Shown: piece by piece, positions 1 through 64,000 of the stretch
Layout of the letters: each line of letters opens with the position of its first letter
How positions within the stretch are numbered: position 1 is the stretch's first letter
Assembly: GCA_964405385.1 (NCBI GenBank)
Contig: CAYONS010000002.1
Location: 5,019 to 69,018 of the forward strand
Length of the DNA stretch: 64,000 nucleotides
Reading direction: 5' to 3'
Origin: an uncultured Syntrophothermus sp.
GTDB lineage: Bacteria > Bacillota > Syntrophomonadia > Syntrophomonadales > Syntrophothermaceae
The notes under the pieces: model-generated
Seen by the model: the letters and a program-made list of their open reading frames with translations, nothing else
What the model was told of the DNA's origin: nothing
The model's database searches: none
Translations under genes and position numbers: made by a program

Positions 1-357
1 CGCCTGGCACAGCCTCCGGGTATAGGTGGCGATGCCGGACATGCGCTGAAGAAAGTTCAAAGCCACCCTCTCTCCCTGCAAAATAGCGCATGTCGGCCCT
101 TCGAGCCGGGCCACAATATCTTTGGGCTTGACCACGTCCCCGTCTTCGACGAGATTCTGAAAGTCAACCCCCGGGTCCAGCAAATGAAAAGTGCGCCGGG
201 CCACCTCTATCCCGGCGATGACACCTTCTTGTTTGGCGATAATGACCCCACGGCTCCGCTGGTCCGGAGGAACAATAGAGTCTGTCGTCAGGTCCCGGTA
301 ACCTATATCCTCCTGTAACGCCCGTTTTATGAGGTCATCCAAGTAAAGCTGTTCCAT
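1..357 (-). CDS. nadC: quinolinate phosphoribosyltransferase (nicotinate-nucleotide diphosphorylase), first 119 codons only; gene continues past the left edge
   Basis: Manual minus-strand translation from ATG 355-357 gives MEQLYLDDLIKRALQEDIGYRDLTTDSIVPPDQRSRGVIIAKQEGVIAGIEVARRTFHL. This is NadC-like. A GGGGGTGA SD lies upstream. The gene follows nadA-nadB. Confidence 0.8.
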   Translation of the reverse strand, partial: MEQLYLDDLIKRALQEDIGYRDLTTDSIVPPDQRSRGVIIAKQEGVIAGIEVARRTFHLLDPGVDFQNLVEDGDVVKPKDIVARLEGPTCAILQGERVALNFLQRMSGIATYTRRLCQA

Positions 358-449
358 TCGTTTCACCCCCGCCGCCTCTACACACAGGCCAACTCGGATT
401 CAAGAATACGTTCTTAGGCCGGGTTCCGTCAATAGCCATAGGTTTTGCG

Positions 450-2048
450 CTAGTAAGCCATGAACGAAAGGTGCTTCAACCACAGCACGTCGTCCGGCAC
501 CGGGTAATCGCGGCGAAAGTGGGCTCCCCTGCTTTCCCGGCGCCACAGCGCCGCTTGGGTGATGACCTTGGCCGTGATGAGCATGTTGACCACTTCATAG
601 TACATCAAGATGTCGTCTCCCACGGCCAGGCGGCTGTATAGATCTTCGATTATGGCTGCTGCTTTTTTCAGCCCGATTTCATCCCTTATTATACCCACAT
701 GTTCCCACATGGTTTCTTTTACGGCGGCGAGGGCCTTGTCCGGGGTTATGTAATCCCGCCCGCTGTACGGCACCAGCACCCATTCCCGGTCAAAATTCTT
801 TACCACTTCGTCAAAGCTAACCTTGTTCTTCCACAACATATGCTCGGCGCTGTTGACTATACGCTGGCCGAAGACTATGCCCTCCAGAAGGGAGTTGCTC
901 GCCAGGCGGTTCGCGCCGTGAACCCCGGTGCAAGCCACCTCTCCGCAGGAATACAGGCCGAAAACCCCGGTTGCACCGTTGATATCGGTCTTGATCCCTC
1001 CCATCATGTAATGGGCCGCCGGTGATACCGGTATCATCTCCCGGGCCGGGTCAAACCCGCGGGCCAGACAGTTTCTATATATATTGGGGAATCGTTCCGT
1101 AAGGTTGGGGATGGAACGCATGTCCAGATACACGTGATCCGTGCCGCTTGCCGTCATCTCGCTCCATATGGCCCTGGCGACGATATCCCGGGGAGCCAGT
1201 TCCGCCAGTGAGTGATACCGGGTCATAAACCTTTCTCCTTTTTGATTGAAAAGGAGCCCCCCTTCGCCCCTGACGGCTTCAGAAATAAGGAAACGGCGGG
1301 GCTCGTCCGTGGCCAGAACCGTAGGATGGAACTGCACGAACTCCATGTCCGTCAGCTCGCAGCCCGCCCGGAAGGCCGCCCCCAGACCGTCGGCAGTAGC
1401 TATTTCCGGATTGGTCGTGTATTTATAGAGCTGACCGGCGCCCCCTGTGCATATGATAACCGCCCTCGCCAGAAAAACCGCTTTTTCCCGGCGGTTCGCG
1501 TCATAGACGAGAGCCCCTTCGCAGCGGTTCTCTACAGTAAGAATGTCTATCAAGAAGTGGTCTTCCAGAACCGGTATCGATTTTTCCATGCACTTTCCCA
1601 CCAAGGCCTGGCGTATGGCTTCTCCGGTGGCATCGGCAGCATGTAAAATGCGGGCTTTGCTGTGAGCCGCCTCTCGAGTCAGGCGAACCGCGCCGTCTAC
1701 GGTGTCAAAACGCGCTCCCATGGCCATGAGCTCCCGCACCCGCTCCGGCCCTTCGGTCACCAGTACGTTTACCGCCGCCGGGTCGCACAAACCGGCTCCG
1801 GCTTCAAGGGTATCCTCCAGATGCAAAAAAGGGGAATCTTCCTCGTGTACCGCCGCTGCGATTCCCCCTTGAGCCAGACCGGTGTTCGAATCTTCTATCT
1901 TCTTTTTGGTCAGGACCGTAACCTGCCCCAGGTCACACGCCTTCAGGGCCGTGAAAAGCCCGGCTATCCCGCTGCCGATAACCAAGAAATCAGTGGTGTA
2001 TACCGGTATGTCCGGAGTTACGTCGGAAATGTACCTGGTGGTAATCAT
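450..2048 (-). CDS. nadB: L-aspartate oxidase
   Basis: 532-aa ORF with an FAD fold (DFLVIGSGIAGL) and fumarate-reductase-type flavoprotein motifs (RGEGG, HYMMGG). It sits in a nadA-nadB-nadC arrangement. Confidence 0.93.
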   Translation of the reverse strand: MITTRYISDVTPDIPVYTTDFLVIGSGIAGLFTALKACDLGQVTVLTKKKIEDSNTGLAQGGIAAAVHEEDSPFLHLEDTLEAGAGLCDPAAVNVLVTEGPERVRELMAMGARFDTVDGAVRLTREAAHSKARILHAADATGEAIRQALVGKCMEKSIPVLEDHFLIDILTVENRCEGALVYDANRREKAVFLARAVIICTGGAGQLYKYTTNPEIATADGLGAAFRAGCELTDMEFVQFHPTVLATDEPRRFLISEAVRGEGGLLFNQKGERFMTRYHSLAELAPRDIVARAIWSEMTASGTDHVYLDMRSIPNLTERFPNIYRNCLARGFDPAREMIPVSPAAHYMMGGIKTDINGATGVFGLYSCGEVACTGVHGANRLASNSLLEGIVFGQRIVNSAEHMLWKNKVSFDEVVKNFDREWVLVPYSGRDYITPDKALAAVKETMWEHVGIIRDEIGLKKAAAIIEDLYSRLAVGDDILMYYEVVNMLITAKVITQAALWRRESRGAHFRRDYPVPDDVLWLKHLSFMAY

Positions 2049-2091
2049 GAAAATACATCTCTTTCCCCGAAATTGTCTGAATCTCGTCGGT

Positions 2092-3015
2092 TCAGCGCAA
2101 CTGGATCATCCGCTCAAGCGCCCGGTATGCCTTTTTGCGTATATCCTCGGGAACTTCGATCCGGGGTTCCAGCATACCCAAGGCCTGCACCAACTTATCA
2201 ACAGTAGTCAACTTCATGTCAGGGCACACGAACTCCGAGCGAACCAGGTAAAATTCGCGGTCAGGGTACCGCTTCCTCAACTGGTACATAAGCCCTTCTT
2301 CCGTGCCTATTATAAACTCGCGGGCGGCAAGCCGGCCGGCCATCTCCAGTATGCCGGCGGTGGAAAGCGCGTAATCGGAATGAGCGACCACCTCCGGCGG
2401 GCATTCGGGATGAACCAGCACCACCGCCTCAGGGTGCTGCCGCTTGGCCTCCATCAATTCTTCCAGTGTAACCCGATGGTGCACCGGGCAGTACCCCTCC
2501 CACAAGATGATGTCCCGCTTAGTCTGCCTGGCTACGTAGTCCCCGAGATTCTTATCGGGAACGAACAGAATAGGGAGGTCCGGGGACAGCGAGTTGACTA
2601 CTTTAACAGCATTGGAAGAAGTGCAGCATATGTCGCTTTCCGCCTTCACCTCGGCCGAGGAGTTGACGTAACACACCACCTGCACCCCGGGTATCTCCTG
2701 CCTTTTCTTCCTCAGGGCTTCTGCCGTGGCCATGTCGACCATGGGGCAGCCCGCCTGCGGTTCCGGCAGAATGACCGTGCGATTCGGGTTGAGGATTTTC
2801 GCGCTTTCTGCCATGAACCTTACGCCGCAGAATACGATCACATCGGCTGTAGTCTGGGCTGCCTGCACCGCCAGCTGCAGAGAATCGCCCACGTAATCGG
2901 CGAGTTCCTGTATCTCCGGCCTCTGGTAGAAATGAGCCAGGATGACCGCATTCAGCTCCTCTTTTCTTTTTCTAATGTATTCTGCCTGTTCCCGATATTC
3001 TTCTAGGACTTTCAC
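2092..3015 (-). CDS. nadA: quinolinate synthase
   Basis: 307-aa ORF with typical NadA length and sequence (ILAHFYQ, VHPECP), adjacent to nadB. Confidence 0.93.
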   Translation of the reverse strand: MKVLEEYREQAEYIRKRKEELNAVILAHFYQRPEIQELADYVGDSLQLAVQAAQTTADVIVFCGVRFMAESAKILNPNRTVILPEPQAGCPMVDMATAEALRKKRQEIPGVQVVCYVNSSAEVKAESDICCTSSNAVKVVNSLSPDLPILFVPDKNLGDYVARQTKRDIILWEGYCPVHHRVTLEELMEAKRQHPEAVVLVHPECPPEVVAHSDYALSTAGILEMAGRLAAREFIIGTEEGLMYQLRKRYPDREFYLVRSEFVCPDMKLTTVDKLVQALGMLEPRIEVPEDIRKKAYRALERMIQLR

Positions 3016-3035
3016 CGGCTACTGCTCCTTTTTTA

Positions 3036-3425
3036 TCATTCGTACTGACCCTGTTGTTCGTACCGCCCCCGACATACTTTCTTAATGCGGTTATTCTCAT
3101 CGACAAACACCAGGGTCGGCTCCCACTCACGCGCCTTTTCGTCGGCCATAGCCGCGTAGGTTATGATAATTATCACGTCGCCTTTTTGCACCATCCGGGC
3201 TGCGGCCCCGTTCAGGCATATTACGCCCGAATCGCGCTCCCCTTCGATGACATAGGTTTCAAACCGAGCTCCGTTGTTGTTGTTCACTACCTGAACCTTT
3301 TCGTTAGGCAGGATGTCTGCCGCTTCCATCAGGGTTTTGTCTATAGTAATGCTTCCCACATAATTGAGGTCCGCCTCGGTCACCACCGCCCGGTGAATCT
3401 TGGACTTCATCAGTGTGCGGAACAC
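3036..3425 (-). CDS. panD: aspartate 1-decarboxylase
   Basis: 129 aa. [29 protein letters not shown] contains the G-S self-processing site. It lies next to panC and panB. Confidence 0.95.
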
Positions 3426-3428
3426 CGG

Positions 3429-4277
3429 TTACACCTCCAAAAGAAGGTTATCTATGAGCCTCGTTTTGCCAACCCGTACGGCCAAAGCTACCAGCACCTT
3501 GCCTCGGATCTCTGCCAAATCGCTGAGGTCTTCGCCGCTGACTATCTCGACATAGTCGATCTGGGTATACGGCTTGGAATTGATGAGATCGACCATGGCT
3601 TCCTTCACCTTATTCACATGCGTCTCTCCGCTTTCGATCATCTCCCGGGCTAAGGCCAGGGCCTGGGACAGCACCAAGGCTGATTTTCTTTCCTCTTCAT
3701 TCAGGTATACGTTTCGAGAACTCATGGCCAGCCCGTCCGGTTCGCGGACTATGGGACACCTGACAATCCTCAGAGGGAAATTCAGTTCTCTCGTCATTTT
3801 CTCGATGATCATGGCCTGCTGGGCGTCTTTCTGTCCGAAATACGCAACTTCCGGCAAGCAGATGTTGAACAGTTTGCTGACAACCGTGGTCACGCCTTTA
3901 AAATGCCCCGGACGCGATTTACCGCACAGTTTGGCGGTGATCTCTCCCCCTACTTCAACTGTGGTCGAGTAACCCTGGGGATACATTTCCTTGACGCTCG
4001 GGGCAAATACCGCATCAACCCCCTCTTTCTCCAGCAACGCTGTATCCCGGGAAAGATCCCGCGGATATTCCTCGTAGTCCTCGCCTACCCCAAACTGCAG
4101 AGGATTAACGAAGATGCTCACTATGACCACATCGCACTCAGCCTTGGCCCTCCTGACTAAGGAGAGGTGACCGTCATGGAGATAACCCATGGTAGGCACG
4201 AGGCCAATCTTCTTCCCCAACCGCTTGGCCTGCAGGCTGTATTCCTGCATATCTTGAACTCTGGTAAATACTTGCAT
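3429..4277 (-). CDS. panC: pantoate--beta-alanine ligase
   Basis: 282 aa. Contains VPTMGYLHDGHLSLV (HIGH-type motif) and FGQKDAQQ. Confidence 0.95.
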   Translation of the reverse strand: MQVFTRVQDMQEYSLQAKRLGKKIGLVPTMGYLHDGHLSLVRRAKAECDVVIVSIFVNPLQFGVGEDYEEYPRDLSRDTALLEKEGVDAVFAPSVKEMYPQGYSTTVEVGGEITAKLCGKSRPGHFKGVTTVVSKLFNICLPEVAYFGQKDAQQAMIIEKMTRELNFPLRIVRCPIVREPDGLAMSSRNVYLNEEERKSALVLSQALALAREMIESGETHVNKVKEAMVDLINSKPYTQIDYVEIVSGEDLSDLAEIRGKVLVALAVRVGKTRLIDNLLLEV

Positions 4278-4291
4278 TATCGCTCCCCCAC

Positions 4292-5131
4292 CTAGTAAAG
4301 TTTCTCCAAGACTTCGTCGTTAATGGCAAAACAGTGTTCGGGACCGGGAAATATGCCTTTCTCTACTTCTTCCTTGTACTGGCGGAGGGCGTCCAGTATA
4401 AGCGGGTTGAGGTTCGCGAATTTCTTGACGAACTTAGGTGTAAACCCCCCGTAAAGCCCCAGCATGTCGTTTATCACCAGTACCTGCCCGTCGCAACCGG
4501 GTCCTGCCCCTATGCCGATGGTCGGAACCGAAACCTCTGCCGTAATCCTCTCGGCCAGGGCTGCGGGCACGCACTCCAGAACTATGGCGAACACTCCGGC
4601 AGCTTCAAGAGCCTTGGCATCGCGCAGGAGCTTTCTTGCCGTTTCCACGTCTTTGCCCTGAACCTTGAATCCGCCGAACTGGTGCACGGACTGGGGAGTG
4701 AGACCGATATGTCCCATCACCGGTATCTGGGCGTCGAGTACCGCTTTAATGGTATCGACCCTCTCCTCGCCCCCTTCCAGCTTAACCGCCTGGGCTCCGC
4801 CTTCTTGAATAAACCGGCCCGCGTTCCGCACCGCCTCCTCGATGCTCACATGGTACGACAAAAACGGCATATCCCCTACCAACAAGCTGTTCTTCGTACC
4901 TCTGGCAACCGCCTTGGTGTGATGAATCATGTCGTCCATCGTCACCGGTAAAGTGGTCTCATAGCCCAACACCACGTTGCCCAGCGAGTCTCCTACCAGG
5001 ATAACATCTATTCCGGCTTGATCGACCATCATCGCCGTTGAGTAATCGTACGCGGTCAACATGGTTATCTTTTCTTTTTTAGCTTTCTTTTCCTTTAACA
5101 AGGTAGTAGTAACACGCGGCACATTATCCAC
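4292..5131 (-). CDS. panB: 3-methyl-2-oxobutanoate hydroxymethyltransferase
   Basis: 279 aa. Contains MLTAYDY, LVGDSLG and HIGLTPQS, which are KPHMT family signatures. Confidence 0.95.
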
Positions 5132-5159
5132 TCCTTATCGTACTTCCAGGCCTGCCTCG

Positions 5160-6032
5160 TCAGTCTGCGGTAAGCAGCCGCTTTAAAGCCGAGGCAGTTT
5201 CATCATCAATCGTTCCCTTGGCCCGGGCCACGTCAACAGTGTGATAGCCCAGAACCCGGTACAGCCCCAGCCATTCCGGCACCATATCCTGCATGGAGTC
5301 CAGGTGGCGGGCCACCGTAGTCATGTCCCCCCGGGCGATCGGCCCGGTGAGAGCCATTGGTATCCCTATATTAACAATATTGTTAATTGTTCCCTCAATA
5401 AGAGGCAACAACGCTTTTTGCGCTGATTCCCGGGGTATTCCGGCCTTTTCCATCAGCCGGAGCCCGAAGTCCACCAGAGTGACCAAGTAGTTCGATACCA
5501 CGCAGGCGCTCGCGTGGTACAAAGGCTTGGCCTTCTTGTCGATAAAGAAAAACTCACCTCCCAGAGACCTGACTATCTGTCCCGCCAGATCAAAGCCCTC
5601 TTTGTCGCCCTCGATGCTGAATACCGATCCCGGCAGGTTCTCCAAGGCCCTTTGCACATTGGCAAACGACTGAACAGGGTGGATAGATAGAACCGTCGCC
5701 CCCTGCTCGCGAGCCGCCCACAACACGTCCGAACTGTGAGCTCCGCTCATGTGGACCACTACCTGCCCTTCTGTAAAACCTCCTTCCTTCGCTATTTCCC
5801 GTGCCACCTCTTCGATCGCCGAGTCTGAAGTGGTAATAAAAAGGATATCCGCCGAGCGTGAAACCTCCGCGGGGCAAGCCCTGACGCGGGCTTCTGTTTC
5901 TTCTGCCAAAATACGAGTAGACTCAGGACGCACGTCGTAAACCCCTGTAATCTCCCATCCCTGGCGATAAAGAATAACCCCCACCGCGGTTCCTACCACT
6001 CCCGCCCCTACAATACCGACCCTCTTTTTCAC
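5160..6032 (-). CDS. Rossmann-fold NAD(P)-binding DUF2520-type protein (possible ketopantoate reductase of the pan operon)
   Basis: 290 aa with GIVGAGVVG at the N-terminus. GTG start with a GAGGAGG SD. The reductase role is inferred only from its position directly upstream of panBCD. Confidence 0.7.
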   Translation of the reverse strand: MKKRVGIVGAGVVGTAVGVILYRQGWEITGVYDVRPESTRILAEETEARVRACPAEVSRSADILFITTSDSAIEEVAREIAKEGGFTEGQVVVHMSGAHSSDVLWAAREQGATVLSIHPVQSFANVQRALENLPGSVFSIEGDKEGFDLAGQIVRSLGGEFFFIDKKAKPLYHASACVVSNYLVTLVDFGLRLMEKAGIPRESAQKALLPLIEGTINNIVNIGIPMALTGPIARGDMTTVARHLDSMQDMVPEWLGLYRVLGYHTVDVARAKGTIDDETASALKRLLTAD

Positions 6033-6179
6033 CGATATTTAACCTCCTCATGTCCTGTACGGAAACCCGGTCTCGCGGGTTCCCACCTCTCTTACGTCTC
6101 GCTCCCAGATCCGCTTGACTAAGGATACGAGCATCTGACACTGAAGATCAGGGCTATGGCGGGAGATACCGTATTCTTT

Positions 6180-7202
6180 TTACCCGTTCTTAATGTTTCG
6201 TTGACTCATTTTATCACAGGAAAGTTTTTTTATACAACCGGTTTCATGTTTTTTGGCAAGATTTTCCCAGACAGTTTGAATCCGCTTCCCGTCGGGAAGA
6301 ACGGCATCAGGATCAACCTCCAGCAACGGAACCAGTACAAAGGCTCGCTCCTTGAGCCGGGGATGCGGCACTGTGAGTTCGGCGGTACTAATTTCCCGGT
6401 CACCGAACAGCAGAATATCGATATCGATGATCCTAGGCCCCCATTTTTCTCCCCGGACGCGCCCCATTCTCTCTTCAATGGCAAGAATCTGTCTCAAGAG
6501 CTCGCGGGGATCGAGGTCGGTTGCAACCGCCAACACTTGATTGACAAATTGATCCTGATCCCGCTTGCCCCACGGATCGGTCAAGTAAAAGGACGACTCC
6601 TTAACCACGGTGATGCGCCCGTCCTCCTCAAGAAGCCTTTTGGCCTCCTTCAGGTTCCCGCACTTGTCGCCCATATTCGATCCCAACCCGAGGTAAACCA
6701 ACTCCTTCCCATGAAGCCGCGTATCACTGGAGGCGTCGGAAACGCAAGGGGACGGTTCTTCTGTGTCACATTGCAATTCAACACAGAAAAGCCGTCCCCG
6801 TATGTCACAGGCCTTCATCGTATGCTCGCTTTTCTCAGTATCTCTTTGAACTTCCCGGTAAATAGTCACGCCTACGTATTCCACCGGCCCCGGCATGGGA
6901 GCCCGCGGCTTCCTGACGGTGATTTCCACTGCCCTTACCCGGTGTTCCTGCATAATGCGCCGGGCCAGGTTCTCGGCCAGGGTCTCAACCAGATTCACCT
7001 GGGTACCCTCGACCACGCGCCGTGCGGTTTCGTAGACAGCCGCGTAATCCACTGTATCTTCTATGCGGTCAGTGCCCGCCGCCGGCCCGGTGTCCACGTA
7101 CAGGACCGCGTCCACCAGGAACGGCTGTTTGCTCCTGCGTTCTTCTGGAAGAACCCCGTGGCTCCCCCAGAATTCCATGCCCGCAAGGATGAGCTTGTCC
7201 AT
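6180..7202 (-). CDS. folBK: bifunctional dihydroneopterin aldolase / 2-amino-4-hydroxy-6-hydroxymethyldihydropteridine diphosphokinase (FolB-FolK fusion)
   Basis: 340 aa. Residues 1-118 are FolB-like (GMEFWGSHGVLPEE). Residues ~168-340 are FolK-like (VYLGLGSNMGD, IIDIDILLF). A ~50-aa Cys-rich linker joins them. Confidence 0.85.
   Translation of the reverse strand: MDKLILAGMEFWGSHGVLPEERRSKQPFLVDAVLYVDTGPAAGTDRIEDTVDYAAVYETARRVVEGTQVNLVETLAENLARRIMQEHRVRAVEITVRKPRAPMPGPVEYVGVTIYREVQRDTEKSEHTMKACDIRGRLFCVELQCDTEEPSPCVSDASSDTRLHGKELVYLGLGSNMGDKCGNLKEAKRLLEEDGRITVVKESSFYLTDPWGKRDQDQFVNQVLAVATDLDPRELLRQILAIEERMGRVRGEKWGPRIIDIDILLFGDREISTAELTVPHPRLKERAFVLVPLLEVDPDAVLPDGKRIQTVWENLAKKHETGCIKKLSCDKMSQRNIKNG
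6743..6804. repeat. degenerate copy of the 17514-type palindrome, embedded in frame in the folB-folK linker
   Basis: GGGGACGGTTCTTCTGTGT (6748-6766) and ACACAGAAAAGCCGTCCCC (6781-6799) are 17/19 complementary. The left arm matches 17520-17543 at 23/24 positions. Confidence 0.8.
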
Positions 7203-7234
7203 CCGATCCTCCTGCGTCTAATAATACCTATGGC

Positions 7235-8437
7235 CTATTTTACGGCGTCGGCGATGGCTGCGGCCCGTTTTGTCTCCTTTACATCGTGCACTCTCAGGAT
7301 GTCGGCCCCGTTGAGGATGCCGATGACTGCCGCCGCCAGACTGCCTTCAAGCCTTTCCTCGACCGGCAGGTTCAGGGCCATGCCGATAAAAGACTTACGG
7401 GAAGCCCCCAAAAGCAGGGGATAGCCCAGGCTCTTAAACTCGCGCAGCCGTTTCAGTATGACGAAATTTTCCTCCCCGATCTTCCCGAACCCTATGCCGG
7501 GGTCGAGGATTATACCCTCCCGCGCAATCCCAGCCTCTCGGGCTTTTGCCAGGGATGCCTGTAAATCCTCCATCATCTCGTCAATGAGGTTATGGTAGCC
7601 TTCGGCAGGACGGTTGGGCATCCGGTTGTGCATGATGACGACAGGAGCTCGGAACCGGGCAACCACTCGGGCCATTTCTTCGTCAAACATCAGGCCCCCG
7701 ACGTCGTTTACGATGTCGGCCCCGGCTTCGAGGCACAGCCGTGCCACATCCGCACGGTATGTATCCACAGACACAGGAATATCAAGCTCCCCGGCTAACC
7801 GCTCGAGGACCGGAAGTACTCGGGAAATCTCTTCTTCCGCCGGTACCGGGACATGTCCCGGCCGGGTGGACATGCCTCCGATGTCGATTATGTCGGCTCC
7901 TTCTTCCTTCATGGCGAAAGCCCTCTCAACGGCCGCTTCTGGCTCGAGATACCTGCCCCCGTCGGAAAACGAATCGGGAGTAACATTGAGTATGCCCATG
8001 ATCAACGTCCGTCCTCCCAGAACCAATTGCCGGTTACGGGGAAGCTCTATAACCCTCGGTCCCGCCTCATCAAGGAAAGACAGCATTTCGCTCAACTCAT
8101 CCGCTACTTTCTTCAGGCCGAAGGGCTGGGCGCGCAGTTTCTTTATCAGCTGCTGGTAATGCCGCAAGGTGCCTAAAAGCAAGACATCGGTGGTTCCCTG
8201 TCCCGTCACTGTGCCCCTCTTGACCGCGGCTTCTCCGCCTTTGGACAGCATCTCCTGCTTGATGATATTAGCCGCGGGACAAGGAATATCAAGAAGTTTG
8301 ACCGCTCGGAAAACGGCCTTCGGTATCATCCAGCGGACCCCTGCTTCGTCAGCTCCTACTTCTCTCAGGAACTGTTCGGCCTCCCGCCGGTCTCGAATTA
8401 TGACCACGTGCCCCTTCCTCATTCTCGATGTCCCCAC
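7235..8437 (-). CDS. folP: dihydropteroate synthase with ~140-aa N-terminal extension
   Basis: 400 aa. The pterin-binding domain starts at IMGILNVTPDSFSDGG (residue ~146). DIGGMSTRPG and GASRKSF motifs are present. Confidence 0.9.
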   Translation of the reverse strand: MGTSRMRKGHVVIIRDRREAEQFLREVGADEAGVRWMIPKAVFRAVKLLDIPCPAANIIKQEMLSKGGEAAVKRGTVTGQGTTDVLLLGTLRHYQQLIKKLRAQPFGLKKVADELSEMLSFLDEAGPRVIELPRNRQLVLGGRTLIMGILNVTPDSFSDGGRYLEPEAAVERAFAMKEEGADIIDIGGMSTRPGHVPVPAEEEISRVLPVLERLAGELDIPVSVDTYRADVARLCLEAGADIVNDVGGLMFDEEMARVVARFRAPVVIMHNRMPNRPAEGYHNLIDEMMEDLQASLAKAREAGIAREGIILDPGIGFGKIGEENFVILKRLREFKSLGYPLLLGASRKSFIGMALNLPVEERLEGSLAAAVIGILNGADILRVHDVKETKRAAAIADAVK

Positions 8438-8448
8438 CTTCCGCTGCC

Positions 8449-8973
8449 CTAGTATACCAGCATGTCATGGCCGATTTCTTTGTTCTTGTACTTTAAACAG
8501 CGGTGGCGGTCTTCGCACAGGAAGCATATCCGGGAGAGGTTGTCTGCCCGGTACAGCCTCTCTCCCAAAAAGCTCATGTCTTTGCTTATATTCCGGTGTT
8601 CGTATATGGCTCGGGCTATTATCTCGACTTCGTTGTCGTTGAAATGCGCCCGGGGCAGTATCTCATGGGCTACCTCCGCCCCGATTACCGCATGGTCCTG
8701 GGCGGTCTTGTACTGTTTCCACTTGGCAATGTCATGGAGAAGCCCGGCGGCATAAATGACCTCTTTGGCCGCAAGCTTCCCGGAAAGCCGCGTCTCCCGG
8801 ATAAAGTATTCCAGGTCGTGGTGTTCTAATATCAGGATATAGGTGATCCGTGCCACGTCGATCATGTGCCGGAGATCGTGCTTGCAGTATTTCTCGTCTT
8901 CTTCCAGGTTCACGTTTTTCTCGATGTGTTCCATGTACAAGGGGTCCTTCAGCAGCAGTTCGATCCTTTTCAA
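8449..8973 (-). CDS. HD-domain phosphohydrolase family protein
   Basis: 174 aa with an H...HD...D pattern (CKHDLRHMIDV, LLHDIAK). Confidence 0.7.
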   Translation of the reverse strand: MKRIELLLKDPLYMEHIEKNVNLEEDEKYCKHDLRHMIDVARITYILILEHHDLEYFIRETRLSGKLAAKEVIYAAGLLHDIAKWKQYKTAQDHAVIGAEVAHEILPRAHFNDNEVEIIARAIYEHRNISKDMSFLGERLYRADNLSRICFLCEDRHRCLKYKNKEIGHDMLVY

Positions 8974-9049
8974 TTTCTAATCCCCCTCATGCCGGGCTGG
9001 TAGTTGTCTAATATTATATGATATGATGCAGGCCAGCTCATCCATGAAA

Positions 9050-10717
9050 TCAAAACAACCCGTAAATTCTCCCGTCCTCGTCAATATCTATGTTGAATGC
9101 CGCCGGAGTCCGCGACAGTCCAGGCATAGTGAGAATATTGCCCATCAAGGGCACGATAAATCCGGCCCCCGCTGAAAGCCTTACATCACGAACCGTGACC
9201 TCGAAGCCCTCGGGTCTCCCCAGGAGTGCGGGGTTGTCGCTCAAGGAGTACTGGGTTTTAGCCACGCAGATGGGAAGGCCAGAGTACCCCAGAGCTTCTA
9301 TCTCAGCCAGGGCCCTCTTCGCCGGCGCTTCATACTTAACCCCTTGCGCTCCGTAGATACGAGTCGCTATGCGTTCGATCTTGTCGGTAACAGAGTCGCT
9401 CAAATCGTACAAGAACGAGAACTCAGAGCCTTCTTCACAGGCAGATATGACCTCATGGGCCAGGTCAATTCCCCCTGCTCCTCCGTCGGCCCAGACCGTA
9501 GCCAGGGCAAATCGAGCTCCCATTTCCCGACAACGCTTTTCTACCAGCTTGATTTCTGCTTCCGTATCGTCGGGGAAACGGTTCAAAGCCACGACACTGG
9601 GTATCCCGAACAGCTTAACGTTTTCTATGTGCTTGGCCAGGTTGGCGAATCCTTTGTCCAGAGCCCCTAAATCCTCTTGGTGACAAAGCGCTCGTGGCCG
9701 CCCTCCGTGCATCTTCAGGGCCCGGATTGAGGCTACGATCACCACGGCATCCGGGCCGCGCCCGAGTTCACGGCACTTGATGTCGAAAAATTTCTCGGCC
9801 CCCAGATCCGCTCCGAACCCGGCTTCAGTTACCAGGTAATCACTTAGCTTGAGCCCTAGCCGGGTGGCTATGAGGCTGGAGCACCCGTGGGCGATATTGG
9901 CAAACGGGCCTCCGTGGATGAGGGCAGGGACGTGCTCCAGGGTCTGTACTAGATTAGGTTTGACTGCATCTTTTAGAAGCACGGTCATGGAGCCCACTGC
10001 CTTAATGTCTTCCGCGGTTACGGGACGCCCGTCGCGGGCGTAAGCCACTATTATCTTTTTCAGCCTTGATTTCAGGTCCATGAGGTCGCGGCACAGGCAA
10101 AGACAGGCCATGACCTCAGAAGCTGTGGTAATGTCGAATCCGGTTTCCCTTGGAATACCGTGGGCTCTGCCCCCCAGTCCTATTATCACGTGGCGCAGAA
10201 ACCGGTCGTTCAGATCCATCACCCTGGGCCACACCATACGGTGAGGGTCTACGTTCAAGGGATTGTCGAAGTAAACGCTGTTGTCCAAAAGATCCGCGGC
10301 CAGATTGTGAGCCGCTCCTACTGCATGGATGTCGCCCGTGAAATGCAGGTTAATATCTTCCATGGGCAGGACCTGCGAGTACCCCCCTCCGGTAGCCCCT
10401 CCTTTTACCCCAAAACACGGGCCGAGTGACGGCTCGCGCAGGGCTATGACTGTCTTGGCTCCCAAACGGGCTAAAGCTTGTCCCAATCCTACAGTAACGG
10501 TGGTTTTGCCTTCCCCGGCGGGCGTAGGGTTAATGGAGGTTACCAGAATCAGCCTGCCCTCGGGACTGTTCTTCAGCCGGTCAAATATGTTCAGGGATAT
10601 TTTGGCCTTGTGACGCCCGTAAGGCTCGAGTTCCTCGGGCAGTATTCCCGCCCGCTCGGCTATGGCCTCTATCGGTTCTAAACGGGCTTCCTGGGAGATC
10701 TCGATATCGGTTTTCAC
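9050..10717 (-). CDS. fhs: formate--tetrahydrofolate ligase
   Basis: Contains [10 protein letters not shown] (P-loop) and KTQYSLSD motifs. The start is trimmed to GTG 10715-10717 (VKTDIEISQ), which has an AAGGGGG SD 9 nt upstream. The track ORF begins 18 codons earlier. Confidence 0.93.
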
Positions 10718-10780
10718 TACTTTGTACCCCCTTGTTACGGTATTCAAGACGAATATGCCCGGTTCGTTCAACTGGGCACC

Positions 10781-11233
10781 TCAAAAGATCCACTTATCGA
10801 GGGAACGCTCGTATTCCATGAGTTCATGGGGATGGAAGAAAATCTCGATCTCCCTGGCTGCGGCTTCGGGAGAATCGGAGCCGTGGATGATATTCTTGGA
10901 GATGTAGATGCCGAAATCACCGCGTATGGTACCAGGTTCGGCTTCCAGGGGATTGGTTTTCCCCATCAGTCTGCGCACAGCCTCGATGACTCCCTTGCCT
11001 TCCCAGACCATGGCTACTACCGGGCTCGCGGTGATAAAATCGACCAGCTCCTGAAAAAAGGACTTGCCCCGGTGTTCGGCATAATGGTGTTCGGCCGTTT
11101 CTTGAGACAGCTTCAGCATCTTTATTCCTACGAGTTTGAACCCCTTGGCCTCGATACGTCTGATTATCTCTCCGATTAACCCTCTTTCTACTCCGTCGGG
11201 CTTCACCATGACGAAAGTGCGCTCCACCGTCAA
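10781..11233 (-). CDS. ndk: nucleoside-diphosphate kinase
   Basis: 150 aa. Contains [12 protein letters not shown] and NIIHGSDS (active-site His). Confidence 0.95.
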
Positions 11234-11274
11234 TCCTCCTCCGGCTGAGATTAGCCCGAGCCGGGCCTGGTGAG

Positions 11275-13077
11275 CTAAGCCCGGCCGGTCATGATGGCTT
11301 CGAACTCGTCACCTTCCAGAACCTCTTTTTCCATGAGCCTTTGGGCCACTTTGTGGAGTTTGTCCATGTTTTGAGTCAATATCTCCTTAGCCCTCTCGTA
11401 ACAGTTTTCGATAAAATTGCGGGCCTCCTGGTCTATAGCGTAGGCTATGGCTTCCGAATAGTTCCGGTCACGGGCTATGTCCCGCCCCAAAAACACTTCT
11501 TCCCGCTTATGTCCGAAGGTCAACGGTCCCAGTTCCTCGGACATGCCGTATTCCGTAATCATTCTTCTTACTATGGAAGTAGCCCGCTCCAGGTCGTTCT
11601 GGGCTCCGGTGCTCACCTCCTGAAGAACCAGGCTTTCGGCCACCCGCCCCCCCAGCAAGGTCGTGACCTCATCCAGCAAACGTGACTTGGTCACGTAGTT
11701 CACATCTTCTTCGGGAAGCAAAAGGGTATAGCCCCCAGCCCGTCCCCGCGGGATGATGGATATCTTGTGGACCTTGTCCGTATTAGGCAAAAAGTAGCTC
11801 ACTACCGCGTGTCCTGCTTCGTGATACGCCACCAGCCTTTTTTCTTTCTCGGATATAACCCGGGACTTCTTCTCGGGACCGGCGATGACCCGTTCGATGG
11901 CATCTTCCAGTTCTTCCATGGTTATCTGCTTCTTGTTGCGCCGGGCAGCCAAAAGGGCGGCTTCATTCATGACGTTGGCCAGATCAGCCCCGGTAAAGCC
12001 GGGAGTACGCTTGGCAATGAGGCCCAAGTCCACATCGGGAGCCAGAGGCTTGCCTTCCGCATGAACCTTGAGAATAGCTTCCCGTCCCTTAACATCGGGA
12101 CGGTCAATGACTATGTGGCGGTCAAACCGTCCCGGCCGCAGCAAGGCCGGATCGAGAATATCCGGTCGGTTAGTTCCGGCCATAACTATTATGCCCTCAT
12201 TGGTGCTGAAACCGTCCATCTCTACCAGCAATTGGTTAAGAGTCTGTTCCCGCTCGTCGTGCCCGCCTCCCAGACCGGCTCCGCGCTGTCTGCCGACGGC
12301 GTCGATCTCGTCAATGAACACGATGCAGGGGGCATTTTTCTTAGCGTTTTCAAAGAGATCCCTCACCCGGGCCGCCCCCACACCCACGAACATCTCCACA
12401 AAATCCGAACCGCTGATAGAGAAAAAGGGAACCCCAGCTTCCCCTGCTACAGCTTTAGCCATAAGGGTCTTTCCTGTGCCCGGGGGTCCGTACAGGAGCA
12501 CCCCCTTCGGTATCTTGGCCCCCATCTGGATGAATTTCTGCGGATTCTTGAGAAATTCGATGACCTCCTGAAGTTCCTCTTTGGCCTCATCTGCGCCGGC
12601 TACGTCTTTGAACGTGACTTTGACCTCTTCCGGGGTGGTCATTCGGGCCCGGCTGCGCCCAAACTGCATGACCCGGTTGCCTCCGCCCTGGGTCTGATTC
12701 ATCATGAGAAAGATGAAACCGACCAGTATGGCTATAGGAAGGAGGGTAGTGATGAGCCCCGTCCACCAAGGAGGCCCCTGGGCCTTCTTGGTATCGTAAC
12801 TTACATTATGAGTCCTCAGGTGTTCAAAAATATTATCTTCTTTGGGTGCTTCGGTCCGGAAGGACTTCCCGTCCTTATACTTGCCTTCGATTGTATATAC
12901 ATCGGTTTCAACCGTTACCATCACCCGGTCAACCTTGTTCTCGGCCACGTCTCGGTAGAAAGTGCTGTAGTCCACATCATGTACCGGGGCTTCGGGTTCG
13001 GATGTGGCCCTTATGGCGAAGACCGCTAGCAGGACTATTACCGCGTAGATGGCAAAATTCTTGAGTACCCTATCCAA
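11275..13077 (-). CDS. ftsH: ATP-dependent zinc metalloprotease FtsH
   Basis: 600 aa with an N-terminal TM segment, Walker A (GPPGTGKT), the SRH region and the HEAGH zinc motif. Confidence 0.97.
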
Positions 13078-13142
13078 CTGCTAGATCCCTCCCCTCTGCT
13101 GAAGAAAGTCTTAGACATTTTAGCATAATCGCGAGTATCTTT

Positions 13143-14516
13143 TCAATGAGTCTCGATTTCCCGGATTTCAACGACTAACACCTGCTTCGTTTGCTCACTG
13201 ACCACGGCCCTCTCGTCCAGCCGGTACCCAATCACCCAGTATATCTCGTCTCCGGAAGCAAGAATCGCAATCCGGTCGCGTTTCTCCACCGGCACCTTCT
13301 TGTCCACGAGAAAGTCTTGGAGCTTCTTGGTTCCTCCCAGCCCCAAGGGACGAAACCGGTCACCTGGGCGCCGGGACCTCACCTCAAGCGGTTTTTTGAG
13401 CTTCTCCCAATCGAAAACCGCGCCATTCCCGCCGGGCTTAAGGTCTTCTACCCTCTCCAACCGGCAGACGAGTTCCAATCCTAATTCTTCTATATAATTC
13501 TTGCCCGGAATTCGGAGTAAATATCGAAAAGGACGAATCTCGCGGCGCCCTATTCTGAAGATTATTTGCCCGTAGCTTTTCTGCGCCCAGATGTCCTTCC
13601 CCAGGCACACCTTTTTGTCCGACCCGTGCTTGGCGGCCAAGTCCAAAATGGCCTCTACGTCCTTCATCTCCCATCCCTGTTCGCCGCCCAGCTTTTTCAG
13701 GGCCGTCATGATTATCCTCCGCCGGATGGCCAGGGGCAGAGCCTCCAACCTGTCCAGAGCAAGAATGATCCTGCCTTCTTCCTCGCGAACCCCGTCTTCC
13801 CACGCCTTGCCCGCCAAATCTTCGAGCAAATTATCCTCTTCCCTGACCAAAGAGGCCAGCTGGCAGAGGCTGTTTACGATGTTGGGGTTAAACTCCTTTT
13901 CCAAAAAAGGGATGAGCTGGAGTCTAATCCGGTTGCGCAGGTACCGGCAGTCGTAGTTGCTGGCATCTACACGATAGCTGAGCTGGTTGGCTTCCAGGTA
14001 GGACAGTATTTCCTTTCTGGTGGCAACAAGGAAAGGCCTGATGATGATGCCTCTTTTCGGACTCATTCCGGCCAAGCCCTTCAGCCCCGAGCCGCGCAAA
14101 AGATGCATCAGGACGGTCTCGGCCTGGTCGTCCATGTGGTGGGCTGTAGCTATCTTGTCCGCCTTGATCCTGTCCACTACCTCTCGATAAAAAGAATAAC
14201 GGGCATTTCTAGCCGCTTCTTCCACTGATTTCCCGGTCAAGCGGGCCTTACTGCCCACATCTTCCCTGCCTACCGTACTCTCAATCCCCAGGGTGCGAGC
14301 GAATTCCTTTACAAACTCCTCCTCTTGCCAAGCCTCGGGACGCAGCCCGTGGTTGAAATAAACGGCGTGAAGGGAAAACCCGCTGTGTTCAGACAAACGG
14401 GCAAGAAGGTGAAGAAGAGCAACGGAATCCGGCCCCCCCGATACCCCGACCACTACGAGCTCCCCGGGCAGGATGAGCTGGTTTTCGGCTATGAAGCGCC
14501 TAACTTTTTCGAGCAA
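13143..14516 (-). CDS. tilS: tRNA(Ile)-lysidine synthetase
   Basis: 457 aa with an SGGPDS PP-loop. It occupies the conserved position between spoIIE and ftsH. Confidence 0.92.
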   Translation of the reverse strand: MLEKVRRFIAENQLILPGELVVVGVSGGPDSVALLHLLARLSEHSGFSLHAVYFNHGLRPEAWQEEEFVKEFARTLGIESTVGREDVGSKARLTGKSVEEAARNARYSFYREVVDRIKADKIATAHHMDDQAETVLMHLLRGSGLKGLAGMSPKRGIIIRPFLVATRKEILSYLEANQLSYRVDASNYDCRYLRNRIRLQLIPFLEKEFNPNIVNSLCQLASLVREEDNLLEDLAGKAWEDGVREEEGRIILALDRLEALPLAIRRRIIMTALKKLGGEQGWEMKDVEAILDLAAKHGSDKKVCLGKDIWAQKSYGQIIFRIGRREIRPFRYLLRIPGKNYIEELGLELVCRLERVEDLKPGGNGAVFDWEKLKKPLEVRSRRPGDRFRPLGLGGTKKLQDFLVDKKVPVEKRDRIAILASGDEIYWVIGYRLDERAVVSEQTKQVLVVEIREIETH

Positions 14517-14573
14517 AGCAACACCTCGGAACCTGTGCTGGTTTCACACCCTTATTATCTCAAACTTCTTTGC

Positions 14574-14616
14574 AAATAAAAAGCCGCACGTCCGGACAAA
14601 CGACCCGAACGGCGGC
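14574..14616 (-). terminator. intrinsic terminator downstream of spoIIE
   Basis: Minus strand: imperfect ~12-bp GC-rich stem (GCCGCCGTTCGG ... CCGGACGTGCGGC) followed by TTTTTATTT. Confidence 0.65.
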
Positions 14617-14621
14617 AATTT

Positions 14622-14826
14622 TCCACAGATGCCCTCAGACCCGGATATTTTCTTTTAGACGCTGATTAACGCAGATTTTTTCTAAAATAGACTTTTTCCA
14701 GCATATTGACGGAGAAAGTCTTCGTTCTCCAGTGGCGACACCAAATGGTGTCGTAGGCGTCTGTGTAAATCAGTGTTAATCATTATCAATCAAGTATAAA
14801 TCTGTGTCAATCTGTGGTCTGTGGCC
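14622..14826. repeat. foldback repeat element, copy A (CCACAGAT ... ATCTGTGG termini, 10-bp TTAATC/TAAATC units, 52-bp conserved core 14662-14713)
   Basis: Left end is CCACAGATG. The right arm is GTGTAAATCAGTGTTAATCATTATCAATCAAGTATAAATCTGTGTCAATCTGTGG. The core is 49/52 identical to 28080-28131. Confidence 0.8.
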
Positions 14827-17367
14827 CTAGGGTCCTTTCACGCCATCGATGCGGGCTACGAGTACGGTCATGTCGTCGGCGGGCTGTCCCCGAGCGCGGT
14901 CCAAGGCCCGGTTGATTATCAAGTCGGATATCCTCTGCGGGTCGATTTCGTCTGTTTCTGCAAGCAGGCGGGAAAGCCATACTTCCCGGTCATCTCGTCC
15001 CCGCTGAGAATCCAGGACCCCATCTGTTACCATGACAATAATGTCTCCGGCCCGCAGGGCCTTGCGTTCGCAGACGGTTTCGAGGTTATTGAGAATGCCT
15101 ATAGGAGGCGAGCTTGAAGTCACGACCCCGACCCGGGTGCCCCTCTTAATAAATGTAGGGGCACTTCCAATTTTCACGAAGTCTGTTTCCGCCGAATACA
15201 GGTCGACCAAACACAGATCGACGGTGGCGAACGTCTCACTCGGCGAGCGCAGGAGAAGCACGGTATTTATGGTCTTTAGGGCCACTTCTTTTGCAAACCC
15301 GCCGGTTAGCAATTCCTCAAGGAGGTTGACCACTGCCCTGCTCTCCATAAACGCCCTCTTCCCCACGCCCATGCCGTCACTGAGAACCAGAAGTTCCTTG
15401 CCTTCCTTCAGTGTGGCCACGGTGAAACTGTCGCCCGACACCCTCTCCTTTGCCAGTTGGGCCGCCCCGGTAACAACTCGATAGCCGTGGGCCCTCGCCA
15501 GAGTGAACTCACACCTGCCTTTCCCTGCTTGCCGAGGGCATCGTTTGTCGCAGACTTCGTAGGTTTCACCCATGAACAAAGAAACGGTCGGGGCCAGCGT
15601 ATCACAGGTCGCCCCATCCGTACAGGAAGCGGCGACTATTCGGAAATATACCTGGTTCTCAGCAGTTACCACCGGAATCGCGTCGTGCACCTTGACCCCT
15701 TGCTTTCTGCATTCACGAAGCACTCGGTTGCGCAACTCCTGGTCCACACGGGTTCTAAGATCGATCTCGCCAGCCAGGTTCTTAATGATGTCGGAAACAC
15801 CGCGCAGCTGGTTGGACACGATTTCTTTAGACTCGAGGAGTTTGCCCTGCCAGTACTCGGTCACCCTAAGATGTTCAAAGACTTGGTTTATCCTGGCCGC
15901 CAGTTCCCGACATCTGAGGCAGCGCTTACGCATACCGGGCGGGAAATCTTCGCTGTCCACCTTGCCTGCTGATTCAGCCAGGCTGAAGAGCTCGAATAGA
16001 TTCTTGTAGGTTCGGTAAAAGTCTTGATCCCAGCAAGTGGTATACAGAGCACAGCTCTTGCAGAAACCCTGCGAAATCTCGTCGAACAGGATGTTCAGGT
16101 AGTTTCGGTCAGCTTTGGAGGCTGTACGGGAATCTCCCTCGGCCAAGGCCAGTGAAAGCTCTTCAAAAATGCGACCCAGGCGGGTTACCCGCTCTTTAGC
16201 CATCTCCTGGATGTATTCGTCCAGGAGAGCCGCTTCTTCCTTTTCCGCCACAGCAAGTCGTTTGGCAACTGTTCTTACCGGAACCTTTTCCTTGAGAGAC
16301 TCCGGCAATAAAAGGAAGATAACCGAAGCTATCCCGGTTTCCCACACTCCCATCAAGACTTGATCCGTATTCATGACAAAAACCGAGAGCAAAAGGCTGC
16401 CCAACATGAACCCTACTATGACACCCAGGCGGGTAAAAGCTTGAAAGAGCCCGGCTACCAACCCCGATACTGCGTATATCCCGAGGATCTCCGGCTTGAA
16501 CTGGGCAGACAGCGCGGGCACGGCTCCCCCCAGAACCCCGGCCATGGTGCCCCCGCCACTGCCCCACAGAAAGGCCGCCACCAATATCCCCAGCCTCGTC
16601 AGTATGCCGGTGAGGCTCAGTTTGAAGAAAGCTATGTCGGTCAAACCCAGAATAACTCCAACTGCCAAGATGCCAAAAGAAGCCATTTCTTCGAAATCGA
16701 ACTCCGCCGCCGCCTTATTCTCTGCGATACCCTCCTCGGCCAAGGCGAAAATGAAGGTCAGCACCCCGGCAATCAGGGCTTCGAAAATGACTACCATCTC
16801 CTGGTAAAAGGAAGGCTGCCCCAGGCAGAAAAACAGAGTCTTAACCACCAAGATAACCGAAGCTGTGACCACCGGGAGGGTAACGGTTTTCTTGCCAAGA
16901 GGAAACGGGACATAGTGCATTGCAGTAACGAGCAGCACAGCAGTTAGGAGGTTGCTCCATAACAAGTACCCCCCAGGCCCTGTCAAAAGGCCCACAAACG
17001 AAAATAAGATTATCCCCAGGTTACGTCTAGGATCCTTGCGGTAGAAAGCAGCGATAAAGGCAAAGCCAAAAGGCAGTATCTCCCCGAGCACAAAAGCCCG
17101 GCTAAGAATAAGAACAATCGCCCATGTCGCTATGTTCTCTCGCGAAAACGTATCAATCCATGCCCGCTTGTTTCCAATAAACAGCAGGACAGGGATTAAT
17201 TTCTCCCTTACCTTTGTGCTTACGTCTGAGCCCCGCGGCAGAACCGGCTGGCCCGCCCGGGGTCTAAAGTCCCGGCGCTTTTTCTTCCTACGGAGCTTTC
17301 CCGCCTCCTCCCCCAGACGCTGGTACGGGTACACCTCCAGCCTGTCCACTGCTCTCCCTCCTGCCAT
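14827..17367 (-). CDS. spoIIE: stage II sporulation protein E (PP2C phosphatase with multi-pass membrane domain)
   Basis: 846 aa with a long polytopic N-terminal half and a C-terminal PP2C-like domain (LVLSDGMGVG, MVTDGV). Confidence 0.92.
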   Translation of the reverse strand: MAGGRAVDRLEVYPYQRLGEEAGKLRRKKKRRDFRPRAGQPVLPRGSDVSTKVREKLIPVLLFIGNKRAWIDTFSRENIATWAIVLILSRAFVLGEILPFGFAFIAAFYRKDPRRNLGIILFSFVGLLTGPGGYLLWSNLLTAVLLVTAMHYVPFPLGKKTVTLPVVTASVILVVKTLFFCLGQPSFYQEMVVIFEALIAGVLTFIFALAEEGIAENKAAAEFDFEEMASFGILAVGVILGLTDIAFFKLSLTGILTRLGILVAAFLWGSGGGTMAGVLGGAVPALSAQFKPEILGIYAVSGLVAGLFQAFTRLGVIVGFMLGSLLLSVFVMNTDQVLMGVWETGIASVIFLLLPESLKEKVPVRTVAKRLAVAEKEEAALLDEYIQEMAKERVTRLGRIFEELSLALAEGDSRTASKADRNYLNILFDEISQGFCKSCALYTTCWDQDFYRTYKNLFELFSLAESAGKVDSEDFPPGMRKRCLRCRELAARINQVFEHLRVTEYWQGKLLESKEIVSNQLRGVSDIIKNLAGEIDLRTRVDQELRNRVLRECRKQGVKVHDAIPVVTAENQVYFRIVAASCTDGATCDTLAPTVSLFMGETYEVCDKRCPRQAGKGRCEFTLARAHGYRVVTGAAQLAKERVSGDSFTVATLKEGKELLVLSDGMGVGKRAFMESRAVVNLLEELLTGGFAKEVALKTINTVLLLRSPSETFATVDLCLVDLYSAETDFVKIGSAPTFIKRGTRVGVVTSSSPPIGILNNLETVCERKALRAGDIIVMVTDGVLDSQRGRDDREVWLSRLLAETDEIDPQRISDLIINRALDRARGQPADDMTVLVARIDGVKGP

Positions 17368-17513
17368 GCTTTATCAGGTACATTATACCGTTAAAGTCTG
17401 GCATTATTTGTCAATACCGGGCTTGCCACGTGATTTTTCATCAGTCACCGATAGACACCGTTCTTTACTAGACGCTTATTTACGCAGTTCTTTCACAGCG
17501 GCACAAGGGGACG

Positions 17514-17579
17514 CGCACAAGGGGACGGTTCCTCTGTGTCAACCCAAAGGTTGACACAGAGGAACCGTCCCCTTGTGCG
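17514..17579. repeat. perfect 31-bp-arm palindrome (4-nt loop), REP/foldback-like
   Basis: CGCACAAGGGGACGGTTCCTCTGTGTCAACC-CAAA-GGTTGACACAGAGGAACCGTCCCCTTGTGCG. It is preceded by a tandem partial copy, CACAAGGGGACG, at 17502-17513. Confidence 0.9.
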
Positions 17580-17591
17580 TCGTGGCCAGAA

Positions 17592-17622
17592 GAAAGAGCC
17601 TGCCAAACAGGCAGGCTCTTTC
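17592..17622 (-). terminator. intrinsic terminator downstream of hydA
   Basis: Perfect 13-bp stem GAAAGAGCCTGCC / GGCAGGCTCTTTC with a 5-nt loop. On the minus strand it runs into TTCTTCT. It lies 45 nt after the hydA stop. Confidence 0.7.
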
Positions 17623-17666
17623 GCGGTTGACGCGTTTCTTGATTGGACTCCTCTCAGCCTTGATGC

Positions 17667-19391
17667 TTATAAGAACTTCTTGTTCTTCGGATGGTAGTGC
17701 GTATGCAGGAGCTCATGGGACTTGTGGCCCAGGGGCTCGTGCAGGAACTCTTCGTAGAGTATCTTGACTTCGGGGTTCTCGTGGGACTTGCGTATCGGCA
17801 GCGACTCGTCTTCCTGGTATATGGCTGCTATGCGCTCGGCCCGCTTGGCGTTGGACTTGGTAAGAGGCTGTCCGCCGCCACCTATGCAGCCGCCGGGGCA
17901 CGCCATTATTTCGATGAAGTGGTAGGGCGACTGTCCGGCCCGTACTTGGTCCATGAGCTTCCTGGCGTTGGCCAGCCCGTGGGCAATGGCGACTTTTACC
18001 TTGGTCCCATCCAGGTCTATTTCAGCTTCTTTAATTCCATCCATGCCGCGAGCGAAGGTGAAATTCACGTTCTCTAAGGTCTTGCCCGTCACCACTTCGT
18101 AGACGGTACGGAGAGCTGCTTCCATGACCCCGCCGGTAGCTCCGAATATGACGCCGGCACCGGTATATGCGCCCATCCAGGAATCGAACTTGCTCGGAGC
18201 CAGCTTCCTGAAATCGATGCCTGCCATCCGGAACAAGCGGCCGACTTCCCTGGTGGTCAGGACCAAGTCAACGTCGCGGTATCCGCTGTCCTGCATCTCC
18301 GGACGCGCTGCCTCGTACTTCTTGGCGGTGCAGGGCATGATGGATACCGAGTAGATCTTGGACGGATCTATTCCCATCTTCTGCGCCCAGTAAGTCTTGA
18401 CCAGAGCCCCGAACATCTGCTGCGGCGATTTGCAGGTGGACAGATGATCCAGAAGATCCGGATAGTAGGTCTCGCAGAAGTTTATCCAGCCCGGGCTGCA
18501 GGAAGTGAACATCGGCAGCTTGCCGCCTTCTTTGAGGCGCTTCAAAAGCTCGTTTCCTTCTTCCATGATGGTGAGGTCGGCGGTGAAGTTGGTGTGCAGC
18601 ACGTAGTCGAAGCCGATCTGCCTCAACCCGGCTACAAAGACTTCCATGGGCATTTCTCCGGTAGCCATGCCCACCTCTTCGCCGATCGCAGTTCTCACCG
18701 CCGGCGCAATCTGGGTCACAACCACCTTGTCCGGATCAGCTACTGCAGCCAGAAACTCGTCGATCTGTTCTTTCTCGCTGATGGCACCCACCGGACAGGC
18801 GTGGATACACTGACCGCACATGACGCAGGGGCTTTCCGCCAGGTCTTTGCCCAGTGAGGGCACAACCATGGCGTGGTTGCCGCGGTTCTCGATACCCAAC
18901 GCGTTGACCGTCTGGGTCACGCTACATGCCGAGATACAGCGGCGGCAGAGTATACACTTGTCAGGATCCCGTACGATGGACGGGGTAGAAGTATCCATGG
19001 GCAACCCCCGCACCAGCTGCTCGAACGGGTTCTCCCTTATGGCGTATTCTTCCGCTATAGCCTGTAGTTCGCAGTTCTGGTTCCGAATGCAGCCCAGACA
19101 GTCCTGCGGGTGATGGGCCAGGATAAGCTCAAGTATGGTCTTTCTGGCCTCGATTACCTTAGGACTGTGGGTCTTTACTACCATTCCTTCATAGACCGGC
19201 TGAGAGCATGCAGCTTGCAAGAGTCTTTGTCCTTCCACTTCGCACACGCATATCCGGCAGTTGGCTTTGATTTCCTGGTCCGGATGATAGCATAGGGTGG
19301 GGATGCGAACACCGGCTACTTGCGCTGCCTGCAATATGGTTGAGCCGTCAGGAACGGATACTTGGATACCGTCTATGGTTACGTTAGCCAT
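17667..19391 (-). CDS. hydA: [FeFe]-hydrogenase catalytic subunit (NuoG-like N-terminus + H-cluster domain)
   Basis: 574 aa with N-terminal 2Fe-2S and 4Fe-4S Cys motifs. H-cluster motifs are FTSCSPGW (variant L1), MPCTAKKYE (L2) and EIMACPGGCIGGGGQP (L3). Confidence 0.93.
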   Translation of the reverse strand: MANVTIDGIQVSVPDGSTILQAAQVAGVRIPTLCYHPDQEIKANCRICVCEVEGQRLLQAACSQPVYEGMVVKTHSPKVIEARKTILELILAHHPQDCLGCIRNQNCELQAIAEEYAIRENPFEQLVRGLPMDTSTPSIVRDPDKCILCRRCISACSVTQTVNALGIENRGNHAMVVPSLGKDLAESPCVMCGQCIHACPVGAISEKEQIDEFLAAVADPDKVVVTQIAPAVRTAIGEEVGMATGEMPMEVFVAGLRQIGFDYVLHTNFTADLTIMEEGNELLKRLKEGGKLPMFTSCSPGWINFCETYYPDLLDHLSTCKSPQQMFGALVKTYWAQKMGIDPSKIYSVSIMPCTAKKYEAARPEMQDSGYRDVDLVLTTREVGRLFRMAGIDFRKLAPSKFDSWMGAYTGAGVIFGATGGVMEAALRTVYEVVTGKTLENVNFTFARGMDGIKEAEIDLDGTKVKVAIAHGLANARKLMDQVRAGQSPYHFIEIMACPGGCIGGGGQPLTKSNAKRAERIAAIYQEDESLPIRKSHENPEVKILYEEFLHEPLGHKSHELLHTHYHPKNKKFL

Positions 19392-19423
19392 ATCTTCATT
19401 TCACTCCTTCCTGCTCATCTTCC

Positions 19424-20647
19424 CTATTGTAACTTCGCATCGTAGTCGGCTCTAAAGTGCTTGATCGTGGTCAGGACCGGCGTTGGAGCGGCTTGCCCCA
19501 GCCCGCACAAGCAAGCTACAGACATAACTCGGCCGAGTCTTTCCATAAGAGCAACGTCAGCGGCTGTTCCCTGGCCTTTGTTGACCTTGCTCATGAGCTT
19601 GTACATCCACATGGTGCCTTCGCGGCAGGGAGCACACTTGCCGCAGGACTCGTGTTCGAAGAATTTCGCAATGCGCTCGACCACATCGACGATGTCGCGA
19701 GTCTCAGCCATGACCAGAACCGCCCCTGAGCCCAGTGTAGCCCCGATGGCAGCCATGGAATCGAAGTCAATGGGAGTGTCGAGTAACGATTCCGGTATAA
19801 ATCCTCCAGAGGTGCCTCCTATCTGCACGGCCTTGAACTTCTTGCCACCCGGAATGCCGCCTCCGAAACCGAAGATAACCTCGCGGATGGTGGTGTTCGT
19901 CGGTACTTCGACGAATTTCTTGTTCACTACGTCGCCCGTCAGAGTCAAAACCTTGGTGCCGGGATAGCTGGGAGCTCCGATGCTGGCGTACCAGTCGGCG
20001 CCCTTTTCCAGGATAATAGCGATATTGGCAAAAGTCTCAACGTTGTTAACAATGGTAGGCTTGCCCCACAGACCGCTTACCGGCGGGAACGGCGGCTTGT
20101 AGCGCGGCTCCCCGCGGTTACCTTCTATGGATTCGATGAGAGCCGTTTCTTCACCGCACACATAGGCTCCTGCTCCCATGCGCACTTCGACATCGAAATC
20201 TCCTAGCACCCCTTTGGCTTTGGCCTGGGAAATGGCGGTATTGAGAATCTCTACCACGTACGGATATTCGCCCCGGCAGTAAATATAGCCTTTATTCGCA
20301 CCGATGGCGTATCCGCAGATTGCCATTCCTTCCAATACGCTGTGGGGATCGCTCTCCATGATTATGCGGTCTTTGTAAGTTCCAGGTTCTCCTTCGTCGG
20401 CGTTGCATATGACGTACTTCTGGTCGGCCTGAGCTTGGTAGGCAAACAACCACTTCTGACCGGCATTAAACCCGGCGCCCCCGCGACCCCTCAGGCCAGA
20501 TTTCTTGACTTCCTGGATTACGTCCATTTGGCTCATGCTGCGGGCCTTTTCCAGCGACTTGTAACCCCCGGCATTGATGTAATCATCGATGTTGAGGGGG
20601 TCAATCTTGCCGTAGTTGCGCAGCACTACGCGCAGTTCCTCGGCCAT
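19424..20647 (-). CDS. hydB: NuoF-like NADH-binding flavoprotein subunit of the hydrogenase (short form, 407 aa)
   Basis: Contains GRGGAGF (FMN/NADH site) and the ESCGKCAPCREG 4Fe-4S motif. It ends right after the NuoF core, with no extra ferredoxin domains. Confidence 0.9.
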   Translation of the reverse strand: MAEELRVVLRNYGKIDPLNIDDYINAGGYKSLEKARSMSQMDVIQEVKKSGLRGRGGAGFNAGQKWLFAYQAQADQKYVICNADEGEPGTYKDRIIMESDPHSVLEGMAICGYAIGANKGYIYCRGEYPYVVEILNTAISQAKAKGVLGDFDVEVRMGAGAYVCGEETALIESIEGNRGEPRYKPPFPPVSGLWGKPTIVNNVETFANIAIILEKGADWYASIGAPSYPGTKVLTLTGDVVNKKFVEVPTNTTIREVIFGFGGGIPGGKKFKAVQIGGTSGGFIPESLLDTPIDFDSMAAIGATLGSGAVLVMAETRDIVDVVERIAKFFEHESCGKCAPCREGTMWMYKLMSKVNKGQGTAADVALMERLGRVMSVACLCGLGQAAPTPVLTTIKHFRADYDAKLQ

Positions 20648-20688
20648 CAGGAATTACCCTCCTTCCAGTTCTCTGAATTCGTAGCAAC

Positions 20689-21135
20689 TTACTTGTACTC
20701 GGCGAGGATTGCCGGGATCTTCTCGGGAGTAACATCACCATAAGGCTTCCCGTTGATGGTGATCACCGGTGTGGCTTGGCACTGACCCACGCATTCGGTG
20801 AACTCCAGAGTGAATTTGCCGTCCGGAGTAGTCTCGCCCATCTTAATACCCAGTTCGTTTTCCAGTGCCGCGACTACTTCTGCCGCTCCGGCAATGTGGC
20901 AGGGAGCACTTTCACAAATGCGGATGATGTTTTTGCCCCTGGGTTTGACGGAGAACATGGAATAGAAGGTTGCAACCCCGTAGGCGTCCTTTACCGGGAT
21001 ATTGAATACCTCAGCTGCGGCGATGATCACTTCTTCAGGAAGGTAGCTCTGTTCCTTCTGAATAGCATGGAACGCCTCGATGATACCTCCGGGCAGATCC
21101 TTGTACTTTTCCAGTATTGCTTTGTAGTCGACCAT
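20689..21135 (-). CDS. hydC: NuoE-like [2Fe-2S] thioredoxin-like subunit of the hydrogenase
   Basis: 148 aa with a CESAPCH ... CVGQC Cys pattern and an AAGGAGGTGG SD. Confidence 0.9.
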   Translation of the reverse strand: MVDYKAILEKYKDLPGGIIEAFHAIQKEQSYLPEEVIIAAAEVFNIPVKDAYGVATFYSMFSVKPRGKNIIRICESAPCHIAGAAEVVAALENELGIKMGETTPDGKFTLEFTECVGQCQATPVITINGKPYGDVTPEKIPAILAEYK

Positions 21136-21490
21136 CTGTCCACCTCCTTTCTGCTCAAGTGTACTGAAAAAACCATCTTTTTCTAAAATCCCTGGCCAGA
21201 CACATCCCTGTTAAAGTTACCGTTTGCGACATGCGCTGAGCCGGGACCGCATCCATAGGGTCTATATGCCTGACTATTCTGAGCCAGAAGTCAGCCTAGT
21301 TGTATTTCGATATTTCAAGTGAAATTCCTTCTTTTTTTGTAGGTGCAACCGTAACATTTTTCATAGACGAGCTGCGGGCCTTTCTGCCAGTCATGGGCGT
21401 GGTTAAGCGCCCATGGCAAAATAAATGGAGCGACCCGCAGAGCGGATCGCCCCGTTATGCAAAAACTGGAAGTGGGTATTGTTTGCTGCT

Positions 21491-22393
21491 TTAGGCCCCG
21501 GCGCTCTTGGAGGTACTGGTCGGGACGGCAGGAGCCGATTTTTTCAGGTAGGAAAACCAGTACAGCGTTCCCACGAAGAACCCGCCACCCACGATGTTTC
21601 CTAATGTAACCGGCACAAGATTTTTCAGGAAGAAGTTCTTCCAGGTAAATAGCTCAGCCACTTTAGCCTTAAAAGCGTCCATAGCAGCTATAGCCTCTGG
21701 GGGCAGGCTGCCGCCCGCAGCCAGTAGAGCTGCCTGCTCCGGAGTCAGGACGGTTCTTGCCGCCACATCCACTACTGCCGGTATCTTGGCCACTTCGAGA
21801 CCCATAGGGATAAAGAACATATTGGCAACGCTGTGTTCAAAACCGCTGGCAACGAAGGCCATGATGGGGAAGAAGCAAGAGAATATCTTGCCGACCACGT
21901 CCTTGCTGCCCAGGGCCAGCCATACTGCCATACATACGAGCCAGTTACAGAGAATGGCCCGGCAGAAGGCCGCGCTCCAGGTCAGGCTGAGTTTGCCTTG
22001 AGCAATAGCCAATGACTTGGCTCCTACCGCACCCTTGAACATGCCGGCCGAAACGGTGCCATCAGGCTGAATTCCATAAAATCCACCCACTATAATGTAG
22101 ACCAGGAGCAGTGAGCCCACCAGATTGGCAACCCAGACTACCACCCAGTTATACAACAATTCTCCCCAGGTGCTTTTGCCCTCCAGGGCGGAAACCATCA
22201 GGAACATGTTGTTCCCGGTGAACAGTTCCGCCCCGCCGATAACCACCAACATCAGGCCGACAGTAAATACGGCTCCGAACATGAACTGGCCGAAACCGTT
22301 GCCTAGGTATTTGGGTATATCGTGACCGACCATGGTAGCCAGATTGGCTCCAAATCCGATATACACCCCTGCCAATATACCGAGCACGAACAT
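21491..22393 (-). CDS. fdhC: formate/nitrite transporter family channel (FdhC/FocA); intact ORF starts at an internal Met, and the N-terminal 27 codons are cut off by an in-frame TAA
   Basis: 300-aa ORF of the FNT family (AELFTGN, GFEHSVANMF). The same frame upstream reads MNFLAPPEIAATACSVG-TAA-AKGKLPIAK-M, with an SD and ATG at 22472-22474. Confidence 0.85.
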   Translation of the reverse strand: MFVLGILAGVYIGFGANLATMVGHDIPKYLGNGFGQFMFGAVFTVGLMLVVIGGAELFTGNNMFLMVSALEGKSTWGELLYNWVVVWVANLVGSLLLVYIIVGGFYGIQPDGTVSAGMFKGAVGAKSLAIAQGKLSLTWSAAFCRAILCNWLVCMAVWLALGSKDVVGKIFSCFFPIMAFVASGFEHSVANMFFIPMGLEVAKIPAVVDVAARTVLTPEQAALLAAGGSLPPEAIAAMDAFKAKVAELFTWKNFFLKNLVPVTLGNIVGGGFFVGTLYWFSYLKKSAPAVPTSTSKSAGA

Positions 22394-22730
22394 TTTGGCT
22401 ATAGGTAATTTCCCTTTGGCTTACCCTACGCTGCATGCAGTAGCTGCTATTTCGGGCGGTGCTAGAAAATTCATTTGCTATTCACTCTCCCCTGCTAAGA
22501 CATAAATTTTGGCACTAGCCGTTTGAACAAGTTTCTGAGACCAAAGGCCAAGGAGATTACCCGAATCACTCCCTGTACCTTTAGGCACAAACAACTGCCT
22601 AGTTCCTTATCTTGGCATCCCCCCTTTGCCGGTTCCGTACTTCAACACCCAAGATACTACCGGGCTCGAGCCTGCATCCGTCAATGCCTTAAGGCCCATG
22701 CCCGGCGTACCCTGATTACACGATCCGGTT

Positions 22731-25439
22731 CTAGATCTTATCCAGCCTGGCCGCGCATACCTTGTATTCGGGTATCTTAGCCACCGGATCGAGCGAATCC
22801 GCGTTCGTAAGCCAGTTGACCGCCGCTTCGGCAAAGTGGAAGGTCATGAACACTACGTTTGCCTCCAAGATATCAGTTATCTTGGCTTTGACTTCCACAC
22901 TCCCTCTGCGGGTTGACAGCCTCACCTTTTCCCCGTTCTCAATGCCCAGCCTGGCGGCCAAGGCCGGGTTGATCTCCACTTCAGCCTCAGGCACATGCTG
23001 ATGAAGAGCCGAAGATCGACGGGTCATTGTTCCGGTATGATAATGGAATAGGTTGCGGCCTGTAGTCAAAATCAACGGGTATTCTTCGTCTGTAACTTCC
23101 GCGGGTTCTTTGTATTCAATTGCAGAAAAAGCGCCTTTGCCCCGAGTGAACTTCCCGTCCTTGTGCAGGAAAGGAGTCCCAGGGTGATCCTCTGATGGGC
23201 AGGGCCATTGCAGGCCTTTACCTTCCAGGCGGGCATACGTCATCCCGGCGTAGGAAGGAGTAAGGCTGCGAATCTCTTCAAATATCTCTTCTGCTGAGCT
23301 GTAGTTCATCGGATACCCCATCTTCCCAGCCAGTTCACAGATTATCTGCCAGTCTACCTTGGCTTGCCCCGGGGGCTCTACGGCCTTGCGCACCCGTTGA
23401 ACCCTTCTCTCGGTGTTGGTGAATGTTCCTTCTTTTTCGGCAAAACAGGCTCCCGGCAGCACAACGTCGGCGTATCTCGCGGTGTCGGTCAGGAAGATAT
23501 CCTGCACCACCAGGAATTCCAGTTTTTCTAAAGCCTCTTTCACATGGTGCAGGTCCGGGTCGCTCATCATGGGATTCTCGCCGATGACAACCAGAGCCTT
23601 TATCTCTCCTGCGTAGGCTTTGTTGATGGTTTCCGTCAGGGTCAAACCAGGTTTTCCTGAGAGCGAAACACTCCACGCCTTTTCAAACTTCGCCCGCGCT
23701 TCGTCGTTCGCCACCTGCTGATAGCCGGTGAACACATTGGGTAGCCCGCCCATATCACAGGCTCCCTGTACATTGTTCTGGCCTCTCAGGGGGTCGACTC
23801 CAGTGCCCGGACGACCGATGTTGCCTGTGAGCATGGCCAAGTTGCACACCGATTTGACGTTATCCGTACCAGTGCTGTGTTGTGTCAGGCCCATGGCATA
23901 ACAAATGACCGCAGCCTCGGCTTCGGCATAGATACGGGCCGCCCGACGTATATCGGCAGCCGGTACTCCGGTAATGGTTTCTACGTATTCCGGTGTATAC
24001 TTCGCCACTACCTGGGCCATAGCTTCGTATCCTTCAGTATTGGCAGCTATAAACTCTTGATCGGCCAGCCCTTCGCTGATGATGACATTCATTATCCCGT
24101 TAAGGAGGGCCACGTCGGTTCCAGGTCTGTGTTGCAGGTAGACGTCCGCTATTTCGGCTAAGTCGATACGGCGCGGGTCCGCCACTATCAACTTAGCTCC
24201 GTTCTCCAGGACGTTCTTTTTAATCTTCATTCCTATGACCGGGTGATTTTCCGTAGTGTTGGATCCTATAACAAAAATGGCCTTGGCGTCCTCCTCCAGT
24301 TCATTAATGGAGTTGGTCATTGCTCCGCTTCCGAATGCTGTCCCCAGACCGGCGACAGTAACGGAGTGTCAGAGACGCGCACAGTGGTCCACGTTGTTGG
24401 TTCCAAGGACGGCCCGCGCAAATTTCTGGGCCAGGTAGTTTTCTTCATTGGTTATCCGGGCCGAGGTGAAAACCGCTATGGACTCGGGCCCGCTTGTTTG
24501 CTTGATCTCCTGTAAACGCGAGGCTACGAGTTCCAGGGCCTCATCCCAGGACGCTTCCCGGAATTGACCGTTTTCATTAATTAGCGGAGTGGTCAAGCGC
24601 TCAGGTGAATGGATGAAATCCCACCCGAACCGGCCTTTGACACACAGGGCTCCTTTATTGACCGGGCTCCAGTTAAGAGAGCGGTTAGAGGTTACCCCTA
24701 CTACCCGGTTGTCTTTTACGTTCAGTTCCAAAGTGCATCCGGTGCCGCAGTAGGTACAGGTGGTCAGTACCTTTTCTACCTGGTAGGGCCTGCCCTTTCC
24801 TGCACTTACCTTGCTGGTCAAAGCGCCTACGGGACACACCATAATGCACTGACCGCAGAAAACGCAGGGAGAATCAGCCAGGTTGCCGTCAAAAGCGGTC
24901 GCGATCTTGGCGTTGTGCCCGCGTTCAGCCACATTAATGGCCCGAGCCATAGTTATCCCTTCACAAGCCCGGACACAGCGAGTACACATGATGCATTTGT
25001 TGTAGTCTCTTTCAATGAACGGGTTGGGGTCATCGATGGGATACTGGGGCCTTCCCCCATCCCTAAACCTGGAATCGGATACTCCGTATTCGTAGCAATA
25101 ATCCTGCAATTTGCAATCCCCGTTCTTTTCACAGGTCAAGCAGTTGCCCCCGTGACGCGCCAGCAGTAATTCCAGAATCACTCTGCGGGCCTCTACTATA
25201 TCCGGGCTGTGGGTTTCAATCACCATGCCGTTTTCGGCCGGTGCCACGCAGGCCGCCAGAAACAAGGGCCGGCCCTTGGCCTCGACTATACACATCCGGC
25301 ACGAACCGGCCAGCCTAAGATCCGGATCGTAGCAAAGAGTCGGCAGCTCGATGCCGTTTAACCGGCATGCTTCCAGAATGGTACTGCCATCAGGCGCCTG
25401 CACTTCTTTGCCGTTTATAGTCAGTGTTACCATCTTCAT
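22731..25439 (-). CDS. fdhA: formate dehydrogenase catalytic subunit, selenocysteine-containing (Mo/W-bisPGD) with NuoG-like Fe-S N-terminus
   Basis: Two same-frame ORFs (24369..25439 and 22731..24320) join if TGA 24369-24371 is read as Sec: ...[28 protein letters not shown].... This is the classic FDH Sec context. Confidence 0.9.
24338..24358 (-). other. candidate bacterial SECIS hairpin
   Basis: Begins 11 nt 3' of the UGA. CUGUC(G)CC-GGUCUG-GGGACAG forms a 7-bp stem with one bulged G and a GGUCUG loop, resembling the E. coli fdhF SECIS apex. Confidence 0.6.
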
Positions 25440-25450
25440 CCTCCTTTCTC

Positions 25451-26671
25451 TTAGGATAGGAGCTTACGCTCGTACTCATGCCTGAAGTGCTGCAAAGTAG
25501 TCACAATCGGTGTGGGAGCTGCCTGGCCCAGCCCGCAGAGAGCTGCTCGCTGCATAACCCGGGCAAGTACCGTTATGTTGTCTATATCCTGAGCCCTCGC
25601 TGCTCCCCGGTTGATCTTCTTCATGATTTCATAGCACCTGAACGTACCTTCCCGACAGGGATTGCACTTACCGCATGATTCGTGTTCAAAGAACTTGGCT
25701 ATCCTGGTGACGACGTCGACAATATCCCGCGTTTCATTCATGACGAAGACGGCGCCGGTTCCTAGGGTGGCACCAATGGCACGCATGGAATCGAAATCGA
25801 TAGGAGTGTCCAGAAGAGATTCGGGAATGAATGCACCTGAGGTTCCGCCGATCTGTACGGCCTTCAGTTTACGCCCGTTCCTGATGCCTCCGCCAAATTC
25901 GTAGATGACCTCCCTGATAGTGGTATTAGTCGGCACCTCTATCGCCACCCGGTTTACTACATCCCCGGTCAGCGTCAGCACTTTGGTGCCGGGATAACTT
26001 GGAGCACCTATAGCGGCAAACCAGTCGGCACCCTTGTTAATTATTTCCGGCACGTTGGCAAAGGTCTCCACGTTGTTTACGACCGTGGGTTTACCCCATA
26101 ACCCGGCTACTCCAGGAAAAGGCGGTTTAAATCGGGGTTCCCCCCGGTGACCTTCGATGGATTCTATGAGAGCCGTTTCCTCTCCGCACACGTAAGCTCC
26201 CCCGCCCATGCGAACCTCGATGTCGAAATCTCCCAAAACACCTTTACTTTTGGCCTGGGCGATAGCCCGGTTAAGATGCTCGACCACGTACGGGTATTCC
26301 CCGCGGCAGTAGATGTAGCCCTTACGCGAACCTATGGCATGACCACATATAGCCATGCCTTCTAGTAACGTGTGCGGGTCTTTTTGAACTATGGTCCGGT
26401 CCTTATACGTCCCTGGTTCGCCTTCATCCAGATTACAGACTACATATTTTACGTCGGCAGGAGGAACGAAGCTCCACTTCAACCCCGCATTAAATCCGGC
26501 CCCGCCGCGGCCTCTAAGGTTGGCTCTTTTCACTTCTTCTATAACCGCCTTGGGATCCATGCTCCGGGCTTTTTCCAAGGCTGCGTAGCCCCCGGCCTTA
26601 ATATAATCGTCGATGTTGCCGGCATCTATCTTGTCGGCGTTTCGCAGTACGATACGCAGTTCTTCCGCCAT
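25451..26671 (-). CDS. NuoF-like NAD(H)-binding flavoprotein subunit of the formate dehydrogenase (short form, 406 aa)
   Basis: Close paralog of hydB (MAEELRIVLRN vs MAEELRVVLRN, collinear throughout). Contains the ESCGKCNPCREG motif. Confidence 0.9.
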   Translation of the reverse strand: MAEELRIVLRNADKIDAGNIDDYIKAGGYAALEKARSMDPKAVIEEVKRANLRGRGGAGFNAGLKWSFVPPADVKYVVCNLDEGEPGTYKDRTIVQKDPHTLLEGMAICGHAIGSRKGYIYCRGEYPYVVEHLNRAIAQAKSKGVLGDFDIEVRMGGGAYVCGEETALIESIEGHRGEPRFKPPFPGVAGLWGKPTVVNNVETFANVPEIINKGADWFAAIGAPSYPGTKVLTLTGDVVNRVAIEVPTNTTIREVIYEFGGGIRNGRKLKAVQIGGTSGAFIPESLLDTPIDFDSMRAIGATLGTGAVFVMNETRDIVDVVTRIAKFFEHESCGKCNPCREGTFRCYEIMKKINRGAARAQDIDNITVLARVMQRAALCGLGQAAPTPIVTTLQHFRHEYERKLLS

Positions 26672-26699
26672 TCATGCAAACCTCCTTTCCTCAGGGATA

Positions 26700-27146
26700 T
26701 CACTTACACAAAGCCAGTATCGCAGGAACCTCTTCCGGTGTAACCCCCGGGTACGGCACACCGTTAACCGTAATAACAGGTGTTTCTTGACACTGCCCTA
26801 CACATTCTGTCAGTTCCAGGGTGAATTTCCCGTCGGGCGTGGTTTGGCCCACCTTAATCCCTAGTTCCCGCTCAAACGCCTTGATAACCGCATCGGCCCC
26901 GGCTATGTGACAGGGAGCGCTTTCGCACATGCGGATGATGTATTTCCCCCTGGGCTCTACCGACAGGTACGAGTAAAAAGTGGCGACCCCGTAAGCCTGA
27001 GCCTCGGAAACCCGGAATGCCTTGGCCACTTCCTTCACCGCCTCGCGCGGTATGTAGTTGTACTCGCGTTGCAAAGCGTGATAGGCCTCGATGATGCCGC
27101 CTGGGACATCCTGGTACCGGGCGATGATGTCTTTGTAATTGGCCAT
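26700..27146 (-). CDS. NuoE-like [2Fe-2S] subunit of the formate dehydrogenase
   Basis: The start is trimmed to ATG 27144-27146 (MANYKDIIARYQ), which follows a GGGAGGGAGGTG SD. This gives 148 aa, paralogous to hydC. Confidence 0.88.
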   Translation of the reverse strand: MANYKDIIARYQDVPGGIIEAYHALQREYNYIPREAVKEVAKAFRVSEAQAYGVATFYSYLSVEPRGKYIIRMCESAPCHIAGADAVIKAFERELGIKVGQTTPDGKFTLELTECVGQCQETPVITVNGVPYPGVTPEEVPAILALCK

Positions 27147-27711
27147 ACGATTCACCTCCCTCCCCCTTGCGACTTCAGCCAACGTTGTGGTAACATCCTT
27201 GTAAGAACCGCACCCAAACTGTAGATTGTATACACGCCGCAATCAAAACATGTTAATCTTTCGACTCTCGTCGACTTCCTCCTTCCTCAGAAATCCCGGT
27301 GTAAAGGCCCGTAAGCGTAACCACATCCCATTCTTATACATTTACATTATACATTGTATCGCCGCCACGTTGCCCCAAGCTATGACTCAGCCGGACCTCT
27401 TCCTAGTCCTGTTCTTCTGCAGTCCCTTGCTGGCCCCAGATGCGTCTCGGCCATGGCAAGACACAAAACCGCAGCTCCAGGCTGGCGCTGAATACCGGTC
27501 TGACAGATATCTCAATGTCGGTTTGCTAACAACGGCTGCGATTTTGCATACACGATAACCATGGACTCCATGCTGCACATATGTTAAAATGTACACAAAG
27601 TTAAAATTCATGAACCCTGACGACGAGGATGCATCTGAGTCCAAGGGGCTTCGCCGACACAGATCCTGCTAACGAGGAGTTGTCTCTTAGTTAAAGGGGA
27701 GGTGGTTGATA

Positions 27712-27750
27712 GTGTGCGTTTTTAAGCCTGCTTGGAACGATTCCGGGTAG
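27712..27750 (+). other. candidate 12-codon leader ORF (VCVFKPAWNDSG) overlapping a terminator-like hairpin
   Basis: GTG start 9 nt after a strong GGGGAGGTGG SD. The stop TAG lies inside the 3' arm of hairpin 27724-27754. Confidence 0.3.
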
Positions 27751-27757
27751 GCTTTTT
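27724..27757 (+). terminator. terminator/attenuator-like hairpin in the leader of the TM1266-hydE-hydG genes
   Basis: AAGCCTGC ... GTAGGCTT forms 8 bp including one G-U pair. An inner GGAA/TTCC helix is present, and TTTTT AATTT follows. It lies 20 nt upstream of the 27777 start. Confidence 0.4.
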
Positions 27758-27776
27758 AATTTAGCAAAAAAGCAGG

Positions 27777-28034
27777 GTGAAGACGTTGGACAGCAAGAGG
27801 CTCGGAGTGGTAAGCATCATAGTCGAGAACCGGGAATCGGTCCCGGTCATGAACCGTATCTTAAGCGACTACGCGGATATCATCGTAGGCAGGATGGGGC
27901 TGCCCTACCGGGAACGAGAGGTATCGGTCATCGCCCTCATCGTGGACGGGTCAACCGACGAGATCGGGGCTATGACCGGGAAACTCGGGAAATTGAGAGG
28001 GGTCAAGGTCAAAAGCGCCCTGGCCAGCAAATAG
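27777..28034 (+). CDS. TM1266-family iron-only hydrogenase system regulator (ACT-like small protein)
   Basis: 85 aa. LGVVSIIVENRESVPVMNRILSDYADIIVGRMGLPYRE matches my recollection of this family. It is adjacent to hydE and hydG. The start (GTG 27777 or TTG 27786) is uncertain. Confidence 0.75.
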   Translation: MKTLDSKRLGVVSIIVENRESVPVMNRILSDYADIIVGRMGLPYREREVSVIALIVDGSTDEIGAMTGKLGKLRGVKVKSALASK

Positions 28035-28036
28035 TG

Positions 28037-28275
28037 CCACTGATTAACATAGATTGGACACAGATGTTATTTTTTGACCCTGATTAACGCAGATTTTTTC
28101 TAAAATAGATTTTTCCCAACATATTGACGGAAGATCAAAGTTTTCATCCTCTAGCGGTGATTAAAATCGGTGTTAATCAGTATTAATCAATTATAAATCT
28201 CCGTAAATCAGTATTAATCTGCGTAAATCTGCGTCAAATCGCCGTCAATAATTGTTAATCAGTGCTAATCTGTGG
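28037..28275. repeat. foldback repeat element, copy B (largest): inverted arrays of 10-bp GATTAAC / GTTAATC units around a 52-bp conserved core
   Basis: Left end is CCACTGATTAAC and right end is GTTAATCAGTGCTAATCTGTGG. The right arm holds ~11 consecutive TTAATC/TAAATC units at 10-11 bp spacing (28157-28275). Confidence 0.85.
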
Positions 28276-28299
28276 CAACCGGGAAGAAAGAGATGGCTT

Positions 28300-29355
28300 A
28301 TGAGTGACGTGGATAGGGTCATAGCCGAATACGAAAATACGGGTTCCTTGTCAAAGGCAGACGTGGAGTTCCTGCTCAGCTTGGAAGACGAAAAAGACCT
28401 GCAAAAGCTGTTTTCTCAGGCCAATGAGGTGAGAGAACGCAACGTGGGCGGCGAGGTCCACCTGCGCGGGATCATTGAGTTTTCAAACTACTGCTCCCGC
28501 GCCTGCCTGTACTGCGGTATCAGCCGTCACAACAGAGGGTTAGCCCGTTATCGCATGGATACCGAAGAGATTCTCGAGACGGCGGAACAAGCGGTTTCTA
28601 TGGGGTTTAGGACTATAGTCCTACAGTCGGGAGAAGATCCCTTCTTCACGACGTCGATCATAGCCGGACTGGTCTCGGAGATCAAGGCGATGGATGTGGC
28701 GGTCACATTGAGCGTGGGGGAAAGGAGCCGCGAAGATTACGCCGCCTGGAAAAAGGCAGGAGCCGACCGTTATCTCTTGAAGTTTGAAACATCAGACCCG
28801 GAGCTGTACCGGCGGCTGCGGCCCGGATGTTCCTTGGTTCAAAGACTGGAATGTTTGTATCAACTGAGGGATCTCGACTATGAGGTTGGTTCAGGCATCA
28901 TGGTCGGCCTTCCCGGCCAAACCCTGGCCAGCATAGCCGACGACATCTTTCTCATGAGAAAGTTAGGGCTTTCGATGGCCGGTATCGGTCCCTTTATCCC
29001 GCATCCGGCTACTCCGCTGGCCTCGTGCCCAGCCGGTACTGCGTCTTTGACCCTGAAGGTATTAGCCGTTACCAGACTATTGCTGCCATGGGCGAATCTT
29101 CCCTCTACCACGGCCCTGGGTTCAATTGATAAAGAAGGGCGGCGCGAAGGATTGTTGGCCGGGGCCAACGTCTTGATGTTGAACCTTACTCCCCTGAAGT
29201 ACCGCCGGTTATACGAGATCTATCCGGCCAAGGCGGAGGCTGAAGATGATCCCGCGTCTCTCAAAGCCGCGGCCGTGGAGCTTGTCACCCGGTTGGGCAG
29301 GCGCGTGTCGTCAGGGTACGGTGAAGGGAAGAAGGGGGTAAGAATTGAGAATTGA
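28300..29355 (+). CDS. hydE: [FeFe]-hydrogenase maturase HydE (radical SAM)
   Basis: Contains the CSRACLYC radical-SAM motif and is BioB/HydE-like. The start is trimmed to ATG 28300 (MSDVDRVIAEY), because the track TTG 28252 lies inside the repeat element. Confidence 0.88.
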   Translation: MSDVDRVIAEYENTGSLSKADVEFLLSLEDEKDLQKLFSQANEVRERNVGGEVHLRGIIEFSNYCSRACLYCGISRHNRGLARYRMDTEEILETAEQAVSMGFRTIVLQSGEDPFFTTSIIAGLVSEIKAMDVAVTLSVGERSREDYAAWKKAGADRYLLKFETSDPELYRRLRPGCSLVQRLECLYQLRDLDYEVGSGIMVGLPGQTLASIADDIFLMRKLGLSMAGIGPFIPHPATPLASCPAGTASLTLKVLAVTRLLLPWANLPSTTALGSIDKEGRREGLLAGANVLMLNLTPLKYRRLYEIYPAKAEAEDDPASLKAAAVELVTRLGRRVSSGYGEGKKGVRIEN

Positions 29356-29445
29356 GAATTGAGAATTAAGAATTACGAATTGAGAATTGAGAGTTAAGAA
29401 TTGAGATTTGGGGATTTGAGAGTAGAGGGTAAGAATCAGAAATTA
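29341..29445 (+). repeat. heptanucleotide tandem repeat (AGAATTG)n, ~10 good + ~5 degenerate units
   Basis: AGAATTG x3, AGAATTA x2, CGAATTG, AGAATTG, AGAGTTA, AGAATTG, AGATTTG, then decaying units. The hydE stop (29353-29355) lies in unit 2. Confidence 0.95.
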
Positions 29446-29472
29446 ATGGTACGAGTGAGGAGATGAGGAGAA

Positions 29473-30879
29473 ATGGCATATCAGGCGGTTGATTTTATTA
29501 ATGAAGAAGAAATATGGTCTCTTTTGGAACAGGGAAGAAAGTTCAGCAAAGAAGACATCCGTAAGATCATAGAAAAGGCCCGCGAAGCCAAAGGACTGGA
29601 GCCTATCGAAGTAGCGGCCCTGATCCAGGTTGAGGACCCGGAGCTTTTGGAAGAGATGTACGCCACAGCCCGGGAGATCAAGGAAAAGATCTACGGCAAA
29701 AGAATGGTTTTCTTCGCTCCCCTGTACATCAGCAACTACTGCATAAACGACTGCGTGTACTGCGGGTACCACCGTTCTAACAAGAACTTGACCCGGCGCA
29801 AGCTGACCATGGATGAAATAGCCGAAGAGGTCCGCATCCTGGAGCAGATGGGGCACAAGCGCATAGCCCTGGAGACCGGGGAACATCCTGTCGAGTCTCC
29901 TATCGAATACGTGGTGGAGGCCATGCAGACTATTTACAGCGTGCGCGAGGCCAACGGGAATATACGCAGGATCAACGTCAACATCGCAGCGACCACAGTG
30001 GAAAACTACCGCAAACTGAAAGAGGCCGGTATCGGCACCTACGTTCTCTTCCAGGAGACTTATCACCACGAGACGTACGCCAAGATGCATCCCAGCGGCC
30101 CAAAATCGGATTACCTGTTCCACTTAACCGCTATGGACCGGGCCATGCAGGGCGGCTGTGATGACGTGGGGTTGGGCGTTCTTTTCGGACTCTTCGATTA
30201 CCGTTTTGAAGTAATGGGCCTGCTGATGCACGCCAGGCATTTGGACCAAACTTTCGGTGTAGGTCCCCATACCATATCATTCCCGCGCCTGCGGCCGGCA
30301 GAAGGGGTTTCTCTTGATAACTTCCCTTACCTGGTTTCTGACGACGATTTCCGCAAGATCATCGCGGTTATGCGGCTGGCAGTACCTTACACAGGCATGA
30401 TACTTTCTACCCGCGAGGCTCCCGGTTACCGTGACGAGCTGTTCGGGCTAGGCATATCCCAGATCAGCGCCGGTTCCTGCACGGGCGTCGGTGGATACCG
30501 GGAAGAAAAAGAAGGCGGCAGCGCTTGCAATACGGCCCAGTTCGAAGTGGCAGACGAAAGAAGCCCCGACGAACTCATCCGCAGCCTATGCCTGTCCGGC
30601 TACATTCCCAGTTACTGCACGGCCTGTTACAGGAGCGGACGCACCGGGGACCGTTTCATGGCCCTGGCGAAAACCGGGCAAATCTCCAACGTATGTCAGC
30701 CCAACGCCATACTGACCTTTAAAGAATACCTGGAAGACTACGCCTCCCCGGAAACTAAAGAGGTCGGGGAAAAGACTATCCAGGAACATCTCGGCTACAT
30801 CAAGAGCGATAAGGTCAGGGCCAAAACCGTAGAAAGGCTCCAAATGATCGAAGCCGGAGCCAGAGATCTATACTTTTAG
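29473..30879 (+). CDS. hydG: [FeFe]-hydrogenase maturase HydG (radical SAM tyrosine lyase)
   Basis: 468 aa. Contains CINDCVYC (radical SAM) plus the C-terminal CTACYRSG...C auxiliary-cluster motif. A GAGGAG SD is present. Confidence 0.92.
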   Translation: MAYQAVDFINEEEIWSLLEQGRKFSKEDIRKIIEKAREAKGLEPIEVAALIQVEDPELLEEMYATAREIKEKIYGKRMVFFAPLYISNYCINDCVYCGYHRSNKNLTRRKLTMDEIAEEVRILEQMGHKRIALETGEHPVESPIEYVVEAMQTIYSVREANGNIRRINVNIAATTVENYRKLKEAGIGTYVLFQETYHHETYAKMHPSGPKSDYLFHLTAMDRAMQGGCDDVGLGVLFGLFDYRFEVMGLLMHARHLDQTFGVGPHTISFPRLRPAEGVSLDNFPYLVSDDDFRKIIAVMRLAVPYTGMILSTREAPGYRDELFGLGISQISAGSCTGVGGYREEKEGGSACNTAQFEVADERSPDELIRSLCLSGYIPSYCTACYRSGRTGDRFMALAKTGQISNVCQPNAILTFKEYLEDYASPETKEVGEKTIQEHLGYIKSDKVRAKTVERLQMIEAGARDLYF

Positions 30880-31761
30880 ACACCAGGGCGAAGCACCGGC
30901 TAATCCCCATACGATGCCTTCGAGCAGATCGCTTTCGCTCACGGTTACCTCGTCCTTGCCGAACCCTTCCATGATGACAAGGACGATGAGCACCCCCTTG
31001 ACTACTATATCCGCCCGTTCCGGCTGCAGTCCCGGCAGCCGGCGGCGGAGGTCGAGGGGCATACTGTCAAGCATCTGATACAAATCCTCCACGTCGCGGT
31101 AGGTCAGTTTCTGGCCGTGCACCAGGTCCGGATCATACTGGGTTAGCCCTTTCTTTATAGCCACCAGAGTGGTAGGGGTCCCTCCAGTCAGTACCAGCGG
31201 GTTCTTTTGAAACCGGGGCGCGAGCTTGAGCACTTCGCTTAGTTCGGCCCAGATTTCTTCCTTTGACCAGTTGCCTTCAGTGGCCTTGACCGCCCCTACC
31301 TTGACGCTTTTTATTACCGGGTTTTCCCCTGCATATATGAACTCCGTGCTTCCTGCTCCGAGATCCGCCACTAGAGGAAGTTCGCGGAAACTAAGACTCC
31401 GGGCCACTCCTTCCCACACCAGCCGCGCTTCTTCTTCCCCGTCTATAACCTGTATAGACAGCCCGGTTTCTTCTTCAGCCACCGCCAAAAAGTCTTCCCG
31501 GTTAACCGCTTCCCGAACCGCACTGGTTGCCACCACCCTATAGGAAGTCACCTGGTAGCCGTGGATTATATCCCGGAAATTCAAAAGGCAGTCGACGGTT
31601 CTCTTGATAGCCTTAGGGTGGAGCCAACCGCTCTCCAAAAGCCCCTCTCCCAGGCGGGTAGATACCACTTTCTTGAGAACGGCCACCAGCCTGCCTTCTA
31701 TGATCTCGGCTATTAGAAGCCTGCAGGAATTGGTGCCGATATCGGCTGCTGCAATTCTCAA
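30868..31761 (-). CDS. Ppx/GppA-family phosphatase
   Basis: Contains the AAADIGTNSCRLLIAE ASKHA-fold motif. The start is set at TTG 31759-31761 after a GAGGTGG SD; the track ORF begins 12 codons earlier. Confidence 0.8.
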   Translation of the reverse strand: MRIAAADIGTNSCRLLIAEIIEGRLVAVLKKVVSTRLGEGLLESGWLHPKAIKRTVDCLLNFRDIIHGYQVTSYRVVATSAVREAVNREDFLAVAEEETGLSIQVIDGEEEARLVWEGVARSLSFRELPLVADLGAGSTEFIYAGENPVIKSVKVGAVKATEGNWSKEEIWAELSEVLKLAPRFQKNPLVLTGGTPTTLVAIKKGLTQYDPDLVHGQKLTYRDVEDLYQMLDSMPLDLRRRLPGLQPERADIVVKGVLIVLVIMEGFGKDEVTVSESDLLEGIVWGLAGASPWCLKV

Positions 31762-31830
31762 AACAACCACCTCGAGGCGAAAAAAATAAAAAGACACTCG
31801 CTACCGAGTGTCGCTTGTGAGACGAATCTG

Positions 31831-32214
31831 CTAGGAATAACGGTTCCTTCTTCTGGTATCCCGCTTTAGCTTAAGGGTCGCCAGCTTTTCGTCGCTTTCT
31901 TTCAAAAACTTGCTTATCTTGTCCTCCAGACTCATGGCTGCGGCTTCCCGATGTTGCCTTTCCCTTTCTCTGGCTTGCCGAACGGACAACCCAACCCTTC
32001 CGTTATCAGCCACATTCAATACTTTGACCTTGACCCTCTGACCCTCCTGCAAAAAATCCTTCACGTCTTTCACGTAGGTGTCGGCGATCTCCGATATGTG
32101 TACTAATCCAACCCTGCCGTCCGGAAGCTCCACGAAGGCTCCAAACCTGGTGATCCCCTGCACCACTCCCTCCACAATCGCGCCCGGAATAACTTGTTGC
32201 TGTTCAATAGGCAT
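31831..32214 (-). CDS. yabR: S1 RNA-binding domain protein (YabR-like)
   Basis: 127 aa. GAIVEGVVQGITRFGAFVELPDGRVGLVHISE is an S1 domain. It occupies the conserved position after divIC. Confidence 0.85.
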   Translation of the reverse strand: MPIEQQQVIPGAIVEGVVQGITRFGAFVELPDGRVGLVHISEIADTYVKDVKDFLQEGQRVKVKVLNVADNGRVGLSVRQARERERQHREAAAMSLEDKISKFLKESDEKLATLKLKRDTRRRNRYS

Positions 32215-32276
32215 ACAGATATATGGCCCCCCAATTCTAGTTATGGCTTAATTTTACTAAGATGCGGTGGCCTCTG

Positions 32277-32615
32277 TCAATATCCCGCGCCAGCCGAACT
32301 TTCTTCCGGCAGTACCTTGACCAAGACCTTTTCTCCCGGCCTAACCATTCCCAGTTGTTCGCGGGCCATTTTCTCGATAGCTTCGTCCGTGTGCAGCTCA
32401 CGTTCTATACGGATAAGTTCTGCCTTTTTCTTCAGCAGTTCGGCTTTTTGCTCTTCTAATGCCTGGATTTCCTGGTGCATCTCCCACAATGTTTTTACCT
32501 GAGGGCCAAACCAAAAAGCTAAAAACGCAAGGGCCAAGGCTAATACAAAAAGTTTCCTTTTCCTCTTGCCCCGGGAAAGCCCCGGTCTATCCTTTGTCCG
32601 GTATTTCGTCCTCAT
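32277..32615 (-). CDS. divIC: septum formation initiator (FtsB/DivIC family)
   Basis: 112 aa with a basic N-terminus, one TM segment and a coiled coil (EIQALEEQKAELLKKKAEL). Its synteny with yabQ and yabR fits. Confidence 0.8.
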   Translation of the reverse strand: MRTKYRTKDRPGLSRGKRKRKLFVLALALAFLAFWFGPQVKTLWEMHQEIQALEEQKAELLKKKAELIRIERELHTDEAIEKMAREQLGMVRPGEKVLVKVLPEESSAGAGY

Positions 32616-32829
32616 CTTCCGCCCCCATAACGCCCAAAACTTGGCCGGGAATGACTATCACAACCTCGTAGCCTTTGCTCCGGGCCCGGTTGTAAAGAGT
32701 CGCTACGGTGCTGGCGCTGATACCTAAGGTTCGGGCGATAGCCTCTGTGCTCCTGCCCATCTCTTTGAGCACGACTACCTGGCGTTCCCGGAAACTGAGT
32801 TTTTCAGCGCCTCTGATCTCAATCTTCAT
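32587..32829 (-). CDS. small LuxR/sigma-70-region-4-type HTH protein
   Basis: 80 aa. LSFRERQVVVLKEMGRSTEAIARTLGISASTVATLYNRARSKG is an HTH. Confidence 0.6.
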   Translation of the reverse strand: MKIEIRGAEKLSFRERQVVVLKEMGRSTEAIARTLGISASTVATLYNRARSKGYEVVIVIPGQVLGVMGAEDEDEIPDKG

Positions 32830-32948
32830 CTATAGCTGCCACCTGATGTCCACATTTTTTCCACAGGTTGTGTATAAATTTATTACGGTTCTATTACAAT
32901 TCTTCATCGGCGTCTTATCTCCTGCCGGGCGAAAATTTTTTTTTGCGC

Positions 32949-33386
32949 CTATTTAATCTCCTCGTCATCCGGCCCTTTATAATTGGCAAATAAAGCCCAG
33001 ATCTGGGATTTCGCGGATCTATACGCATTAACCCAGGGATAAGACAGAGAGCGAAATACTTGGGAACAAACCCGCGTCAGACCTTCGGCCGCAGCCGACA
33101 TAAGTTTGTCCGTTTTTTTCCACAGATACATACGGTAGATCAACGCACCAAGAATCAGAGCCACAAGCACGTGGCTCCTCATTTCCCCGTGATTTATTAA
33201 CAACAGAGCCAAGAAAACAGGCACTACCATCAACAGCCAGAATAAGAGGTCAAAAAAATACAAGGCAAACCGGCCGAGCCCGATTCTTTTCATGATGACA
33301 TGATAGGCGTGAAAGAACATCCCCAGCAAAAGACCTAGCGCGACGGTCAGCGTAAATTCGGTGGTTTGAGAGACCAGCAGCTTCAA
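32949..33386 (-). CDS. yabQ: spore cortex biosynthesis protein YabQ
   Basis: 145-aa polytopic membrane protein directly downstream of yabP. Confidence 0.75.
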   Translation of the reverse strand: MKLLVSQTTEFTLTVALGLLLGMFFHAYHVIMKRIGLGRFALYFFDLLFWLLMVVPVFLALLLINHGEMRSHVLVALILGALIYRMYLWKKTDKLMSAAAEGLTRVCSQVFRSLSYPWVNAYRSAKSQIWALFANYKGPDDEEIK

Positions 33387-33433
33387 GCCCGGGCCCTCCT
33401 TCCCTAAAGCCTCCCCGTGATCCGGCTGCGGCC

Positions 33434-33706
33434 CTATCGCAAAAGGCGCTCGAATACTCTGCGGCTCTTGTCCTTAAGCCTCTGCTGAACAGGCCTATAC
33501 TCTAGACTGGTAAGCCTGCTCCCTTCTACAGCAACTATTCCCTGCTCCAGATTGAGCTGAGTGATGTGCAGGTCTTCCCCCCGCAAGAACAAAGGCCCTT
33601 GTACTGTATTCAACACGATCTGGTTGTCGTCAAAGCTATCCACGTTGGTTACCCCGGTCAAACTAAGATGCTGGCAGTTGGTCAAGGTTAGAGAATGATC
33701 GGCCAC
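33434..33706 (-). CDS. yabP: sporulation protein YabP
   Basis: 90 aa. The LTLTNCQHLSLTGVTNVDSFDDNQIVL pattern is typical of YabP. Confidence 0.8.
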   Translation of the reverse strand: MADHSLTLTNCQHLSLTGVTNVDSFDDNQIVLNTVQGPLFLRGEDLHITQLNLEQGIVAVEGSRLTSLEYRPVQQRLKDKSRRVFERLLR

Positions 33707-33790
33707 GTCCTACCCCTCCTCGGCCTGTACTCATGACCAATATATGTGGGCGTCTTTTTCTATAGAACCTAAACCCGTCAAAAGATCAAG

Positions 33791-33815
33791 AAAAAAACCG
33801 CCCCTTTTGCGGGCG
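33791..33815 (-). terminator. possible intrinsic terminator after yabO
   Basis: Minus strand: CGCCC-GCAAAAG-GGGCG followed by GTTTTTTT. Confidence 0.5.
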
Positions 33816-33840
33816 ATTCAGGGTATGTATCCTACGCACT

Positions 33841-34089
33841 TCATGAATCCTCGATTATCTGGTACAGCCGGGCCGCGTCCGAAGCCCGGACCGTTTCTTT
33901 TACCTCCAGCACCTTGACCACCATTTTTCGCACCCCGAACTGGATGGTGATGAGGTCTCCCGGGTGCACCTCAGTGGCCGGTTTGGCCACTCTCCCGTTA
34001 ACCAGCACCCTCTCATGGTCGGCAAAGTCCTTGGCCACCGTCCGGCGTTTGATGAGGCGTGACACCTTGAGGAACTTATCCAGTCTCAC
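33841..34089 (-). CDS. yabO: S4-domain RNA-binding protein (YabO/Hsp15-like)
   Basis: 82 aa. MRLDKFLKVSRLIKRRTVAKD...VLVNGRVAKP is an S4 motif. Confidence 0.85.
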   Translation of the reverse strand: MRLDKFLKVSRLIKRRTVAKDFADHERVLVNGRVAKPATEVHPGDLITIQFGVRKMVVKVLEVKETVRASDAARLYQIIEDS

Positions 34090-34090
34090 T

Positions 34091-34363
34091 TTATCCGATC
34101 GCGTCCTTGAGCGCTTTTCCCGCCCTGAAAGCAGGTATCCTGGTAGCCGGGATCTCGATCTCTTCTCCGGTCTGCGGATTCCGCCCCTTTCTTGCTTGCC
34201 TCTCCCTTACCTCAAAAGTGCCGAATCCGACCAGCTGTACCTTGCTGCCATCCCTCAGGGCTTCTTCTATGGTGGCAAAGAGAGTGTTGAGAACCTTCTC
34301 TACGTCCTTCTTGGTCATGTTCGCCTTACTCGCCACTCGGGCAACGAGATCCGTTTTGTTCAA
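34091..34363 (-). CDS. hup: HU-family nucleoid DNA-binding protein
   Basis: 90 aa. Contains MNKTDLV...[32 protein letters not shown]. Confidence 0.95.
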
Positions 34364-34441
34364 GCCTATCCCCTCCTTTACTATAGACTATAGTGCCTAT
34401 TCGCTACCAAAGCTTTCTTTCCTTCTTTGGTTGCAAACTTT

Positions 34442-35230
34442 TTACACATCATCCTTAAAAACGTGAGACTTGGCCTTTTCCCACAGCCCATCGAGCTCTT
34501 CCAAGCTCATCTCGTCCCAGGTTTTCCCCTGACTTATGAGGCTGTCCTCTATAAAGTTGAACCTACGCTCGAACTTGTCGTTGGTTTTCTGCAAAGCCTC
34601 CTCGGGATCTACCCCCAGGAAACGAGCAACATTAACCACGGCAAAAAGTATGTCCCCCATTTCTGCGGCCACATTTTCCGGCCGCTTGGCTTCAGCCAGT
34701 TCCCTTATCTCTTCCGCCACTTTCTCTAAGGCCCCCTCGACATCAGGCCAGTCGAAACCGACCCTCGCGGCCTTGGCCTGGAGCTTTTCCGCCCTCATCA
34801 ATGCCGGTAAGCTCTTGGGGATGCCTTCTAAAACCCTCTTTTTCCCTTCCTTTTTCTTGAACCCCTCCCATCTATCCAGTACCTCGCTGCTAGTCGAGAG
34901 GATCAGAGATCCGAAAACATGAGGATGTCGGCTAATCATCTTTTCGGTGACACCTGCTATCACGTCGTTGATATCAAACACCTGCTCCTTGGCAGCCAGC
35001 ACGGAGTGAAACACCACCTGGAGGAGGACATCTCCCAGCTCTTCTTTCAGCTTGTCCATGTCGTTGGCCCACACGGCATCTACCACTTCGTACGCTTCCT
35101 CGATGAGATACCTGGTCAACGAGGCATGGGTCTGTTCCCGGTCCCAGGGGCAGCCTTCCGGGGAAAGCAACTTCTCCATGACCTCTACTAGCCGGTCCAA
35201 AGGATACTTGCTCATGGCGCAGACCTCCAT
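34442..35230 (-). CDS. mazG: MazG-family nucleoside triphosphate pyrophosphohydrolase
   Basis: 262 aa with tandem MazG EEAYE/EExGD motifs (LIEEAYEVVDA, EELGDVLLQV, EMGDILFAVVN). Confidence 0.9.
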   Translation of the reverse strand: MEVCAMSKYPLDRLVEVMEKLLSPEGCPWDREQTHASLTRYLIEEAYEVVDAVWANDMDKLKEELGDVLLQVVFHSVLAAKEQVFDINDVIAGVTEKMISRHPHVFGSLILSTSSEVLDRWEGFKKKEGKKRVLEGIPKSLPALMRAEKLQAKAARVGFDWPDVEGALEKVAEEIRELAEAKRPENVAAEMGDILFAVVNVARFLGVDPEEALQKTNDKFERRFNFIEDSLISQGKTWDEMSLEELDGLWEKAKSHVFKDDV

Positions 35231-35253
35231 ATTAACTTAACTGTCGCCGGAAT

Positions 35254-36804
35254 CTACCTTACCTTTAACAGGGTACGGATGGTATTAATATCAAGTTCGC
35301 GAATAAGGAACAGGATTCCTCCGTACAGGCACACCCCTATCCCGATGGCGCCTACGGTCGCGTAATACGAATAAAGCCCGTGCGCAACCAGCCAGTGGTA
35401 GGCAAGTTTTACTCCCACTGCCATGAGAACGGTTGCTGCAGCTAATTTCGTTATCCTTCTGGCTTCAAACGTCACCCGGCTCAATTTTTTCAGTTCATAA
35501 AAATTCAAACATGACCCTATAAAGAAAGCCACTACCGTACCGATGGCCGGACCTCTTATCCCTAGAAAAGTGCCCGTGAGATAATAATTAAAAAATACTT
35601 TAAGCGCACCCACAATTACTAGATTCCGGAGCGGAATGTCCGGCCTTGCCAAACCCTGCAAAGAAGAGCTGGACACCTGGAAGGCAGCCAGCACAATGAC
35701 GGAAAAGGCCAAGGGTTCAAGCGGTATGCCTGCTTCCGGACTGGCGAACAAGAGGTCGGTGATCTGCCGGGCAAGCACGTAAAGCCCTGCCGCCGAAGGC
35801 AGGGCAATTAACATTGCCGCACGTATGCCGTTGTTAACCCGCGCCCGCAGCTGGGACCAGTCTTCACGAGCTGCGACCTCGGATACTGCCGGAACCAGAC
35901 TGGTAGCTATGGCTATGGTAAAAATAGTAGGAAGGTTGATGAGAACAGAAGCCATGCCCGATAACTGACCGTAAAGAGCAGTGGCTTGGCTCGTAGAATA
36001 ACCTGAAGCCATGAGCCTAACCGGCACTATGACTGCGTCCAGCATCTGCACCAAAGGAACGACTACCGCCCCGAAGGAAATGGGAACTGCAAGTTTGACA
36101 ACCTGCCAGCCAAGGGCAAGAGGGGGTTCTTTCGAACAAACTGGTTTTTCCGAGACTTTCTTGGTTTGGTTGCGAAAGCGGGCATAAAAATAAAGGAGTA
36201 AGGCAAGTCCCGCTACCCCGCCGACTACTGCCCCAAAAGTAGCGCCTGCGGCCGCGTACTCGAGTCCGCGCGGGAAGAGGAGATAGGCCAGAATAAGCAC
36301 AAAAGTTACCCGAAATACCTGTTCTACAACCTGAGAAACGGCCGTAGGCACCATCCACTGGTGCCCCTGGAAATACCCACGAAAAACCGACATTAATCCG
36401 GCAAAGAAAATAGCGGGGGCCACAGCCATGATGGGGTACTGGGCCCGGGGCTCATGTAAGACGCTGCGGGCCAAAAACCCGGCCCCGTGCCAGACCGCCA
36501 GAGAAAGGAGCAATCCGACTACAGCCAGTCCCGCCAATGAAACCTTGAATATTCGGTTACTGTCTCCCCTTAAGCCCTCGGTCTCTTTTCTCGCTACCAA
36601 AACCGATATGGCCACCGGAACTCCCGCCGTGGCCAAGGCCAAGATGGTCGTATAGATGGGATAGGCCATCTGGTACAGGCCCATCCCTTCTCCCCCTATG
36701 AGCCTTGCCAAAGGTATGCGGTAGACCGCCCCCAAGGCTTTGCTTACTGCTCCGGCCACTGCGAGAATGAAGGCTCCCACCAAAAAATTCTGTTTCCTTA
36801 CCAT
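35254..36804 (-). CDS. MOP-superfamily flippase, SpoVB/YabM-like
   Basis: 516 aa and about 14 TM segments. The N-terminus VGAFILAVAGAVSKALGAVYRIPLARLIG is typical of SpoVB/MurJ-like proteins. The locus corresponds to yabM. Confidence 0.8.
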   Translation of the reverse strand: MVRKQNFLVGAFILAVAGAVSKALGAVYRIPLARLIGGEGMGLYQMAYPIYTTILALATAGVPVAISVLVARKETEGLRGDSNRIFKVSLAGLAVVGLLLSLAVWHGAGFLARSVLHEPRAQYPIMAVAPAIFFAGLMSVFRGYFQGHQWMVPTAVSQVVEQVFRVTFVLILAYLLFPRGLEYAAAGATFGAVVGGVAGLALLLYFYARFRNQTKKVSEKPVCSKEPPLALGWQVVKLAVPISFGAVVVPLVQMLDAVIVPVRLMASGYSTSQATALYGQLSGMASVLINLPTIFTIAIATSLVPAVSEVAAREDWSQLRARVNNGIRAAMLIALPSAAGLYVLARQITDLLFASPEAGIPLEPLAFSVIVLAAFQVSSSSLQGLARPDIPLRNLVIVGALKVFFNYYLTGTFLGIRGPAIGTVVAFFIGSCLNFYELKKLSRVTFEARRITKLAAATVLMAVGVKLAYHWLVAHGLYSYYATVGAIGIGVCLYGGILFLIRELDINTIRTLLKVR

Positions 36805-36893
36805 TGATTCTCCTCCCCGAAACTCTTAGGCCCACAGCTATTAGTTTATCTCCCGCCTCCCAAAAAGGAAACTGTGAAATTAGAGCAGACCAA

Positions 36894-36919
36894 AGAAAAA
36901 CGGCCTTCATCGAAGGCCG
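36894..36919 (-). terminator. intrinsic terminator after spoVT
   Basis: Minus strand: CGGCCTTC-GAT-GAAGGCCG followed by TTTTTCTTT. Confidence 0.6.
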
Positions 36920-36925
36920 CGGGAA

Positions 36926-37492
36926 TTATTGTTCCATCTGTTTGGCTAAGAATCCGGCCGCCGTCTCGGCTAATTTTTGTTCCAGATCTCCCATCCTCGC
37001 TCCCGATTCCTTCGACATTATAATCACCGCTCCTATCGGATCCCCTTGGGAAATTATAGGAGCGATAACCTGGGCGGTTATCTTGCAGTTACCATCCCCC
37101 GATTCCAACACGGGACACCCTTTGCAGTAAGGATGATCCCCAACACCGTTCATAACCACGGCGCGCCGGTCTTCAAGAGTCTTTTCTACGGCAGGACCTA
37201 TGGGTTTGTTTATGAACTCCTTCTTCGGAGCCCCTGCTACCGCGATGACATTATCTCGGTCCGCAATCAAGGCTATCTGGTTGATGGTTTCGTGCAAAGA
37301 GTCTGCGTATTCCTGGGCAAAATCCCCTAATTCGCCTATAGGTGAGTATTTCTTGAGGATGACTTCGCCTTCCCGGTCTACAAAGATCTCCAAGGGGTCG
37401 CCTTCTCGTATGCGCAAGGTTCTCCTTATTTCCTTCGGTATTACTACTCTGCCCAGATCATCTATGCGCCTTACGATACCTGTTGCTTTCAT
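36926..37492 (-). CDS. spoVT: stage V sporulation protein T (AbrB-family regulator with GAF-like domain)
   Basis: 188 aa. MKATGIVRRIDDLGRVVIPKEIRRTLRIREGDPLEIF is a SpoVT/AbrB swapped-hairpin N-terminus. Confidence 0.93.
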   Translation of the reverse strand: MKATGIVRRIDDLGRVVIPKEIRRTLRIREGDPLEIFVDREGEVILKKYSPIGELGDFAQEYADSLHETINQIALIADRDNVIAVAGAPKKEFINKPIGPAVEKTLEDRRAVVMNGVGDHPYCKGCPVLESGDGNCKITAQVIAPIISQGDPIGAVIIMSKESGARMGDLEQKLAETAAGFLAKQMEQ

Positions 37493-37626
37493 CCGGCTCC
37501 CATCCCTCCTTCTCGCGGAAATGACATATAGTTTTTGTTTTCAGTGATAGTATATAACTGAAAATACACCTTTATTCACCTTTTACCGCGGCTTGCTTCC
37601 TTGTCATGCCACATTTCGCTTCTGCT

Positions 37627-40600
37627 TTAGATGGCTTGTAAAATCTCCTCCAGCAGCACCAGGCTATGACTGCCCTCAAACGGCACCGAAATGGTGAATC
37701 TGTCTGAACAGCGCACGGGAACCTTCAGCTTTTGCCCCAAAACCCGGAGTTTGGCTGCGGCCCCGTCGATAGGACGAGCGAGTTTTATCTGCATCATTCC
37801 CCCATCGGTAGAAATGCTCCTTATGTCTTTTCCCCTTGCGGAAACCCGCAGGCGAGAAAGGCGCAAGAAATTCTCGACCGGAGCCGGCAGTTTTCCAAAC
37901 CTTTCTCTCAGCTCTTCCCGGATCTCATCGATTTCCCGGGTACTGGCCGCAAACATGGCTCTGCGGTACATCTGCAGCTTAAGCCCCACGTCTCCCACGT
38001 AATCATCAGGTATGAAGGCATCAACCCTGACATCCACAAGTGTTTCCGGTTCTTTTTCTCGCGGCTGGCCTTTCAACTTGGCCGTCTCTTCCTCCAGCAG
38101 CCGGCAGTACAGGTCAAACCCCAAGGCAGCTATATGCCCGTGCTGCTCTGGTCCCAATATGTTTCCTGCCCCTCTGATTTCCAGGTCCCGCAAGGCTATC
38201 TTCATACCGGACCCGAGTTCGGTGAACTCCCTTATAGCGTTCAGTCTCTTCTGAGCCGCTTCTGTTATCGATTTATCCGGACGGTATGTGAAATAAGCAT
38301 AGGCCAGGCGCCTGGAACGTCCAACCCGTCCCCGCAGTTGGTATAATTGAGCAAGTCCCAGGCGGTCGGCTTCGTCTACAATAAGGGTGTTAACATTCGG
38401 CATGTCCAAACCCGACTCGATGATGGCAGTACAGACCAGCACCTGAAATTCCTGATTGAGAAAACGTTTCATTATATCGGCGAGCTCGGCTTCAGGAACC
38501 CGGCCGTGGGCTATCTCCATTTTGACCTCCGGCACCAGCATCTGCAGATGATCCCGAAAAAGCTCTATGTCCTGTATCCGGTTGTGTACCGCGAAGACCT
38601 GCCCTCCTCTTTCCACCTCAGCCCTAATGGCTTCCCTGATTATGTCCTCGTTGTATTCCAAGACGTATGTCGTGATGGGATAGCGCCCCGGTGGAGGAGT
38701 CTCTATAACCGAAAGGTCCCGAAGACCGGTCAAAGCCATATGAAGGGTCCGGGGAATAGGAGTAGCCGACAAACTCAACACATCTACGGTCTCTTTTAGA
38801 GCTTTTATCCTCTCCTTTTGCCTGACACCGAAACGGTGCTCTTCGTCTACCACCAGCAAGCCCAGATCCTTGAACTGAACGTCTTTTGACAGCAGTCGAT
38901 GGGTACCGATAATTATGTCGATAACACCTTTCTTCAGATCATCCAGGATACGATTCTGCTGGGCAGGAGTCCGGAAACGACTCAACACCTCGATGACAAC
39001 CGGAGTATCCTTGAACCTCTCCCGGCAGGTCTGATAATGCTGTTCAGCCAAGATAGTAGTGGGAACCAGTATCGCCACCTGCTTATGATCCATAACCGCC
39101 TTGAACGCGGCTCTGAGAGCCACTTCTGTCTTGCCATAGCCCACGTCTCCGCAGATCAAACGGTCCATGGGCCGGGGCTTTTCCATGTCCCTTTTCACTT
39201 CCGCCACCGCCCGAAGCTGGTCGGGCGTTTCCTCGTATTCGAAGGCTTCTTCGAATTCCTTCTGCCATACGGTGTCAGGAGAAAAGGCAAAACCGGGAAC
39301 TGTCTGACGCACGGCATATATTCTCAGAAGTTCTTCCGCCATTTCTCGGATCGATTCCCTGACTCGGGCTTTGGTCCTCTCCCAATCTGTTCCCCCGAGT
39401 TTGGAAAGGCGAGGCTCCTTATCATCGGGCCCGTTGTACTTCGTCAATTTTTCCAGCTTATCGACAGGCAGGTACAGACGGTCTCCCCCTGCGTACTGAA
39501 GCACGAGATACTCCTTAGAGACTCCGTCAACCTCCATGCGTGTAACCCCTTGAAGAAGCCCTATGCCGTGATTCTCGTGAACCACGTAGTCGCCTGCCCG
39601 CAGGCCTTCCAAGTCCAAAGTCAGCTTGCCCGCTTCTTTCCGGGATGCAGCTCTTGATCTGGTGGTTTTCTTCCCCCAGATGTCTTTATCCGACAAAACC
39701 GCGGTTTTTAGAGTGGGACTGACGAACCCTTTTTCCAGATTCCATTCGGCAAAGACAACCCCAGGAACACCGGTGCAACCTAGCTCCTGGGCCATCTTAC
39801 TTTTCATTTTCCGGTTTGTGACAGCCACAATCACCGAATAGCCCTGCTCGACCCATTCTTTTATCCGTTTTCTGGCCAACTCTGCCTGACCGAAAAACGG
39901 CTCCATTTCCTTCTGCGATATGTGCTGGTAAACGGACAAAGGCCTAACGCCTGGTTGTCCAGGGAAAAAAACGTGGTGCACGACGGGATGACGGCTAATG
40001 ATATCTTCCATCTCGCTCCAGGACGCAAGCGCAACCGTACCATCCGTCTTGAGCCCCTTAGCCTGAGCGGCCGCCAGTAACTCTTCCATGCGCCGCGCCT
40101 GCCGGGAAAAGCTTCTTTCAATCTCTCGGGGTTCATCTACAAAAACGAGGCTCGAGAAAGACACATAATCGAAAATAGTCGCAGAATATTCTTCCCCCAC
40201 TTCTCTTGCCGGAGCAATAGAAACTGAGCTCAGCTTCTTGCCGGATCTTTGCGTCGCAGGATCAAAATTCCTTATGGTTTCGATCTCGTCTGCCCACAGC
40301 TCCAGCCGAACCGGCTCTTTCTGGTCCACAGGGAAAATATCCAGAACCCCGCCCCGCAAACCAAAGGTCCCGCGGTCAGTTACCACCTGGGACCTCTCAT
40401 AACCGAGTTCTACCAGCTTCTTTAGAACTTGTTCCAGATCTATCTCCTGTTGAGTCCTCAGAGTCAATGTGTTTTGTTGAAGCCCGGCAGGAGACATTAC
40501 TTTGGTCACCAGAGCGCCGGCCGTAGCAACCACCAGCTTCACCGACCGGTTTGCCGTGGCAAGGCGGTTCAAGGTCGTGAGCCGGAGGGTCTTATTGTAC

Positions 40601-40917
40601 GAGTGTTCTCTTCCTTCGTGCCAGAACACCAGGTCGCAAGAAGGAAATAACAGGACCCTATCACCACCGAGAAATCCTTCCATATCGCGCTGAATATCGC
40701 AAGCCTCTTCTTCTGACGGCACCAGGCAGACTAGGGGGCCGCTGGTATTTACCGCCAGCAGGTACAAAAAAAAGCTTTTGGCGCTGCCAGCCAGACCTGA
40801 AATCATTCCTATCTTGCCTGGAACAAGCTCGGTTGTTAGGTTCTTGACTATGTCTATATCAACCTTAAGCTGCAAATCCAACCCTCCACCGTTGCAATGC
40901 CAAAAAGTGGACACCAC
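37627..40917 (-). CDS. mfd: transcription-repair coupling factor
   Basis: 1096-aa ORF with a UvrB-homology N-terminus, an RNAP-interaction domain, DEAD/helicase motifs ([19 protein letters not shown]) and a TRG motif. The true start may be 10-15 codons downstream. Confidence 0.93.
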
Positions 40918-40943
40918 TTTTCATGGCCTCCACCAACCTCGGG

Positions 40944-41128
40944 CCACAACATTATCAGACGCAGACGCAGATTAACGCAGATTAGCGCAGATTAACCGGG
41001 CCACAGATTAACACAGATTGACACAGATGAGAAACTGATTAGCACTGATCATAAACCATAAACCTCACGGCACCTGGGCCTTACACCAGAGACTGAGAAT
41101 CCATTTAAAAATCAGTGTTCACCTGTGG
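40944..41128. repeat. foldback repeat element, copy C (tandem CAGATTAAC decamers)
   Basis: Left array is CAGACGCAGACGCAGATTAACGCAGATTAGCGCAGATTAACC..CCACAGATTAACACAGATTGACACAGATGAG. The right end is ATCAGTGTTCACCTGTGG in inverted orientation. Confidence 0.8.
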
Positions 41129-41135
41129 TTAAGAC

Positions 41136-41300
41136 TCAGTTGTACAACCACCGGTTACTCACAGGGAAAGACTCCGAACCGTGACCGATCTCCTCCAGGC
41201 AGTCGGCGCACAGCCCGCTTATCTGGGTACAGCCTTCTCCTTCGGCCTCCTCTTCAAGATAAACCTTGTCGCAACATTCGCATACGCGGTAGATCTTCAC
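41136..41300 (-). CDS. fin: anti-sigma-F factor Fin (YabK)-like small Cys-rich protein
   Basis: 54 codons, so not in the ORF track. VKIYRVCECCDKVYLEEEAEGEGCTQISGLCADCLEEIGHGSESFPVSNRWLYN has a CxCC...C..C pattern. It lies between pth and mfd, as fin does in Bacillus. Confidence 0.6.
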   Translation of the reverse strand: MKIYRVCECCDKVYLEEEAEGEGCTQISGLCADCLEEIGHGSESFPVSNRWLYN

Positions 41301-41358
41301 CCGACCAGCCCCCCGTCCCGGTTTGTCTATAGGTTGGCAGGGGAACTGCGGCGTTTAT

Positions 41359-41931
41359 TCAACTTCTTTCTGAAAAATTATACGAACTCATTGCCTTTTC
41401 TATACCCTGTGTGACCCAGCATTCTATCGCATCGGCGGCCCGGGTGATAGCCTCGGATATTGTGTCCTTTTCCTCTTCGGAAAACCGCTCCAACACATAA
41501 TTTACCACGTCTGCCCCAGAGTCAGGCCTCCCGATGCCCACGCGCAGGCGGGCGAAGTCCTGAGTTCCTAGGGCCTTGATGATCGAATCTAACCCTCGAT
41601 GCCCTCCCGAGCTTCCACGGGCCCGTAACCTAATTCTTCCCCGCTCGAGGTCCAAATCATCGCACACAACGATAAGATCCTCCAAGTTCAATTGCCACTT
41701 GGCAAGCAAGGGCTTTACCGCCAGCCCGGAGCGATTCATGTAGGTGAGGGGCTTGGCTATAACCATCTCCCCTCCCTTATGATCCAGCCAGGCCACTACC
41801 GCGTCGTTCATGAATTCCTGTCTGCGTACGCCGTGGCGGCGTGCCAGTTCCTCCACCACCATAAAACCTAGGTTGTGACGGGTTCCCTGATATTCCTTTC
41901 CCGGATTCCCGAGCCCTACGATTAGTTTCAC
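41359..41931 (-). CDS. pth: peptidyl-tRNA hydrolase
   Basis: 190 aa. MKLIVGLGNPGKEYQGTRHNLGF is the Pth signature. Confidence 0.95.
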   Translation of the reverse strand: MKLIVGLGNPGKEYQGTRHNLGFMVVEELARRHGVRRQEFMNDAVVAWLDHKGGEMVIAKPLTYMNRSGLAVKPLLAKWQLNLEDLIVVCDDLDLERGRIRLRARGSSGGHRGLDSIIKALGTQDFARLRVGIGRPDSGADVVNYVLERFSEEEKDTISEAITRAADAIECWVTQGIEKAMSSYNFSERS

Positions 41932-41980
41932 CTGTGCCCTCCCGATTCAACCGTTCGGCCTGACTTCGGCGTTCAGCCCT

Positions 41981-42931
41981 CTAATCGAAAAGCTTGCTGA
42001 CCGAAAGGTCCTCATGGATGCGTATTATAGCCTCCCCGATAAGAGGAGCCATGGAAAGTATCACCATGTTGGGAAGCTTTTTCTCTGGAGGAACCGGTAT
42101 CGTGTTGGTGATAACAATTTCTTTTATCGGTGCTTCTCTCATTCGCTCTATGGCCGGGCCTGAGAATACGGGGTGAGTGCAGCAGGCATACACTTCCTTG
42201 CTCCCCATGTCCATCATGACCTTAGCTGCACTGGCTATGGTTCCGCCCGTGTCTATGATGTCATCGATGATAATCACCGACTTCCCGGCAACGTCGCCGA
42301 TGACGTTCATGATTTCCGACACATTGGGCTCCGGCCGCCTCTTGTCTATGATGGCTATCGTCGCTCCCAGCCGCTCGGCCAGGTCTCTGGCCCTTCTAAC
42401 CCCGCCCACATCAGGCGAAAGGACAACTACGTCTTCGCCTAACCCTTTGCTCTTGAAATACTCGGCTATGGTAGGAACCCCCAGAAGGTGATCCACGGGT
42501 ATGTCAAAGAACCCCTGTATCTGCCCGGCATGAAGATCGACTGTCACTACACGGTCAGCTCCCGCTGTGGTGATTAGGTTAGATATCAGCTTGGCAGTGA
42601 TGGGGTCGCGAGCCCTGGTCTTGCGGTCCTGACGGGCGTAGCCGTAGTACGGTATAACCGCATTTATTCGCGCGGCCGATGCCCGGCGAAAAGCGTCGAT
42701 CATTATCAAAAGTTCCATTAAATTCTCGTTAGCGGGCGGACAGGTAGGCTGGAGCACAAATACGTCAACACCGCGGACACTTTCGTCTATCGCAACGCTA
42801 ATCTCCCCGTCTATGAACCTCCTTACCTTGGCATCACCGATATGAATCCCTAAATAGTCGGCCACCTCTTGGGCTAATGAGACGTGTGCCGTGCCGGTAA
42901 AAAGTTTCATCCTCCACCTGGAAGCATTCAT
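41981..42931 (-). CDS. prs: ribose-phosphate pyrophosphokinase
   Basis: 316 aa. Contains [10 protein letters not shown] and the PRPP-binding loop [13 protein letters not shown]. Confidence 0.95.
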
Positions 42932-42933
42932 GG

Positions 42934-44340
42934 TTACTCCTCCCCCTCACCTAATCCTTCTTCGCGCCGCTGGTTTTTCCTCTTCGCCAACCCCTCGATA
43001 TTTTTCTGCTTGGCCCTCTCAACCGCCAAAGCTCCGGGGGGAACCTCCTTGGTTATGGTCGATCCGGCACCGGTTATCGCTCCCCGCCCGATCCTCACTG
43101 GCGCAACCAGGTTAGTGTTGCTGCCGATGAAGGCCTCGTCTTCGATAACTGTGAGATGCTTGTACCGGCCGTCGTAGTTGCACGTAATCGTCCCTGCCCC
43201 TATGTTAACCCGCTTTCCTACCTGGGCATCTCCTACATATGCCAGGTGGGGAACTTTGCTCCCATCGCCGATTACCGACTTCTTGATTTCCACGAAGTCT
43301 CCAACTTTTACCCCCTGCCCGAGAACGGTTCCGGGCCTTATATACCCGAACGGGCCTATATTGCAGCCGTCACCGACTTCACACTCCATCAGTTTAGATC
43401 TTTCTATAATCACGCCATCTCCGACCACCGATTCGATGATATGAGTCCCTGGGCCTATGACACAGCCGCTCCCGATGCGCGTGCTACCCTCGATGATGGT
43501 AAACGGGTAGATGATCGTGTCTGTGCCCACCTCGACTTCGGCGTCGATGAACGTGGAATCCGGATCCAGCATGGTTACACCGTTATTCATCAGCTCCCGG
43601 TTTTTCCTCTGTCGCATGATCTTTTCAGCATAAGCCAACTGCACCCGGTCATTTATCCCGTAGACTTCTTCGGCAACGGGATGAAAGAACACTTCCACCT
43701 TCAGTCCTTTTTTCATCATGATGGGAAGAACATCGGTAAGGTAGTATTCTTTCTGGGCGTTGTCAGGTTTCACCTCTTTTAAAGCTTGAAAGACCGCCTG
43801 CGCTTCAAAACAGTACAGGCCTGAATTTATTTCATCTACAGACTTGATCTCGTCGGTAGCATCCTTTTCCTCCACTATCCGTTCGAGTCGACCTTCTTCA
43901 TCGCGGATAATTCTGCCATAGCCCACGGGATCCGCAAGTCTGGTGCTCAAAACCGTGGCCTGCGCCTGCCGCTCCCTGTGGTAGCTGAGAAGAGCACAAA
44001 GGGTATCGGCCTTCAGAAGCGGGGTATCTCCGCACAGAACCAACACCGTATCCGACGGGTCAACCAGCTTCTCGGCTTGCATCAAAGCATGTCCGGTACC
44101 CAGCTGTTCCTCCTGCACCACGAACTCCAGTCCCTTGCCGTCTAGGGCCTTTTCTACCTGTTGCCTTCCGTGCCCCAGCACCAGGATTATCCTCGGAATT
44201 CCCGCCCGGCGGGCCGCTGCCACCACGTGCATCACCATGGGCTGCCCGGCAACTTTGTGCATGACCTTGGGATATTCCGACTTCATTCTCACTCCTTTGC
44301 CTGCGGCCAAAATAACCGCAACCTCAGCCAATCTCCTCAC
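42934..44340 (-). CDS. glmU: bifunctional UDP-N-acetylglucosamine pyrophosphorylase / glucosamine-1-phosphate N-acetyltransferase
   Basis: 468 aa with an [12 protein letters not shown] nucleotidyltransferase motif and C-terminal left-handed beta-helix hexapeptide repeats. Confidence 0.95.
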
Positions 44341-44352
44341 CCCATTATTGCT

Positions 44353-45132
44353 TTATGGTCTGCTAACTCCCAGTATCCTTTCCGCCAGCCACAGATCACT
44401 CGGCTTGTCCACATCAACGCCCACTTCAGCAAAAGGAGATATTACGGCCCGCCCGCGGATACCCACAACCCGGTAAAACCTTTCTTCAGCATCGGGTATG
44501 GTAAGGCGGCCCGTCAAGTATTTCCAAACCAAGCCAAACCCGAGAAGGCGAGCCAGTTTAAGGGGGTTCTTGCGCCTGGCCACAAACTGTTTAGCCACAG
44601 CAATGCAGCTTTCAACCCTGTCACTTCTGATGACAAACAGGTTGCCTCCGGTAAAAATGCCTTCCTTGAGTTTCACGTAGGTGCGTTTCACTCCAGGAAA
44701 CCGCTTTTCGTTCACTTCCTTGCTGACAATAGAGTAAAAGAAATCGGCTTCTTGGGCCTCACATCTGGACAAGAAATCGTCTATGGCTTCGCTCGTTATA
44801 AACGGTATGTCGGTAGGCAGGACCAGTAGCCGCTCCGTTACCTCCCGGGCACCGAGTTCCTTTATTCCATTGGCCAGACTGTCTATGGAATCCTGTCCAG
44901 GCTCGGCAAAATAAAGATTTTCTTCCTTTTTGAATATCTCCTCCAGAGACTGCCTGGGCCCCACAATGACGATGTTTCGTATCCGCTGAGAAGCCCTCAC
45001 CGCGCGGTAAACGTAGTAAACCATAGGGTAGCTGCCGATAACGATCAAGGCTTCGCTATCGAAAGGCGCATATTTTTTGAGTTCCTCTGAGTTAACCCCT
45101 CCTGCGAGAATAACTGCGTCGTATTGCTGCAT
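44353..45132 (-). CDS. MobA-like NTP-transferase domain protein
   Basis: MQQYDAVILAGGVNSEELKKY is a nucleotidyltransferase G-loop. The start is trimmed to ATG 45130-45132. Confidence 0.65.
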   Translation of the reverse strand: MQQYDAVILAGGVNSEELKKYAPFDSEALIVIGSYPMVYYVYRAVRASQRIRNIVIVGPRQSLEEIFKKEENLYFAEPGQDSIDSLANGIKELGAREVTERLLVLPTDIPFITSEAIDDFLSRCEAQEADFFYSIVSKEVNEKRFPGVKRTYVKLKEGIFTGGNLFVIRSDRVESCIAVAKQFVARRKNPLKLARLLGFGLVWKYLTGRLTIPDAEERFYRVVGIRGRAVISPFAEVGVDVDKPSDLWLAERILGVSRP

Positions 45133-45149
45133 TTCTTCCCACCCCCAAC

Positions 45150-45842
45150 TCACTTGAGGTCGAACCCATTTCTACGCAAAGCCTCCAGCATGCTGTTCTC
45201 CGCGTTCTCTATGTGTTCTTGAGCCAGTTGCTGAGCTAAAGCCGCGTTCCTCTCGGAAATGGCTTCCACAATCTTCTTATGTTCCTCCAAAGCCTCTCTC
45301 ATGCGGCCAGGATAGGCCAGGGAAGTGCTGCGAAAACGTTGTATCTGTTCCCTCAAATTCTGGAGTATCTGTTCAAGCTTCAGGTTGCGGCTGGCCTTGT
45401 ACAAAGCCTCGTGAAACAGGGTATCCATCTCCACCACTTCTTCAAAGCGGTTGGCCTCGATGTACTCGCCGATCCGCACCAGTAACCTTTCCATTTCCTC
45501 CAGCTCTTCGGCGGTGATCCTCTCCGCCGCCAACCCGGCGGCCAGCGCCTCCATAGCTGCCCTTACCTCAAACACGTCGGCAATGTCCTTCAAAGAAATC
45601 CCGGCAACATATGCCCCTTTGCGAGGGATCATGACCACGAACCCCTCTAGTTCCAGCTTTCTTATGGCCTCCCGTACCGGCGTGCGGGAAACGCCTAACT
45701 GTTCCGCCAATTGAATCTCCATCATCCTTTCTCCCGGTTTTAAAGTCCCGTTGATGATGGCCTCCCGAAGCGTTTCAAACACGACTTCCCGCAACGGCTT
45801 ATAACTGTCCAGCTTCACAGGAATAAGTCTTCTCTCCGGCAT
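45150..45842 (-). CDS. GntR-family transcriptional regulator (FadR/FCD subfamily)
   Basis: Winged HTH (EIQLAEQLGVSRTPVREAIRKLELEGFV) plus a helical FCD domain. The start is trimmed to ATG 45840-45842, which follows a GGTGAGGGGAAAG SD. Confidence 0.85.
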   Translation of the reverse strand: MPERRLIPVKLDSYKPLREVVFETLREAIINGTLKPGERMMEIQLAEQLGVSRTPVREAIRKLELEGFVVMIPRKGAYVAGISLKDIADVFEVRAAMEALAAGLAAERITAEELEEMERLLVRIGEYIEANRFEEVVEMDTLFHEALYKASRNLKLEQILQNLREQIQRFRSTSLAYPGRMREALEEHKKIVEAISERNAALAQQLAQEHIENAENSMLEALRRNGFDLK

Positions 45843-46713
45843 CTTTCCCCTCACCCTTTCTGTACGACTTTACGAGGTACGTCTCTTCATAATATAGCCT
45901 GAAATGATTAAAAGCCTCGACGGCTTCCCCTTCTTCCTTAAACAGTCCGAAAACGGTGGGCCCGCTCCCTGACATTAGTGCCGCTTGTGCTTTTAATTCC
46001 TTCATCTTGGCCTTTATGAGCCTGACCTCAGGGAACCATGAGGCCGTGACCTCTTCCAGAACGTTTCTTAACCCGCGGCACACAGTTTCTATATCATGTG
46101 CCATGAGTCCGCGCATCACCTCTTGGGTATCCGGGCGCTCCGTAATTTCGACTGTTGCCAGCCCTTCATACACCTCTTTAGTTGAAACGGAAAAGTTCGG
46201 TTTCACCAGTACTAACGTCAATATAATATCGGTGGCAAGCGGAGTCAGTATCTCGCCCCGCCCCCGGGCGAGTGCGGTGCCGCCCAGGATGCAAAAAGGA
46301 ACATCCGAGCCGACCGTGGCTGCTATCTCGAGCATTTCCTCCAGGCTGAGCCCGGTGCCGTATAGGCAGTCAAGCCCTTTGATGACAGCCGCGGCATCGG
46401 TACTGCCTCCGGCTAAGCCGGCCCCGACCGGTATCTTTTTCTTGATGATCACCTCGACCCCGGCCGCAATGCCGGTCTTGCGGAAAAATTCCTGGGCTGC
46501 TTTATAGGCTAAATTACTTTCATCGTCAGGGAGCTCGGGTAAATCGGTTATAACCCTGATCCCTTCAGCTTTTCTGCGCACAAAAACCAAGTCTGCGAGA
46601 TCTACCTGGTGCATTATGGTTTCGATTTCATGGTAATTGTCAGAGCGCCTGCCCTTAACGTCTAGGGTGAGGTTTATCTTCGCCGGTGCTTCTATTGTGA
46701 CTATTTCCCTCAT
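45799..46713 (-). CDS. ispE: 4-(cytidine 5'-diphospho)-2-C-methyl-D-erythritol kinase
   Basis: 304 aa of the GHMP kinase family. Contains APAKINLTLDV and the PVGAGLAGGSTDAAA motif. Confidence 0.93.
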   Translation of the reverse strand: MREIVTIEAPAKINLTLDVKGRRSDNYHEIETIMHQVDLADLVFVRRKAEGIRVITDLPELPDDESNLAYKAAQEFFRKTGIAAGVEVIIKKKIPVGAGLAGGSTDAAAVIKGLDCLYGTGLSLEEMLEIAATVGSDVPFCILGGTALARGRGEILTPLATDIILTLVLVKPNFSVSTKEVYEGLATVEITERPDTQEVMRGLMAHDIETVCRGLRNVLEEVTASWFPEVRLIKAKMKELKAQAALMSGSGPTVFGLFKEEGEAVEAFNHFRLYYEETYLVKSYRKGEGKDAGEKTYSCEAGQL

Positions 46714-46801
46714 CGTTGTTTCTCCGTCAGTTTCTTCTGTCTACTGCTTCAATTATATTGTACCCAAAAAAAAACACCAGTCCATCGACCCCGTTCACGG
46801 G

Positions 46802-46887
46802 CAACAGATTTACACTGATTAACACAAATTAACACATCCCCTCGTGACGCCGGGAGGTATCATGAGGGGATATTGTGCATCTGTGGC
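46802..46887. repeat. foldback repeat element, mini copy D
   Basis: CAACAGATTTACACTGATTAACACAAATTAACAC is followed by hairpin CCCCTCGTGA/TCATGAGGGG, then GCATCTGTGGCC. Confidence 0.65.
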
Positions 46888-46918
46888 CGGCTTATTCCAA
46901 TAGAGCCGGAATCGAGTC

Positions 46919-47530
46919 TCAGTTGGACGTGACTCGCACTTCTTTGTGCCAGATTTCTCGCAGTTTCAGTTTTACTTCATATCCGGGGTCCGCGTTCAGG
47001 GTCAGGCCCTGTTCCTGTGAGGAAACGAGACACAAAGGAGGAAACAGTACGCACCACCAGTTACGCCCCTGGCCGTCGCCGATGATTACCTTCACCGCTT
47101 CGTAACGCCCCTGAGGGAACACGAGATTTCCGTAGAATCTGGTGGGGAATTCGTACTGTCCCATGGATACGCGAACGGGGTAATCGTAACCTTGTTTTCT
47201 TACCTCGGCTTGGACCTCCCTCTGGATCAAAGGCAGGCACCCTCGAGTTCGGTTTTTGGCCTGGTCCAGATCCTGAACTCCTCGGAGCTCCTGCCGCATC
47301 AAAGCTACAACCCTGTCTTTCACCTGCAGCTTCAAAGCCTGATCCTGACGGGAATCGCTGTTGGCAATAACATGCAGTCTAATGACGCCATCATACACCG
47401 GGCCTTGATTCAGGCGAAGTAGGCTCACTAATCCTAAAACTGCGCCCAAAAGGACAAGAGCTGTTAAAGTGCGGCGCAAGTTAGACATCCCTCCGTGTTC
47501 TTTTTGTTTGAGTATTACCATAAGCCGCAA
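46919..47530 (-). CDS. spoIIR: stage II sporulation protein R
   Basis: 203-aa ORF with a signal/TM segment, VIRLHVIANSDSRQDQALKLQVKD and NWWCVLFPPLC motifs. The start codon is uncertain: the ATG beginning MSNLRR at 47486-47488, or an earlier TTG. Confidence 0.88.
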   Translation of the reverse strand: MRLMVILKQKEHGGMSNLRRTLTALVLLGAVLGLVSLLRLNQGPVYDGVIRLHVIANSDSRQDQALKLQVKDRVVALMRQELRGVQDLDQAKNRTRGCLPLIQREVQAEVRKQGYDYPVRVSMGQYEFPTRFYGNLVFPQGRYEAVKVIIGDGQGRNWWCVLFPPLCLVSSQEQGLTLNADPGYEVKLKLREIWHKEVRVTSN

Positions 47531-47664
47531 ATTCTAAACATGGCCGTGACTTAAGTCTTCAACGAGCATCTTGCCGTTGTCAGACACAAAACCGTAAAAA
47601 TTATAGGATATAATTAAGAAAGGTTAGACCAAATATTGGTTAAACAAAAAAGGGGCGGTGACTC

Positions 47665-48351
47665 ATGGGCAGTACTGTCCTCATCGTGGAAGACGAGGAA
47701 CTGGTCCAGGAATTGATAAAACTTTACCTCGAAAAGGAAGGGTACTCCGTTATCTCTGCTTGGGATGGAGAGGAAGCTGTGAAGAAATTTAGGTCGCATG
47801 ACCCTGATCTCGTAATTCTAGACATCATGCTTCCCAAGAAAGACGGATGGACGGTATGCCGGGAAATTCGTGCTATGGCTAACACCCCTATCATAATGCT
47901 GACTGCCAAAGGAGACGAGTCAGATCGAGTTTTGGGATTGGACCTGGGAGCAGATGATTACGTTTGCAAGCCTTTCAGCCCCATCGAGTTAGTTGCCAGG
48001 GTGAAGGCAGTACTCCGGCGGACTTCCCTGGCTCATCAAGAAGGAAACCGGGTTTTGTTCTATCCCGGCCTGACCATAAATTACGACAGTCACGTGGTCG
48101 AGGTCGCGGGAAGAAAAGTATCTCTTACACCCAAAGAGTTCGAACTGTTGTGGTTTCTTGCCAGTCACCCCGGCAAGGTTTACAGCAGGGAACAATTGCT
48201 TGCCCATGTTTGGGACTACGATTACCTGGGGGATCCGCGAACGGTAGATACCCATATTAAGCGGCTGAGAGAAAAGCTGGAATCGGCATCCAACCAACGT
48301 TACATAAGGACCATTTGGGGGAGAGGATACAAGTTCGAGGTGGCTGATTAG
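47665..48351 (+). CDS. OmpR/PhoB-family response regulator
   Basis: 228 aa with a receiver domain (VLIVEDEE, DLVILDIMLPKKDG) and a winged-helix output domain (IRTIWGRGYKF). Confidence 0.93.
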   Translation: MGSTVLIVEDEELVQELIKLYLEKEGYSVISAWDGEEAVKKFRSHDPDLVILDIMLPKKDGWTVCREIRAMANTPIIMLTAKGDESDRVLGLDLGADDYVCKPFSPIELVARVKAVLRRTSLAHQEGNRVLFYPGLTINYDSHVVEVAGRKVSLTPKEFELLWFLASHPGKVYSREQLLAHVWDYDYLGDPRTVDTHIKRLREKLESASNQRYIRTIWGRGYKFEVAD

Positions 48352-50121
48352 ATGCGTATGAGCCTGTTTACCAAGCTGATGGCTTCGTACCTTGCGGTGA
48401 CTCTGATAACCTTGATAGCCGTTGGTTTGGCCATGTCAGAACTCTTGGCCGATTACTTTTATGCCTCAAAACAGCGCGAGCTCGAGCGCAAAGGCCAGGA
48501 ATTGGCCTTGCTGGTGTCAGCCTATGTCAACGAGAGTCCAGGCCAACCGGTGGAGCCAATGCTGGTTGCCGCAGAGCGTTTTTTGAATGCACGGGTGCTG
48601 TTGGTGGATGAGGACAGCCTGGAAATGGCTCGAGCCGGCATGCAGACGCATCCACCCCTTTGGCTCACCGCCGTGGAAGCCGGTGAGGTTCTCAATGGTC
48701 AAACCGTAACAACCCGGGGTTATCACAGGCGCTTTAGGGAAGCAGTTCTCTCGGTCACAGTTCCCGTTTACGCAGGCAACCGGGTAACCGGAGCCATCGC
48801 TCTTGCCTCGCCTATCGCCGGTTTAAACTCCACTATTAACGCTGTGAGAGCGCTTATCCTTTATGCAGCTGCAGGGTCTGTCCTTCTTTCCATTTTAGTA
48901 GGAACATGGCTTTCCCGCTCTATTTCCCGTCCCCTGGCCCAGATGAGCAGGATAACCCGCGAAATGGCGAAGGGAAATTTCCAGCAGCGCGTAGAAGAGA
49001 CTGGCAATGACGAAATAAGCCAGTTGGCCCAAGACTTCAATCACCTGGCCAAATCTCTAGACGCCACTATATCGGCCCTTTCCCGCGAAAAGAGCAAGAT
49101 TGAAAGCATCCTGGCTAACATGGCAGAGGGAGTGCTGGCAGTGGACAGAACAGGCCTGGTCATCCTGGCCAATGACGCAGTGTGCAAAACCCTTAACGCG
49201 AACCCCCAAGACATCGTGGCACGCCCGCTTTCTGAATTGGCCGTTCGAGGGATAGCCGACATCTTTAATGCAGTAATCGAGAGCGGTCAGGCGCATTCAT
49301 CCGAGCTAGCGCTGAACGAAGGAAAGACACAGCTTCTGGTTCACGTAGCTCCTTGGGCCAACGGCTCCGGGAAAATAGGCGGCGCCGTCGGGGTGCTGCA
49401 AGATATAACTGAAATCAAGAATCTTGAGTTCTGGCGGCGCGACCTGGTGGCCAACGTATCCCACGAACTGCGGACCCCCCTTACCTCCATACGGGGATTT
49501 GTGGAAGCCATACTCGACGGTACCATCAGCGACCCGGAGGCTCAACGACATTACCTGGAAGTTATTCACCGGGAAACTGTCCGTCTGTCCAGACTTATAC
49601 GTGAACTGCTTGACCTGGCCCAGATGGAAGCCAGGAAAACGGTGTGGGAGTTGCATCCAATAGAAGTCTCAGAGCTGATCAACCGCGTTCTATTCAAACT
49701 CCAACCTCAGCTGGAGCAACACCGGATTTCGGTCAAAGTAAGGATACCGTCTGCTCTGCCACTGATGCTGGCCAACGAGGACCGCATGGAACAGGTGCTT
49801 ACCAACCTAATTGAAAACGCGGTACGCTACTCGCCGCCGGGCAAGGAAGTGAATATCACAGCAAGCTCACAAGACGGAGTCATCCAAGTCACCGTAGCCG
49901 ACGAGGGCCCTGGCATTCCCGAGGAGGACCTGCCTCATATCTGGGAGAGATTCCACCGGGTTGAAAAATCCCGCTCCCGCAGTCTGGGCGGCACCGGTCT
50001 GGGGCTAGCTATCGTCAAGCAGATAGTAGAGGCTCATGGAGGAAGGGTGGGAGTCGAAAGCACCCCCAATCAAGGCTCAGCCTTTAGCTTCTGGATTCCA
50101 GCCGTTCCCTTGGAAGAATAA
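48352..50121 (+). CDS. sensor histidine kinase (2 TM, HAMP, PAS, HisKA, HATPase_c)
   Basis: 589 aa with an H-box (SHELRTPLTSI) and N and G boxes (NLIENAVRY, GGTGLGLAIV). Its start abuts the regulator's stop codon. Confidence 0.92.
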   Translation: MRMSLFTKLMASYLAVTLITLIAVGLAMSELLADYFYASKQRELERKGQELALLVSAYVNESPGQPVEPMLVAAERFLNARVLLVDEDSLEMARAGMQTHPPLWLTAVEAGEVLNGQTVTTRGYHRRFREAVLSVTVPVYAGNRVTGAIALASPIAGLNSTINAVRALILYAAAGSVLLSILVGTWLSRSISRPLAQMSRITREMAKGNFQQRVEETGNDEISQLAQDFNHLAKSLDATISALSREKSKIESILANMAEGVLAVDRTGLVILANDAVCKTLNANPQDIVARPLSELAVRGIADIFNAVIESGQAHSSELALNEGKTQLLVHVAPWANGSGKIGGAVGVLQDITEIKNLEFWRRDLVANVSHELRTPLTSIRGFVEAILDGTISDPEAQRHYLEVIHRETVRLSRLIRELLDLAQMEARKTVWELHPIEVSELINRVLFKLQPQLEQHRISVKVRIPSALPLMLANEDRMEQVLTNLIENAVRYSPPGKEVNITASSQDGVIQVTVADEGPGIPEEDLPHIWERFHRVEKSRSRSLGGTGLGLAIVKQIVEAHGGRVGVESTPNQGSAFSFWIPAVPLEE

Positions 50122-50167
50122 TTCTGAACGTTTTCCCGAATTCTTGCCCCTGATTTTTCAAGGTTCG

Positions 50168-50199
50168 TTCACAAAATGGTAACAAATTTTGGTTATAGT
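50168..50199 (+). promoter_or_regulatory. candidate OmpR-type direct-repeat box plus -10 element upstream of the PepSY/efflux genes
   Basis: TTCACAAAATGG and TAACAAATTTTGG form a direct repeat with ~12-bp register (start-to-start). TATAGT (50194-50199) follows immediately. The box lies ~45 nt upstream of the 50241 start. Confidence 0.35.
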
Positions 50200-50240
50200 G
50201 GTATCAGAAGTCCGACTACCAGAAAAAGGAGTGGGTCGAT

Positions 50241-50789
50241 TTGAAGACGTTACGCAGAGTGCACCTCTGGGCCGGAGTAGCTGTTGCCTTGTTTCTTCTT
50301 TTGCAATCGGTCACCGGGCTCATTCTCTCCAACACCCGTCCCGCAGGCCAGGGGCCCCCGTGGGCACGACCGGAATTTGTAACCAGTACGGATAGCAGCG
50401 GTCAGGAACCCTTTCCTCAAGTGGCAGGTCCCGGATTTCAAGGTAGGCGGGGTTTTTTTGAAGGATCAGCCGGTGAAACAAACCCCACTTGGGCCACAGC
50501 TAGGGAACTCCACGAAGGAAGGATAGGTAATTACGATTTTTCCCTGCTGCTGGATATAGCCGCTTTCGGTTTCATCCTGGTCACGGTTACCGGACTTATT
50601 CTTGCCTACAAAGTTCTGAGAGGACCGGGCCGCAAGTCAACACCCAAGGCGCTTGTGGCAACCGGGACACCTGAGCTCCGTGAGGAAACCAAGGTAGCCC
50701 CCGTCGGAGAAGAACACGGGTCTAGCCCTACAGGTGAGGCATCCGCCGATCCGACACATCCTCCGAAGGAGGAAGAAGGAAGTGAATAA
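50241..50789 (+). CDS. PepSY-associated transmembrane protein
   Basis: 182 aa. The N-terminus LRRVHLWAGVAVALFLLLQSVTGLIL is a typical PepSY_TM helix. A second TM segment and a Pro/Glu-rich tail follow. Confidence 0.65.
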   Translation: MKTLRRVHLWAGVAVALFLLLQSVTGLILSNTRPAGQGPPWARPEFVTSTDSSGQEPFPQVAGPGFQGRRGFFEGSAGETNPTWATARELHEGRIGNYDFSLLLDIAAFGFILVTVTGLILAYKVLRGPGRKSTPKALVATGTPELREETKVAPVGEEHGSSPTGEASADPTHPPKEEEGSE

Positions 50790-51870
50790 CATTCGCAATA
50801 TCTTGGTTGTCATTACTTGCCTTGCCGCCGTCACCTTCTGTTTCTCTCCCAGAGTGTCAGCATCGGATTCTTCTCAATATTTAAGTCTGGAAGATGCCGT
50901 GGATAGGGCCTTAACCTACAGTCCAGCTTTGAAGAGCAAAGAGCTATCAGTAGAACAGGCAGAATACCAGCGAGAGGCGGCGGCTTTGGCGGTTTCTTAC
51001 ACACCCACCGGGCAGGCCGATCCTGAAACGGAAAAAGCTTTTAATAATCTGGTTGCCAAAGACCTGAACTGGCAGGTAGCCAAAAAGGAGTTGTCCGCGC
51101 AAAGGGACTCAGTAATTATTCAAGTGTACCAGGCGTACTACAACGTGCTCACGGCCGAAGCTGCACTTGTCAGCGCCGAGAAAAACCTGGCTTATGCCGA
51201 TTTGCAGAAACGCTCGGCTGTTCTGAGACACCAGTTCGGAAAAGCCAGCCTCCTTGAAGTAAAACAGCAGGAAAACTCATACGAAACTGCCAAAGCCCAG
51301 TGGGATTCCGCCAGACAGAGCCTCGACGATGCCTACGTTAAACTCAACCAACTCATCGGGCTTTCCCCATCGGCTCGTCCCGTGCTCACCCATAGGCCGG
51401 CTTTCAAGCCGGTTGAAATCATCAGCTTAGATTCCCTGGTGTCACGGGTCCTTGAAGAAAGTCCAACCGTCAAGAGGGCCCAGCTCTCAGTCAACCAGGC
51501 CCAGATAGCTCTGGACATATACAGTTTCAGCGAAACCGAATACAATTCATATAAGTCTCAGCAGCTCTCTATAACCATGGCCGAGCAAAACTTAGTCTCT
51601 GTGAAAAGCCAGACGGAGCAGCAGGTCCGCTCTCTCGTCAGCAGCATTGTCCAACTGGAAAAAAGTTATCAAAGCCTTAAGAACATGTACGAGACGGCTG
51701 AAAAGAATCTGGAGTGGACCCGGCTCAAGCTAAAGTACGGGGTTGCCAGCCGCATCGAGCTGGCACAGGCGGAAGCAGAAGTCGCCAAGGCGTACCAGTC
51801 CCTCCTTCAAGCCCAGTCCCAACACGAAGTGTTGGCTAAAGCGCTAACTACTCCCTGGGCATACAGCTAA
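50782..51870 (+). CDS. TolC-family outer-membrane-factor-like efflux protein
   Basis: GTG 50782 after a GGAGGAAGAAGGAA SD. A signal peptide is present (CLAAVTFCFSPRVSA), and two coiled-coil OEP-type repeats follow. Confidence 0.75.
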   Translation: MNNIRNILVVITCLAAVTFCFSPRVSASDSSQYLSLEDAVDRALTYSPALKSKELSVEQAEYQREAAALAVSYTPTGQADPETEKAFNNLVAKDLNWQVAKKELSAQRDSVIIQVYQAYYNVLTAEAALVSAEKNLAYADLQKRSAVLRHQFGKASLLEVKQQENSYETAKAQWDSARQSLDDAYVKLNQLIGLSPSARPVLTHRPAFKPVEIISLDSLVSRVLEESPTVKRAQLSVNQAQIALDIYSFSETEYNSYKSQQLSITMAEQNLVSVKSQTEQQVRSLVSSIVQLEKSYQSLKNMYETAEKNLEWTRLKLKYGVASRIELAQAEAEVAKAYQSLLQAQSQHEVLAKALTTPWAYS

Positions 51871-51957
51871 AACCTCACCGGCGACAGTTATCGGCTTCAG
51901 TCAATGTGTTTTATCACGAGACTTAACTGTTACAGCTCGGGGAAAGGAGAGGAATCC

Positions 51958-53387
51958 GTGATAAAGAAAATTGTGAATGCGTGGGCGCGGACGTCAAAAA
52001 CTGCCAAGGCAGCCGTAGCTATACTCGCCCTGCTGACAGGAATCGCTGGGTGGAAGCTGATCGGGCAGAGTTCCAAGACCCCTGAATTAATCACCTACCG
52101 GGTGAGTTACGCTGATATCATACAAACCGTCAGCGCCTCGGGACAGATCGAACCGGTGCAAAGCGTTACCCTAACCTTTAAATCTCAAGGTTACGTGCAG
52201 GAATGTAAAGTTAAGGTCGGGGACCAAGTCAAGGCGGGGCAGGTTCTCGCGATAGAGAAAAGCGAAGACTTGGAAACCGCCTTGCCCCAAGCACAAGCCA
52301 GCCTTGACAACGCGAAAGCAAGCTACAGACGCCTTGTTGCCAACTATCCTCACAAGGTGGCTCAGGCCGAGGCTCAAGTCGCCCAGAGCAAAAACAATCT
52401 GGAGATGGCCGAAGCTGAATTGGAAAGGTCTGAACCCCTATACGAAGCCGGAGTAATCTCTCAATCTGAATTGGACTCGGCCCGGGCCAGCTACCAGTCT
52501 GCTCTAGCACAGTATCAGACTGCCCTCAGTAATCTGGAACTCACCAAAGACAAAGGCGATATCGAGATAGCCGCTGCTCAAGTCAAGTCTGCGGAAGCTC
52601 AAGTTGCCCAGGCCCAAAACAATCTGAGGAACTGCGTAATAACAGCCCCGTTTGACGGTTTCGTTGCCGCTATCACAGGCAGCACCGGCAGTTGACTGCA
52701 GCCGGAACAGCTTCCGAAGCGAGTTCCTCCCAGTTCAGTATTACCATCTTTTCCTCTGAACTCCAGTTGGCAGCCCAGATCAATGAAGCCGATATCGGCA
52801 AGGTTAAAGTCGGGCAAAAAGTCACCTTTACGGTTAATGCCTATCCGGACCGGGAGTTTACGGGCAGGCTTGTATCCCTGTCCCCCCTGGCGACGACGTC
52901 AAACAGCGTGCAGGTCTACGATGCCGTCATCAGTATTGATGACTACAAAGACTTGAGAGCCGGAATGCCGGCGTCTATTACCATTATCGTCGGCGAGAGT
53001 CTTAACGTGCTGGCCGTGCCGCAGTCGGCTTTGGACTATGGACAGGCCTATCTGGCCTCGTCTCGCGCGCGTTCGAGGAGCGGTGCCGGTACCAGGAGCG
53101 CCGTGCAGGAATCCTCTCGAGTCGGCGATAATGCTGCCTTGAATGAACGTGCTTCCATTAAGAAGCCGGTGGTCGTTCTCGCCGGTAATGAACAAACACT
53201 GAGATGGGTGGAAACCGGCCTGTCTGATGATGTGAGTGTTGAGATAAAGTCGGGCCTGAAGGAAGGAGATACAGTTATTACTGGCTCTATCAGCCAAAAG
53301 GCTGATTCAAGCGCTTCCACGAGCGACAGATCATCGAACCGAAACTACACCGCTCCCGGTTTCCCCGGCGGGCCCTTTATGCGATAG
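51958..53387 (+). pseudogene. HlyD/MacA-type periplasmic adaptor subunit, split by a 1-nt frameshift near 52690
   Basis: ORF 51958..52695 ends ...ITAPFDGFVAAITGSTGS*. ORF 52692..53387 continues the same family in another frame (LTAAGT...AQINEADIGKVKVGQKVTFTVNAYPDREFTG). Confidence 0.75.
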
Positions 53388-53398
53388 GGAGGAAAAGA

Positions 53399-54124
53399 GT
53401 GGTGAATGCAAATGCTCCCTTGATAAGGTGCTGTAATCTGACCAAGATCTACCCCCTTTCCGGAATAGAGGTGGCTGCCCTGCGAGGAATCGATCTTGAT
53501 ATATGCAGGGGTGAAATGGTTGCCATTGTAGGCCCCTCGGGATCCGGGAAGAGCACTTTGCTCAACATATTAGGCGGCATGGATAGGCAAACCAATGGCA
53601 CTTATATACTCGACGGCGTTGAGGTTAGCAAGCTTAATGACCGGGATCTTGCTGCTTTGCGTAACCAGAAGCTGGGCGTGGTCTTTCAGCGGTATAACCT
53701 GTTACCCCGGTACACTGCACTCGAAAATGTGAAATTGCCCCTTTACTACGCGGGTTACGATTCAAAGTCGGCTGAAAGCATAGCCACGGAAACACTGGAT
53801 ACCCTGGGCATACTAGGTCTGGCCCATCACCGTCCCAACCAGATGTCGGGTGGACAACAGCAAAGGGTAGCCATAGCCAGGGCTTTGGTCAACCGCCCGG
53901 CAGTTCTTTTGGCCGATGAACCTACCGGGGCCCTTGATTCCGTTACCAGCGAAGAGATAATGCAGCTTTTCCGGGAAGTCAATCGTACGCACCGGGTAAC
54001 GGTCATTGTCATAACCCACGAATCCAACATCGCTGAGTTCTGCGACCGCCGGGTAACAATGCGGGATGGATTGATAGTGAGTGATAAAGTGATAAAACAG
54101 GAGGATCACGATAAGAATGAATAG
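53399..54124 (+). CDS. MacB/LolD-type ABC transporter ATP-binding protein
   Basis: 241 aa with Walker A (GPSGSGKST), the signature MSGGQQQRV and Walker B (LLADEPTGALD). Confidence 0.92.
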   Translation: MVNANAPLIRCCNLTKIYPLSGIEVAALRGIDLDICRGEMVAIVGPSGSGKSTLLNILGGMDRQTNGTYILDGVEVSKLNDRDLAALRNQKLGVVFQRYNLLPRYTALENVKLPLYYAGYDSKSAESIATETLDTLGILGLAHHRPNQMSGGQQQRVAIARALVNRPAVLLADEPTGALDSVTSEEIMQLFREVNRTHRVTVIVITHESNIAEFCDRRVTMRDGLIVSDKVIKQEDHDKNE

Positions 54125-54138
54125 CCGATGATTTCAGG

Positions 54139-54573
54139 GTGATAAACAACGCCCAGATTCAAGAGCAAGCGGAGTCGGTCACCGGAATTCTGACCCTTTT
54201 TCTGGCAGCTGTAGCCGGCATATCCCTGATAGTGGGCGGTATAGGCATCATGAATATCATGCTGGTCTCGGTAACCGAGCGGACGCGGGAAATAGGTATT
54301 CGCAAGGCGGTAGGCGCTAGGCGCGAAGATATCCTCGCTCAATTCCTACTCGAAGCGGTGCTGATGTGTTTTACGGGATCCTTAATCGGCATCCTTGTCG
54401 GCGTCGCAGCCACGAAGGTCTTCACCTGGATCGTAGGATGGCCGACCAGCATATCGGCATCTTCCGTCATATTGGCCATCGCCACCGCCTGCACGGTCGG
54501 CGTTTTCTTCGGCTATTATCCTGCTTACCAAGCCTCGTCCCTAGACCCGGCCCAGGCCTTGAGCTATGAATAA
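54139..54573 (+). pseudogene. FtsX/MacB-type permease remnant (C-terminal ~145 aa only)
   Basis: Retains the last three TM helices (GGIGIMNIMLVSVTERTREIGIRKAVGA). TM1 and the ~250-aa periplasmic domain are absent. A vestigial ATGAATAG overlaps the ATPase stop. Confidence 0.7.
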
Positions 54574-54588
54574 GAATATCATGTATAG

Positions 54589-55377
54589 CTAAGCATAGCT
54601 ATGCAACCCGGGCATCAAATAATTCACTCCAAGAAACGTAAATAAGAGTATTAAAAACCCGATAATGACCATCCAGTCGCCTTTCTTCCCCTTCCATTCT
54701 TTTCTGCGGTGTAAATGTAGGTAAGTAGCATATACTATCCAGGTTATCAAAGCCCAGTTTTCTTTGGGATCCCAGCTCCAATAAGATCCCCACGCCTGTT
54801 CTGCCCAAACGGCTCCAAACAAGATTGATAAAGTCAACATGATGAATCCAACTCTTACTGCCGCATATACCCCATCATTCTTTTCTTCACTTTTGTTCTT
54901 CATCACATCAACCAAAGCCATTACAGCAGCCATCGTAAATCCGGCGTAAGCCACAACTGCTGTGACAACATGAAACGCCAGCCAAGGACTCTTCAGCGCT
55001 GGCATTAAATTACCGGCCTTAGTTAACTGCGCCTGCCCGTTGACCATCACAAATGCGATGAGGGAAGCCGCGATAACCATCACCATCCATCCCGATCGCT
55101 GGCCTGCAGCCTTTCTCGCTACTACTAGGTACACGAGCACAGTTACAAAAACGTAACTCAAGACAAACTCATGCCCGTTGGCGAGCGGCAGCCTACCCGT
55201 CACCGCTGCCCTTGTAATAATTACTGCAAAATTGCAAAAGGCGCCTAATGCCGTTAGCCACCGCGCCAATCTGTAAAAACAAACCCGGTCGTGCCAATTA
55301 CCCAACAGATAAAATATGGCTCCTGCAAAATACAGGACAAAAACAATACATAGTATCTCCCGAACGGACAGACTCAT
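54589..55377 (-). CDS. ccsA: cytochrome c biogenesis protein CcsA/ResC (system II haem handling)
   Basis: 262-aa polytopic protein with the WGSYWSWDPKENWALITW tryptophan-rich WWD motif. Confidence 0.9.
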   Translation of the reverse strand: MSLSVREILCIVFVLYFAGAIFYLLGNWHDRVCFYRLARWLTALGAFCNFAVIITRAAVTGRLPLANGHEFVLSYVFVTVLVYLVVARKAAGQRSGWMVMVIAASLIAFVMVNGQAQLTKAGNLMPALKSPWLAFHVVTAVVAYAGFTMAAVMALVDVMKNKSEEKNDGVYAAVRVGFIMLTLSILFGAVWAEQAWGSYWSWDPKENWALITWIVYATYLHLHRRKEWKGKKGDWMVIIGFLILLFTFLGVNYLMPGLHSYA

Positions 55378-55404
55378 CTATCCCCCCACCTCGACTTCCA
55401 TAAT

Positions 55405-56430
55405 TCAAATCCCCTCTTCAGGCATGCCGTGTCTATCGAAGATGCTGCGTTTGTCAACCGATCCGGCGGACATAGCTGCTATCACACCCGACACCAACAA
55501 CACCCCACCGGCGGCTGCTAAGCCAAGTCCGGGATCCGACTTGACCCTTAGGATAGTCATTGGCTCTACACCGTGGAATACCACGAATACGCCGTCATCC
55601 ACCATGACCTTCCTGCCCGGCTCAGCAGCTCCGACCCCGATTAACCTGTCATTCTCATAAACGGAGTAGAGTACACGAGCATCACCTGTTCTCGTGGAAG
55701 TCTGAAGCATACCACGTTGGGGGTCAAAATCCGTAAAATACCGGACTACCTTTACTACACGCCCGGTGCGCGGTATCCTGACATGTTCACGCTGACGCAC
55801 AAGTCGCTCCGGTTGAGAGACGGAATCTGCAACCGCTTCAACCTTAACTAAGTATGCAAAGCCTGTCTGGTATACCTTCATTCCCCCAATTACTAACGGG
55901 TGATTTACGCTTATCACCCGTTTCACTTTTTGCCCCTTTGAACTGTGTAAGGTTACGTGAGAATAGAATTGGGAAGGAGAGCCGTCTTCGTAGACTGCTA
56001 TATCAAAGGCATCCAGGGTCATGTAAACAGAGGCCTCCGCCTCGATATGGGGAGACAGATTAACCGTTTGCCCCTCCAAAACGGTTATCTCCCTGCTGTA
56101 ACCGAAGAAGTTATTGATTGCAGCTCCAATCAACACCAGGACGATACCCAAGTGCAACATGATAACCCCGGTATGCCGCATTATATAATTCGCGTTGGCT
56201 GCGGCTGCGCCACGCAGGAGCCGCGAGACAAACCGGTTCAATTTCGCAAAAGTGCACAGCACCAAGTTTGCAAGCAGCAGCAGGATTAAGAGCCGGAACA
56301 CAACCGCATGGAAAAACCCGGAGGGAAATGCCACACTTCCCACGGCCGTATGCAGCCCGATAAGAAAAAGCAAGACCAATCCAGTGTCCACCGATGAAAC
56401 AACACGGTAAAATCTTGTTGCGCGTGACAT
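55405..56430 (-). CDS. resB: cytochrome c biogenesis protein ResB/CcsB
   Basis: The start is trimmed to ATG 56428-56430 (MSRATRFYRVVSS) after an AGGAGAGGAAGC SD. It has N-terminal TM segments, a large extracytoplasmic loop and a C-terminal TM segment, and is paired with ccsA. Confidence 0.8.
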   Translation of the reverse strand: MSRATRFYRVVSSVDTGLVLLFLIGLHTAVGSVAFPSGFFHAVVFRLLILLLLANLVLCTFAKLNRFVSRLLRGAAAANANYIMRHTGVIMLHLGIVLVLIGAAINNFFGYSREITVLEGQTVNLSPHIEAEASVYMTLDAFDIAVYEDGSPSQFYSHVTLHSSKGQKVKRVISVNHPLVIGGMKVYQTGFAYLVKVEAVADSVSQPERLVRQREHVRIPRTGRVVKVVRYFTDFDPQRGMLQTSTRTGDARVLYSVYENDRLIGVGAAEPGRKVMVDDGVFVVFHGVEPMTILRVKSDPGLGLAAAGGVLLVSGVIAAMSAGSVDKRSIFDRHGMPEEGI

Positions 56431-56465
56431 GCTTCCTCTCCTAACCCGTTCTGTAACAGATACTT

Positions 56466-56996
56466 TTACTGCTGCCACCCTTCCGGAAGACTGTCCATCC
56501 ATTCAAACTGATGGCACTGAGCGCACATCACTTGCGATTCACGATGCATGCTATGACAGAGGTTGCACTCCTGTTCTCCGTTGTGATTGTCATGAGGGTT
56601 AGATTCCTCGAAGTCAGTCGCACTTTTCACCTTTTCAAAATCATGACAAGAGAGACAAAATTCTCTGGTCCCGAAGTCGCGCCTTGCCAGCGGCGTCTCA
56701 TAATCACCTGTCACGTATTTGACACCTTCGCTGATCTTATCTGATAGCGACTCTTGATGACAGTCGTGACAAGTTACGTCGTGTTCCGCGTGTTTATGGG
56801 CTAAGAGGTTGCCTTCATTCCACGAATCGTAATAAGGTTTGATGATATGGCAATAAGAACAAAAGCCCGGCTTCTCGCTGGCCTTCAAAAGGCCAAATCC
56901 TGATCCACTGCCTATCACTATCAGAACAGCGGCTATCAGCGCCAGGTTCCTCTTCTTTCCCGTCCATTTCCTTGTTTGGTCCTTCATTTCATCCAT
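56466..56996 (-). CDS. membrane-anchored multihaem cytochrome c (NapC/NirT/NrfH-like), five CxxCH motifs
   Basis: 176 aa with an N-terminal TM segment (LALIAAVLIVIGSG). Haem motifs are CSYCH, CHDCH, CLSCH, CNLCH and CAQCH. Confidence 0.85.
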   Translation of the reverse strand: MDEMKDQTRKWTGKKRNLALIAAVLIVIGSGSGFGLLKASEKPGFCSYCHIIKPYYDSWNEGNLLAHKHAEHDVTCHDCHQESLSDKISEGVKYVTGDYETPLARRDFGTREFCLSCHDFEKVKSATDFEESNPHDNHNGEQECNLCHSMHRESQVMCAQCHQFEWMDSLPEGWQQ

Positions 56997-57058
56997 AGCA
57001 CGCACCCCTTCTGGTCGGAATCTTCTGGTACCAACTGAACACGCTTTGGGAATTGCCC

Positions 57059-57547
57059 TTAATCGCCAAGTATAGAGCCCAAACCATTGCCCTTGTTAAC
57101 GTATTTCACCAACTCATTGGTTAATAGCCCTGTTAACAGCCCCGTAGGTACAGAAAACGCCAACATCCAAGGCAGGTAAAAGAACATACCAGGAAAACGC
57201 AGAACAAGTGTTGCCATGGCCAGCTGTCCTATATTGTGGAAGGCAGCTCCCAGAATGCTAATACCTACAATCCCCACTACATTACAGAATCTTAGCCCCA
57301 GAGCCATAACCGCAGCGGACGTAACGGCACCGGCAAAGCTCATAAGAAACCCCATGCCAAACAAGGTCCCCGCCAGCAAGGAGCCGAGAACCGTGCGCAA
57401 AATGACGATTTGCAGGGCCGTCCTAAAATCAAAGACTGCTAACGCCACCAAAGTAATAATGTTGGCCAACCCCAGTTTCACACCGGGAACGGGAACAGGA
57501 TTGGGAAACAGGCTTTCGAGGTAATGAAGAGCCGTGGCCTGAGCCAC
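57059..57547 (-). CDS. Gx-transporter / Hpre_diP_synt_I-family membrane protein (ECF S-component-like)
   Basis: 162 aa from GTG, with 4-5 TM segments and LESLFPNPVPVPGVKLGLANIITL. Family-like sequence (TKRLALIATF) continues upstream without a canonical start codon. Confidence 0.7.
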   Translation of the reverse strand: MAQATALHYLESLFPNPVPVPGVKLGLANIITLVALAVFDFRTALQIVILRTVLGSLLAGTLFGMGFLMSFAGAVTSAAVMALGLRFCNVVGIVGISILGAAFHNIGQLAMATLVLRFPGMFFYLPWMLAFSVPTGLLTGLLTNELVKYVNKGNGLGSILGD

Positions 57548-57593
57548 AAAAGTGGCAATTAGGGCCAGCCTCTTGGTCGATATCGTTCGATTT

Positions 57594-58523
57594 TCAGGTT
57601 CCAGTTAGGAATCCCTCCTTTCTCCTCGGCTGCACCAGCTGACGCCGACCGGAAGATGAAGATACGTATCCGGACGCGTTCAGCAACCTCATGATCTCGC
57701 AAGCCGCTTCTCGGGTGCTCTTGACATCTTTTTTGACATCGAAACCCTTGGCAGCAAGAGCCAGCAAGACCTGTAGATATTCGGGCAGGTCCAGGCAGTA
57801 TCGATTCAGGATTTCATGCTCCGCAACAAGCGCATCCACGCTGCCGAAAAACATTAGGCAGCCTCCGTCCAAAACGGCGATTTTATCAGCACTATTCAGT
57901 ATTCCTTTCAGATCGTGCGATATCATTATCGTCGTCTCGCGTCTTTCCTTGCGCTGCCTAATAATGTCGAAGACCAATCTCTTCCCGGCCGCATCCAAAC
58001 CCGCCAGTGGTTCATCCAGTACAAGTATCTCTGGGCGAATAGCCAAAATCCCGGCTATGGCTACTCGTCTTCGCACACCCCCACTCAACGTAACCGGATT
58101 AGCCTCGACAACGTTTTCCGGAGTCAGCCCGACTTGTGTTAAAGCGTGAAACGTTCTTTCCCGTACTTCGCTTTCCGGCAAACCCAGGTTCCTGGGGCCG
58201 TACGCAATTTCATCGTAAACCGTGGTCTGAAAGATCTGTTGTTCTGGATATTGAAACACCAAACCAACGGTTTTCCAAAGATCGCGGCTCGTTTGCGGAT
58301 CAGACGCATCGAGCCCACATATCTTTAAAGCACCCTTTTTCGGTCGGATCAACCCGTTAAGGTGTTGTGCCAGAGTAGACTTACCGGAACCATTAGGCCC
58401 GAATATTCCGATAAACTCTCCTCGATATATGGAAAGACTGATATCATTGAGAGCCTTGCGCTCGTAAGCCGAGCCAGGTGCATAGGTAAAAGAAAGATTG
58501 CTGATCTTTATAATCTCTGACAT
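57594..58523 (-). CDS. ecfA: energy-coupling factor (ECF) transporter ATPase
   Basis: 309 aa with Walker A (GPNGSGKST), the signature LSGGVRRRV, Walker B (LVLDEPLAGLD) and a ~25-aa C-terminal tail. Confidence 0.88.
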   Translation of the reverse strand: MSEIIKISNLSFTYAPGSAYERKALNDISLSIYRGEFIGIFGPNGSGKSTLAQHLNGLIRPKKGALKICGLDASDPQTSRDLWKTVGLVFQYPEQQIFQTTVYDEIAYGPRNLGLPESEVRERTFHALTQVGLTPENVVEANPVTLSGGVRRRVAIAGILAIRPEILVLDEPLAGLDAAGKRLVFDIIRQRKERRETTIMISHDLKGILNSADKIAVLDGGCLMFFGSVDALVAEHEILNRYCLDLPEYLQVLLALAAKGFDVKKDVKSTREAACEIMRLLNASGYVSSSSGRRQLVQPRRKEGFLTGT

Positions 58524-59347
58524 ATATATCCTACCAACTCGCCAACCGATTTAACGTTTGAAGGAATATTCAGTCCGCTTGCCTCCAACTCCCCGATAAG
58601 CTCGTAAATTTCCGGACAGCCGAGGCCCAGAGTTCTGAGTTCATTACTAAAGAAAACATCCCGGGGCGTGCCATCCAAAAGAACCGACCCCCGATCAAGC
58701 ATGACCAAGCGATCAGCCTGAATCAGATCCTCAGGGTCATGACTGATCAAGATGACGGTTATCCCCTGCTCCTTATTCAACATGTAAAGCTGGGACAAGA
58801 GATTTCGCCTGCTTGCCGGATCCAGCATAGAGGTGGGCTCATCGAGAACCAGATACTCGGGCAACATGGCCAGTACTGAAGCCAAGGCCACCATTTGTTT
58901 CTTTCCGCCCGACAAAAGGTGAGGTGCGTGGTATCGCTCGTCCTCAAGACCGCAGGTATGCAAAGCCCATTCTATCCGGCGCCTTATTTCGGCAAGAGGC
59001 AACCCTAAATTTTCGAGCCCGAAGGCAATTTCTTCCTCAACAATCGGGCACAGCAATTGATGATCGGGATTTTGGAAAACCATTCCCACCGAACGCCTGA
59101 TCTTTCCAAGATTGGCTGGCTGGTCTGTATTCATCCCGTTCACATAGACTTTTCCCGCTGTTGGTTTGATGAGCCCGTTAAGGAGACGGGCCAGGGTCGA
59201 TTTGCCCGATCCGTTCATCCCTAAGACACCAATATATTCGCCTTTGTTTATAGTGAGCGAAACATTGTGCAAAGCCAAAACAGCGTTCCCCGACGCGCCA
59301 CTATACTGTTTAGTCACATTAACCAGTTCAATTCCGGATACGGGCAT
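58508..59347 (-). CDS. ecfA: energy-coupling factor (ECF) transporter ATPase
   Basis: The start is trimmed to ATG 59345-59347 (MPVSGIELVNV) after a GAGGAG SD. Contains GMNGSGKST, LSGGKKQMV and LVLDEPTSMLD. Confidence 0.88.
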   Translation of the reverse strand: MPVSGIELVNVTKQYSGASGNAVLALHNVSLTINKGEYIGVLGMNGSGKSTLARLLNGLIKPTAGKVYVNGMNTDQPANLGKIRRSVGMVFQNPDHQLLCPIVEEEIAFGLENLGLPLAEIRRRIEWALHTCGLEDERYHAPHLLSGGKKQMVALASVLAMLPEYLVLDEPTSMLDPASRRNLLSQLYMLNKEQGITVILISHDPEDLIQADRLVMLDRGSVLLDGTPRDVFFSNELRTLGLGCPEIYELIGELEASGLNIPSNVKSVGELVGYICQRL

Positions 59348-59372
59348 GATGCCACTCCTCACATTACTTTGC

Positions 59373-60155
59373 CTAAATGACTGTTGCCACAGCAACCGTG
59401 AAAAGAACAGCAGCAATTGTCATCGCAACAAAATCCCGCCCGTGCATTTTGAGGCTGCTCAGGCGTAACAGATTTGGATGGGGGCTGTAACATCGGCTGT
59501 CCATCGCTTCGCCTAAATCAGCAGCCCTTGTTAAAGAAGCGTTGAATAAGGGAATTACTACGGCTGTGTAACTTTTTATCTTAACCATAATGCTGGGTGA
59601 ATCGAACTGAGCTCCCCGCGACCTCTGGGCGTTCTTGACGGTAGCCGCCTCTTCGAACACGGTAGGCAGAAAGCGAAACGAAATCCCTAAGACAGTGACA
59701 AGATTCTGAACAGGAATGTTCAATCGTCTTAGAGGGCTCATAAGAGCCTCTATCCCCGTAGACAGTCTTACGGGGGTAGTGGTCATAAGCAGCACTAAAG
59801 ACCCTATGAACAAGACGACCAGTCTTACTATGTTGATAGTTCCAGCCATTAGTCCCTCTCTGGTTAGGGCCAAGACTCCAACAGTAACAACAGGTTGCCC
59901 GTGAGTAAGCAATCCCTGGCAAAGCAGGGTAACGAGCAGCAGAGCCTTTATGCGGTAGATACTTTTCAACACAAGCCTCAAACTCAGTCCAGAAACCAAT
60001 ACGACCGCCAGCATCAGGGACAGCAACCCGAGCAAGTAATAAAGGTTGGTGCTGATCATCACGGAGATGACCGCCAAGGTGCAGCAGATTATCTTTGTCC
60101 TCGGATCCAGCGCATGAATTACGGAATCACCGTGGACGTACTGCCCTAGTTTCAT
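59373..60155 (-). CDS. ecfT: ECF transporter transmembrane (T) component
   Basis: 260 aa. The N-terminus DSVIHALDPRTKI is typical of EcfT/CbiQ. The conserved Arg-containing coupling helices (AQRSRGA) are present. Confidence 0.85.
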   Translation of the reverse strand: MKLGQYVHGDSVIHALDPRTKIICCTLAVISVMISTNLYYLLGLLSLMLAVVLVSGLSLRLVLKSIYRIKALLLVTLLCQGLLTHGQPVVTVGVLALTREGLMAGTINIVRLVVLFIGSLVLLMTTTPVRLSTGIEALMSPLRRLNIPVQNLVTVLGISFRFLPTVFEEAATVKNAQRSRGAQFDSPSIMVKIKSYTAVVIPLFNASLTRAADLGEAMDSRCYSPHPNLLRLSSLKMHGRDFVAMTIAAVLFTVAVATVI

Positions 60156-60205
60156 CGCCGTCTTCGAACCCCTTCGTAATCCTTATATCGGTTATCCTTC
60201 AGTTG

Positions 60206-60565
60206 TCAATCAGTTGTTATTTCCACAATCACCCTGTTAGGCATACATACGGCTATATCACCATATTTTTCTAACCATCCGGTGTGTACGCATATCAGAT
60301 TAGGGCAATCCGATTTCTCGAATCTGATTCTGCCCTTTTCCACCCGAATCAGATTGTGATAATTCCCCGATATCAATATGTTTCGAGGCTTTTCGACCTT
60401 GTCCAGATTGATGCGCTCAATTACCTTGTTGTCTTGAATGATAACCGCTATCCGCTCGCCGCTATGTTGCTTTCGAGAGAATTCTTTATGATACTTGAAG
60501 CCGGCTGCGCCGGCCATAATCCCAAAAGCCAGCAGGACAACTAAAAAAACCTTCTTCTTATCCAT
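60206..60565 (-). CDS. NusG domain II-containing (DUF1312) membrane-anchored protein
   Basis: The start is trimmed to ATG 60563-60565 (MDKKKVFLVVLLAFG). It has one TM segment and then a beta-rich domain with CPNLICVHTGW, as in NusG_II proteins. Confidence 0.7.
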   Translation of the reverse strand: MDKKKVFLVVLLAFGIMAGAAGFKYHKEFSRKQHSGERIAVIIQDNKVIERINLDKVEKPRNILISGNYHNLIRVEKGRIRFEKSDCPNLICVHTGWLEKYGDIAVCMPNRVIVEITTD

Positions 60566-60719
60566 TATGACTCCCTCTTCCCGGCGCTCGTTATCGATCC
60601 TCGAGCAGGAGAAACCGCAGCTTTTGTCTGGACTTATCATACCATGACAGGTCCCAAGAGCGATAAAGGACATGCGGGGAACCCAACTGGGGAAGGTCCC
60701 CGCATGTCGTCCAGAAACA

Positions 60720-62261
60720 TTAACTAGTCAAACCCTTAGCGTACAAGGCTGCATTCTTGCCAGCGGTTCTGCCGGTGTAGCAAGAGTATCCTTGGGCCGA
60801 ACCGGGAAGAGTTAACCCGTAAGTATCGCCGGTAAACCCGTCACAATCCAGTCCCGCAGCGTATAGACCTGCAATCGGCTTGTAGTCTTTGTTCAGGGCT
60901 TCCATTTTCTGATTAACCCTGATGCCGCCACACGTAGCCAGGTTAGCCACCTTGAGCCGGAAGCCGTAGAACGGTCCGGTTTCCACAGGATGCAGGTATT
61001 GCGGGTCCTTCCCATACTCTAAGTCTTTGCCCGTTTTGCAGTACTCATTGTAAGCTCTCACGGTCTCCAAGAAGGTATCCCGGTCAATACCCATTTTGTC
61101 AGCCAGCTCCTCCAGGGTGTCGGCCTTGAAAACAGAAGGCAGCTTCTTTTCGACCGCTTTCTGGAGCTCGGCCTCTAATTTGTCCAATTTTGTGCCCGGC
61201 GTTACATACATGCCGTAGCCAACCGTACAGCCCTCGGTTGCCAACCTCTTGACTTCGTTGCTGTCCATCACGGAAAAAGCCCGGTGCTGAGTCGTGACGG
61301 CATTGCCCGCACGGGTGTAATACCACACAACGTCTTCATTGCAGAAGCGTTTCCCGTCTTGGTTTACCCAGAGAGAGGGCTCCATGGCTCCTGCCGTATT
61401 GATATGAGAATCAATGGGCGTGCCTTCCAAAGTCAGACCGAGCTTCATTACTATCGCGCGTTCGCCCGTGAGAGCGCCGGCTGCTTGAGCCATCTTTATC
61501 CCGTCACCCGTGTGCCCAGGAGCTGCTCTGTCAACTAGGTTGTCCACGTCAACGCGCGTGAGTTCGTAAATCATTTCCTTGTTGTTCCCAAAACCGCCTG
61601 TGGCCAAAACGACCGCCTTAGCGTTGATGATTAGTTCTTTGCCATCCTTGGTCTTTGCCTTAACTCCGGCAACTTTCCCGTCCTTCATGATCAGTTCCGT
61701 GGCCGGGGTGCTCGTTAATATCTCGACACCCAGTTTTTCCGCTGCAGGCTTCATGTGTTCGTTGATGACAGTCTCTCCAAATCCTTCATAGACGTGCCAG
61801 GTCTTATTACCGGCACCCGTACTGGTTACCGTCTCGAATTTCACTCCCATGTCCATGAGCCATTGAATGTCCTCGCCGGCGTGCTTCATAACGTCTCTCC
61901 ACAGATTTCCGTCAACCCTGTAATTGGAAAACTCAAACTCTTCCCGCAGCAGTTCTTGCTGGTTGACCGTGATGCCCAATTCTTTTTGGATCGGGCTTTC
62001 GCAGCCGAATATACCTTCTGCAAAGTTCGTGCTTCCACCTAGAACACTCTGTTTCTCCAGCAATATTACTTTCGCGCCCTGACTGGCAGCTTCAATGGCT
62101 GCTGACATTCCGGCCATCCCTGAACCCACCACTACCACATCAGCTTCTTTCGCCTCTGCTTTACTTTCTTGTTTTTCGCCGCCAGCACCACCGCAACCAA
62201 CCAGGACAAACATCATAGCCAGTGCCAGGAATAACGCCAGTAACTTGCGAGCTTGTTTCAT
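60720..62261 (-). CDS. extracytoplasmic lipoprotein FAD-dependent oxidoreductase (soluble fumarate-reductase/flavocytochrome flavin-domain family), substrate unknown
   Basis: 513 aa with signal peptide and lipobox MKQARKLLALFLALAMMFVLVGC and no twin-Arg. Contains an FAD fold (VVVVGSGMAGMSAA) and the C-terminal GLYAAG motif. Confidence 0.85.
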   Translation of the reverse strand: MKQARKLLALFLALAMMFVLVGCGGAGGEKQESKAEAKEADVVVVGSGMAGMSAAIEAASQGAKVILLEKQSVLGGSTNFAEGIFGCESPIQKELGITVNQQELLREEFEFSNYRVDGNLWRDVMKHAGEDIQWLMDMGVKFETVTSTGAGNKTWHVYEGFGETVINEHMKPAAEKLGVEILTSTPATELIMKDGKVAGVKAKTKDGKELIINAKAVVLATGGFGNNKEMIYELTRVDVDNLVDRAAPGHTGDGIKMAQAAGALTGERAIVMKLGLTLEGTPIDSHINTAGAMEPSLWVNQDGKRFCNEDVVWYYTRAGNAVTTQHRAFSVMDSNEVKRLATEGCTVGYGMYVTPGTKLDKLEAELQKAVEKKLPSVFKADTLEELADKMGIDRDTFLETVRAYNEYCKTGKDLEYGKDPQYLHPVETGPFYGFRLKVANLATCGGIRVNQKMEALNKDYKPIAGLYAAGLDCDGFTGDTYGLTLPGSAQGYSCYTGRTAGKNAALYAKGLTS

Positions 62262-62591
62262 ACTCTGCCGCCTCCTTTTCCTATATTGCTTCTTTGTAAA
62301 GTTTTAAGACTATTTTCAACATCTGGGTTCAAGACGAGGTTGCGCTTCTTACCATGGAATCAGGTGCACAAGCCTTTAATGAGGAGTGGCCTTCTTAGTT
62401 GTAAAGGAAAGAGAGTTTCCGTACTCGATACCTATAACCCTGTTAGACTGTAACTGATCCGTTAGCAGGTTCAAGTCGGCACTTCTTTCACCCCCCTTCC
62501 GCGGCCACCCTCCGGACAATCAGTTACTCGTGGCGAAATTCGCTTGCGGATTGCCTTTTTGTCTGTTCGCCTTGTTTTGCCTGTATCTTGT

Positions 62592-62608
62592 TGCAAAGTT
62601 CATGCCGA
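62592..62608 (-). promoter_or_regulatory. candidate sigma-54 -24/-12 promoter facing the reductase operon
   Basis: Minus strand reads tcGGCATGaactTTGCAa. GG and GC are separated by exactly 10 nt, as in TGGCAC-N5-TTGC. It lies ~330 nt upstream of the 62261 start. Confidence 0.4.
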
Positions 62609-62994
62609 CACTAAAAGGGCGTTCTTTCGGCATATGGCAAAATCTGTGTCTCAGAAAAAAGTTTCATTAATGTTCTTTGAGACTTGACTCCGGCTTTTTC
62701 GTGCTGTATCTAAGAGTTAAGACCGGAAACAACGGTCCCGGTCAGAAAAGGACGCGGGCATACCACTGCTCCAGTAAATGCCTGTGCTCAGCGATTAACA
62801 CCTATCCTTGGGACGATAATGACCAATGCTCAGGGAAGACGCGATTCAACTGCGATTGGCATTTCGGTGTGAACAAGAGTCGGTTCGCTTTTGAGCGAAC
62901 GAAAACGGTGCTTTCTGGCGAATACCAGAGGCTCGGGATTGGCAGTTACATGGTGGAGGCAATCGATGGGCTGAACGAGGGGAGTGGTAGCACG

Positions 62995-64000
62995 ATGGGG
63001 TCTAGTCAGATATTTAGTCCTATAATAACAAAACTAGAAAGTACCGACAAAAGAGATCTTAATAGTAAAACTAAAGCTTTGATCAAAACAATTCGGGAAT
63101 ACAAGATAGACATTCTTAACCACAAGAGTCCTGATTCGACCACAGATTTGGTCCGCGCCGAACTCCTTGAATCCTGGATGAGATCCAAAAATTACGGCCT
63201 TGCTCTCTATAATTTTGGTTTTGCCCCAATCCTGGATGACGCTGGCTTGCGTCAGCTTCTTGAGAAGAAAGAATTGCTTTTGGTCGCTGCCGACCCATAT
63301 ATTAAAGAATTAGAAAACATGATGTACAACAACCCCAGTATGATACTCCTTTCCGACGAAAACGGGGTTATGCTCCGAGTAGCAACAGGGGAGCACAAGT
63401 TTTTCAAGAAGGCTACACAGGAGTTCGAGTTAGTTCCTGGAGTCAGATGGTCAGAAGATACCGTAGGAACCTGCGCCCACGTGATGACCCTCATCAAAGG
63501 AGTCCCCTACCAGCTGGCCAGTTCAGAACACTACTGCGAAAGCTACGAACGGTTCTCCTGCTCTTCCGCCCCTATTTTCGATTTGAACGGTAACATTGCA
63601 GCTACTCTTTCCATTGTCAGTCCCCACGTCCACCATCAAAACTCGCATTCTTTGGGCCTGGTGACCTCCATGGCCTGGGCTATCCAGAACCGGTTCCAAT
63701 TGATATTACGCGGGTACTTAGCAGAAACAGATTCCCTATCCGATGCCGACATCGTCTTAGTTGTCAACAAACGCGGTTTCATAACTGCTGCGAACAATAC
63801 TGCCAGACGGCATTTTAGCGGTGTGTCCAGCGTCACCGGGGTACCCGTTGAGTCTCTTCTCGGCCGTTTGTCTTTCATGAATGATGTATTAGCAGGAAAT
63901 TCCATGCAGGACGTGACAATCGAAACCGAAACCCTGAAGCTGGAGTTGAAATCTGCCCGACCCGTCATCGACGACCGGGGCAATATATACGGTCTGGTCT
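62995..64000 (+). CDS. AcoR-like transcriptional activator, N-terminal sensor part only (GAF-like domain + start of PAS); probably a sigma-54 enhancer-binding protein; runs off the right edge
   Basis: Manual translation is open for 335 codons to the window end. ELLESWMRSKNYG ... GTCAHVMTLIKGVPYQLASSEHYCESYERFSCSSAPIFDLNGNIAATLSIVS resembles the AcoR-type N-terminus. The AAA+ domain is not in the window. Confidence 0.65.
   Translation, partial: MGSSQIFSPIITKLESTDKRDLNSKTKALIKTIREYKIDILNHKSPDSTTDLVRAELLESWMRSKNYGLALYNFGFAPILDDAGLRQLLEKKELLLVAADPYIKELENMMYNNPSMILLSDENGVMLRVATGEHKFFKKATQEFELVPGVRWSEDTVGTCAHVMTLIKGVPYQLASSEHYCESYERFSCSSAPIFDLNGNIAATLSIVSPHVHHQNSHSLGLVTSMAWAIQNRFQLILRGYLAETDSLSDADIVLVVNKRGFITAANNTARRHFSGVSSVTGVPVESLLGRLSFMNDVLAGNSMQDVTIETETLKLELKSARPVIDDRGNIYGLV

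Follow-up and report, generated by a model that had tools for sequence, protein, structure and literature searches.

A decayed intergenic hairpin repeat as the probable source of part of the linker in a lineage-specific FolB-FolK fusion

Introduction

Gene fusion is a main route by which multi-domain enzymes arise, yet one seldom gets to see the steps in between. Fusion through loss of a stop codon is a textbook mechanism. In the stretch of DNA analysed here (64 kb, hereafter the window), a single reading frame encodes dihydroneopterin aldolase (FolB) followed by HPPK (FolK), and the segment that joins the two domains includes a translated copy of a palindromic element, of which a further copy lies between genes. 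How did a palindromic repeat come to form part of a protein linker? A first-pass annotation, made from the sequence alone, proposed that the repeat once sat between separate folB and folK genes and became the linker of the fused enzyme or, alternatively, that the element was inserted into a linker that already existed. The results of the current analysis allow us to weigh these and other explanations through the relatives of the gene, the other copies of the element and known repeat systems.

Results

The folB-folK gene starts with an ATG that has an AGGAGG Shine-Dalgarno sequence upstream. As the first-pass annotation described it, the gene is one continuous frame in which FolB comes first, FolK second and a spacer lies between them; FolB followed by HPPK in one reading frame is the arrangement of a bifunctional FolB-FolK enzyme, and the Pfam matches place both domains on either side of the spacer (Table 1). 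The alignments indicate that the nearly invariant FolB residues E21, Y53, E73 and K98 are kept in the window protein, as are the invariant residues of HPPK, including N176, D260, D262, H280 and R286, and both domains look functional as judged from these residues. A second assembly, the Logan assembly of run SRR6318356, is 100% identical to the window over 4,104 nt across the gene, with reads that are possibly common to both assemblies; the uninterrupted frame is therefore not confined to one assembler. Downstream of folB, the sole plausible separate start for a FolK-only product in the window would be the internal Met129.

Table 1. Coordinates of the features of the folB-folK gene and of the palindromic copies in the window.
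Feature	Position	Strand	Remarks
folB-folK gene (FolB + linker + FolK; dihydroneopterin aldolase + HPPK)	6180..7202	minus	single 340-aa ORF
FolB domain, residues 1-120	6843..7202	minus	Pfam PF02152, residues 5-114, E = 7e-37
Linker, residues 121-165	6708..6842	minus	without counterpart in 2CG8 or compact fusions
FolK/HPPK domain, residues 166-340 plus stop, clade-specific C-terminal tail included	6180..6707	minus	Pfam PF01288, residues 170-298, E = 9e-41
In-frame internal ATG (Met129), 5' of the element	6816..6818	minus	weak Shine-Dalgarno context
Decayed inverted pair of hairpin-repeat units	6743..6804	.	arms 6748-6766 / 6781-6799, 14-nt loop; encodes residues 133-154
Intergenic pristine copy of the element	17514..17579	.	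perfect 31-nt arms, 4-nt loop
Partial extra unit GCACAAGGGGACG abutting the 17514 palindrome	17501..17513	plus	from sequence

Two further genes of the window deserve mention. FolP (7235-8437, minus strand, 400 aa) carries an N-terminal extension of ~145 residues without Pfam match in front of a Pterin_bind domain at residues 147-384; the FolP of a Syntrophomonadaceae MAG described below (L101) bears a similar extension, which is thus conserved in the group. At 22731-25439 (minus strand), the catalytic subunit of a formate dehydrogenase is spread over two same-frame ORFs with one TGA between them. The position of this TGA is the classic selenocysteine site of FdhA, and the enzyme is probably Sec-containing and not the product of a broken gene. 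The gene adjoins genes for NuoF-like and NuoE-like subunits and for a formate transporter (FNT).

The palindromic character of the in-frame element was confirmed. The reverse complement of its second arm (6781-6799), GGGGACGGCTTTTCTGTGT, differs from the first arm (6748-6766), GGGGACGGTTCTTCTGTGT, at 2 of 19 positions, which gives the 17/19 inverted repeat first reported, and as mRNA the region folds with -33.1 kcal/mol (z = -6.1), a value matched by 0/200 shuffles. The near-identity of an arm to the intergenic palindrome also held up: apart from position 6746, the two arms of the copy at 17514-17579 are the sole sites of the 23-mer AAGGGGACGGTTCYTCTGTGTCA (chance expectation in the 64-kb window, 0.00). 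The peptide encoded by the element is DIRGRLFCVELQCDTEEPSPCV, located where the first-pass annotation had put it, and the echo peptide that it had read from the opposite strand is present as ...RGRFFCVTLQFNTEKPSPYV... in an antisense ORF. This "shadow" ORF (6156..7424, plus strand, 422 aa) covers folB-folK in full along with part of folP, and is presumably non-coding, a by-product of sense-strand codon bias.

The copy at 17514 lies between a hydrogenase gene (17667..19391) and spoIIE (14827..17367), directly after a terminator-like hairpin at 17612-17598, and folds with -73 kcal/mol. Compared with such pristine copies, the copy within the ORF is the most decayed that we have seen: it has two arm mismatches and more departures from the family consensus, its loop measures 14 nt as against 3-4 nt, and its folding energy is -33 as against -73 to -95 kcal/mol. 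Either age or selection against a strong hairpin in a translated region could account for this decay; the hairpin that is left in the mRNA could still impede translation or draw RNases.

The linker differs from the domains that it joins. Its GC3 is 0.49, compared with 0.73 in folB and 0.65 in folK, and this non-coding-like value extends to the parts of the linker outside the element. The three frames of the linker contain 0, 1 and 5 stops, so that it is open in the fusion frame only, and at its composition the chance of one given frame being open is P(open) ~0.09. The linker thus resembles non-coding DNA that was recruited recently. AlphaFold gave both domains a pLDDT above 90 and residues 122-162 a pLDDT below 50 and no secondary structure, and the linker is accordingly predicted to be disordered between two confident domains.

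The element belongs to a hairpin repeat that is widespread in Clostridia. The exact core 21-mer was found in 36 stretches from many Clostridia lineages, including Pelotomaculum, Syntrophomonas, Alkaliphilus, Paramaledivibacter, Oscillospiraceae, Acutalibacteraceae and Anaerovoracaceae, and a profile of 128 copies showed conservation to be limited to ~25 nt, (gga)ACACAAGGGGACGGTTCCTCTGTGt. Each unit is a hairpin, in which an invariant 11-nt GGGGACGGTTC sits inside a loop of 13-15 nt, closed by a near-invariant CA...TG and by a stem of 5-8 bp that is variable yet complementary (for instance ACACA/TGTGT, GCACA/TGTGC, TGTCA/TGACA, CAATCA/TGATTG and AGACA/TGTCT). A stem of at least 5 bp is present in 72/128 units, compared with ~3 when the flanks are shuffled. 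In a gapless alignment of 45 sequences, picked for stem diversity and a common loop length, the covariation score was 0.414 as against 0.163 in shuffles, and was reached by 0/500 of them; three stem pairs have 11-13 double-sided changes each, and every slid register scored lower. The units occur singly, in direct arrays and in inverted pairs, and neighbours within 150 nt form 24 convergent, 39 direct and 0 divergent pairs, so that the pair architecture is REPIN/MITE-like. The unit contains no stop codon in any of its six frames. Among the ~125 copies examined, the window copy alone is situated well within a genuine two-domain ORF. In L025, a 181-aa ORF crosses four tandem units into a weak HTH-like tail; it was not counted as a second fusion, as its HTH_23 match is sub-threshold.

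Searches for a known family or a mobile partner of the repeat were negative. Rfam at gathering thresholds gave no match in the window or in the related contigs L001 and L003 described below, and the generic hairpin matches to eukaryotic miRNA models that permissive Rfam scans returned were dropped, as they scored far below threshold (43 vs 100 bits). The element had no match in plasmids, phages or IMG/VR viral contigs. As for a linked transposase or "master" element, no protein family lies beside the copies in more than 3/36 loci, and no transposase was found among the larger ORFs of the 64-kb window. In the literature, string searches for the core on both strands retrieved unrelated primer matches only, and nothing specific was found on REP-mediated gene fusion. 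We have thus found no published description of this Clostridia hairpin repeat family, whose design of conserved loop and covarying stem is unusual. Direct arrays of 3-4 units were observed in Acutalibacteraceae MAGs (L029, 290-1210; L025, 3860-3950), where small genes without annotation and the end of an Rhs/YD-repeat-like ORF adjoin them; the stem subtypes of these arrays differ and include GTCAATCA/TGATTGAC. Two contigs, L008 and L025, have more than 70 identical nt in common on the inner side of the unit.

FolB-FolK fusions were found across many phyla in the protein search, usually as proteins of 270-295 aa. The closest matches to the window FolK are HPPK-only proteins, namely P0002 (69%) and P0018 (60%). 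The contig that encodes P0002 (L001) is collinear with the window, with a nucleotide identity of 76% from folB onward and of 83% in folP. In L001, folB is a separate gene of 118 aa that ends in ...VYREG-TAA, and the spacer of ~200 nt between folB and folK is filled, directly after the TAA, by a composite copy of the same palindrome family that pairs perfectly (-95 kcal/mol). The two L001 genes share one frame, and just a single stop separates them. The gene caller has moved the FolK start of L001 upstream of the element, to an ATG that follows directly on the folB stop and has a good Shine-Dalgarno sequence, GGGAGG; the result is a 241-aa "FolK". When the two junctions are aligned, the window is without the folB stop codon that L001 has; it also lacks 28 nt, which in L001 include a G-rich, Shine-Dalgarno-like stretch, and it has GGG at the position of an L001 GTG that is a candidate FolK start five codons before the conserved YLGLGSN.

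The genes are separate as well in L003/L007, the contigs of P0018. Here, the folB-folK spacer is a 461-nt insert that is unrelated to the element (L003, 2846-3306; also in L007) and forms a long imperfect hairpin (-173 kcal/mol, z = -3.7), with no Rfam match even at E = 1. In a tblastn survey of ~80 genome loci, most Syntrophomonadaceae are split, with spacers of 60-150 nt, whereas in true fusions (Syntrophothermus, Clostridium, Peptoniphilus and others) the domains are 0-18 nt apart. The spacers of the Syntrophomonas group, judged by eye, hold a promoter-like TTGCCC-N17-TATGCTAAT box, a Shine-Dalgarno sequence and the folK start. Since the near relatives are split and the true fusions compact, split genes are likely to be ancestral and the long-linker fusion of the window lineage-specific. 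Two fused proteins with a Pro-rich 50-aa linker, P0003/P0004 (46% identical), were considered as fused ancestors and dropped, as their gene neighbourhood differs (FTCD and dNK genes). The comparison of folB and folK in relatives that had been put forward as a check therefore came out in favour of the main inference of the first-pass annotation, that a former intergenic repeat became the linker of a fused enzyme: the genes are separate in L001, L003/L007 and most Syntrophomonadaceae, and the spacer of L001 holds the element family. One detail of that inference needs correction. The element was said to have lost its in-frame stops; the unit has none to lose, and the items missing from the window are the stop codon of folB and the candidate Shine-Dalgarno sequence and GTG start of folK that L001 has.

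Searches of the protein database and of the genome and metagenome contig collections gave no relative closer than L001. With FTHFS as bait, the best genome contig had 63% identity, and with a clade-specific FolK alignment the best match was 58% among metagenome contigs and 60% among genome contigs, the latter in a Syntrophomonadaceae MAG of the L003 lineage (L251). The fused state with this linker is known from one genome and its nearest relative stands at 76% nucleotide identity; the fusion event therefore cannot be bracketed.

The contig L001 (2.5 kb) holds two composite palindrome copies, one upstream of folB (489-560) and one between folB and folK (1005-1115). The two agree in all of 57 nt, and short partial repeats GAGACACAAG flank both, which suggests recent copying or homogenisation. 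Since it is pristine and matches the other L001 copy exactly, the spacer copy may stem from a separate, recent insertion, in which case it would not be orthologous to the decayed copy in the window. The folB-folK junction would then be a recurrent landing site, and when the insert of L003 is considered too, palindromic insertions seem to have landed at this junction repeatedly.

The Syntrophomonadaceae MAG STF2_222 (L101, JAQWBP010000007.1) carries a single unit, GTGTCAAGAGAACCGTCCCCTTGACAC, at 2920-3003, inserted at the folP/folB junction and flanked by a direct duplication of ~30 nt of that junction. The folP ORF (1751..3001, 416 aa) runs through the unit and thereby gains a 22-residue C-terminal tail, ...AEDKIMADGCQENRPLDTGVES. 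Read in this way, L101 would be a second, independent case of the repeat being translated in the fol operon.

Discussion

The results of the current analysis make it probable that the FolB-FolK protein of the window is a lineage-specific fusion, formed by read-through of a former folB-folK spacer that held a decayed pair of repeats. We propose that the spacer would have contained a decayed inverted pair of the stop-free Clostridia hairpin repeat. The folB stop codon would then have been lost and, with the genes in phase, ribosomes would have run from folB over the repeat into folK, whose own start signals (a candidate Shine-Dalgarno sequence and the GTG) would also have been lost. The outcome would be the present protein, of ~38 kDa, in which the element is carried in a tether of ~45 residues between two intact catalytic domains. 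The unit cannot end translation in any frame, so an upstream gene that loses its stop reads across the repeat; and with no folB stop left, an in-phase spacer and an apparently lost folK start, ribosomes on folB must continue into folK. We infer that the change went from split to fused genes, that the insertion preceded the fusion, that folK lost its start and that the fusion protein is made and active. Chance would yield an open, in-phase spacer of 47 codons in a few percent of cases, and the fusion could therefore be neutral or transient rather than selected.

Read-through of a spacer has to be weighed against a fusion that came first and took up the element later, in frame, in an existing inter-domain linker, in the manner of the RPEs. 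This was the alternative offered by the first-pass annotation. A stop-free unit would be tolerated wherever it landed in frame, the family is still active or homogenised, as the pristine copy at 17514 and the identical copies of L001 indicate, and the junctions of the fol operon have been struck repeatedly and apparently independently (L001, L003 with a different element, and L101). Fusions with a long linker also exist, namely P0003/P0004, but these are not orthologous and have a different gene neighbourhood. The near relatives are all split, the GC3 of the linker is non-coding-like outside the element too, and the copy in the ORF, being the most decayed, is old relative to the others. Insertion into an existing linker is accordingly unlikely, though the L001 copy, which is possibly a separate recent insertion, leaves it some weight.

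It is also quite unlikely, and slightly more so, that FolK is mainly made alone from Met129, with the element acting as an N-terminal extension of FolK or as an mRNA hairpin that modulates stability or coupling, and with the fusion as a minor by-product. Met129 does lie just upstream of the element, as does the called FolK start of L001 with its GGGAGG sequence, and the element still forms a strong hairpin in the mRNA. However, the Shine-Dalgarno context of Met129 is weak and no stop follows folB, so that any translation of folB would necessarily yield a fusion product. That the fusion is an artefact of assembly or sequencing, which would have dropped a stop or frameshift close to the palindrome from genes that are in truth separate, we consider very improbable. 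The contig is of draft or metagenome type, palindromes can cause local errors and a single organism shows the fused state; against this, the Logan assembly is identical over 4.1 kb, albeit from reads that are possibly shared, arms of 19 nt are trivial for short reads, and an artefact would leave the lack of a credible separate folK start in the window unexplained. Read-through of the former spacer thus remains the explanation that we favour.

A broader reading is more doubtful, and we offer it tentatively: the repeat could be a previously undescribed hairpin family of several Clostridia orders, with a loop that implies a conserved trans-acting factor, and a recurrent source of tails and linkers that promotes the fusion of operon genes. 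An invariant GGGGACGGTTC loop on freely covarying stems would imply recognition by such a factor, and a unit without stops in six frames would let the family supply new protein tails and inter-domain linkers time and again. If this were true, the FolB-FolK linker and the FolP tail of L101 would be two examples of a general, repeat-driven route to fusion.

The locus is of interest since related organisms display both a post-fusion state (the window) and a pre-fusion one (L001), and the case shows a way for a stop-free intergenic repeat to become a protein linker. What is new here is the combination of a repeat for which we found no description, its exaptation into a linker that bridges formerly separate genes, and a pre-fusion relative. 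Gene callers extend ORFs through such repeats, as in the "FolK" of L001 and the FolP tail of L101, and annotation therefore needs care.

The in-frame reading of palindromic repeats is known from the RPEs of Rickettsia and from some MITEs (PMC10969869). The window element resembles the RPEs and intragenic MITEs in being a multi-copy, stop-free palindromic repeat that lies in frame in a housekeeping gene, leaves the gene intact and occupies a site tolerated by the fold (PMC10969869), in this case an inter-domain position predicted to be exposed by its pLDDT below 50. The likeness is one of features. The element is shorter (~60 bp as against ~100-150 bp), the host belongs to a different phylum, copies within ORFs are rare in the hairpin family, and the element lies in what appears to be a former intergenic spacer, where it bridges two genes instead of interrupting one. 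RPEs encode a conserved peptide in a preferred frame, whereas the frame in which the copies are read differs between the window, L001 and L101: the window copy gives RGRLFCV...TEEPSPC, that of L001 would give KGTVPLC...RGTVPLC and that of L101 gives CQENRPL.

With REP, BIME and REPIN sequences the repeat shares short hairpin units that are scattered between genes, often just after terminators (PMC3116915, PMC2817692), and that occur singly, in tandem and as inverted pairs of fixed orientation. REPs have conserved stems and a 5' GTAG-type motif recognised by RAYT, whereas the Clostridia family has an invariant loop, a covarying stem and no GTAG; no RAYT/Y1 transposase was found in the 64-kb window, nor a recurrent protein family beside the copies (36 loci). 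REPINs, moreover, are lineage-specific, whereas the core of the Clostridia repeat is present in several orders. Given that its copies share neither a conserved peptide nor a conserved stem with GTAG, we do not file the hairpin repeat as a member of the RPEs or REPs. Like MITEs, it is small, has terminal inverted repeats and has no coding capacity, with convergent units flanking spacers of 8-125 nt; as to a target-site duplication, the flanks of the L101 unit are duplicated over ~30 nt, none is evident at the window copies, and no parent element was found.

At the level of the protein, the best solved relative is 2CG8, the bifunctional DHNA-HPPK enzyme SulD of Streptococcus pneumoniae, which has the same order of FolB then HPPK and conserves both domains. 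Its residues 1-121 align to residues 1-120 of the window protein and its residues 119-259 to residues 166-307, and the window protein thus carries a clean insertion of ~45 residues exactly at the domain junction. In 2CG8 and the compact fusions the domains join directly, whereas residues 121-165 are extra in the window protein, whose fusion appears to have arisen independently in a clade that otherwise keeps folB and folK separate. In the work on 2CG8, the compact fusion is reportedly built from a DHNA oligomeric core with peripheral HPPK domains, and a flexible tether would be compatible with such an arrangement.

Follow-up and report, generated by a model that had tools for sequence, protein, structure and literature searches.

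The window, a stretch of 64,000 nucleotides whose sequence matches a Logan metagenome contig (SRR6318356), carries a gene for a TM1266-like, ACT-type regulator of [FeFe]-hydrogenase systems (27786..28034, + strand, 82 aa; Pfam PF21699, E=4.5e-33; gene call in L011) upstream of hydE, which encodes a radical SAM maturase (28300..29355, + strand). The spacer between the two genes is occupied by a non-coding element of 241 bp (28036-28276), referred to here as e28, with a GC content of 34% as against ~53% for the window. The element begins one base past the TAG stop codon of the regulator gene (28032-34) and its right edge lies 23 nt upstream of the hydE ATG (28300), leaving only the ribosome-binding site (28281-28292), which follows directly. 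No ORF was found within the 241 bp, and no intrinsic terminator was predicted inside them.

As the first-pass annotation had described, e28 is a foldback with terminal inverted repeats built from sub-repeats (all coordinates are for the + strand). Its ends read GCCACTGAT...ATCTGTGGC, and the termini at 28035-28055 and 28257-28277 are 21-nt inverted copies with 81% complementarity. The left arm contains five complementary units, as predicted, in two modules. The outer module GCCACTGATTAACATAGATTGGACACAGATG (28036..28066), which includes the terminus, has three CAYNGAT units and is the inverted partner of 28255-28276; its GCCACAGAT-type end is also found in L132, L133, L178, L184 and L191. It is separated by a T-run linker, TTATTTTTT (28067..28075), from the inner module GACCCTGATTAACGCAGAT (28076..28094), which is one mismatch away from an 18-mer, GACGCTGATTAACGCAGA. 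T-runs precede the modules throughout the wider class defined below. An AT-rich, asymmetric core (28095..28162; blastn and alignment) leads into the right arm (28163..28276), which holds 11 units of the consensus TWAATCWGYG, including an inner module TTAATCTGCGTAAATCTGCGTC (28214-28236) and an outer arm with the terminus ...CTAATCTGTGGC (28255-28276). The AATC of these units starts at 28165, 28175, 28185, 28196, 28206, 28216, 28226, 28237, 28247 (degenerate), 28257 and 28267, that is, in steps of 10, 10, 11, 10, 10, 10, 11, (10, 10) and 10 nt with a mean of 10.2 bp, in agreement with the ~11 units at 10-11 bp noticed at first. Several right-arm units are degenerate (TCAATAATTG, TTAATCAATT). 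Tandem Repeats Finder reported periods of 10, 20 and 31 in e28. Chains of four or more such phased units did not occur in 50 shuffles of the window. Both the phased units and the inverted termini are real and non-random. The two arms differ in length (~60 nt vs 113 nt), however, and the hairpin that they could form is imperfect.

The element belongs to a dispersed family of foldback repeats with arms made up of consecutive 10-bp units, and this copy contains no gene. A second full copy, e14 (14622..14822), lies between spoIIE and tilS, both on the - strand; a related copy with duplicated left-type arms, e40 (40942..41132), lies between orf54 (Fin-like) and mfd; and a short copy, e46 (46800..46890), downstream of spoIIR, has three units, a 32-nt GC-rich hairpin and a ATCTGTGGC end. 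These relatives had all been pointed out before and are confirmed here, but the fifth, downstream of the [FeFe]-hydrogenase gene (17424..17500), is only a decayed left-arm remnant. Within the window, the copies at 14622, 28036 and 40942 are the only places where the unit pattern forms clusters (5 vs 0.44 in shuffles). All five copies sit between co-directional genes, as proposed (spoIIE>tilS, [FeFe]-hydrogenase>spoIIE, regulator>hydE, orf54>mfd and spoIIR>ispE-like, a GHMP kinase gene). The left-to-right polarity of four copies is identical on the + strand, whatever the gene strand, which with n=4 is not significant; relative to transcription, e28 differs in orientation from e14, e40 and e46. 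The neighbourhoods of two copies hold further features. After the remnant, at 17501-17580, lies a long hairpin that is nearly perfect, CGCACAAGGGGACGGTTCCTCTGTGTCAACC-CAAA-GGTTGACACAGAGGAACCGTCCCCTTGTGCG, with a direct repeat GCACAAGGGGACGC in front of it. Next to e40, between pth and mfd, there is a conserved Cys-rich ORF of 54 aa (CxxC...CxxC; 41136-41300, - strand), which L286 and L287 have as well; from its position, we take it to resemble the Bacillus anti-sigma factor Fin/YabK.

The interiors of the copies are related in a mosaic manner. A 61-nt core with 92% identity in blastn and alignment is common to e28 (28071-28131) and e14 (14653-14713), which points to recent copying or gene conversion. 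No further homologues of this core were found, and in one scan of the genome-contig collection a 20-mer from it gave only 10 single matches in unrelated taxa; the core is therefore private to the source genome. The stretch 28140-28180 is a decayed copy of a hairpin module, ..CTCTAGYGGYGACACC-N4-GGTGTC.., of which there are instances in e14, L133a, L134, L169 and L286. The closing pair of this small central hairpin varies among C-G, T-A and T.G in the five copies, too few instances for a covariation test. A different, long hairpin module, CCGGCACTCAGC...GCTGAGTGCCGG, was observed in the centre of family elements in L286 (5016-5110) and L178 (~5330-5440).

The window comes from an uncultured lineage of spore-forming Bacillota. 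We compared the same spacers in related genomes, of which the nearest by HydE are only 83% and 75% identical. Both carry family members between the regulator gene and hydE, starting just past the stop codon, with one element of 345 bp in L132 and two in tandem in L133/L134; the right junction into the hydE ribosome-binding site is common to the window and L132. Where HydE identity is down to 63% and 60%, this spacer is either short or filled by a different, GGGGACGGTTC-type repeat. Thus, the comparison of related genomes that had been suggested shows the site occupied at 75-83% HydE identity and empty of the family at 60-63%. The GGGGACGGTTC-type repeat of 17501-17580 fills this spacer in L266 and L267 and represents a second, unrelated family. 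Elsewhere, the orf54>mfd spacer is occupied at identical junctions in the window, L286 and L287, the spacer downstream of spoIIR is occupied in the window and L286, and L134 has intact elements in the hydrogenase>spoIIE spacer where the window has the remnant. In total, all four spacers that could be compared hold elements in relatives with protein identities of 70-83%. Within a 17-kb block syntenic with L286, the orf54>mfd and post-spoIIR spacers are the only ones occupied in either genome. At shared sites the ends and junctions are kept, while the interiors differ in length, content and even orientation; the hairpin module ..CTCTAGTGGTGACACC-N4-GGTGTCGTGGGGGTCTGCGT, for example, runs in L133a and L286 in the opposite direction to that in e14 and e28. 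Since fourfold-degenerate sites in the flanking hydG and pth, used as a neutral benchmark, are only 43-54% identical, conservation of the arms exceeds the neutral expectation, while the centres undergo turnover. Among the relatives compared, the nearest at 83% HydE identity, we saw no pair of filled and empty sites between close strains.

The motif is not confined to these genomes. The inner 18-mer GACGCTGATTAACGCAGA (GAC(C/G)CTGATTAACGCAGA), which is exact in e14 (14657-14674) and L133a, matches at least 120 metagenome contigs with GC contents of 31-66%. Nearly all matches sit in a like context, with units 10 (or 9) nt apart, mostly intergenic and usually in foldbacks. The surrounding units occur in several dialects (ACGCWGATTA, ACACWGATTA, CCGCAGAT and CACAGAG), with T-runs between modules and inverted partners being common. 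Among the 120 loci listed, same-strand units are spaced by 10 nt in 302 cases, 9 nt in 94 and 20 nt in 38; switches from + to - arrays outnumber the reverse (88 vs 33); and only 20% of the units fall inside ORFs of at least 150 aa, as compared with a background ORF coverage of 80%. The strict phasing by one helical turn that e28 seemed to show does not hold for the class: steps of 9 nt are frequent and speak against selection for exact helical phasing. Firmicutes-like contigs, some of them from the metagenome of L133, show the canonical layout of the subfamily in the window, namely A-GCCACAGAT(NNCACWGAT)n, a T-run, GACGCTGATTAACGCAGA, a variable AT-rich centre, (ATCTGCGTNA)n and (ATCTGTGTNA)n-ATCTGTGGC-T, with several elements per few kb and some solo arms (L181). 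We therefore define a class of decamer-array foldbacks by three or more units C(A/G)C(N)GA(T/G) in 9-11-nt steps, intergenic, usually in + then - arms, with GCCAC.. or GACGC.. heads, and e28 falls within it. This class spans several bacterial phyla and is peculiar neither to the source genome nor to the hyd locus.

Among the ORFs of the 120 loci listed, the only recurrent neighbour is a protein of ~130 aa of the PF13366 (PDDEXK_3)/TIGR04256 'GxxExxY' family, whose gene lies directly beside or between the arrays in six loci; the contigs with the 18-mer include arms of such GxxExxY cassettes. For an unbiased test, we chose three GxxExxY proteins solely by similarity and by the size of the surrounding contig. 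Each of the three genes is wedged between housekeeping genes and co-oriented with them, and each has a 3-unit array upstream (GGACGCAGAT.AACGC.GAT..) and an inverted array downstream (..ATCTGCG...ATCTGCGTCC). No other phased runs occur in the respective 6.4-kb loci; in L273, the third upstream unit is partial, and a strict scan scores the downstream array only. The arms directly flank the GxxExxY gene in every chromosomal case examined. A GxxExxY gene on a viral contig (L256) is likewise bracketed by arrays, a complete mini-foldback lies beside one in Gemmatirosa kalamazoonensis (72% GC), and a Fusobacteriota plasmid has a weaker version of the arrangement; no arrays were found around nine more distant PF13366 homologues on viral (phage-borne) contigs. 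Neither a GxxExxY gene nor a transposase gene was found in the window or in ~70 kb of contigs from the closest relatives.

The GxxExxY/PF13366 family is very large, with more than 7,800 proteins at E<=1e-20 among 8,000 candidates scored, and is listed with unknown function in a survey (PMC3424549). Its AlphaFold model is poor (pLDDT 63), Foldseek returned only weak nuclease-fold matches and no sequence homologue was found in the PDB, so the structure work adds nothing beyond the nuclease-fold assignment by Pfam. Most contigs with close GxxExxY homologues are only 0.5-5 kb long, which suggests that the cassettes and their repeats break metagenome assemblies. We also noticed small ORFs between + and - arrays at L136 1117-1488, L202 858-1106 and L233 2906-3319 that look like HEPN, Phd-like antitoxin and PIN proteins, as judged from their sequences. 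The array arms may thus carry toxin-antitoxin-type cargo besides GxxExxY, in which case the arms may be generic and GxxExxY perhaps just a frequent cargo.

The family had not been recognised in the first-pass annotation, and it has no catalogued match in the sources that we searched. In Rfam, the window had no match at the gathering threshold, 27900-28400 had only chance-level scores (E>=0.47), and six related loci had nothing at E<=0.01. Searches of plasmid and phage records by blastn with e28 and the L208 mini-foldback gave no match, nor did the exact core and end patterns in viral contigs, where a generic phased WAATC pattern was far too unspecific. No published description of the family or of its link to GxxExxY/PF13366 was found in searches of open-access full text.

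Several known systems are similar in part. Like REP/BIME and REPIN-RAYT systems, the elements lie outside genes in multiple mosaic copies, with modules that alternate in orientation and with foldback doublets, and related species share intergenic sites with different internal composition, as in enterobacteria and Pseudomonas. In REPIN-RAYT systems the repeats flank the gene for their cognate nuclease, and in the present class they flank the GxxExxY genes of other bacteria. Unlike REPs, the units are tandem 9-10-nt motifs NNC(A/G)CNGAT rather than palindromes of 20-40 nt with a GTAG head; the flanked gene encodes a PD-(D/E)XK protein (PF13366) rather than a Y1 (IS200-like)/HUH protein as in RAYTs, and no such PF13366 gene was seen in the window; and the pairing of the arms is not conserved at variable positions. 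The elements also resemble bacterial MITEs (Correia, RUP, Nezha) in being small, non-coding, numerous and intergenic between co-directional genes, with terminal inverted repeats. In contrast to MITEs, their arms are unequal arrays of sub-repeats, their centres are highly variable, their sites appear conserved across 70-83% protein identity in the relatives compared instead of being polymorphic, and we found neither a target-site duplication nor an insertion sequence encoding a known transposase as a parent. The flanks of e28, L132, L133a, L178a-c, L184, L191, L270, L273 and L281 contain no consistent direct repeat. The early comparison with MITE/foldback or REP/BIME elements therefore stands as far as a small, non-coding, multi-copy foldback is concerned, but with no target-site duplication and no known transposase found, membership among MITEs is unproven.

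Other comparisons were less close. The 10-11-bp repeat arrays of plasmid iterons and ParR-type centromeres (R1 parC, pSK41 parC) would, like those here, place a protein on one face of the helix, but they are single loci beside rep or par genes, whereas the present elements are dispersed and chromosomal with inverted arms. The suggested iteron or centromere nature was not borne out, as there is no rep or par gene context, and an iteron or type II centromere was rejected given the housekeeping and sporulation neighbours and the five dispersed copies. Drosophila foldback (FB) elements have inverted arms of 10-, 20- and 31-bp tandem sub-repeats, and the periods of e28 are 10, 20 and 31; those elements come from a eukaryote and are kilobases long, which limits the comparison to an analogy. 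DnaA, IHF and CodY boxes were dismissed by eye. The 23S rRNA intervening sequences with S23p ORFs of Coxiella and Leptospira are likewise small selfish cassettes with inverted-repeat arms, tandem short units beside the arm, a small ORF as cargo and a position inside a host transcript; in Coxiella, tandem GACAGAT units accompany an inverted-repeat stem that is cut by RNase III (PMC4990558). These sequences differ in lying in rRNA helices (25 or 45), in their 7-nt unit period, in their four-helix-bundle cargo and in a demonstrated excision by RNase III. An intervening sequence was rejected for e28, which lies between protein-coding genes with no rRNA by Rfam.

What is conserved in the arms was examined by comparing the two arms of 18 elements in register with a permutation test. 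At motif positions, the arms match at 94% within an element and at 75% between elements, while at variable positions they match at 47% within an element as opposed to 41% between unrelated elements (p=0.11). With the motif agreement high and the variable positions near chance, it is the motif and its spacing that are conserved, not the base pair. This pattern is as expected for, and fits best, an array of putative protein-binding sites, which lends support to the protein-binding idea raised in the first-pass annotation.

Taken with the flanking of GxxExxY genes, this leads us to favour, with a probability of roughly 0.6, the reading of e28 as a non-autonomous, mosaic REPIN/BIME-like element whose arms are putative protein-binding arrays and for which GxxExxY is a candidate partner. 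The arms are arrays of ~10-bp units, which read NNC(A/G)C(N)GAT in the inward direction, in two nested module types, an outer GCCACAGAT-type and an inner GACGCTGAT-type, around a variable AT-rich centre. The units would serve as side-by-side binding sites for a motif-recognising protein that copies or maintains the element. The best candidate for this protein would be the ~130-aa GxxExxY PD-(D/E)XK nuclease; in other bacteria, its genes stand between these same arms, an arrangement that parallels the RAYT gene with its flanking REP/REPIN repeats. Since neither a target-site duplication nor a filled/empty pair was seen, we infer mobility rather than observe it. The conserved position could reflect a host function rather than the persistence of a selfish element. 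In the window, e28 would be a long-resident passenger of the regulator-hydE-hydG transcription unit with the hydE ribosome-binding site left intact, and whatever influence it has on hyd expression, for instance through RNase III cleavage of the imperfect stem, would be incidental.

An effect in the mRNA might also be the actual function. The arms could pair in the regulator-hydE-hydG transcript as a long imperfect hairpin, acting as an RNase III site or stability determinant that sets the ratio of regulator to maturase, by analogy with REP hairpins and the stems of 23S intervening sequences such as that of Coxiella. Because there is no room for a promoter between e28 and hydE, the element must be transcribed through, and with no terminator predicted an RNase III-type effect on the mRNA is possible. 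The predicted folds are more stable than those of shuffled sequences (z-scores of -2.7 for e28 and -5.4 for e14), and the varying closing pair of the central hairpin would agree with a paired structure. However, complementarity between the arms at variable positions does not exceed chance, the folding energy has no strand preference in seven elements, the elements occur in either orientation to transcription, solo arms exist and no Rfam family matches. Hence, of the long RNA hairpin proposed at first, the capacity to form remains, but neither a strand bias nor pairing-specific conservation was seen, and we think that an RNA-level function is unlikely.

There is a smaller chance that e28 is a dead relic, an old insertion that has been inherited and is decaying without present activity, partner or function, its shared positions being due to common descent. 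The degenerate right-arm units, the clearly decayed 17424 copy, the lack of a mobilising gene nearby and the hydE junction in common with L132 all agree with such a history. It is at odds with the motif, which is kept at ~78-94% in the arms as against 43-54% for the fourfold sites of hydG and pth, with the 61-nt core of two copies at 92% identity, and with the replacement, duplication and inversion of interiors at fixed sites, which speak for continuing turnover and not passive decay. A locus-specific cis-regulatory array for hydrogenase maturation, read by the TM1266-like protein or by a response regulator that recognises TTAACA-type (PhoP-type) direct repeats, appears very improbable. The placement is the same in the three closest lineages, and the 10-bp-spaced direct repeats resemble, in what we take by eye to be a TTAACA likeness, sites of the OmpR/PhoB family; but the family also occupies unrelated spacers (spoIIE-tilS, orf54-mfd and spoIIR-ispE) within a cross-phylum class, and it is absent from the regulator>hydE spacer at 63% and 60% HydE identity.

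The REPIN/BIME-like reading can be carried further, in a form that we hold only tentatively and consider doubtful as a whole. Decamer-array foldbacks and GxxExxY (PF13366/TIGR04256) might together form an undescribed cross-phylum partnership of repeat and nuclease, a counterpart of REPIN-RAYT driven by a PD-(D/E)XK protein and not a Y1 transposase, in which the nuclease would recognise the tandem 10-bp units and propagate or maintain foldbacks without a gene of their own, such as e28. The consistent bracketing of GxxExxY genes by phased decamer arrays offers a concrete DNA substrate for biochemistry and suggests that a REPIN-like lifestyle has arisen independently a second time. For annotation, the class explains many AT-rich 'long spacers' in operons, spurious small ORFs and probably assembly breaks. 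At the present locus, the regulator-hydE spacer need not be a regulatory site specific to the hydrogenase.

The surroundings of e28 contain a few additional features. Between the hydrogenase operon and the regulator gene, 21491-27242 carries genes for a formate/nitrite transporter, a molybdopterin (formate dehydrogenase-like) enzyme and NuoE/F-like proteins; in L133 and L134, a NuoE-like gene abuts the regulator gene directly. The regulator gene is preceded by a leader of ~540 nt (27243-27785) that ends in a terminator-like hairpin (27724-27763) followed by a T-run. The leader has no Rfam match and could be an attenuator or riboswitch candidate; a similar terminator-like hairpin precedes the regulator gene in L266. 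On the other side of hydE, ~10 tandem heptamers GAGAATT extend from its stop codon into the hydE-hydG spacer (29341-29410), and ~5 copies of GAGAATT are present at the equivalent place in the relative with 75% identity (L133, 4575-4612).

Follow-up and report, generated by a model that had tools for sequence, protein, structure and literature searches.

A putative sigma-54-controlled operon of Syntrophothermus encodes a probable lipoprotein flavin reductase with a predicted FAD exporter, a five-haem cytochrome and haem attachment proteins

The window analysed here is a stretch of 64,000 nucleotides from a Syntrophothermus sp. We confirmed in it nine minus-strand genes running from 62261 to 54589, with intergenic gaps, in gene order, of 154, 50, 25, -16, 46, 62, 35 and 27 nt. 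A previous sequence-only reading had described nine minus-strand genes with gaps of 16-155 nt or small overlaps; all nine were found, and the measured gaps agree with that description. The type strain S. lipocalidus TGB-C1 has an identical nine-gene operon, with a flavoprotein that is 94% identical, and the nine genes would be co-transcribed. The gene content, motifs, family memberships, promoter, synteny and hairpin covariation reported below were read from sequence. The features of the locus are:

62908..64000, plus strand: divergent sigma-54 enhancer-binding activator, 5' part (364 codons), from the gene call
62648..62683, strand unassigned: candidate activator-binding inverted repeat GTCTCAGAAAA-N14-TTCTTTGAGAC (repeat I3)
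62592..62607, minus strand: sigma-54 type -24/-12 promoter CGGCATGAACTTTGCA, a GGCAYG-N4-TTGCW match
62262..62581, minus strand: long 5' leader (~320-330 nt) from the promoter to the flavoprotein ATG
60720..62261, minus strand: 513-aa FAD_binding_2 (fumarate-reductase-like) oxidoreductase, Sec/SPII lipoprotein (PF00890, E 6e-56)
60669..60708, minus strand: hairpin GACATGCGGGGA, 16-nt loop, TCCCCGCATGTC, 3' of the flavoprotein stop
60206..60565, minus strand: EetA, 119 aa, N-terminal membrane anchor and extracytoplasmic NusG_II domain (PF07009, E 4e-29)
59373..60155, minus strand: ECF transporter T (transmembrane) component EcfT (PF02361 CbiQ, E 2e-33)
58508..59347, minus strand: ECF ATPase EcfA1 (TIGR04520, 326.3 bits, cut-off 315)
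57594..58523, minus strand: ECF ATPase EcfA2 (TIGR04521, 310.7 bits, just under the cut-off of 330)
57059..57604, minus strand: EetB-family, ECF-S-like FAD-binding export subunit (PF07456, E 3.6e-44)
56466..56996, minus strand: 176-aa cytochrome c, N-terminal membrane anchor, five CxxCH (PF03264, PF14537)
55405..56430, minus strand: ResB (CcsB-type), system II cytochrome c biogenesis, 341 aa (PF05140, E 2e-30, partial model coverage)
54589..55377, minus strand: CcsA/ResC-type haem-handling subunit with WWD motif (PF01578, E 2.5e-46)

Absent from the sequence-only reading are the sigma-54 promoter and the gene of the divergent activator, the hairpin following the flavoprotein gene, the kinship of the flavoprotein with VprA and the identity of the organism as a syntrophic Syntrophothermus.

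The promoter is the sole GGCAYG-N4-TTGCW match in 64 kb, where 0.11 would be expected by chance. In S. lipocalidus a perfect TGGCACGACTTTTGCA occupies the corresponding position, 338 nt before the ATG, and Dehalobacter has TGGCACATTATTTGCA upstream of its own unit. The full activator, found on a contig of the same organism (L003), has 725 aa with Sigma54_activat (E 7e-66), AAA_lid_14 and HTH_8 domains; its N-terminal 390 aa gave no significant Pfam match, and against the PDB only a weak match to DhaR (E 4e-4). Related activators adjoin the cluster at five other loci (L001, L005, L006, L010, L084). The inverted repeat sits ~40-75 nt upstream of the -24 element, and its arms GTCTCA...TGAGAC are kept in an alignment with S. 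lipocalidus; we regard it as a candidate binding site for the activator. Both the length of the leader and several sequence islands in it are conserved with S. lipocalidus, the islands being confined to Syntrophothermus loci; the leader had no match in Rfam and folded no better than shuffled sequence (z -0.46). We read the operon as one sigma-54-controlled unit of reductase, FAD exporter, five-haem cytochrome and ResB/CcsA.

The hairpin after the flavoprotein gene (dG -27.4 kcal/mol) qualifies the earlier statement that there is no internal terminator: a strong, conserved structure does follow the first gene, but it has no U-tract. Related hairpins occupy the same position, exactly one per locus, in L001, L005, L006, L008-L012, L084/85 and L093-95, and RNAalifold found 14 pairs, five of them with compensatory double changes. 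The hairpin probably raises the ratio of reductase to accessory-gene message; alternatively, it could act as a partial terminator and uncouple the genes that follow.

The flavoprotein has the signal peptide MKQARKLLALFLALAMMFVLVGC, with an LVGC lipobox and without RR, bearing out both points of the sequence-only reading (lipobox, no twin-arginine motif), and the lipobox is kept in more than 20 relatives. In an AF2 model (pLDDT 90.6) residues 20-32 form a disordered tether; the top Foldseek matches were Fcc3, UrdA and KstD, and the fold is common to 3-ketosteroid dehydrogenases and cyclohexanone dehydrogenase. An FMN_bind domain, CxxCH and a flavinylation motif are all absent from the protein. 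Its best NCBIfam match was VprA, at 504 bits under a cut-off of 600. The TcuA and KstD models matched below threshold, the flavocytochrome c model TIGR01813 gave 223 against a cut-off of 285, and TIGR01812, which models the flavoprotein of succinate dehydrogenase/fumarate reductase, gave only 65 bits where the cut-off is 567.

The JGI and UniRef label of the relatives, 'fumarate reductase flavoprotein subunit', and the fold match to Fcc3 would fit an ordinary extracytoplasmic fumarate reductase. The active site argues otherwise. The sequence-only reading had questioned fumarate as the substrate on account of the stretch LATCGG, which occupies residues 441-446 and is aligned with HHTMGG in Fcc3. 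When the catalytic positions were compared in a 27%-identity alignment, the His and Arg residues were found replaced, not intact: H365, R402, H504/H505 and R545 of Fcc3 correspond to L274, Y315, L441/A442 and T484, which supports the earlier doubt. The low TIGR01813 and TIGR01812 scores and the best family match to VprA point the same way, making an ordinary fumarate reductase highly improbable; judged from its sequence, the substrate of the flavoprotein is not fumarate. The protein is a probable catalytic ene-reductase. Because VprA is the nearest characterised enzyme, our working guess for the substrate class is a vinyl-aromatic or other enoate-like compound, with reduction as the presumed direction of catalysis. 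VprA of Lactiplantibacillus plantarum (NF053717; PMC10295242), the closest characterised homologue (~44% identity to VprA-class proteins), has the same catalytic domain and has likewise lost the fumarate-binding residues, but it lacks a signal peptide and is cytoplasmic, is regulated through LysR and has no cytochrome or exporter.

The next five genes had been described as an orphan ECF module. They are not orphan: PF07456 is EetB, and the NusG_II protein PF07009 is EetA (PMC9973259, the latter in its Data Set S1). An ECF-type FAD exporter was described in Listeria in 2023, where EetB binds FAD and is needed, with ECF-T and the ECF ATPases, for flavin export (PMC9973259). We rejected a transporter of unattributed cargo, the EetA and EetB families being those of a flavin exporter. 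The EetA motif DCPxxxCVxTGWL...AxCxPN is invariant in nine homologues, and EetA adjoins the flavoprotein gene even without nearby ECF genes in Dehalobacter (L001) and with ECF limited to an EcfT fragment in L011. EcfA2 and EcfA1 overlap by 16 nt. Translation of EetB probably starts at the CTG at 57604 (181 aa), with the ribosome-binding site AAGGAGGG before it; the mechanical ORF call was a GTG at 57547 (162 aa), but an in-frame stretch before this GTG encodes the conserved N-terminal STKRLALIA, and the gene caller took the CTG start in an S. lipocalidus MAG (L085). The nine operon proteins contain no FMN_bind domain or flavinylation motif, and tblastn of the window found no FMN_bind domain and no second ECF set. 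As we read it, EetA, EetB, EcfT and the two EcfA ATPases form an ECF-type FAD exporter that serves the Sec-exported flavoenzyme; by analogy with Listeria, transport would be outward and FAD loading would occur outside the cell.

Linkage of reductase and exporter recurs at ~14 related loci in Syntrophomonadaceae, Desulfitobacterium and relatives, with no accompanying ApbE gene or FMN-binding target. The flavoprotein occurs with EcfT, EcfA1, EcfA2 and EetB in L003, L005, L006, L008, L009, L010, L012, L084, L085, L092, L094 and L095; EetA accompanies these full sets except in L009, which is contig-truncated. In L007 the flavoprotein is accompanied by EetB and EetA. EetB, EetA and EcfT are all missing from each of ~70 flavoprotein loci that are more distant. 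The closest non-Syntrophothermus flavoprotein (74% identity, L002/L004), a Sec lipoprotein, has neither ECF nor cytochrome genes within 10 kb, and the relatives P0015 and P0016 are paired with a small FMN_bind protein and lack ECF genes nearby; the linkage, though frequent, is therefore not obligatory. RR is found together with a lipobox in the Coriobacteriia relatives, which likewise have no ECF genes nearby, and the stand-alone relatives with separate cytochrome partners (Mrd, Wolinella FccA, Cgr2) are exported by Tat.

This distribution bears on whether the module could instead import riboflavin, FMN, FAD or the substrate or product of the reductase, with the PF07456 protein an ordinary S component and the FAD of the flavoprotein obtained otherwise. 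Classical ECF transporters are importers, EcfT, EcfA1 and EcfA2 are ordinary in sequence, and the export direction of an EetB-type system is demonstrated in one organism only, for Listeria EetB. We nevertheless consider import unlikely: PF07456 is a family with demonstrated export and FAD binding, a Sec-exported protein with non-covalent FAD requires an external FAD supply, the module comes with its extracytoplasmic partner EetA (apart from the truncated locus), and it is linked to Sec-exported flavoproteins, not to cytoplasmic (VprA) or Tat-type members.

The cytochrome proved to be membrane-anchored with five CxxCH motifs, as first described, and all five are kept in four homologues (L001, L005, L007, L010). 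The protein is NapC/NirT-like towards its N-terminus and cytochrome-c3-like towards its C-terminus; PF03264 matched at 34.7 bits (cut-off 24.1), covering model positions 11-73, the N-terminal third only, and PF14537 scored 47.6 bits. The Cgr1 model gave 84.9 against 340 and NrfH 30.8 against 134. The operon's own ResB and WWD-bearing CcsA, also noted earlier, hold up on the PF05140 match of the former and, for CcsA (WGSYWSWDPKENW), on a TIGR03144 score of 217.7 bits over a cut-off of 187.6. A cytochrome gene is nearby in L001, L005, L007, L010, L084 and L092, and ResB and CcsA in L001, L010, L084 and L092; in L008, L012, L094 and L095, loci of the Syntrophomonas type, the exporter is present and no cytochrome is within reach. 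Relatives of the flavoprotein thus swap the electron-input module (FMN_bind, cytochrome or none) and keep the same catalytic protein, a pattern that favours the flavoprotein as terminal enzyme.

Such swapping speaks against extracellular electron transfer by a flavin shuttle, in which flavin would be secreted as a diffusible mediator and the cytochrome and flavoprotein would reduce flavin, humics or metals, with no specific organic acceptor. Multihaem cytochromes do reduce flavins in other organisms, EetA and EetB were first found as extracellular electron transfer genes, and a shuttle would suit a syntroph in need of electron sinks. We find it quite unlikely, however, as the flavoprotein belongs to a substrate-specific ene-reductase family, beside VprA, and a sigma-54 activator with a putative small-molecule sensor domain points to a specific inducer. 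In a chain run in reverse the flavoprotein would act, like KstD or TcuA, as a dehydrogenase or desaturase: it would oxidise an external compound and pass electrons via the cytochrome into the quinone pool. The shared dehydrogenase fold and the sub-threshold TcuA and KstD matches are compatible with this, and the fumarate-reductase-like flavoenzyme family is reversible in principle. But reduction is what the nearest relatives of characterised function (VprA, Fcc3, UrdA, Mrd, Cgr2) catalyse, NapC/NirT-type cytochromes oxidise quinol in the systems characterised, and a syntroph struggling with menaquinol-level electrons would presumably gain nothing from more; we judge this direction very improbable.

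The best reading remains that proposed from the sequence alone, an extracytoplasmic chain from quinol through cytochrome to flavoenzyme with a non-fumarate acceptor, in keeping with the TIGR01813 score below cut-off and the replaced Fcc3 residues. On balance we favour an inducible module, complete in itself, that both assembles a reductase at the outer face of the cytoplasmic membrane and drives it. A small-molecule inducer would act through the divergent activator to fire the promoter at 62592-62607, giving a single nine-gene transcript whose hairpin probably shifts the ratio toward reductase message. The flavoprotein would be exported unfolded by Sec and then lipid-anchored at Cys23. Because it would leave the cell without its cofactor, EcfA1/EcfA2/EcfT/EetB and EetA would pump FAD out, and the apoprotein would bind it non-covalently outside. 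Haem would be exported by ResB/CcsA and joined to the membrane-anchored cytochrome at its five CxxCH sites. Most likely the operon's exporters deliver flavin and haem to a surface enzyme and its haem wire. Quinol, presumably menaquinol, would donate electrons to the NapC/NirT-like N-terminal module of the cytochrome, from which they would pass to the FAD of the flavoprotein and on to an external organic acceptor, at an activated C=C bond. The operon may be a hidden electron-disposal route in a fatty-acid-degrading syntroph.

The analogies drawn earlier with Cgr1/Cgr2, Fcc and CymA are apt. In Shewanella, Fcc3 is a Sec-exported flavoenzyme that needs a periplasmic FAD supply and is fed by the quinol-oxidising NapC/NirT cytochrome CymA; the MATE-type flavin exporter Bfe is encoded apart from Fcc3/CymA. 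Fcc3 has its haem domain fused to the flavoprotein and reduces fumarate. The Syntrophothermus scheme resembles this one in its Sec flavoenzyme, outside FAD and NapC/NirT cytochrome input, but its haem protein is separate, its exporter is ECF-type and in the same operon, and its substrate would not be fumarate. A flavin exporter is mentioned for some Gram-negative bacteria in PMC9973259. The Listeria monocytogenes system EetA/EetB-FmnA-EcfA/A' (Rivera-Lugo et al. 2023, PMC9973259) has the same PF07456, PF07009, ECF-T and two ECF ATPases, is likewise from a Firmicute and has Sec-exported clients that need flavin outside. There, and in a published survey of genomes, the exporter goes with ApbE/FmnB and with covalently flavinylated FMN_bind proteins (PMC9973259), whereas the Syntrophothermus operon has no ApbE or FMN_bind gene, its client would hold FAD non-covalently, its electron wire is a c-type cytochrome, and all five transporter genes and the client lie in one operon. 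Eggerthella lenta Cgr1/Cgr2 likewise sets a NapC/NirT-like membrane multihaem cytochrome beside a secreted fumarate-reductase-family FAD enzyme; Cgr2 reduces an activated C=C of a non-fumarate substrate, and expression is inducible (PMC5953540), as we propose here. Cgr2, however, is a Tat substrate with [4Fe-4S] cluster(s), not a Sec lipoprotein with a dedicated FAD exporter, Cgr1 is only distantly related to our cytochrome (84.9 bits, as above), and the Syntrophothermus operon, unlike Cgr1/Cgr2, encodes a cytochrome maturation system. The Mrd/Mcc and FccA systems also combine, in one operon, a periplasmic flavoprotein reductase that is not a fumarate reductase with a separate multihaem cytochrome. 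Their hosts are Gram-negative, Mrd and FccA are soluble proteins exported by Tat, the tetrahaem protein Mcc is soluble too, and their operons, unlike that of Syntrophothermus, encode no flavin exporter or haem lyase.

The region had also seemed less GC-rich by eye. This impression was right, since the computed GC is 0.498 in the operon and 0.534 in the rest of the window, a modest difference, and GC3 is 0.50-0.59 compared with mostly 0.56-0.70 elsewhere in the window.

All nine minus-strand genes that the sequence-only reading had described were found, with mechanical ORFs, Pfam, NCBIfam and an independent gene call on L003 (the contig of the same organism) agreeing on the set. The genes of the operon are listed below.

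62261-60720, minus strand: flavoprotein of 513 aa (PF00890), the candidate reductase
60565-60206, minus strand: NusG_II protein (PF07009)
60155-59373, minus strand: EcfT (PF02361)
59347-58508, minus strand: EcfA1 (TIGR04520)
58523-57594, minus strand: EcfA2 (TIGR04521)
57604 (probable CTG start) to 57059, minus strand: PF07456 protein (EetB)
56996-56466, minus strand: cytochrome of 176 aa with five CxxCH motifs
56430-55405, minus strand: ResB (PF05140)
55377-54589, minus strand: CcsA (TIGR03144) with the WWD motif

The intergenic gaps are, in operon order, 154, 50, 25, -16, 46, 62, 35 and 27 nt. The type-strain genome of Syntrophothermus lipocalidus (CP002048) carries the nine genes in identical order together with the same divergent regulator; its locus was reached by exact protein look-up, as S. 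lipocalidus was absent from the matches of our genome scan for related loci, which used a 12-sequence alignment. Clusters at 90% identity place the flavoprotein and the cytochrome with S. lipocalidus proteins. Because the flavoprotein is 94% identical to its S. lipocalidus counterpart and the remaining eight proteins 68-86%, we concluded that the window species is distinct from S. lipocalidus within Syntrophothermus. Literature searches found no paper on this operon in Syntrophothermus, and the genus is absent from those portions of the PMC9973259 and PMC8238504 supplements that the search covered. The block is flanked by PIN/MazE toxin-antitoxin pairs and DndB in S. lipocalidus TGB-C1 (L084, 17826-21542) and by efflux genes in the window (50734-54573). 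These unlike flanks show the regulator and operon behaving as a unit, which may lie in a variable region. The lower GC content, previously judged by eye, was borne out by calculation (0.498 for the operon and 0.534 for the remaining window), the difference being small; these 3.6 points and the differing flanks are only suggestive of horizontal transfer, and we make no claim of a recent event.

The N-terminus of the flavoprotein, MKQARKLLALFLALAMMFVLVGC, is a Sec-type signal that contains the LVGC lipobox but no twin arginine, as had been read from the sequence, and the lipobox is retained in more than 20 relatives; with no RR and a Sec-type lipobox, the signal does not indicate Tat export. AlphaFold modelled the chain with a pLDDT of 90.6 and gave residues 20-32 as a disordered tether. 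The protein has an FAD_binding_2 fold (PF00890, 190.8 bits; Foldseek match to 1d4c, E 4e-41), which is that of Fcc3, UrdA and KstD in Foldseek comparisons. It contains no CxxCH motif and hence no fused N-terminal tetrahaem domain as in the fumarate-reducing flavocytochrome Fcc3. We mapped the Fcc3 residues through a phmmer alignment to 1D4D, which is of low identity, with the following result.

Fcc3 H365: L274 in the window protein (a weaker assignment than those at HHTMGG and R545)
Fcc3 R402: Y315, with an Arg two residues later (likewise a weaker assignment, as for H365)
Fcc3 H504/H505: L441/A442, in the LATCGG segment
Fcc3 R545: T484

On this mapping we rejected an ordinary fumarate reductase. 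The score against the flavocytochrome c model TIGR01813 (223.3 bits) is below the cut-off of 285.45, which likewise led us to conclude that the flavoprotein is not a fumarate reductase, and the earlier doubt about fumarate as substrate, raised from the LATCGG segment, was justified. The best family match is the model of the vinylphenol reductase VprA (NF053717), with 504.2 bits, below the cut-off of 600; proteins of the Lactobacillus VprA class score ~820 and those of the window protein's clade 452-485. P0025, a lipoprotein relative with a fused FMN_bind domain, reaches 661 bits with this model, above its cut-off, a sign that reductases of the vinylphenol type also occur outside the cytoplasm. 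VprA substrates are vinylphenol, vinylcatechol and vinylguaiacol, and given the closeness to VprA our working guess, and only a guess, is that the substrate of the window enzyme would be a vinyl-aromatic compound or another activated alkene of that sort. Crotonate, acrylate and other enoates could be alternative substrates.

Between the flavoprotein and the cytochrome lies an ECF module that had been described as an orphan. This description did not survive, the S-like subunit being EetB (PF07456, E 3.6e-44, model positions 3-147 of 147) and the NusG_II protein being EetA (PF07009, E 4.4e-29), both beside EcfT and two ATPases; the outline of the proposed respiratory reductase system stands, and its account of regulation was incomplete. 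The adjoining ECF-T protein matches PF02361, and the two ECF ATPases match TIGR04520 (326 against 315) and TIGR04521 (311 against 330, marginally below). Work on Listeria found that its EetB binds FAD and is similar to ECF-S subunits (Rivera-Lugo et al. 2023, PMC9973259), and the export of flavins for extracytosolic flavinylation requires EetB, the ECF-T paralogue FmnA and ECF ATPases (PMC9973259). The same study used PF07456 as its eetB marker, labelled PF07009 as EetA and PF07456 as EetB in its Data Set S1, and found among the neighbours of PF07456 genes ECF-T in 291 genomes, ECF-A in 796, eetA in 3,328 and apbE in 2,169 (PMC9973259). From these family identities, the window encodes a complete EetA/EetB-EcfT-EcfA1-EcfA2 predicted flavin exporter. 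We rejected a cobalt/nickel ECF importer because CbiM/CbiN are absent and the S-like subunit is EetB.

The conserved N-terminus of EetB (STKRLALIA...) is encoded in frame ahead of the GTG that was called mechanically and includes no ATG, GTG or TTG. The start is likely a CTG at 57604 behind a strong ribosome-binding site, AAGGAGGG, which would give a protein of 181 aa whose gene overlaps ecfA2 by 11 nt; a CTG start was also chosen by the gene caller for EetB of the S. lipocalidus MAG. At 57547-57604 (minus strand) the automatic ORF calls cut 19 residues off the first membrane helix of EetB.

We found neither ApbE nor FMN_bind among the nine operon proteins with Pfam and NCBIfam, no FMN_bind by tblastn of the whole window, and no flavinylation motif in the flavoprotein. 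The operon differs in this from the exporter of PMC9973259, as it has no colocalised ApbE/FMN_bind target; an ApbE gene may be located in another part of the genome. Being a Sec substrate, the flavoprotein passes through the membrane in an unfolded, FAD-free state. On the simplest reading of these genes, the exporter would supply FAD that loads the apo-enzyme outside the cell, independently of ApbE; such ApbE-independent loading is not the emphasis of PMC9973259. The published stand-alone reductases with a separate cytochrome (Mrd, Wolinella FccA and Cgr2) leave by the Tat route, having already folded with their FAD inside the cell.

A much broader proposal, to which we give a rather low probability, is that EetA/EetB-ECF forms a general, ApbE-independent system inserting non-covalent FAD into Sec-exported flavoenzymes, with EetA as the hand-off factor outside the cell, and that the operon gives the 'obligately' syntrophic fatty-acid oxidisers Syntrophothermus and Syntrophomonas a concealed respiratory sink at the menaquinol level, with an organic compound as acceptor. 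If it were true, these organisms could oxidise fatty acids without a methanogenic partner whenever the acceptor compound is present.

We followed the linkage between reductase and exporter across the loci holding flavoprotein relatives. In the Sec-lipoprotein clade (at least 56% identity) the exporter genes adjoin. The flavoprotein, EcfT, EcfA1, EcfA2 and EetB occur together in the window and L003, in both S. lipocalidus loci (L084 from TGB-C1 and L085 from a MAG), in L092, in Desulfitobacterium sp. Sab5 (L005), in a Gracilibacteraceae MAG (L006), in a Bacillota MAG (L010) and in Syntrophomonadaceae (L008, L009, L012, L094 and L095), and EetA joins them at every such locus except L009, where the contig ends short. 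A further locus, L007, has the flavoprotein, EetB and EetA. HMMs made from these genes detected no EetB, EetA or EcfT in ~70 loci of more distant flavoprotein relatives. The linkage has exceptions: a 74%-identical flavoprotein (L002/L004) is on its own, in Dehalobacter (L001) EetA alone remains beside the reductase gene, and in L011 EetA is accompanied only by an EcfT fragment. EetA is membrane-anchored and has an invariant cysteine motif, DCPxxxCV...C.PN, with a CPxxxC...C core. These patterns hint that EetA may work with the flavoenzyme client and not with the transporter alone. We also observed that EetA is directly downstream of the reductase gene, without nearby EetB or ECF ATPases, at L001 (Dehalobacter sp. 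DCM, 10001-12058) and L011 (11803-12150).

Elsewhere in the family, members from Coriobacteriia combine an RR with a lipobox and lack nearby ECF genes, the VprA proteins of Lactobacillus are without any signal peptide, and P0015 and P0016 are each directly followed by a small separate FMN_bind protein in place of the exporter. The variants of the flavoprotein family thus comprise those with a cytochrome, with a fused FMN_bind (P0025), with a separate FMN_bind (P0015 and P0016), with a Tat signal and nothing adjacent, and cytoplasmic ones. Reductase relatives with other electron-input modules are present at L088 (6432-8491), L089 (5950-8052) and L090 (3030-4907).

The cytochrome of the operon has a positively charged N-terminus followed by one membrane helix and then the first haem site, in the order KKR segment, hydrophobic helix and CSYCH. 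The five CxxCH motifs attributed to this membrane-anchored protein were confirmed, and all are kept in four homologues from other genera; NapC, CymA and NrfH differ in having four haems. PF03264 (NapC/NirT) matches with 34.7 bits against 24.1, only over model positions 11-73 of 174, and the remainder is cytochrome-c3-like (PF14537). With 84.9 bits against the Cgr1 model (cut-off 340) and 30.8 against NrfH (134), the protein is distantly Cgr1-like and not an NrfH. Its separate multihaem cytochrome gene adjoins the gene of a secreted fumarate-reductase-like flavoprotein; a two-component class of cytochrome and fumarate-reductase-like reductase (Cgr1/2, Mrd/Mcc and FccABC) has been described with 147 clusters (PMC8238504). 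ResB and a CcsA with the WWD motif, WGSYWSWDPKENW, are present as the earlier reading had stated: the CcsA-type protein is above the curated cut-off (TIGR03144, 217.7 against 187.6), and ResB scores 106.4 against 24.6 with PF05140, the model being only partly covered. A cytochrome gene is near the reductase gene at L001, L005, L007, L010, L084 and L092, and four of these loci (L001, L010, L084 and L092) have ResB and CcsA as well. At the Syntrophomonas-type loci no cytochrome gene is within reach. As the cytochrome and maturation block is patchy across loci, we consider it a lineage-specific addition to the reductase-exporter core.

The gene that runs divergently from 62908 codes for a sigma-54 activator whose domains are Sigma54_activat, AAA lid and HTH_8. 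Its N-terminal 390 aa gave no significant Pfam match and only weak GAF/PAS-type similarities; the sensor domain has weak DhaR, IclR_C and PAS similarities, and its S. lipocalidus orthologue a weak MimR_N match. Upstream of the operon we found a -24/-12 element, CGGCATGAACTTTGCA, at 62607-62592 (minus strand), whose core pattern occurs once in 64 kb with 0.11 expected by chance. At the equivalent site S. lipocalidus has a perfect TGGCACGACTTTTGCA, and Dehalobacter has one such element upstream of its unit. The operon accordingly combines a predicted -24 GG/-12 GC promoter with a cognate enhancer-binding protein, and an inverted repeat with conserved arms lies ~40-75 nt upstream of the -24/-12 element. 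Downstream of the promoter is a 5' leader of ~330 nt (62262-62581, minus strand), and its length and islands of sequence, for example GGGGGTGAAAGRAGTGCCGACTTGAAC and TGGTAAGAAGCGCAACC, are common to both Syntrophothermus species. Scanning 50-64 kb against Rfam at E<=1 yielded one chance-level match inside a coding region and no known riboswitch in the leader, and the leader showed no significant fold (z-score -0.46). A possible long-range conserved helix with one compensatory change was seen in the leader in the two-species alignment, which holds few sequences.

A hairpin at 60669-60708 (minus strand) begins 12 nt past the stop codon of the flavoprotein gene and has a 12-bp GC-rich stem (dG -27 kcal/mol). 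Loci of Dehalobacter, Desulfitobacterium, Gracilibacteraceae, Syntrophomonadaceae and S. lipocalidus have sequence-related hairpins, with the consensus ACATGMAGGRAAC...GTTTCCTKCATGT, in the equivalent place, as follows.

L001, 11602-11651: hairpin after the reductase gene, Dehalobacter
L005, 11568-11617: same, Desulfitobacterium
L006, 1676-1726: same, Gracilibacteraceae
L008, 11564-11622: same, Syntrophomonadaceae
L010, 11582-11632: same, Bacillota MAG
L084, 11548-11598: same, S. lipocalidus

RNAalifold predicted 14 base pairs, with compensatory double changes at 5, and a covariance model found exactly one copy per locus, including L011, L084, L085, L093, L094 and L095, which were outside its training set. 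The tail is not U-rich, so that the hairpin is not a textbook terminator. The sequence-only reading had seen no internal terminator, a statement that this conserved hairpin qualifies. Its putative role is either to stabilise the 3' end of an mRNA or to terminate leakily, which would set the ratio of reductase to accessory products. A consensus terminator scan gave 11 sites and 10.7 in shuffled sequence, no excess, and missed the hairpin because its loop exceeds 8 nt.

Each part of this system is known: the two-component reductase, the EetAB-ECF exporter, system II maturation and sigma-54 control. What appears to be new, judged from the genes, is the combination of a flavin exporter with a non-flavinylated Sec-lipoprotein reductase without ApbE, and also the presence of both cofactor-delivery systems and both their clients in one operon, an arrangement conserved across several Firmicute families and found here in a syntrophic fatty-acid oxidiser. 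The ECF-type flavin exporter would thereby extend beyond ApbE-dependent flavinylation, as it appears to supply non-covalent FAD, and the one-operon arrangement offers a clean, genetically compact test case for cofactor delivery. It also points to an inducible extracytoplasmic reductase in syntrophs thought to depend on methanogen partners for electron disposal. If the inducer or the substrate were found, axenic growth might become possible, and a new vinyl-aromatic or enoate transformation in anaerobic digesters might come to light. The gene set is, in addition, a ready-made cassette for surface-displayed flavocytochrome reductases in heterologous Gram-positive hosts.

Other genes of the window fit a sporulating syntroph: SpoIIE, SpoIIR, a HydABC-like [FeFe] hydrogenase, FocA and a selenocysteine formate dehydrogenase. 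The catalytic subunit of the latter (22731-25439, minus strand) appears as two ORFs split by an in-frame TGA at 24369-24371, and as this TGA falls within DHCARL-U-HSV we assigned it as a selenocysteine enzyme. It adjoins NuoF-like genes, FocA (21491-22393) and the hydrogenase (17667-20647), a group that is a typical syntroph electron-disposal set. The efflux locus (50734-54573, plus strand) converges on the operon and encodes an ABC ATPase and two proteins with OEP/TolC-like matches, the second of them also of membrane-fusion type. Its membrane-fusion protein is apparently split (51904-52695 and 52692-53387) and its FtsX-domain protein has only 144 aa; partial decay of the locus is possible. 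For a Firmicute lineage, the TolC-like genes are noteworthy.

Follow-up and report, generated by a model that had tools for sequence, protein, structure and literature searches.

The closest described system is the FAD exporter of Listeria, in which the PF07456 protein EetB is a FAD-binding S subunit needed for export (Rivera-Lugo et al. 2023, PMC9973259). Export also uses FmnA, the ECF-T partner of EetB, together with EcfA/A', and EetB pulls down FAD, while the direction of transport is strictly set by the S subunit and EetB could not replace RibU in flavin uptake (PMC9973259). Data Set S1 of that study gives the name EetA to PF07009/NusG_II proteins, and deletion of EetA gave no phenotype (PMC9973259). 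[quoted passage not shown] The ECF exporter model built on these data comes from a single organism and is coupled to covalent flavinylation by ApbE, and a Gram-negative flavin exporter is alluded to (PMC9973259). How non-covalent FAD is supplied to Sec-exported enzymes in Gram-positive-type bacteria has been only partly worked out.

Outside the ECF family, the MATE-family protein Bfe of Shewanella exports FAD across the cytoplasmic membrane for periplasmic flavoenzymes and shuttles; it belongs to an unrelated transporter family, draws its energy from an ion gradient instead of ATP, and is not encoded with its client.

The window analysed here is the whole stretch of DNA, 64 kb long, from a Syntrophothermus. 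The gene calls for the activator, EcfA and ResB were taken from an identical contig (L001), from which the activator coordinates were mapped onto the window. The first-pass annotation had described five genes (NusG_II, EcfT, EcfA, EcfA' and a PF07456 "Gx" protein) at 57059-60565, and all five were recovered there on the minus strand. They form a cassette between a Sec-type lipoprotein flavoenzyme upstream and a five-haem NapC/NirT-type cytochrome downstream, with ResB/CcsA haem-attachment genes following the cytochrome at the downstream end. The features are as follows:

62908..64000, plus strand: divergent sigma-54 enhancer-binding activator, cut by the window end (full length 725 aa; Sigma54_activat, E 7e-66; HTH_8)
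62592..62607, minus strand: candidate intergenic sigma-54 -24/-12 promoter CGGCATGaactTTGCA, read from the sequence and also picked up by a pattern search, some 330 nt ahead of the flavoprotein start codon (ATG)
60720..62261, minus strand: lipid-anchored extracytosolic FAD-dependent reductase, 513 aa (FAD_binding_2, PF00890, E 6e-56)
60206..60565, minus strand: EetA homologue, one N-terminal membrane helix and a NusG_II (DUF1312) beta domain (PF07009, E 4e-29)
59373..60155, minus strand: ECF transmembrane (T) subunit EcfT (PF02361, E 2e-33)
58508..59347, minus strand: ECF ATPase EcfA, 279 aa (TIGR04520 ECF_ATPase_1, 326 bits against a cut-off of 315)
57594..58523, minus strand: ECF ATPase EcfA' (best match TIGR04521 ECF_ATPase_2, 311 bits, just below the cut-off of 330)
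57059..57604, minus strand: EetB homologue ("Gx transporter"), ECF S subunit, presumed FAD-binding (PF07456, E 4e-44)
57547 or 57604, minus strand: alternative Gx starts, the annotated GTG at 57547 (162 aa) and a probable CTG at 57604, 57 nt upstream (181 aa)
56466..56996, minus strand: membrane-anchored five-haem NapC/NirT/Cgr1-like cytochrome c, presumed quinol dehydrogenase (PF14537, PF03264)
55405..56430, minus strand: ResB-family cytochrome c maturation protein, system II (PF05140, E 2e-30; call from L001)
54589..55377, minus strand: ResC/CcsA-type haem-handling protein, system II (PF01578, E 3e-46; TIGR03144, 218 bits against a cut-off of 188)

The cassette genes are tightly packed, with an overlap of 16 nt between EcfA and EcfA' and, given the probable CTG start of Gx, of 11 nt between EcfA' and Gx. 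The set has in common with the Listeria EetB-FmnA-EcfA-EcfA' system and EetA the families PF07456 and PF07009, an ECF-T partner (here the counterpart of FmnA) and two ECF ATPases, and in both cases flavin would be supplied to proteins that mature outside the cytoplasm. The Listeria exporter lacks ATPases of its own and relies on the housekeeping EcfA/A', whereas here the four transporter subunits and EetA lie in one cassette. The exported FAD of Listeria goes to the ApbE-like FmnB, which attaches FMN covalently; here ApbE is missing nearby and the client is presumed to hold FAD non-covalently. The electron paths would differ as well, running over Ndh2, demethylmenaquinone and PplA in Listeria and presumably over a multihaem cytochrome c here. 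Because the same family exports FAD in Listeria (2023), the locus is a new example and not a new kind of system.

Gx matched PF07456 with 151 bits (cut-off 30) over profile positions 3-147 of 147, and by this family membership it is EetB, of the S-subunit family of the ECF FAD exporter. The first-pass annotation had cited EetB but had not recognised that the Gx protein is EetB itself; its view that Gx and NusG_II proteins have no defined function falls for Gx and stands for EetA, in line with the Listeria deletion. The true start of Gx is probably the CTG at 57604, which has a GGAGG 9 nt upstream and opens an N-terminal extension that aligns with 181-aa homologues and is kept in S. lipocalidus. 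Because the start probably lies there, the annotated 162-aa protein would lack half of helix 1. The 57059 end of the gene was correct as first given.

According to its AlphaFold2 model (pLDDT 86, pTM 0.82, six helices), Gx has the six-helix fold of ECF S components. In a Foldseek search of the PDB, the top nine matches of the model were all ECF S components with probabilities of 0.99 or more, after which the matches fell off steeply; E-values were weak (0.015 or above), and the best match was the riboflavin-binding TmRibU (TM 0.65-0.70). The RibU importers (TmRibU 5KBW/5KC0, S. aureus RibU 3P5N) thus resemble Gx in the six-helix fold and in the type of T/A/A' module, and the same class of cargo, flavin, is presumed for Gx. 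They differ in that sequence identity is 10-19%, the Pfam family is another and the direction of transport is presumably opposite; RibU genes usually occur singly and depend on a shared housekeeping module, while Gx sits in its own cassette. An AxxxA motif in helix 1, used in docking on EcfT, is a feature of ECF S components. Helix 1 of Gx (...LALIATFVAQATALH...) holds two of them, A-TFV-A and A-QAT-A, and their Ala positions hardly vary across the family alignment; this region lies partly inside the unannotated CTG-start extension.

The best solved relative of the T subunit is Lactobacillus brevis EcfT (4HZU_T, E 6e-38), CbiQ (5X41) reaching only 4e-4. It is of the group II (shared-module) sequence type, and a single operon encodes both its module and the S subunit. 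The SRG and SRC coupling-helix motifs are kept in all Gx-linked T subunits. Compared with the Gx-linked T subunits from nine further distinct loci, that of the window shows 53-65% identity; the value falls to 25-26% for the second T subunits found in two of these loci (L012, L014), where extra, divergent ECF modules stand beside the Gx-linked one. That the module might be the cell's sole housekeeping ECF, which the first-pass annotation counted against export, is no true refutation of it, because the Listeria exporter borrows housekeeping ATPases.

The first gene of the cassette encodes the NusG_II protein, 119 aa from MDKKK, with Lin0431 as its PDB relative (3LD7/2KPP, E 1e-11); lmo2639 is a DUF1312 protein, in line with EetA being PF07009/NusG_II. 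The family-wide charge bias of EetA (N flank +1.7, C flank -0.2; 34 to 13) suggests that the NusG_II domain lies outside the cell, and the window protein carries a positive charge of 5 after the helix against 3 before it, which leaves its own topology less certain than that of the family on average. PF07009 adjoins Gx in 70 of the 85 distinct loci among the matches listed.

The flavoenzyme belongs to the fumarate reductase/urocanate reductase superfamily and is VprA-like. Its lipoprotein signal is MKQARKLLALFLALAMMFVLVG|C; the lipobox LVGC spans residues 20-23 with the Cys in position 23, and an RR motif is absent. The first-pass annotation had taken the enzyme to be neither Tat-exported nor cytoplasmic, which agrees with this signal and with those of its six cassette-linked homologues, all with a lipobox Cys and none with a twin-arginine motif. 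The solved structures closest to it are the Shewanella flavocytochrome c fumarate reductases and urocanate reductase (Fcc3 and UrdA). Like Listeria FrdA, Shewanella UrdA/Fcc3, the Geobacter methacrylate reductase, which is cytochrome c-dependent, and Eggerthella Cgr1/Cgr2, the enzyme has a FAD_binding_2 catalytic domain that would work outside the cytoplasm on electrons from the respiratory chain. A NapC/NirT/Cgr1-like membrane cytochrome partner is found here and in the Cgr system, and the methacrylate reductase system has one too. What sets the present enzyme apart from the extracytosolic flavin reductases is its lipoprotein (Sec) signal and the lack of both FMN_bind and a fused cytochrome domain.

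The Pfam scan found no FMN_bind domain (PF04205) in the flavoenzyme, nor was a flavinylation-like motif present, unlike in ApbE-flavinylated reductases of the FrdA/UrdA type. FMN_bind was absent from all four cassette-linked flavoenzymes scanned with Pfam, including the homologues of L013 and L079. The closest curated family in NCBIfam is vinyl phenol reductase VprA (NF053717); at 504 bits (E 4e-151) the match stays below the equivalog cut-off of 600, which makes the enzyme a close relative without allowing assignment. The VprA profile has no signal peptide, its position 4 aligning with residue 37 of the flavoenzyme.

A PF03264 score of 34.7 (cut-off 24.1), five CxxCH motifs and an N-terminal helix spanning residues 18-37 give the cytochrome the sequence hallmarks of the NapC/NirT/NrfH/Cgr1 membrane multihaem quinol dehydrogenases. 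The Cgr1 equivalog itself was rejected, the NCBIfam score being 85 bits, far below the cut-off of 340. The N-terminal ~390 aa of the sigma-54 activator had no Pfam match, and its type-strain orthologue has a weak match to MimR_N. The sigma-54 pattern was found 6 times in the whole window against 8.8 expected, which is not above chance, and only the location beside the activator gene makes the candidate promoter plausible.

To compare gene neighbourhoods, 88 loci were sampled (the best 80 of more than 600 matches, skewed toward relatives of the query), giving 85 distinct loci. Six related loci among the matches listed have a lipoprotein flavoenzyme attached to the cassette. The arrangement of flavoenzyme and cassette recurs in L005, L006, L011, L013 and the S. 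lipocalidus type strain; in L079 the flavoenzyme is accompanied by EetA and EetB only. PF07456 genes accompany ApbE in 49 and exported flavoenzymes in 6 of the 85 distinct loci listed. ApbE lies within 8 kb in 0 of the 6 flavoenzyme loci and in 49 of the 79 other Gx loci (P-value ~0.0045, Fisher test, matches listed), a fragile statistic because the six loci represent about three lineages. A search of the 64-kb window found no ApbE or FMN_bind gene; ApbE could lie elsewhere in the genome, beyond the window. The usual ApbE-flavinylation context is therefore absent near the cassette, being usual, not strict, for eetB genomes. The block from the activator to ccsA has 79% nucleotide identity in S. 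lipocalidus, and the nucleotide synteny stops at 54590, exactly at the last gene of this conserved block, the ccsA-type gene.

We consider it likely that the cassette is a complete EetB-type ECF exporter that loads the adjacent lipoprotein flavoenzyme with FAD. The proposal of the first-pass annotation, a dedicated ECF module exporting flavin for a Sec-exported flavoenzyme, thereby gains support, and it would match the published PF07456/EetB model. The 70% identity of the window Gx to Gx proteins from flavin-trafficking loci with ApbE and FMN_bind proteins also speaks for it. EetB (Gx) would bind FAD at the cytoplasmic side and dock on the EcfT/EcfA/EcfA' module, and ATP hydrolysis would release the flavin on the outward side of the membrane, with EetA as a membrane-anchored accessory that travels with EetB. 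The outward direction is argued from Listeria, a single organism. The reductase would pass the Sec system unfolded, be lipid-anchored and bind FAD non-covalently outside the cell. Menaquinol may then give electrons to the five-haem NapC/NirT-type cytochrome, which would pass them to the FAD enzyme for the reduction of an unsaturated substrate, haem being supplied and attached by ResB and CcsA. On this reading the block would be a self-contained outward-facing reductase with delivery systems for both cofactors, and the divergent sigma-54 activator probably turns it on.

The same genes might instead provide a general extracytosolic FAD supply, for ApbE and flavinylated proteins encoded elsewhere or for a free-flavin shuttle, the place in the operon reflecting co-regulation only. 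This would fit the frequent pairing of eetB with apbE in the published survey (2,169/4,214 genomes, PMC9973259). It would also fit L002 and L003, whose Gx is 70% identical to that of the window; in these flavin-trafficking loci, the closest relatives without a flavoenzyme among the matches listed, the cassette lies beside ApbE and an FMN_bind-Peripla_BP_2 protein, and in Dehalobacter (L004) the T-A-A'-Gx genes form an isolated set beside which no client is evident. However, ApbE is missing within 8 kb in the six flavoenzyme loci and from the 64-kb window, and the cassette sits between enzyme and cytochrome in one tight same-strand block conserved as a unit, so we regard a general supply as unlikely.

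An ordinary ECF importer of riboflavin, FMN, FAD or another vitamin, perhaps serving as a general energising module, strikes us as quite improbable. Every ECF system characterised before 2023 imports, the T subunit is far nearer to shared-module (group II) EcfT than to CbiQ, and the best structural match of Gx is itself a riboflavin importer. Against this, Listeria EetB was no stand-in for RibU in uptake, direction following the S subunit (PMC9973259), the ApbE and exported flavoenzymes that accompany PF07456 genes in the 85 distinct loci listed both need flavin outside, and L012 and L014, from related genomes, hold further, divergent ECF modules. That the cassette moves what the reductase consumes or forms, or another small molecule unrelated to flavin, seems very improbable: transporters within catabolic operons commonly carry the pathway substrate, yet an outward-facing enzyme needs no substrate import and Listeria EetB pulled down FAD (PMC9973259). 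Moreover, the conserved cassette accompanies flavoenzymes only 30-59% identical to each other, compared with 56-65% for their T subunits, and is elsewhere joined to ApbE instead; the far greater divergence of the flavoenzymes argues for cofactor supply and not for substrate transport.

Taking the cassette as a flavin exporter for its neighbouring enzyme, we tentatively propose, with somewhat less than even confidence, a more specific role in this lineage: ApbE-independent, client-dedicated insertion of non-covalent FAD into a Sec-exported apo-flavoenzyme on the outward side of the membrane, with the extracytosolic NusG_II domain of EetA as hand-off or docking factor and, together with the haem genes, a portable reductase with both cofactor-delivery systems. 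About 7.7 kb under one regulator holds the exporter, its ATPases, EetA, the client flavoenzyme, the cytochrome and the haem-attachment genes, with no nearby ApbE, which makes the block a compact candidate for heterologous reconstitution; it bears on direct FAD hand-off, on the role of EetA and on what determines the direction of ECF transport. For annotation, the labels "Gx transporter" and "heptaprenyl diphosphate synthase component I" hide a flavin-trafficking function, and the missed CTG start probably truncates the Gx gene here.

Nine tightly packed genes lie on the same strand at window 54589-62261 (gene calls, Pfam and NCBIfam), and a regulatory gene diverges from them:

60720-62261, minus strand: operon gene 1, FAD_binding_2 lipoprotein of 513 aa (the flavoenzyme)
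minus strand: operon gene 2, NusG_II protein of 119 aa
minus strand: operon gene 3, EcfT (PF02361)
minus strand: operon gene 4, EcfA (TIGR04520, 326 bits, above the cut-off of 315)
minus strand: operon gene 5, EcfA' (best match TIGR04521, 311 bits, slightly under the cut-off of 330)
minus strand: operon gene 6, Gx (PF07456, 151 bits)
minus strand: operon gene 7, membrane-anchored cytochrome with five CxxCH motifs
minus strand: operon genes 8 and 9, ResB-family protein followed by a ResC/CcsA-type protein
62908-64000, plus strand: sigma-54 enhancer-binding activator, divergent from the operon and cut by the window end (292-2469 on L001, the contig identical to the window)

The first-pass annotation had placed a five-gene ECF set between the flavoenzyme and the cytochrome. 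This set is present, and 57059-60565 extends exactly from the stop codon of Gx to the start codon of the NusG_II gene.

No Pfam domain was matched in the N-terminal ~390 residues of the activator, and its orthologue in the S. lipocalidus type strain gave only a weak MimR_N match (Pfam). Between activator and operon there is a GG-N10-GC element (window 62592-62607) in which GG and GC are kept. Because a pattern count revealed no enrichment of the sigma-54 promoter pattern across the window, this element was retained only as a candidate promoter. In window 54-63 kb, scans detected sigma-70 promoters and terminators no more often than expected by chance. A riboswitch for FMN or another ligand in the leader of ~330 nt was rejected, as an Rfam scan of the whole window returned no match.

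In Listeria, EetB is required for FAD export and PplA flavinylation, it pulls down FAD, and its model is similar to an ECF S component; it pairs with the ECF-T protein FmnA, and EcfA/A' of the housekeeping module are needed as well (Rivera-Lugo et al. 2023, PMC9973259). The same study defined eetB homologues as PF07456, counted their neighbours among 4,214 genomes (ECF-T 291, ECF-A/A' 796, eetA 3,328 and apbE 2,169) and labelled PF07009/NusG_II as EetA in Data Set S1 (PMC9973259); lmo2639 was already recorded in the literature as a DUF1312 protein. Since PF07456 is EetB and PF07009 is EetA, the cassette in the window is eetA-ecfT-ecfA-ecfA'-eetB. The first-pass annotation cited EetB and FmnA but missed that Gx is itself EetB, PF07456 being the family that defines eetB.

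A sequence search of the PDB with Gx gave no match, and its kinship with S components became visible only by fold search. The AlphaFold2 model of full-length Gx has six membrane helices (pLDDT 86, pTM 0.82), and its nine best Foldseek matches in the PDB are all ECF S components, led by Thermotoga RibU (TM 0.65-0.70) and followed by S. aureus RibU, 5EDL, the S chains of 4HZU and 4HUQ, and ThiT, after which the scores drop sharply to unrelated folds. Compared with structures, the EcfT of the window is far closer to shared-module EcfT (E-value = 6e-38) than to CbiQ (E-value = 4e-4). The SRC form of its second coupling-helix motif is not claimed as an exporter signature, the comparison having covered Gx-linked T subunits alone.

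Gx is annotated from a GTG as a protein of 162 aa in both the window and S. lipocalidus, while its homologues have ~181 aa, and alignment with them revealed that the annotated product starts in the middle of helix 1. The 19 absent residues (LEPENRTISTKRLALIATF) are encoded in frame immediately upstream (window 57547-57604, minus strand), in a stretch containing no ATG, GTG or TTG. There is a CTG at 57604, with GGAGG 9 nt upstream of it, and the extension overlaps the stop codon of EcfA' by 11 nt. In S. lipocalidus the extension differs solely by synonymous or conservative substitutions, and its CTG is kept. The best reading of these sequences is that Gx starts at the CTG at 57604 and has the family-typical length of 181 aa.

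Deletion of eetA gave no phenotype in Listeria (PMC9973259), and the solved EetA homologues (3LD7, 2KPP, 4ESN and 4OBI) have no functional annotation. EetA accompanies EetB both at ApbE loci and at flavoenzyme loci. Among 69 homologues, the N-terminal flank of its single helix carries an average net charge of +1.7 versus -0.2 for the C-terminal flank (N-terminal side more positive in 34, C-terminal in 13), which suggests that the helix anchors EetA with its N-terminus inside and its beta domain outside; the EetA of the window itself is ambiguous by this measure. No EetA-EetB fusion was found among the 88 loci compared, which include the best 80 of more than 600 genome-collection matches. At one of these loci (L087, 1154-3391), an ORF of 745 aa fuses an N-terminal NusG_II/EetA module to a long uncharacterised C-terminal region, with a Gx gene downstream.

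The flavoenzyme begins with MKQARKLLALFLALAMMFVLVG-C, a classical lipobox in which twin arginine is absent, as the first-pass annotation had proposed in describing a Sec-type, non-Tat lipoprotein signal, and a linker of 17 residues separates it from the Rossmann GxGxxG motif. Neither an FMN_bind domain nor a flavinylation-like motif was found in the protein (Pfam and motif search). Its closest curated family is the vinyl phenol reductase VprA (504 bits, under the cut-off of 600), whose profile begins only past the signal peptide. Among solved structures, the flavoenzyme is nearest to Shewanella flavocytochrome c fumarate reductases and to urocanate reductase. On this evidence the flavoenzyme is expected to cross the membrane unfolded via Sec and to require FAD outside the cell.

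For comparison, 88 loci (85 distinct) were assembled from genomic-context look-ups and from a single scan of a genome collection with an alignment of Gx. The scan contributed the best 80 of more than 600 matches, and the sample of loci is phylogenetically uneven. S. lipocalidus was not among these 80 and was reached via the flavoprotein cluster. Neighbours within 8 kb of Gx were tabulated by means of profiles made from proteins of the window and from one ApbE and one FMN_bind protein of L003, a Bacillota MAG. Among the 85 distinct loci, including the best 80 of more than 600 matches, NusG_II was found at 70, ApbE at 49, EcfT at 11 and a true flavoenzyme homologue at 6 (the window, L005, L006, L011, L013 and L079). 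At 10 of the 11 loci with EcfT, all among the closest Gx relatives, EcfT is 39-65% identical to that of the window, and at L033 only 26%. In L038, L055 and L058, flavoprotein matches close to Gx were weak (24-25 bits) and were set aside as generic Rossmann hits.

All six Gx-linked flavoenzymes have the lipobox cysteine and none has the arginine pair; by direct Pfam scan, those of the window, L013 and L079 lack FMN_bind. ApbE is near Gx at none of the six flavoenzyme loci versus 49 of the 79 others (P-value = 0.0045, Fisher test; 85 loci including the best 80 of more than 600 matches), and the cytochrome is also present at three of the six (the window, L005 and L013). At the closest relatives without the flavoenzyme (L002 and L003, Gx 70% identical), the cassette lies beside ApbE and an FMN_bind-Peripla_BP_2 protein. 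The ECF-Gx cassettes of Desulfotruncus arcticus (L002/L009) and the Bacillota MAG (L003/L010) are accompanied by ApbE and NusG_II, by a lipoprotein in which FMN_bind is fused to a siderophore-type Peripla_BP_2 binding domain, and by FecCD and ABC genes; these loci look like a flavinylated iron-uptake system. L002 additionally has a NapC/NirT-like cytochrome with ResB and CcsA.

Between lineages the linked flavoenzymes are only 30-59% identical and their T subunits 56-65%. The same cassette thus occurs with diverged flavoenzymes or with ApbE, which fits cofactor supply by one conserved cassette to alternative flavin-dependent clients and argues against transport of the flavoenzyme's substrate, a reading we disfavour since the attached enzymes are too diverged. 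We likewise disfavour a reading of the cassette as a usual importer of flavin or a vitamin, or as the housekeeping module of the cell: the directionality data from Listeria speak against it, and the family is consistently linked to proteins needing flavin outside. A housekeeping EcfAA'T guessed from ORF sizes at window 3.4-6.0 kb was rejected, the ORFs being panB, panC, panD and a DUF2520/Rossmann-like protein. General provision of FAD, with an ApbE coded for elsewhere in the genome as its recipient, is a possible further reading. Searching the literature on Syntrophothermus for Rnf or ApbE yielded no usable report.

The analysis shows the identities of the genes, the fold of Gx, the signal type of the flavoenzyme and the linkage; we infer that the cassette moves FAD outward and that the flavoenzyme is its client. 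The operon would be induced through sigma-54, and Sec export with lipidation would place the apo-flavoenzyme on the outward-facing side of the membrane. EetB-EcfT-EcfA-EcfA', possibly helped by EetA, would export FAD at the expense of ATP for non-covalent binding outside. ResB and CcsA would export haem and attach it to the five-haem cytochrome, and electrons would pass from quinol through the cytochrome and FAD to an unsaturated acceptor. The EetB-type transporter, including operons with T, A and A' subunits, is already published, and a published supplement lists eetB near FMN_bind-containing reductases (PMC9973259). In the literature searched, we found no description of such a transporter linked, with ApbE absent, to non-flavinylated lipoprotein FAD reductases that have a multihaem cytochrome and haem-attachment genes of their own, and the client relationship of this cassette is possibly distinct from the published system.

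The flavoprotein clusters at at least 90% identity with S. lipocalidus WP_013174415, and the type strain (CP002048) has the same activator and nine-gene block at 79% nucleotide identity (window 54589-64000 versus 8263-17662 of L089, the type-strain locus). Synteny stops exactly at the ccsA stop codon, the downstream flanks are unrelated, and the GC content of the block is 0.498, compared with 0.534 in the remainder of the window. These features suggest a relocatable module.

Additional ECF modules were detected beside Gx in two genomes: a partial second T-A set in a Syntrophomonadaceae MAG (L012), and two T-A-A' modules in tandem in Syntrophomonas wolfei subsp. methylbutyratica (L014). Their second T subunits (at 1411 and 6618, respectively) are 25-26% identical to the Gx-linked T subunit of the window, and no S subunit was identified for these modules at either locus.

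Elsewhere in the window, the catalytic subunit of a formate dehydrogenase (22731-25439, minus strand) is divided into two ORFs by an in-frame TGA within HCARL-TGA-HSV. Because this is the classic selenocysteine site, the pair is probably a single selenoprotein rather than a pseudogene. NuoE/F-like genes adjoin it, and another NuoE/F set, accompanied by an [FeFe] hydrogenase, is located at 17667-21135. TolC-like OEP proteins are unusual for a Firmicute. The MacAB/TolC-like efflux locus at 50734-54573 (plus strand) looks degraded: its membrane-fusion protein is split between two ORFs that overlap (51904-52695 and 52692-53387), and its FtsX-type permease has only 144 aa. The type strain, at a locus that is not orthologous, has a permease of 395 aa with MacB_PCD.
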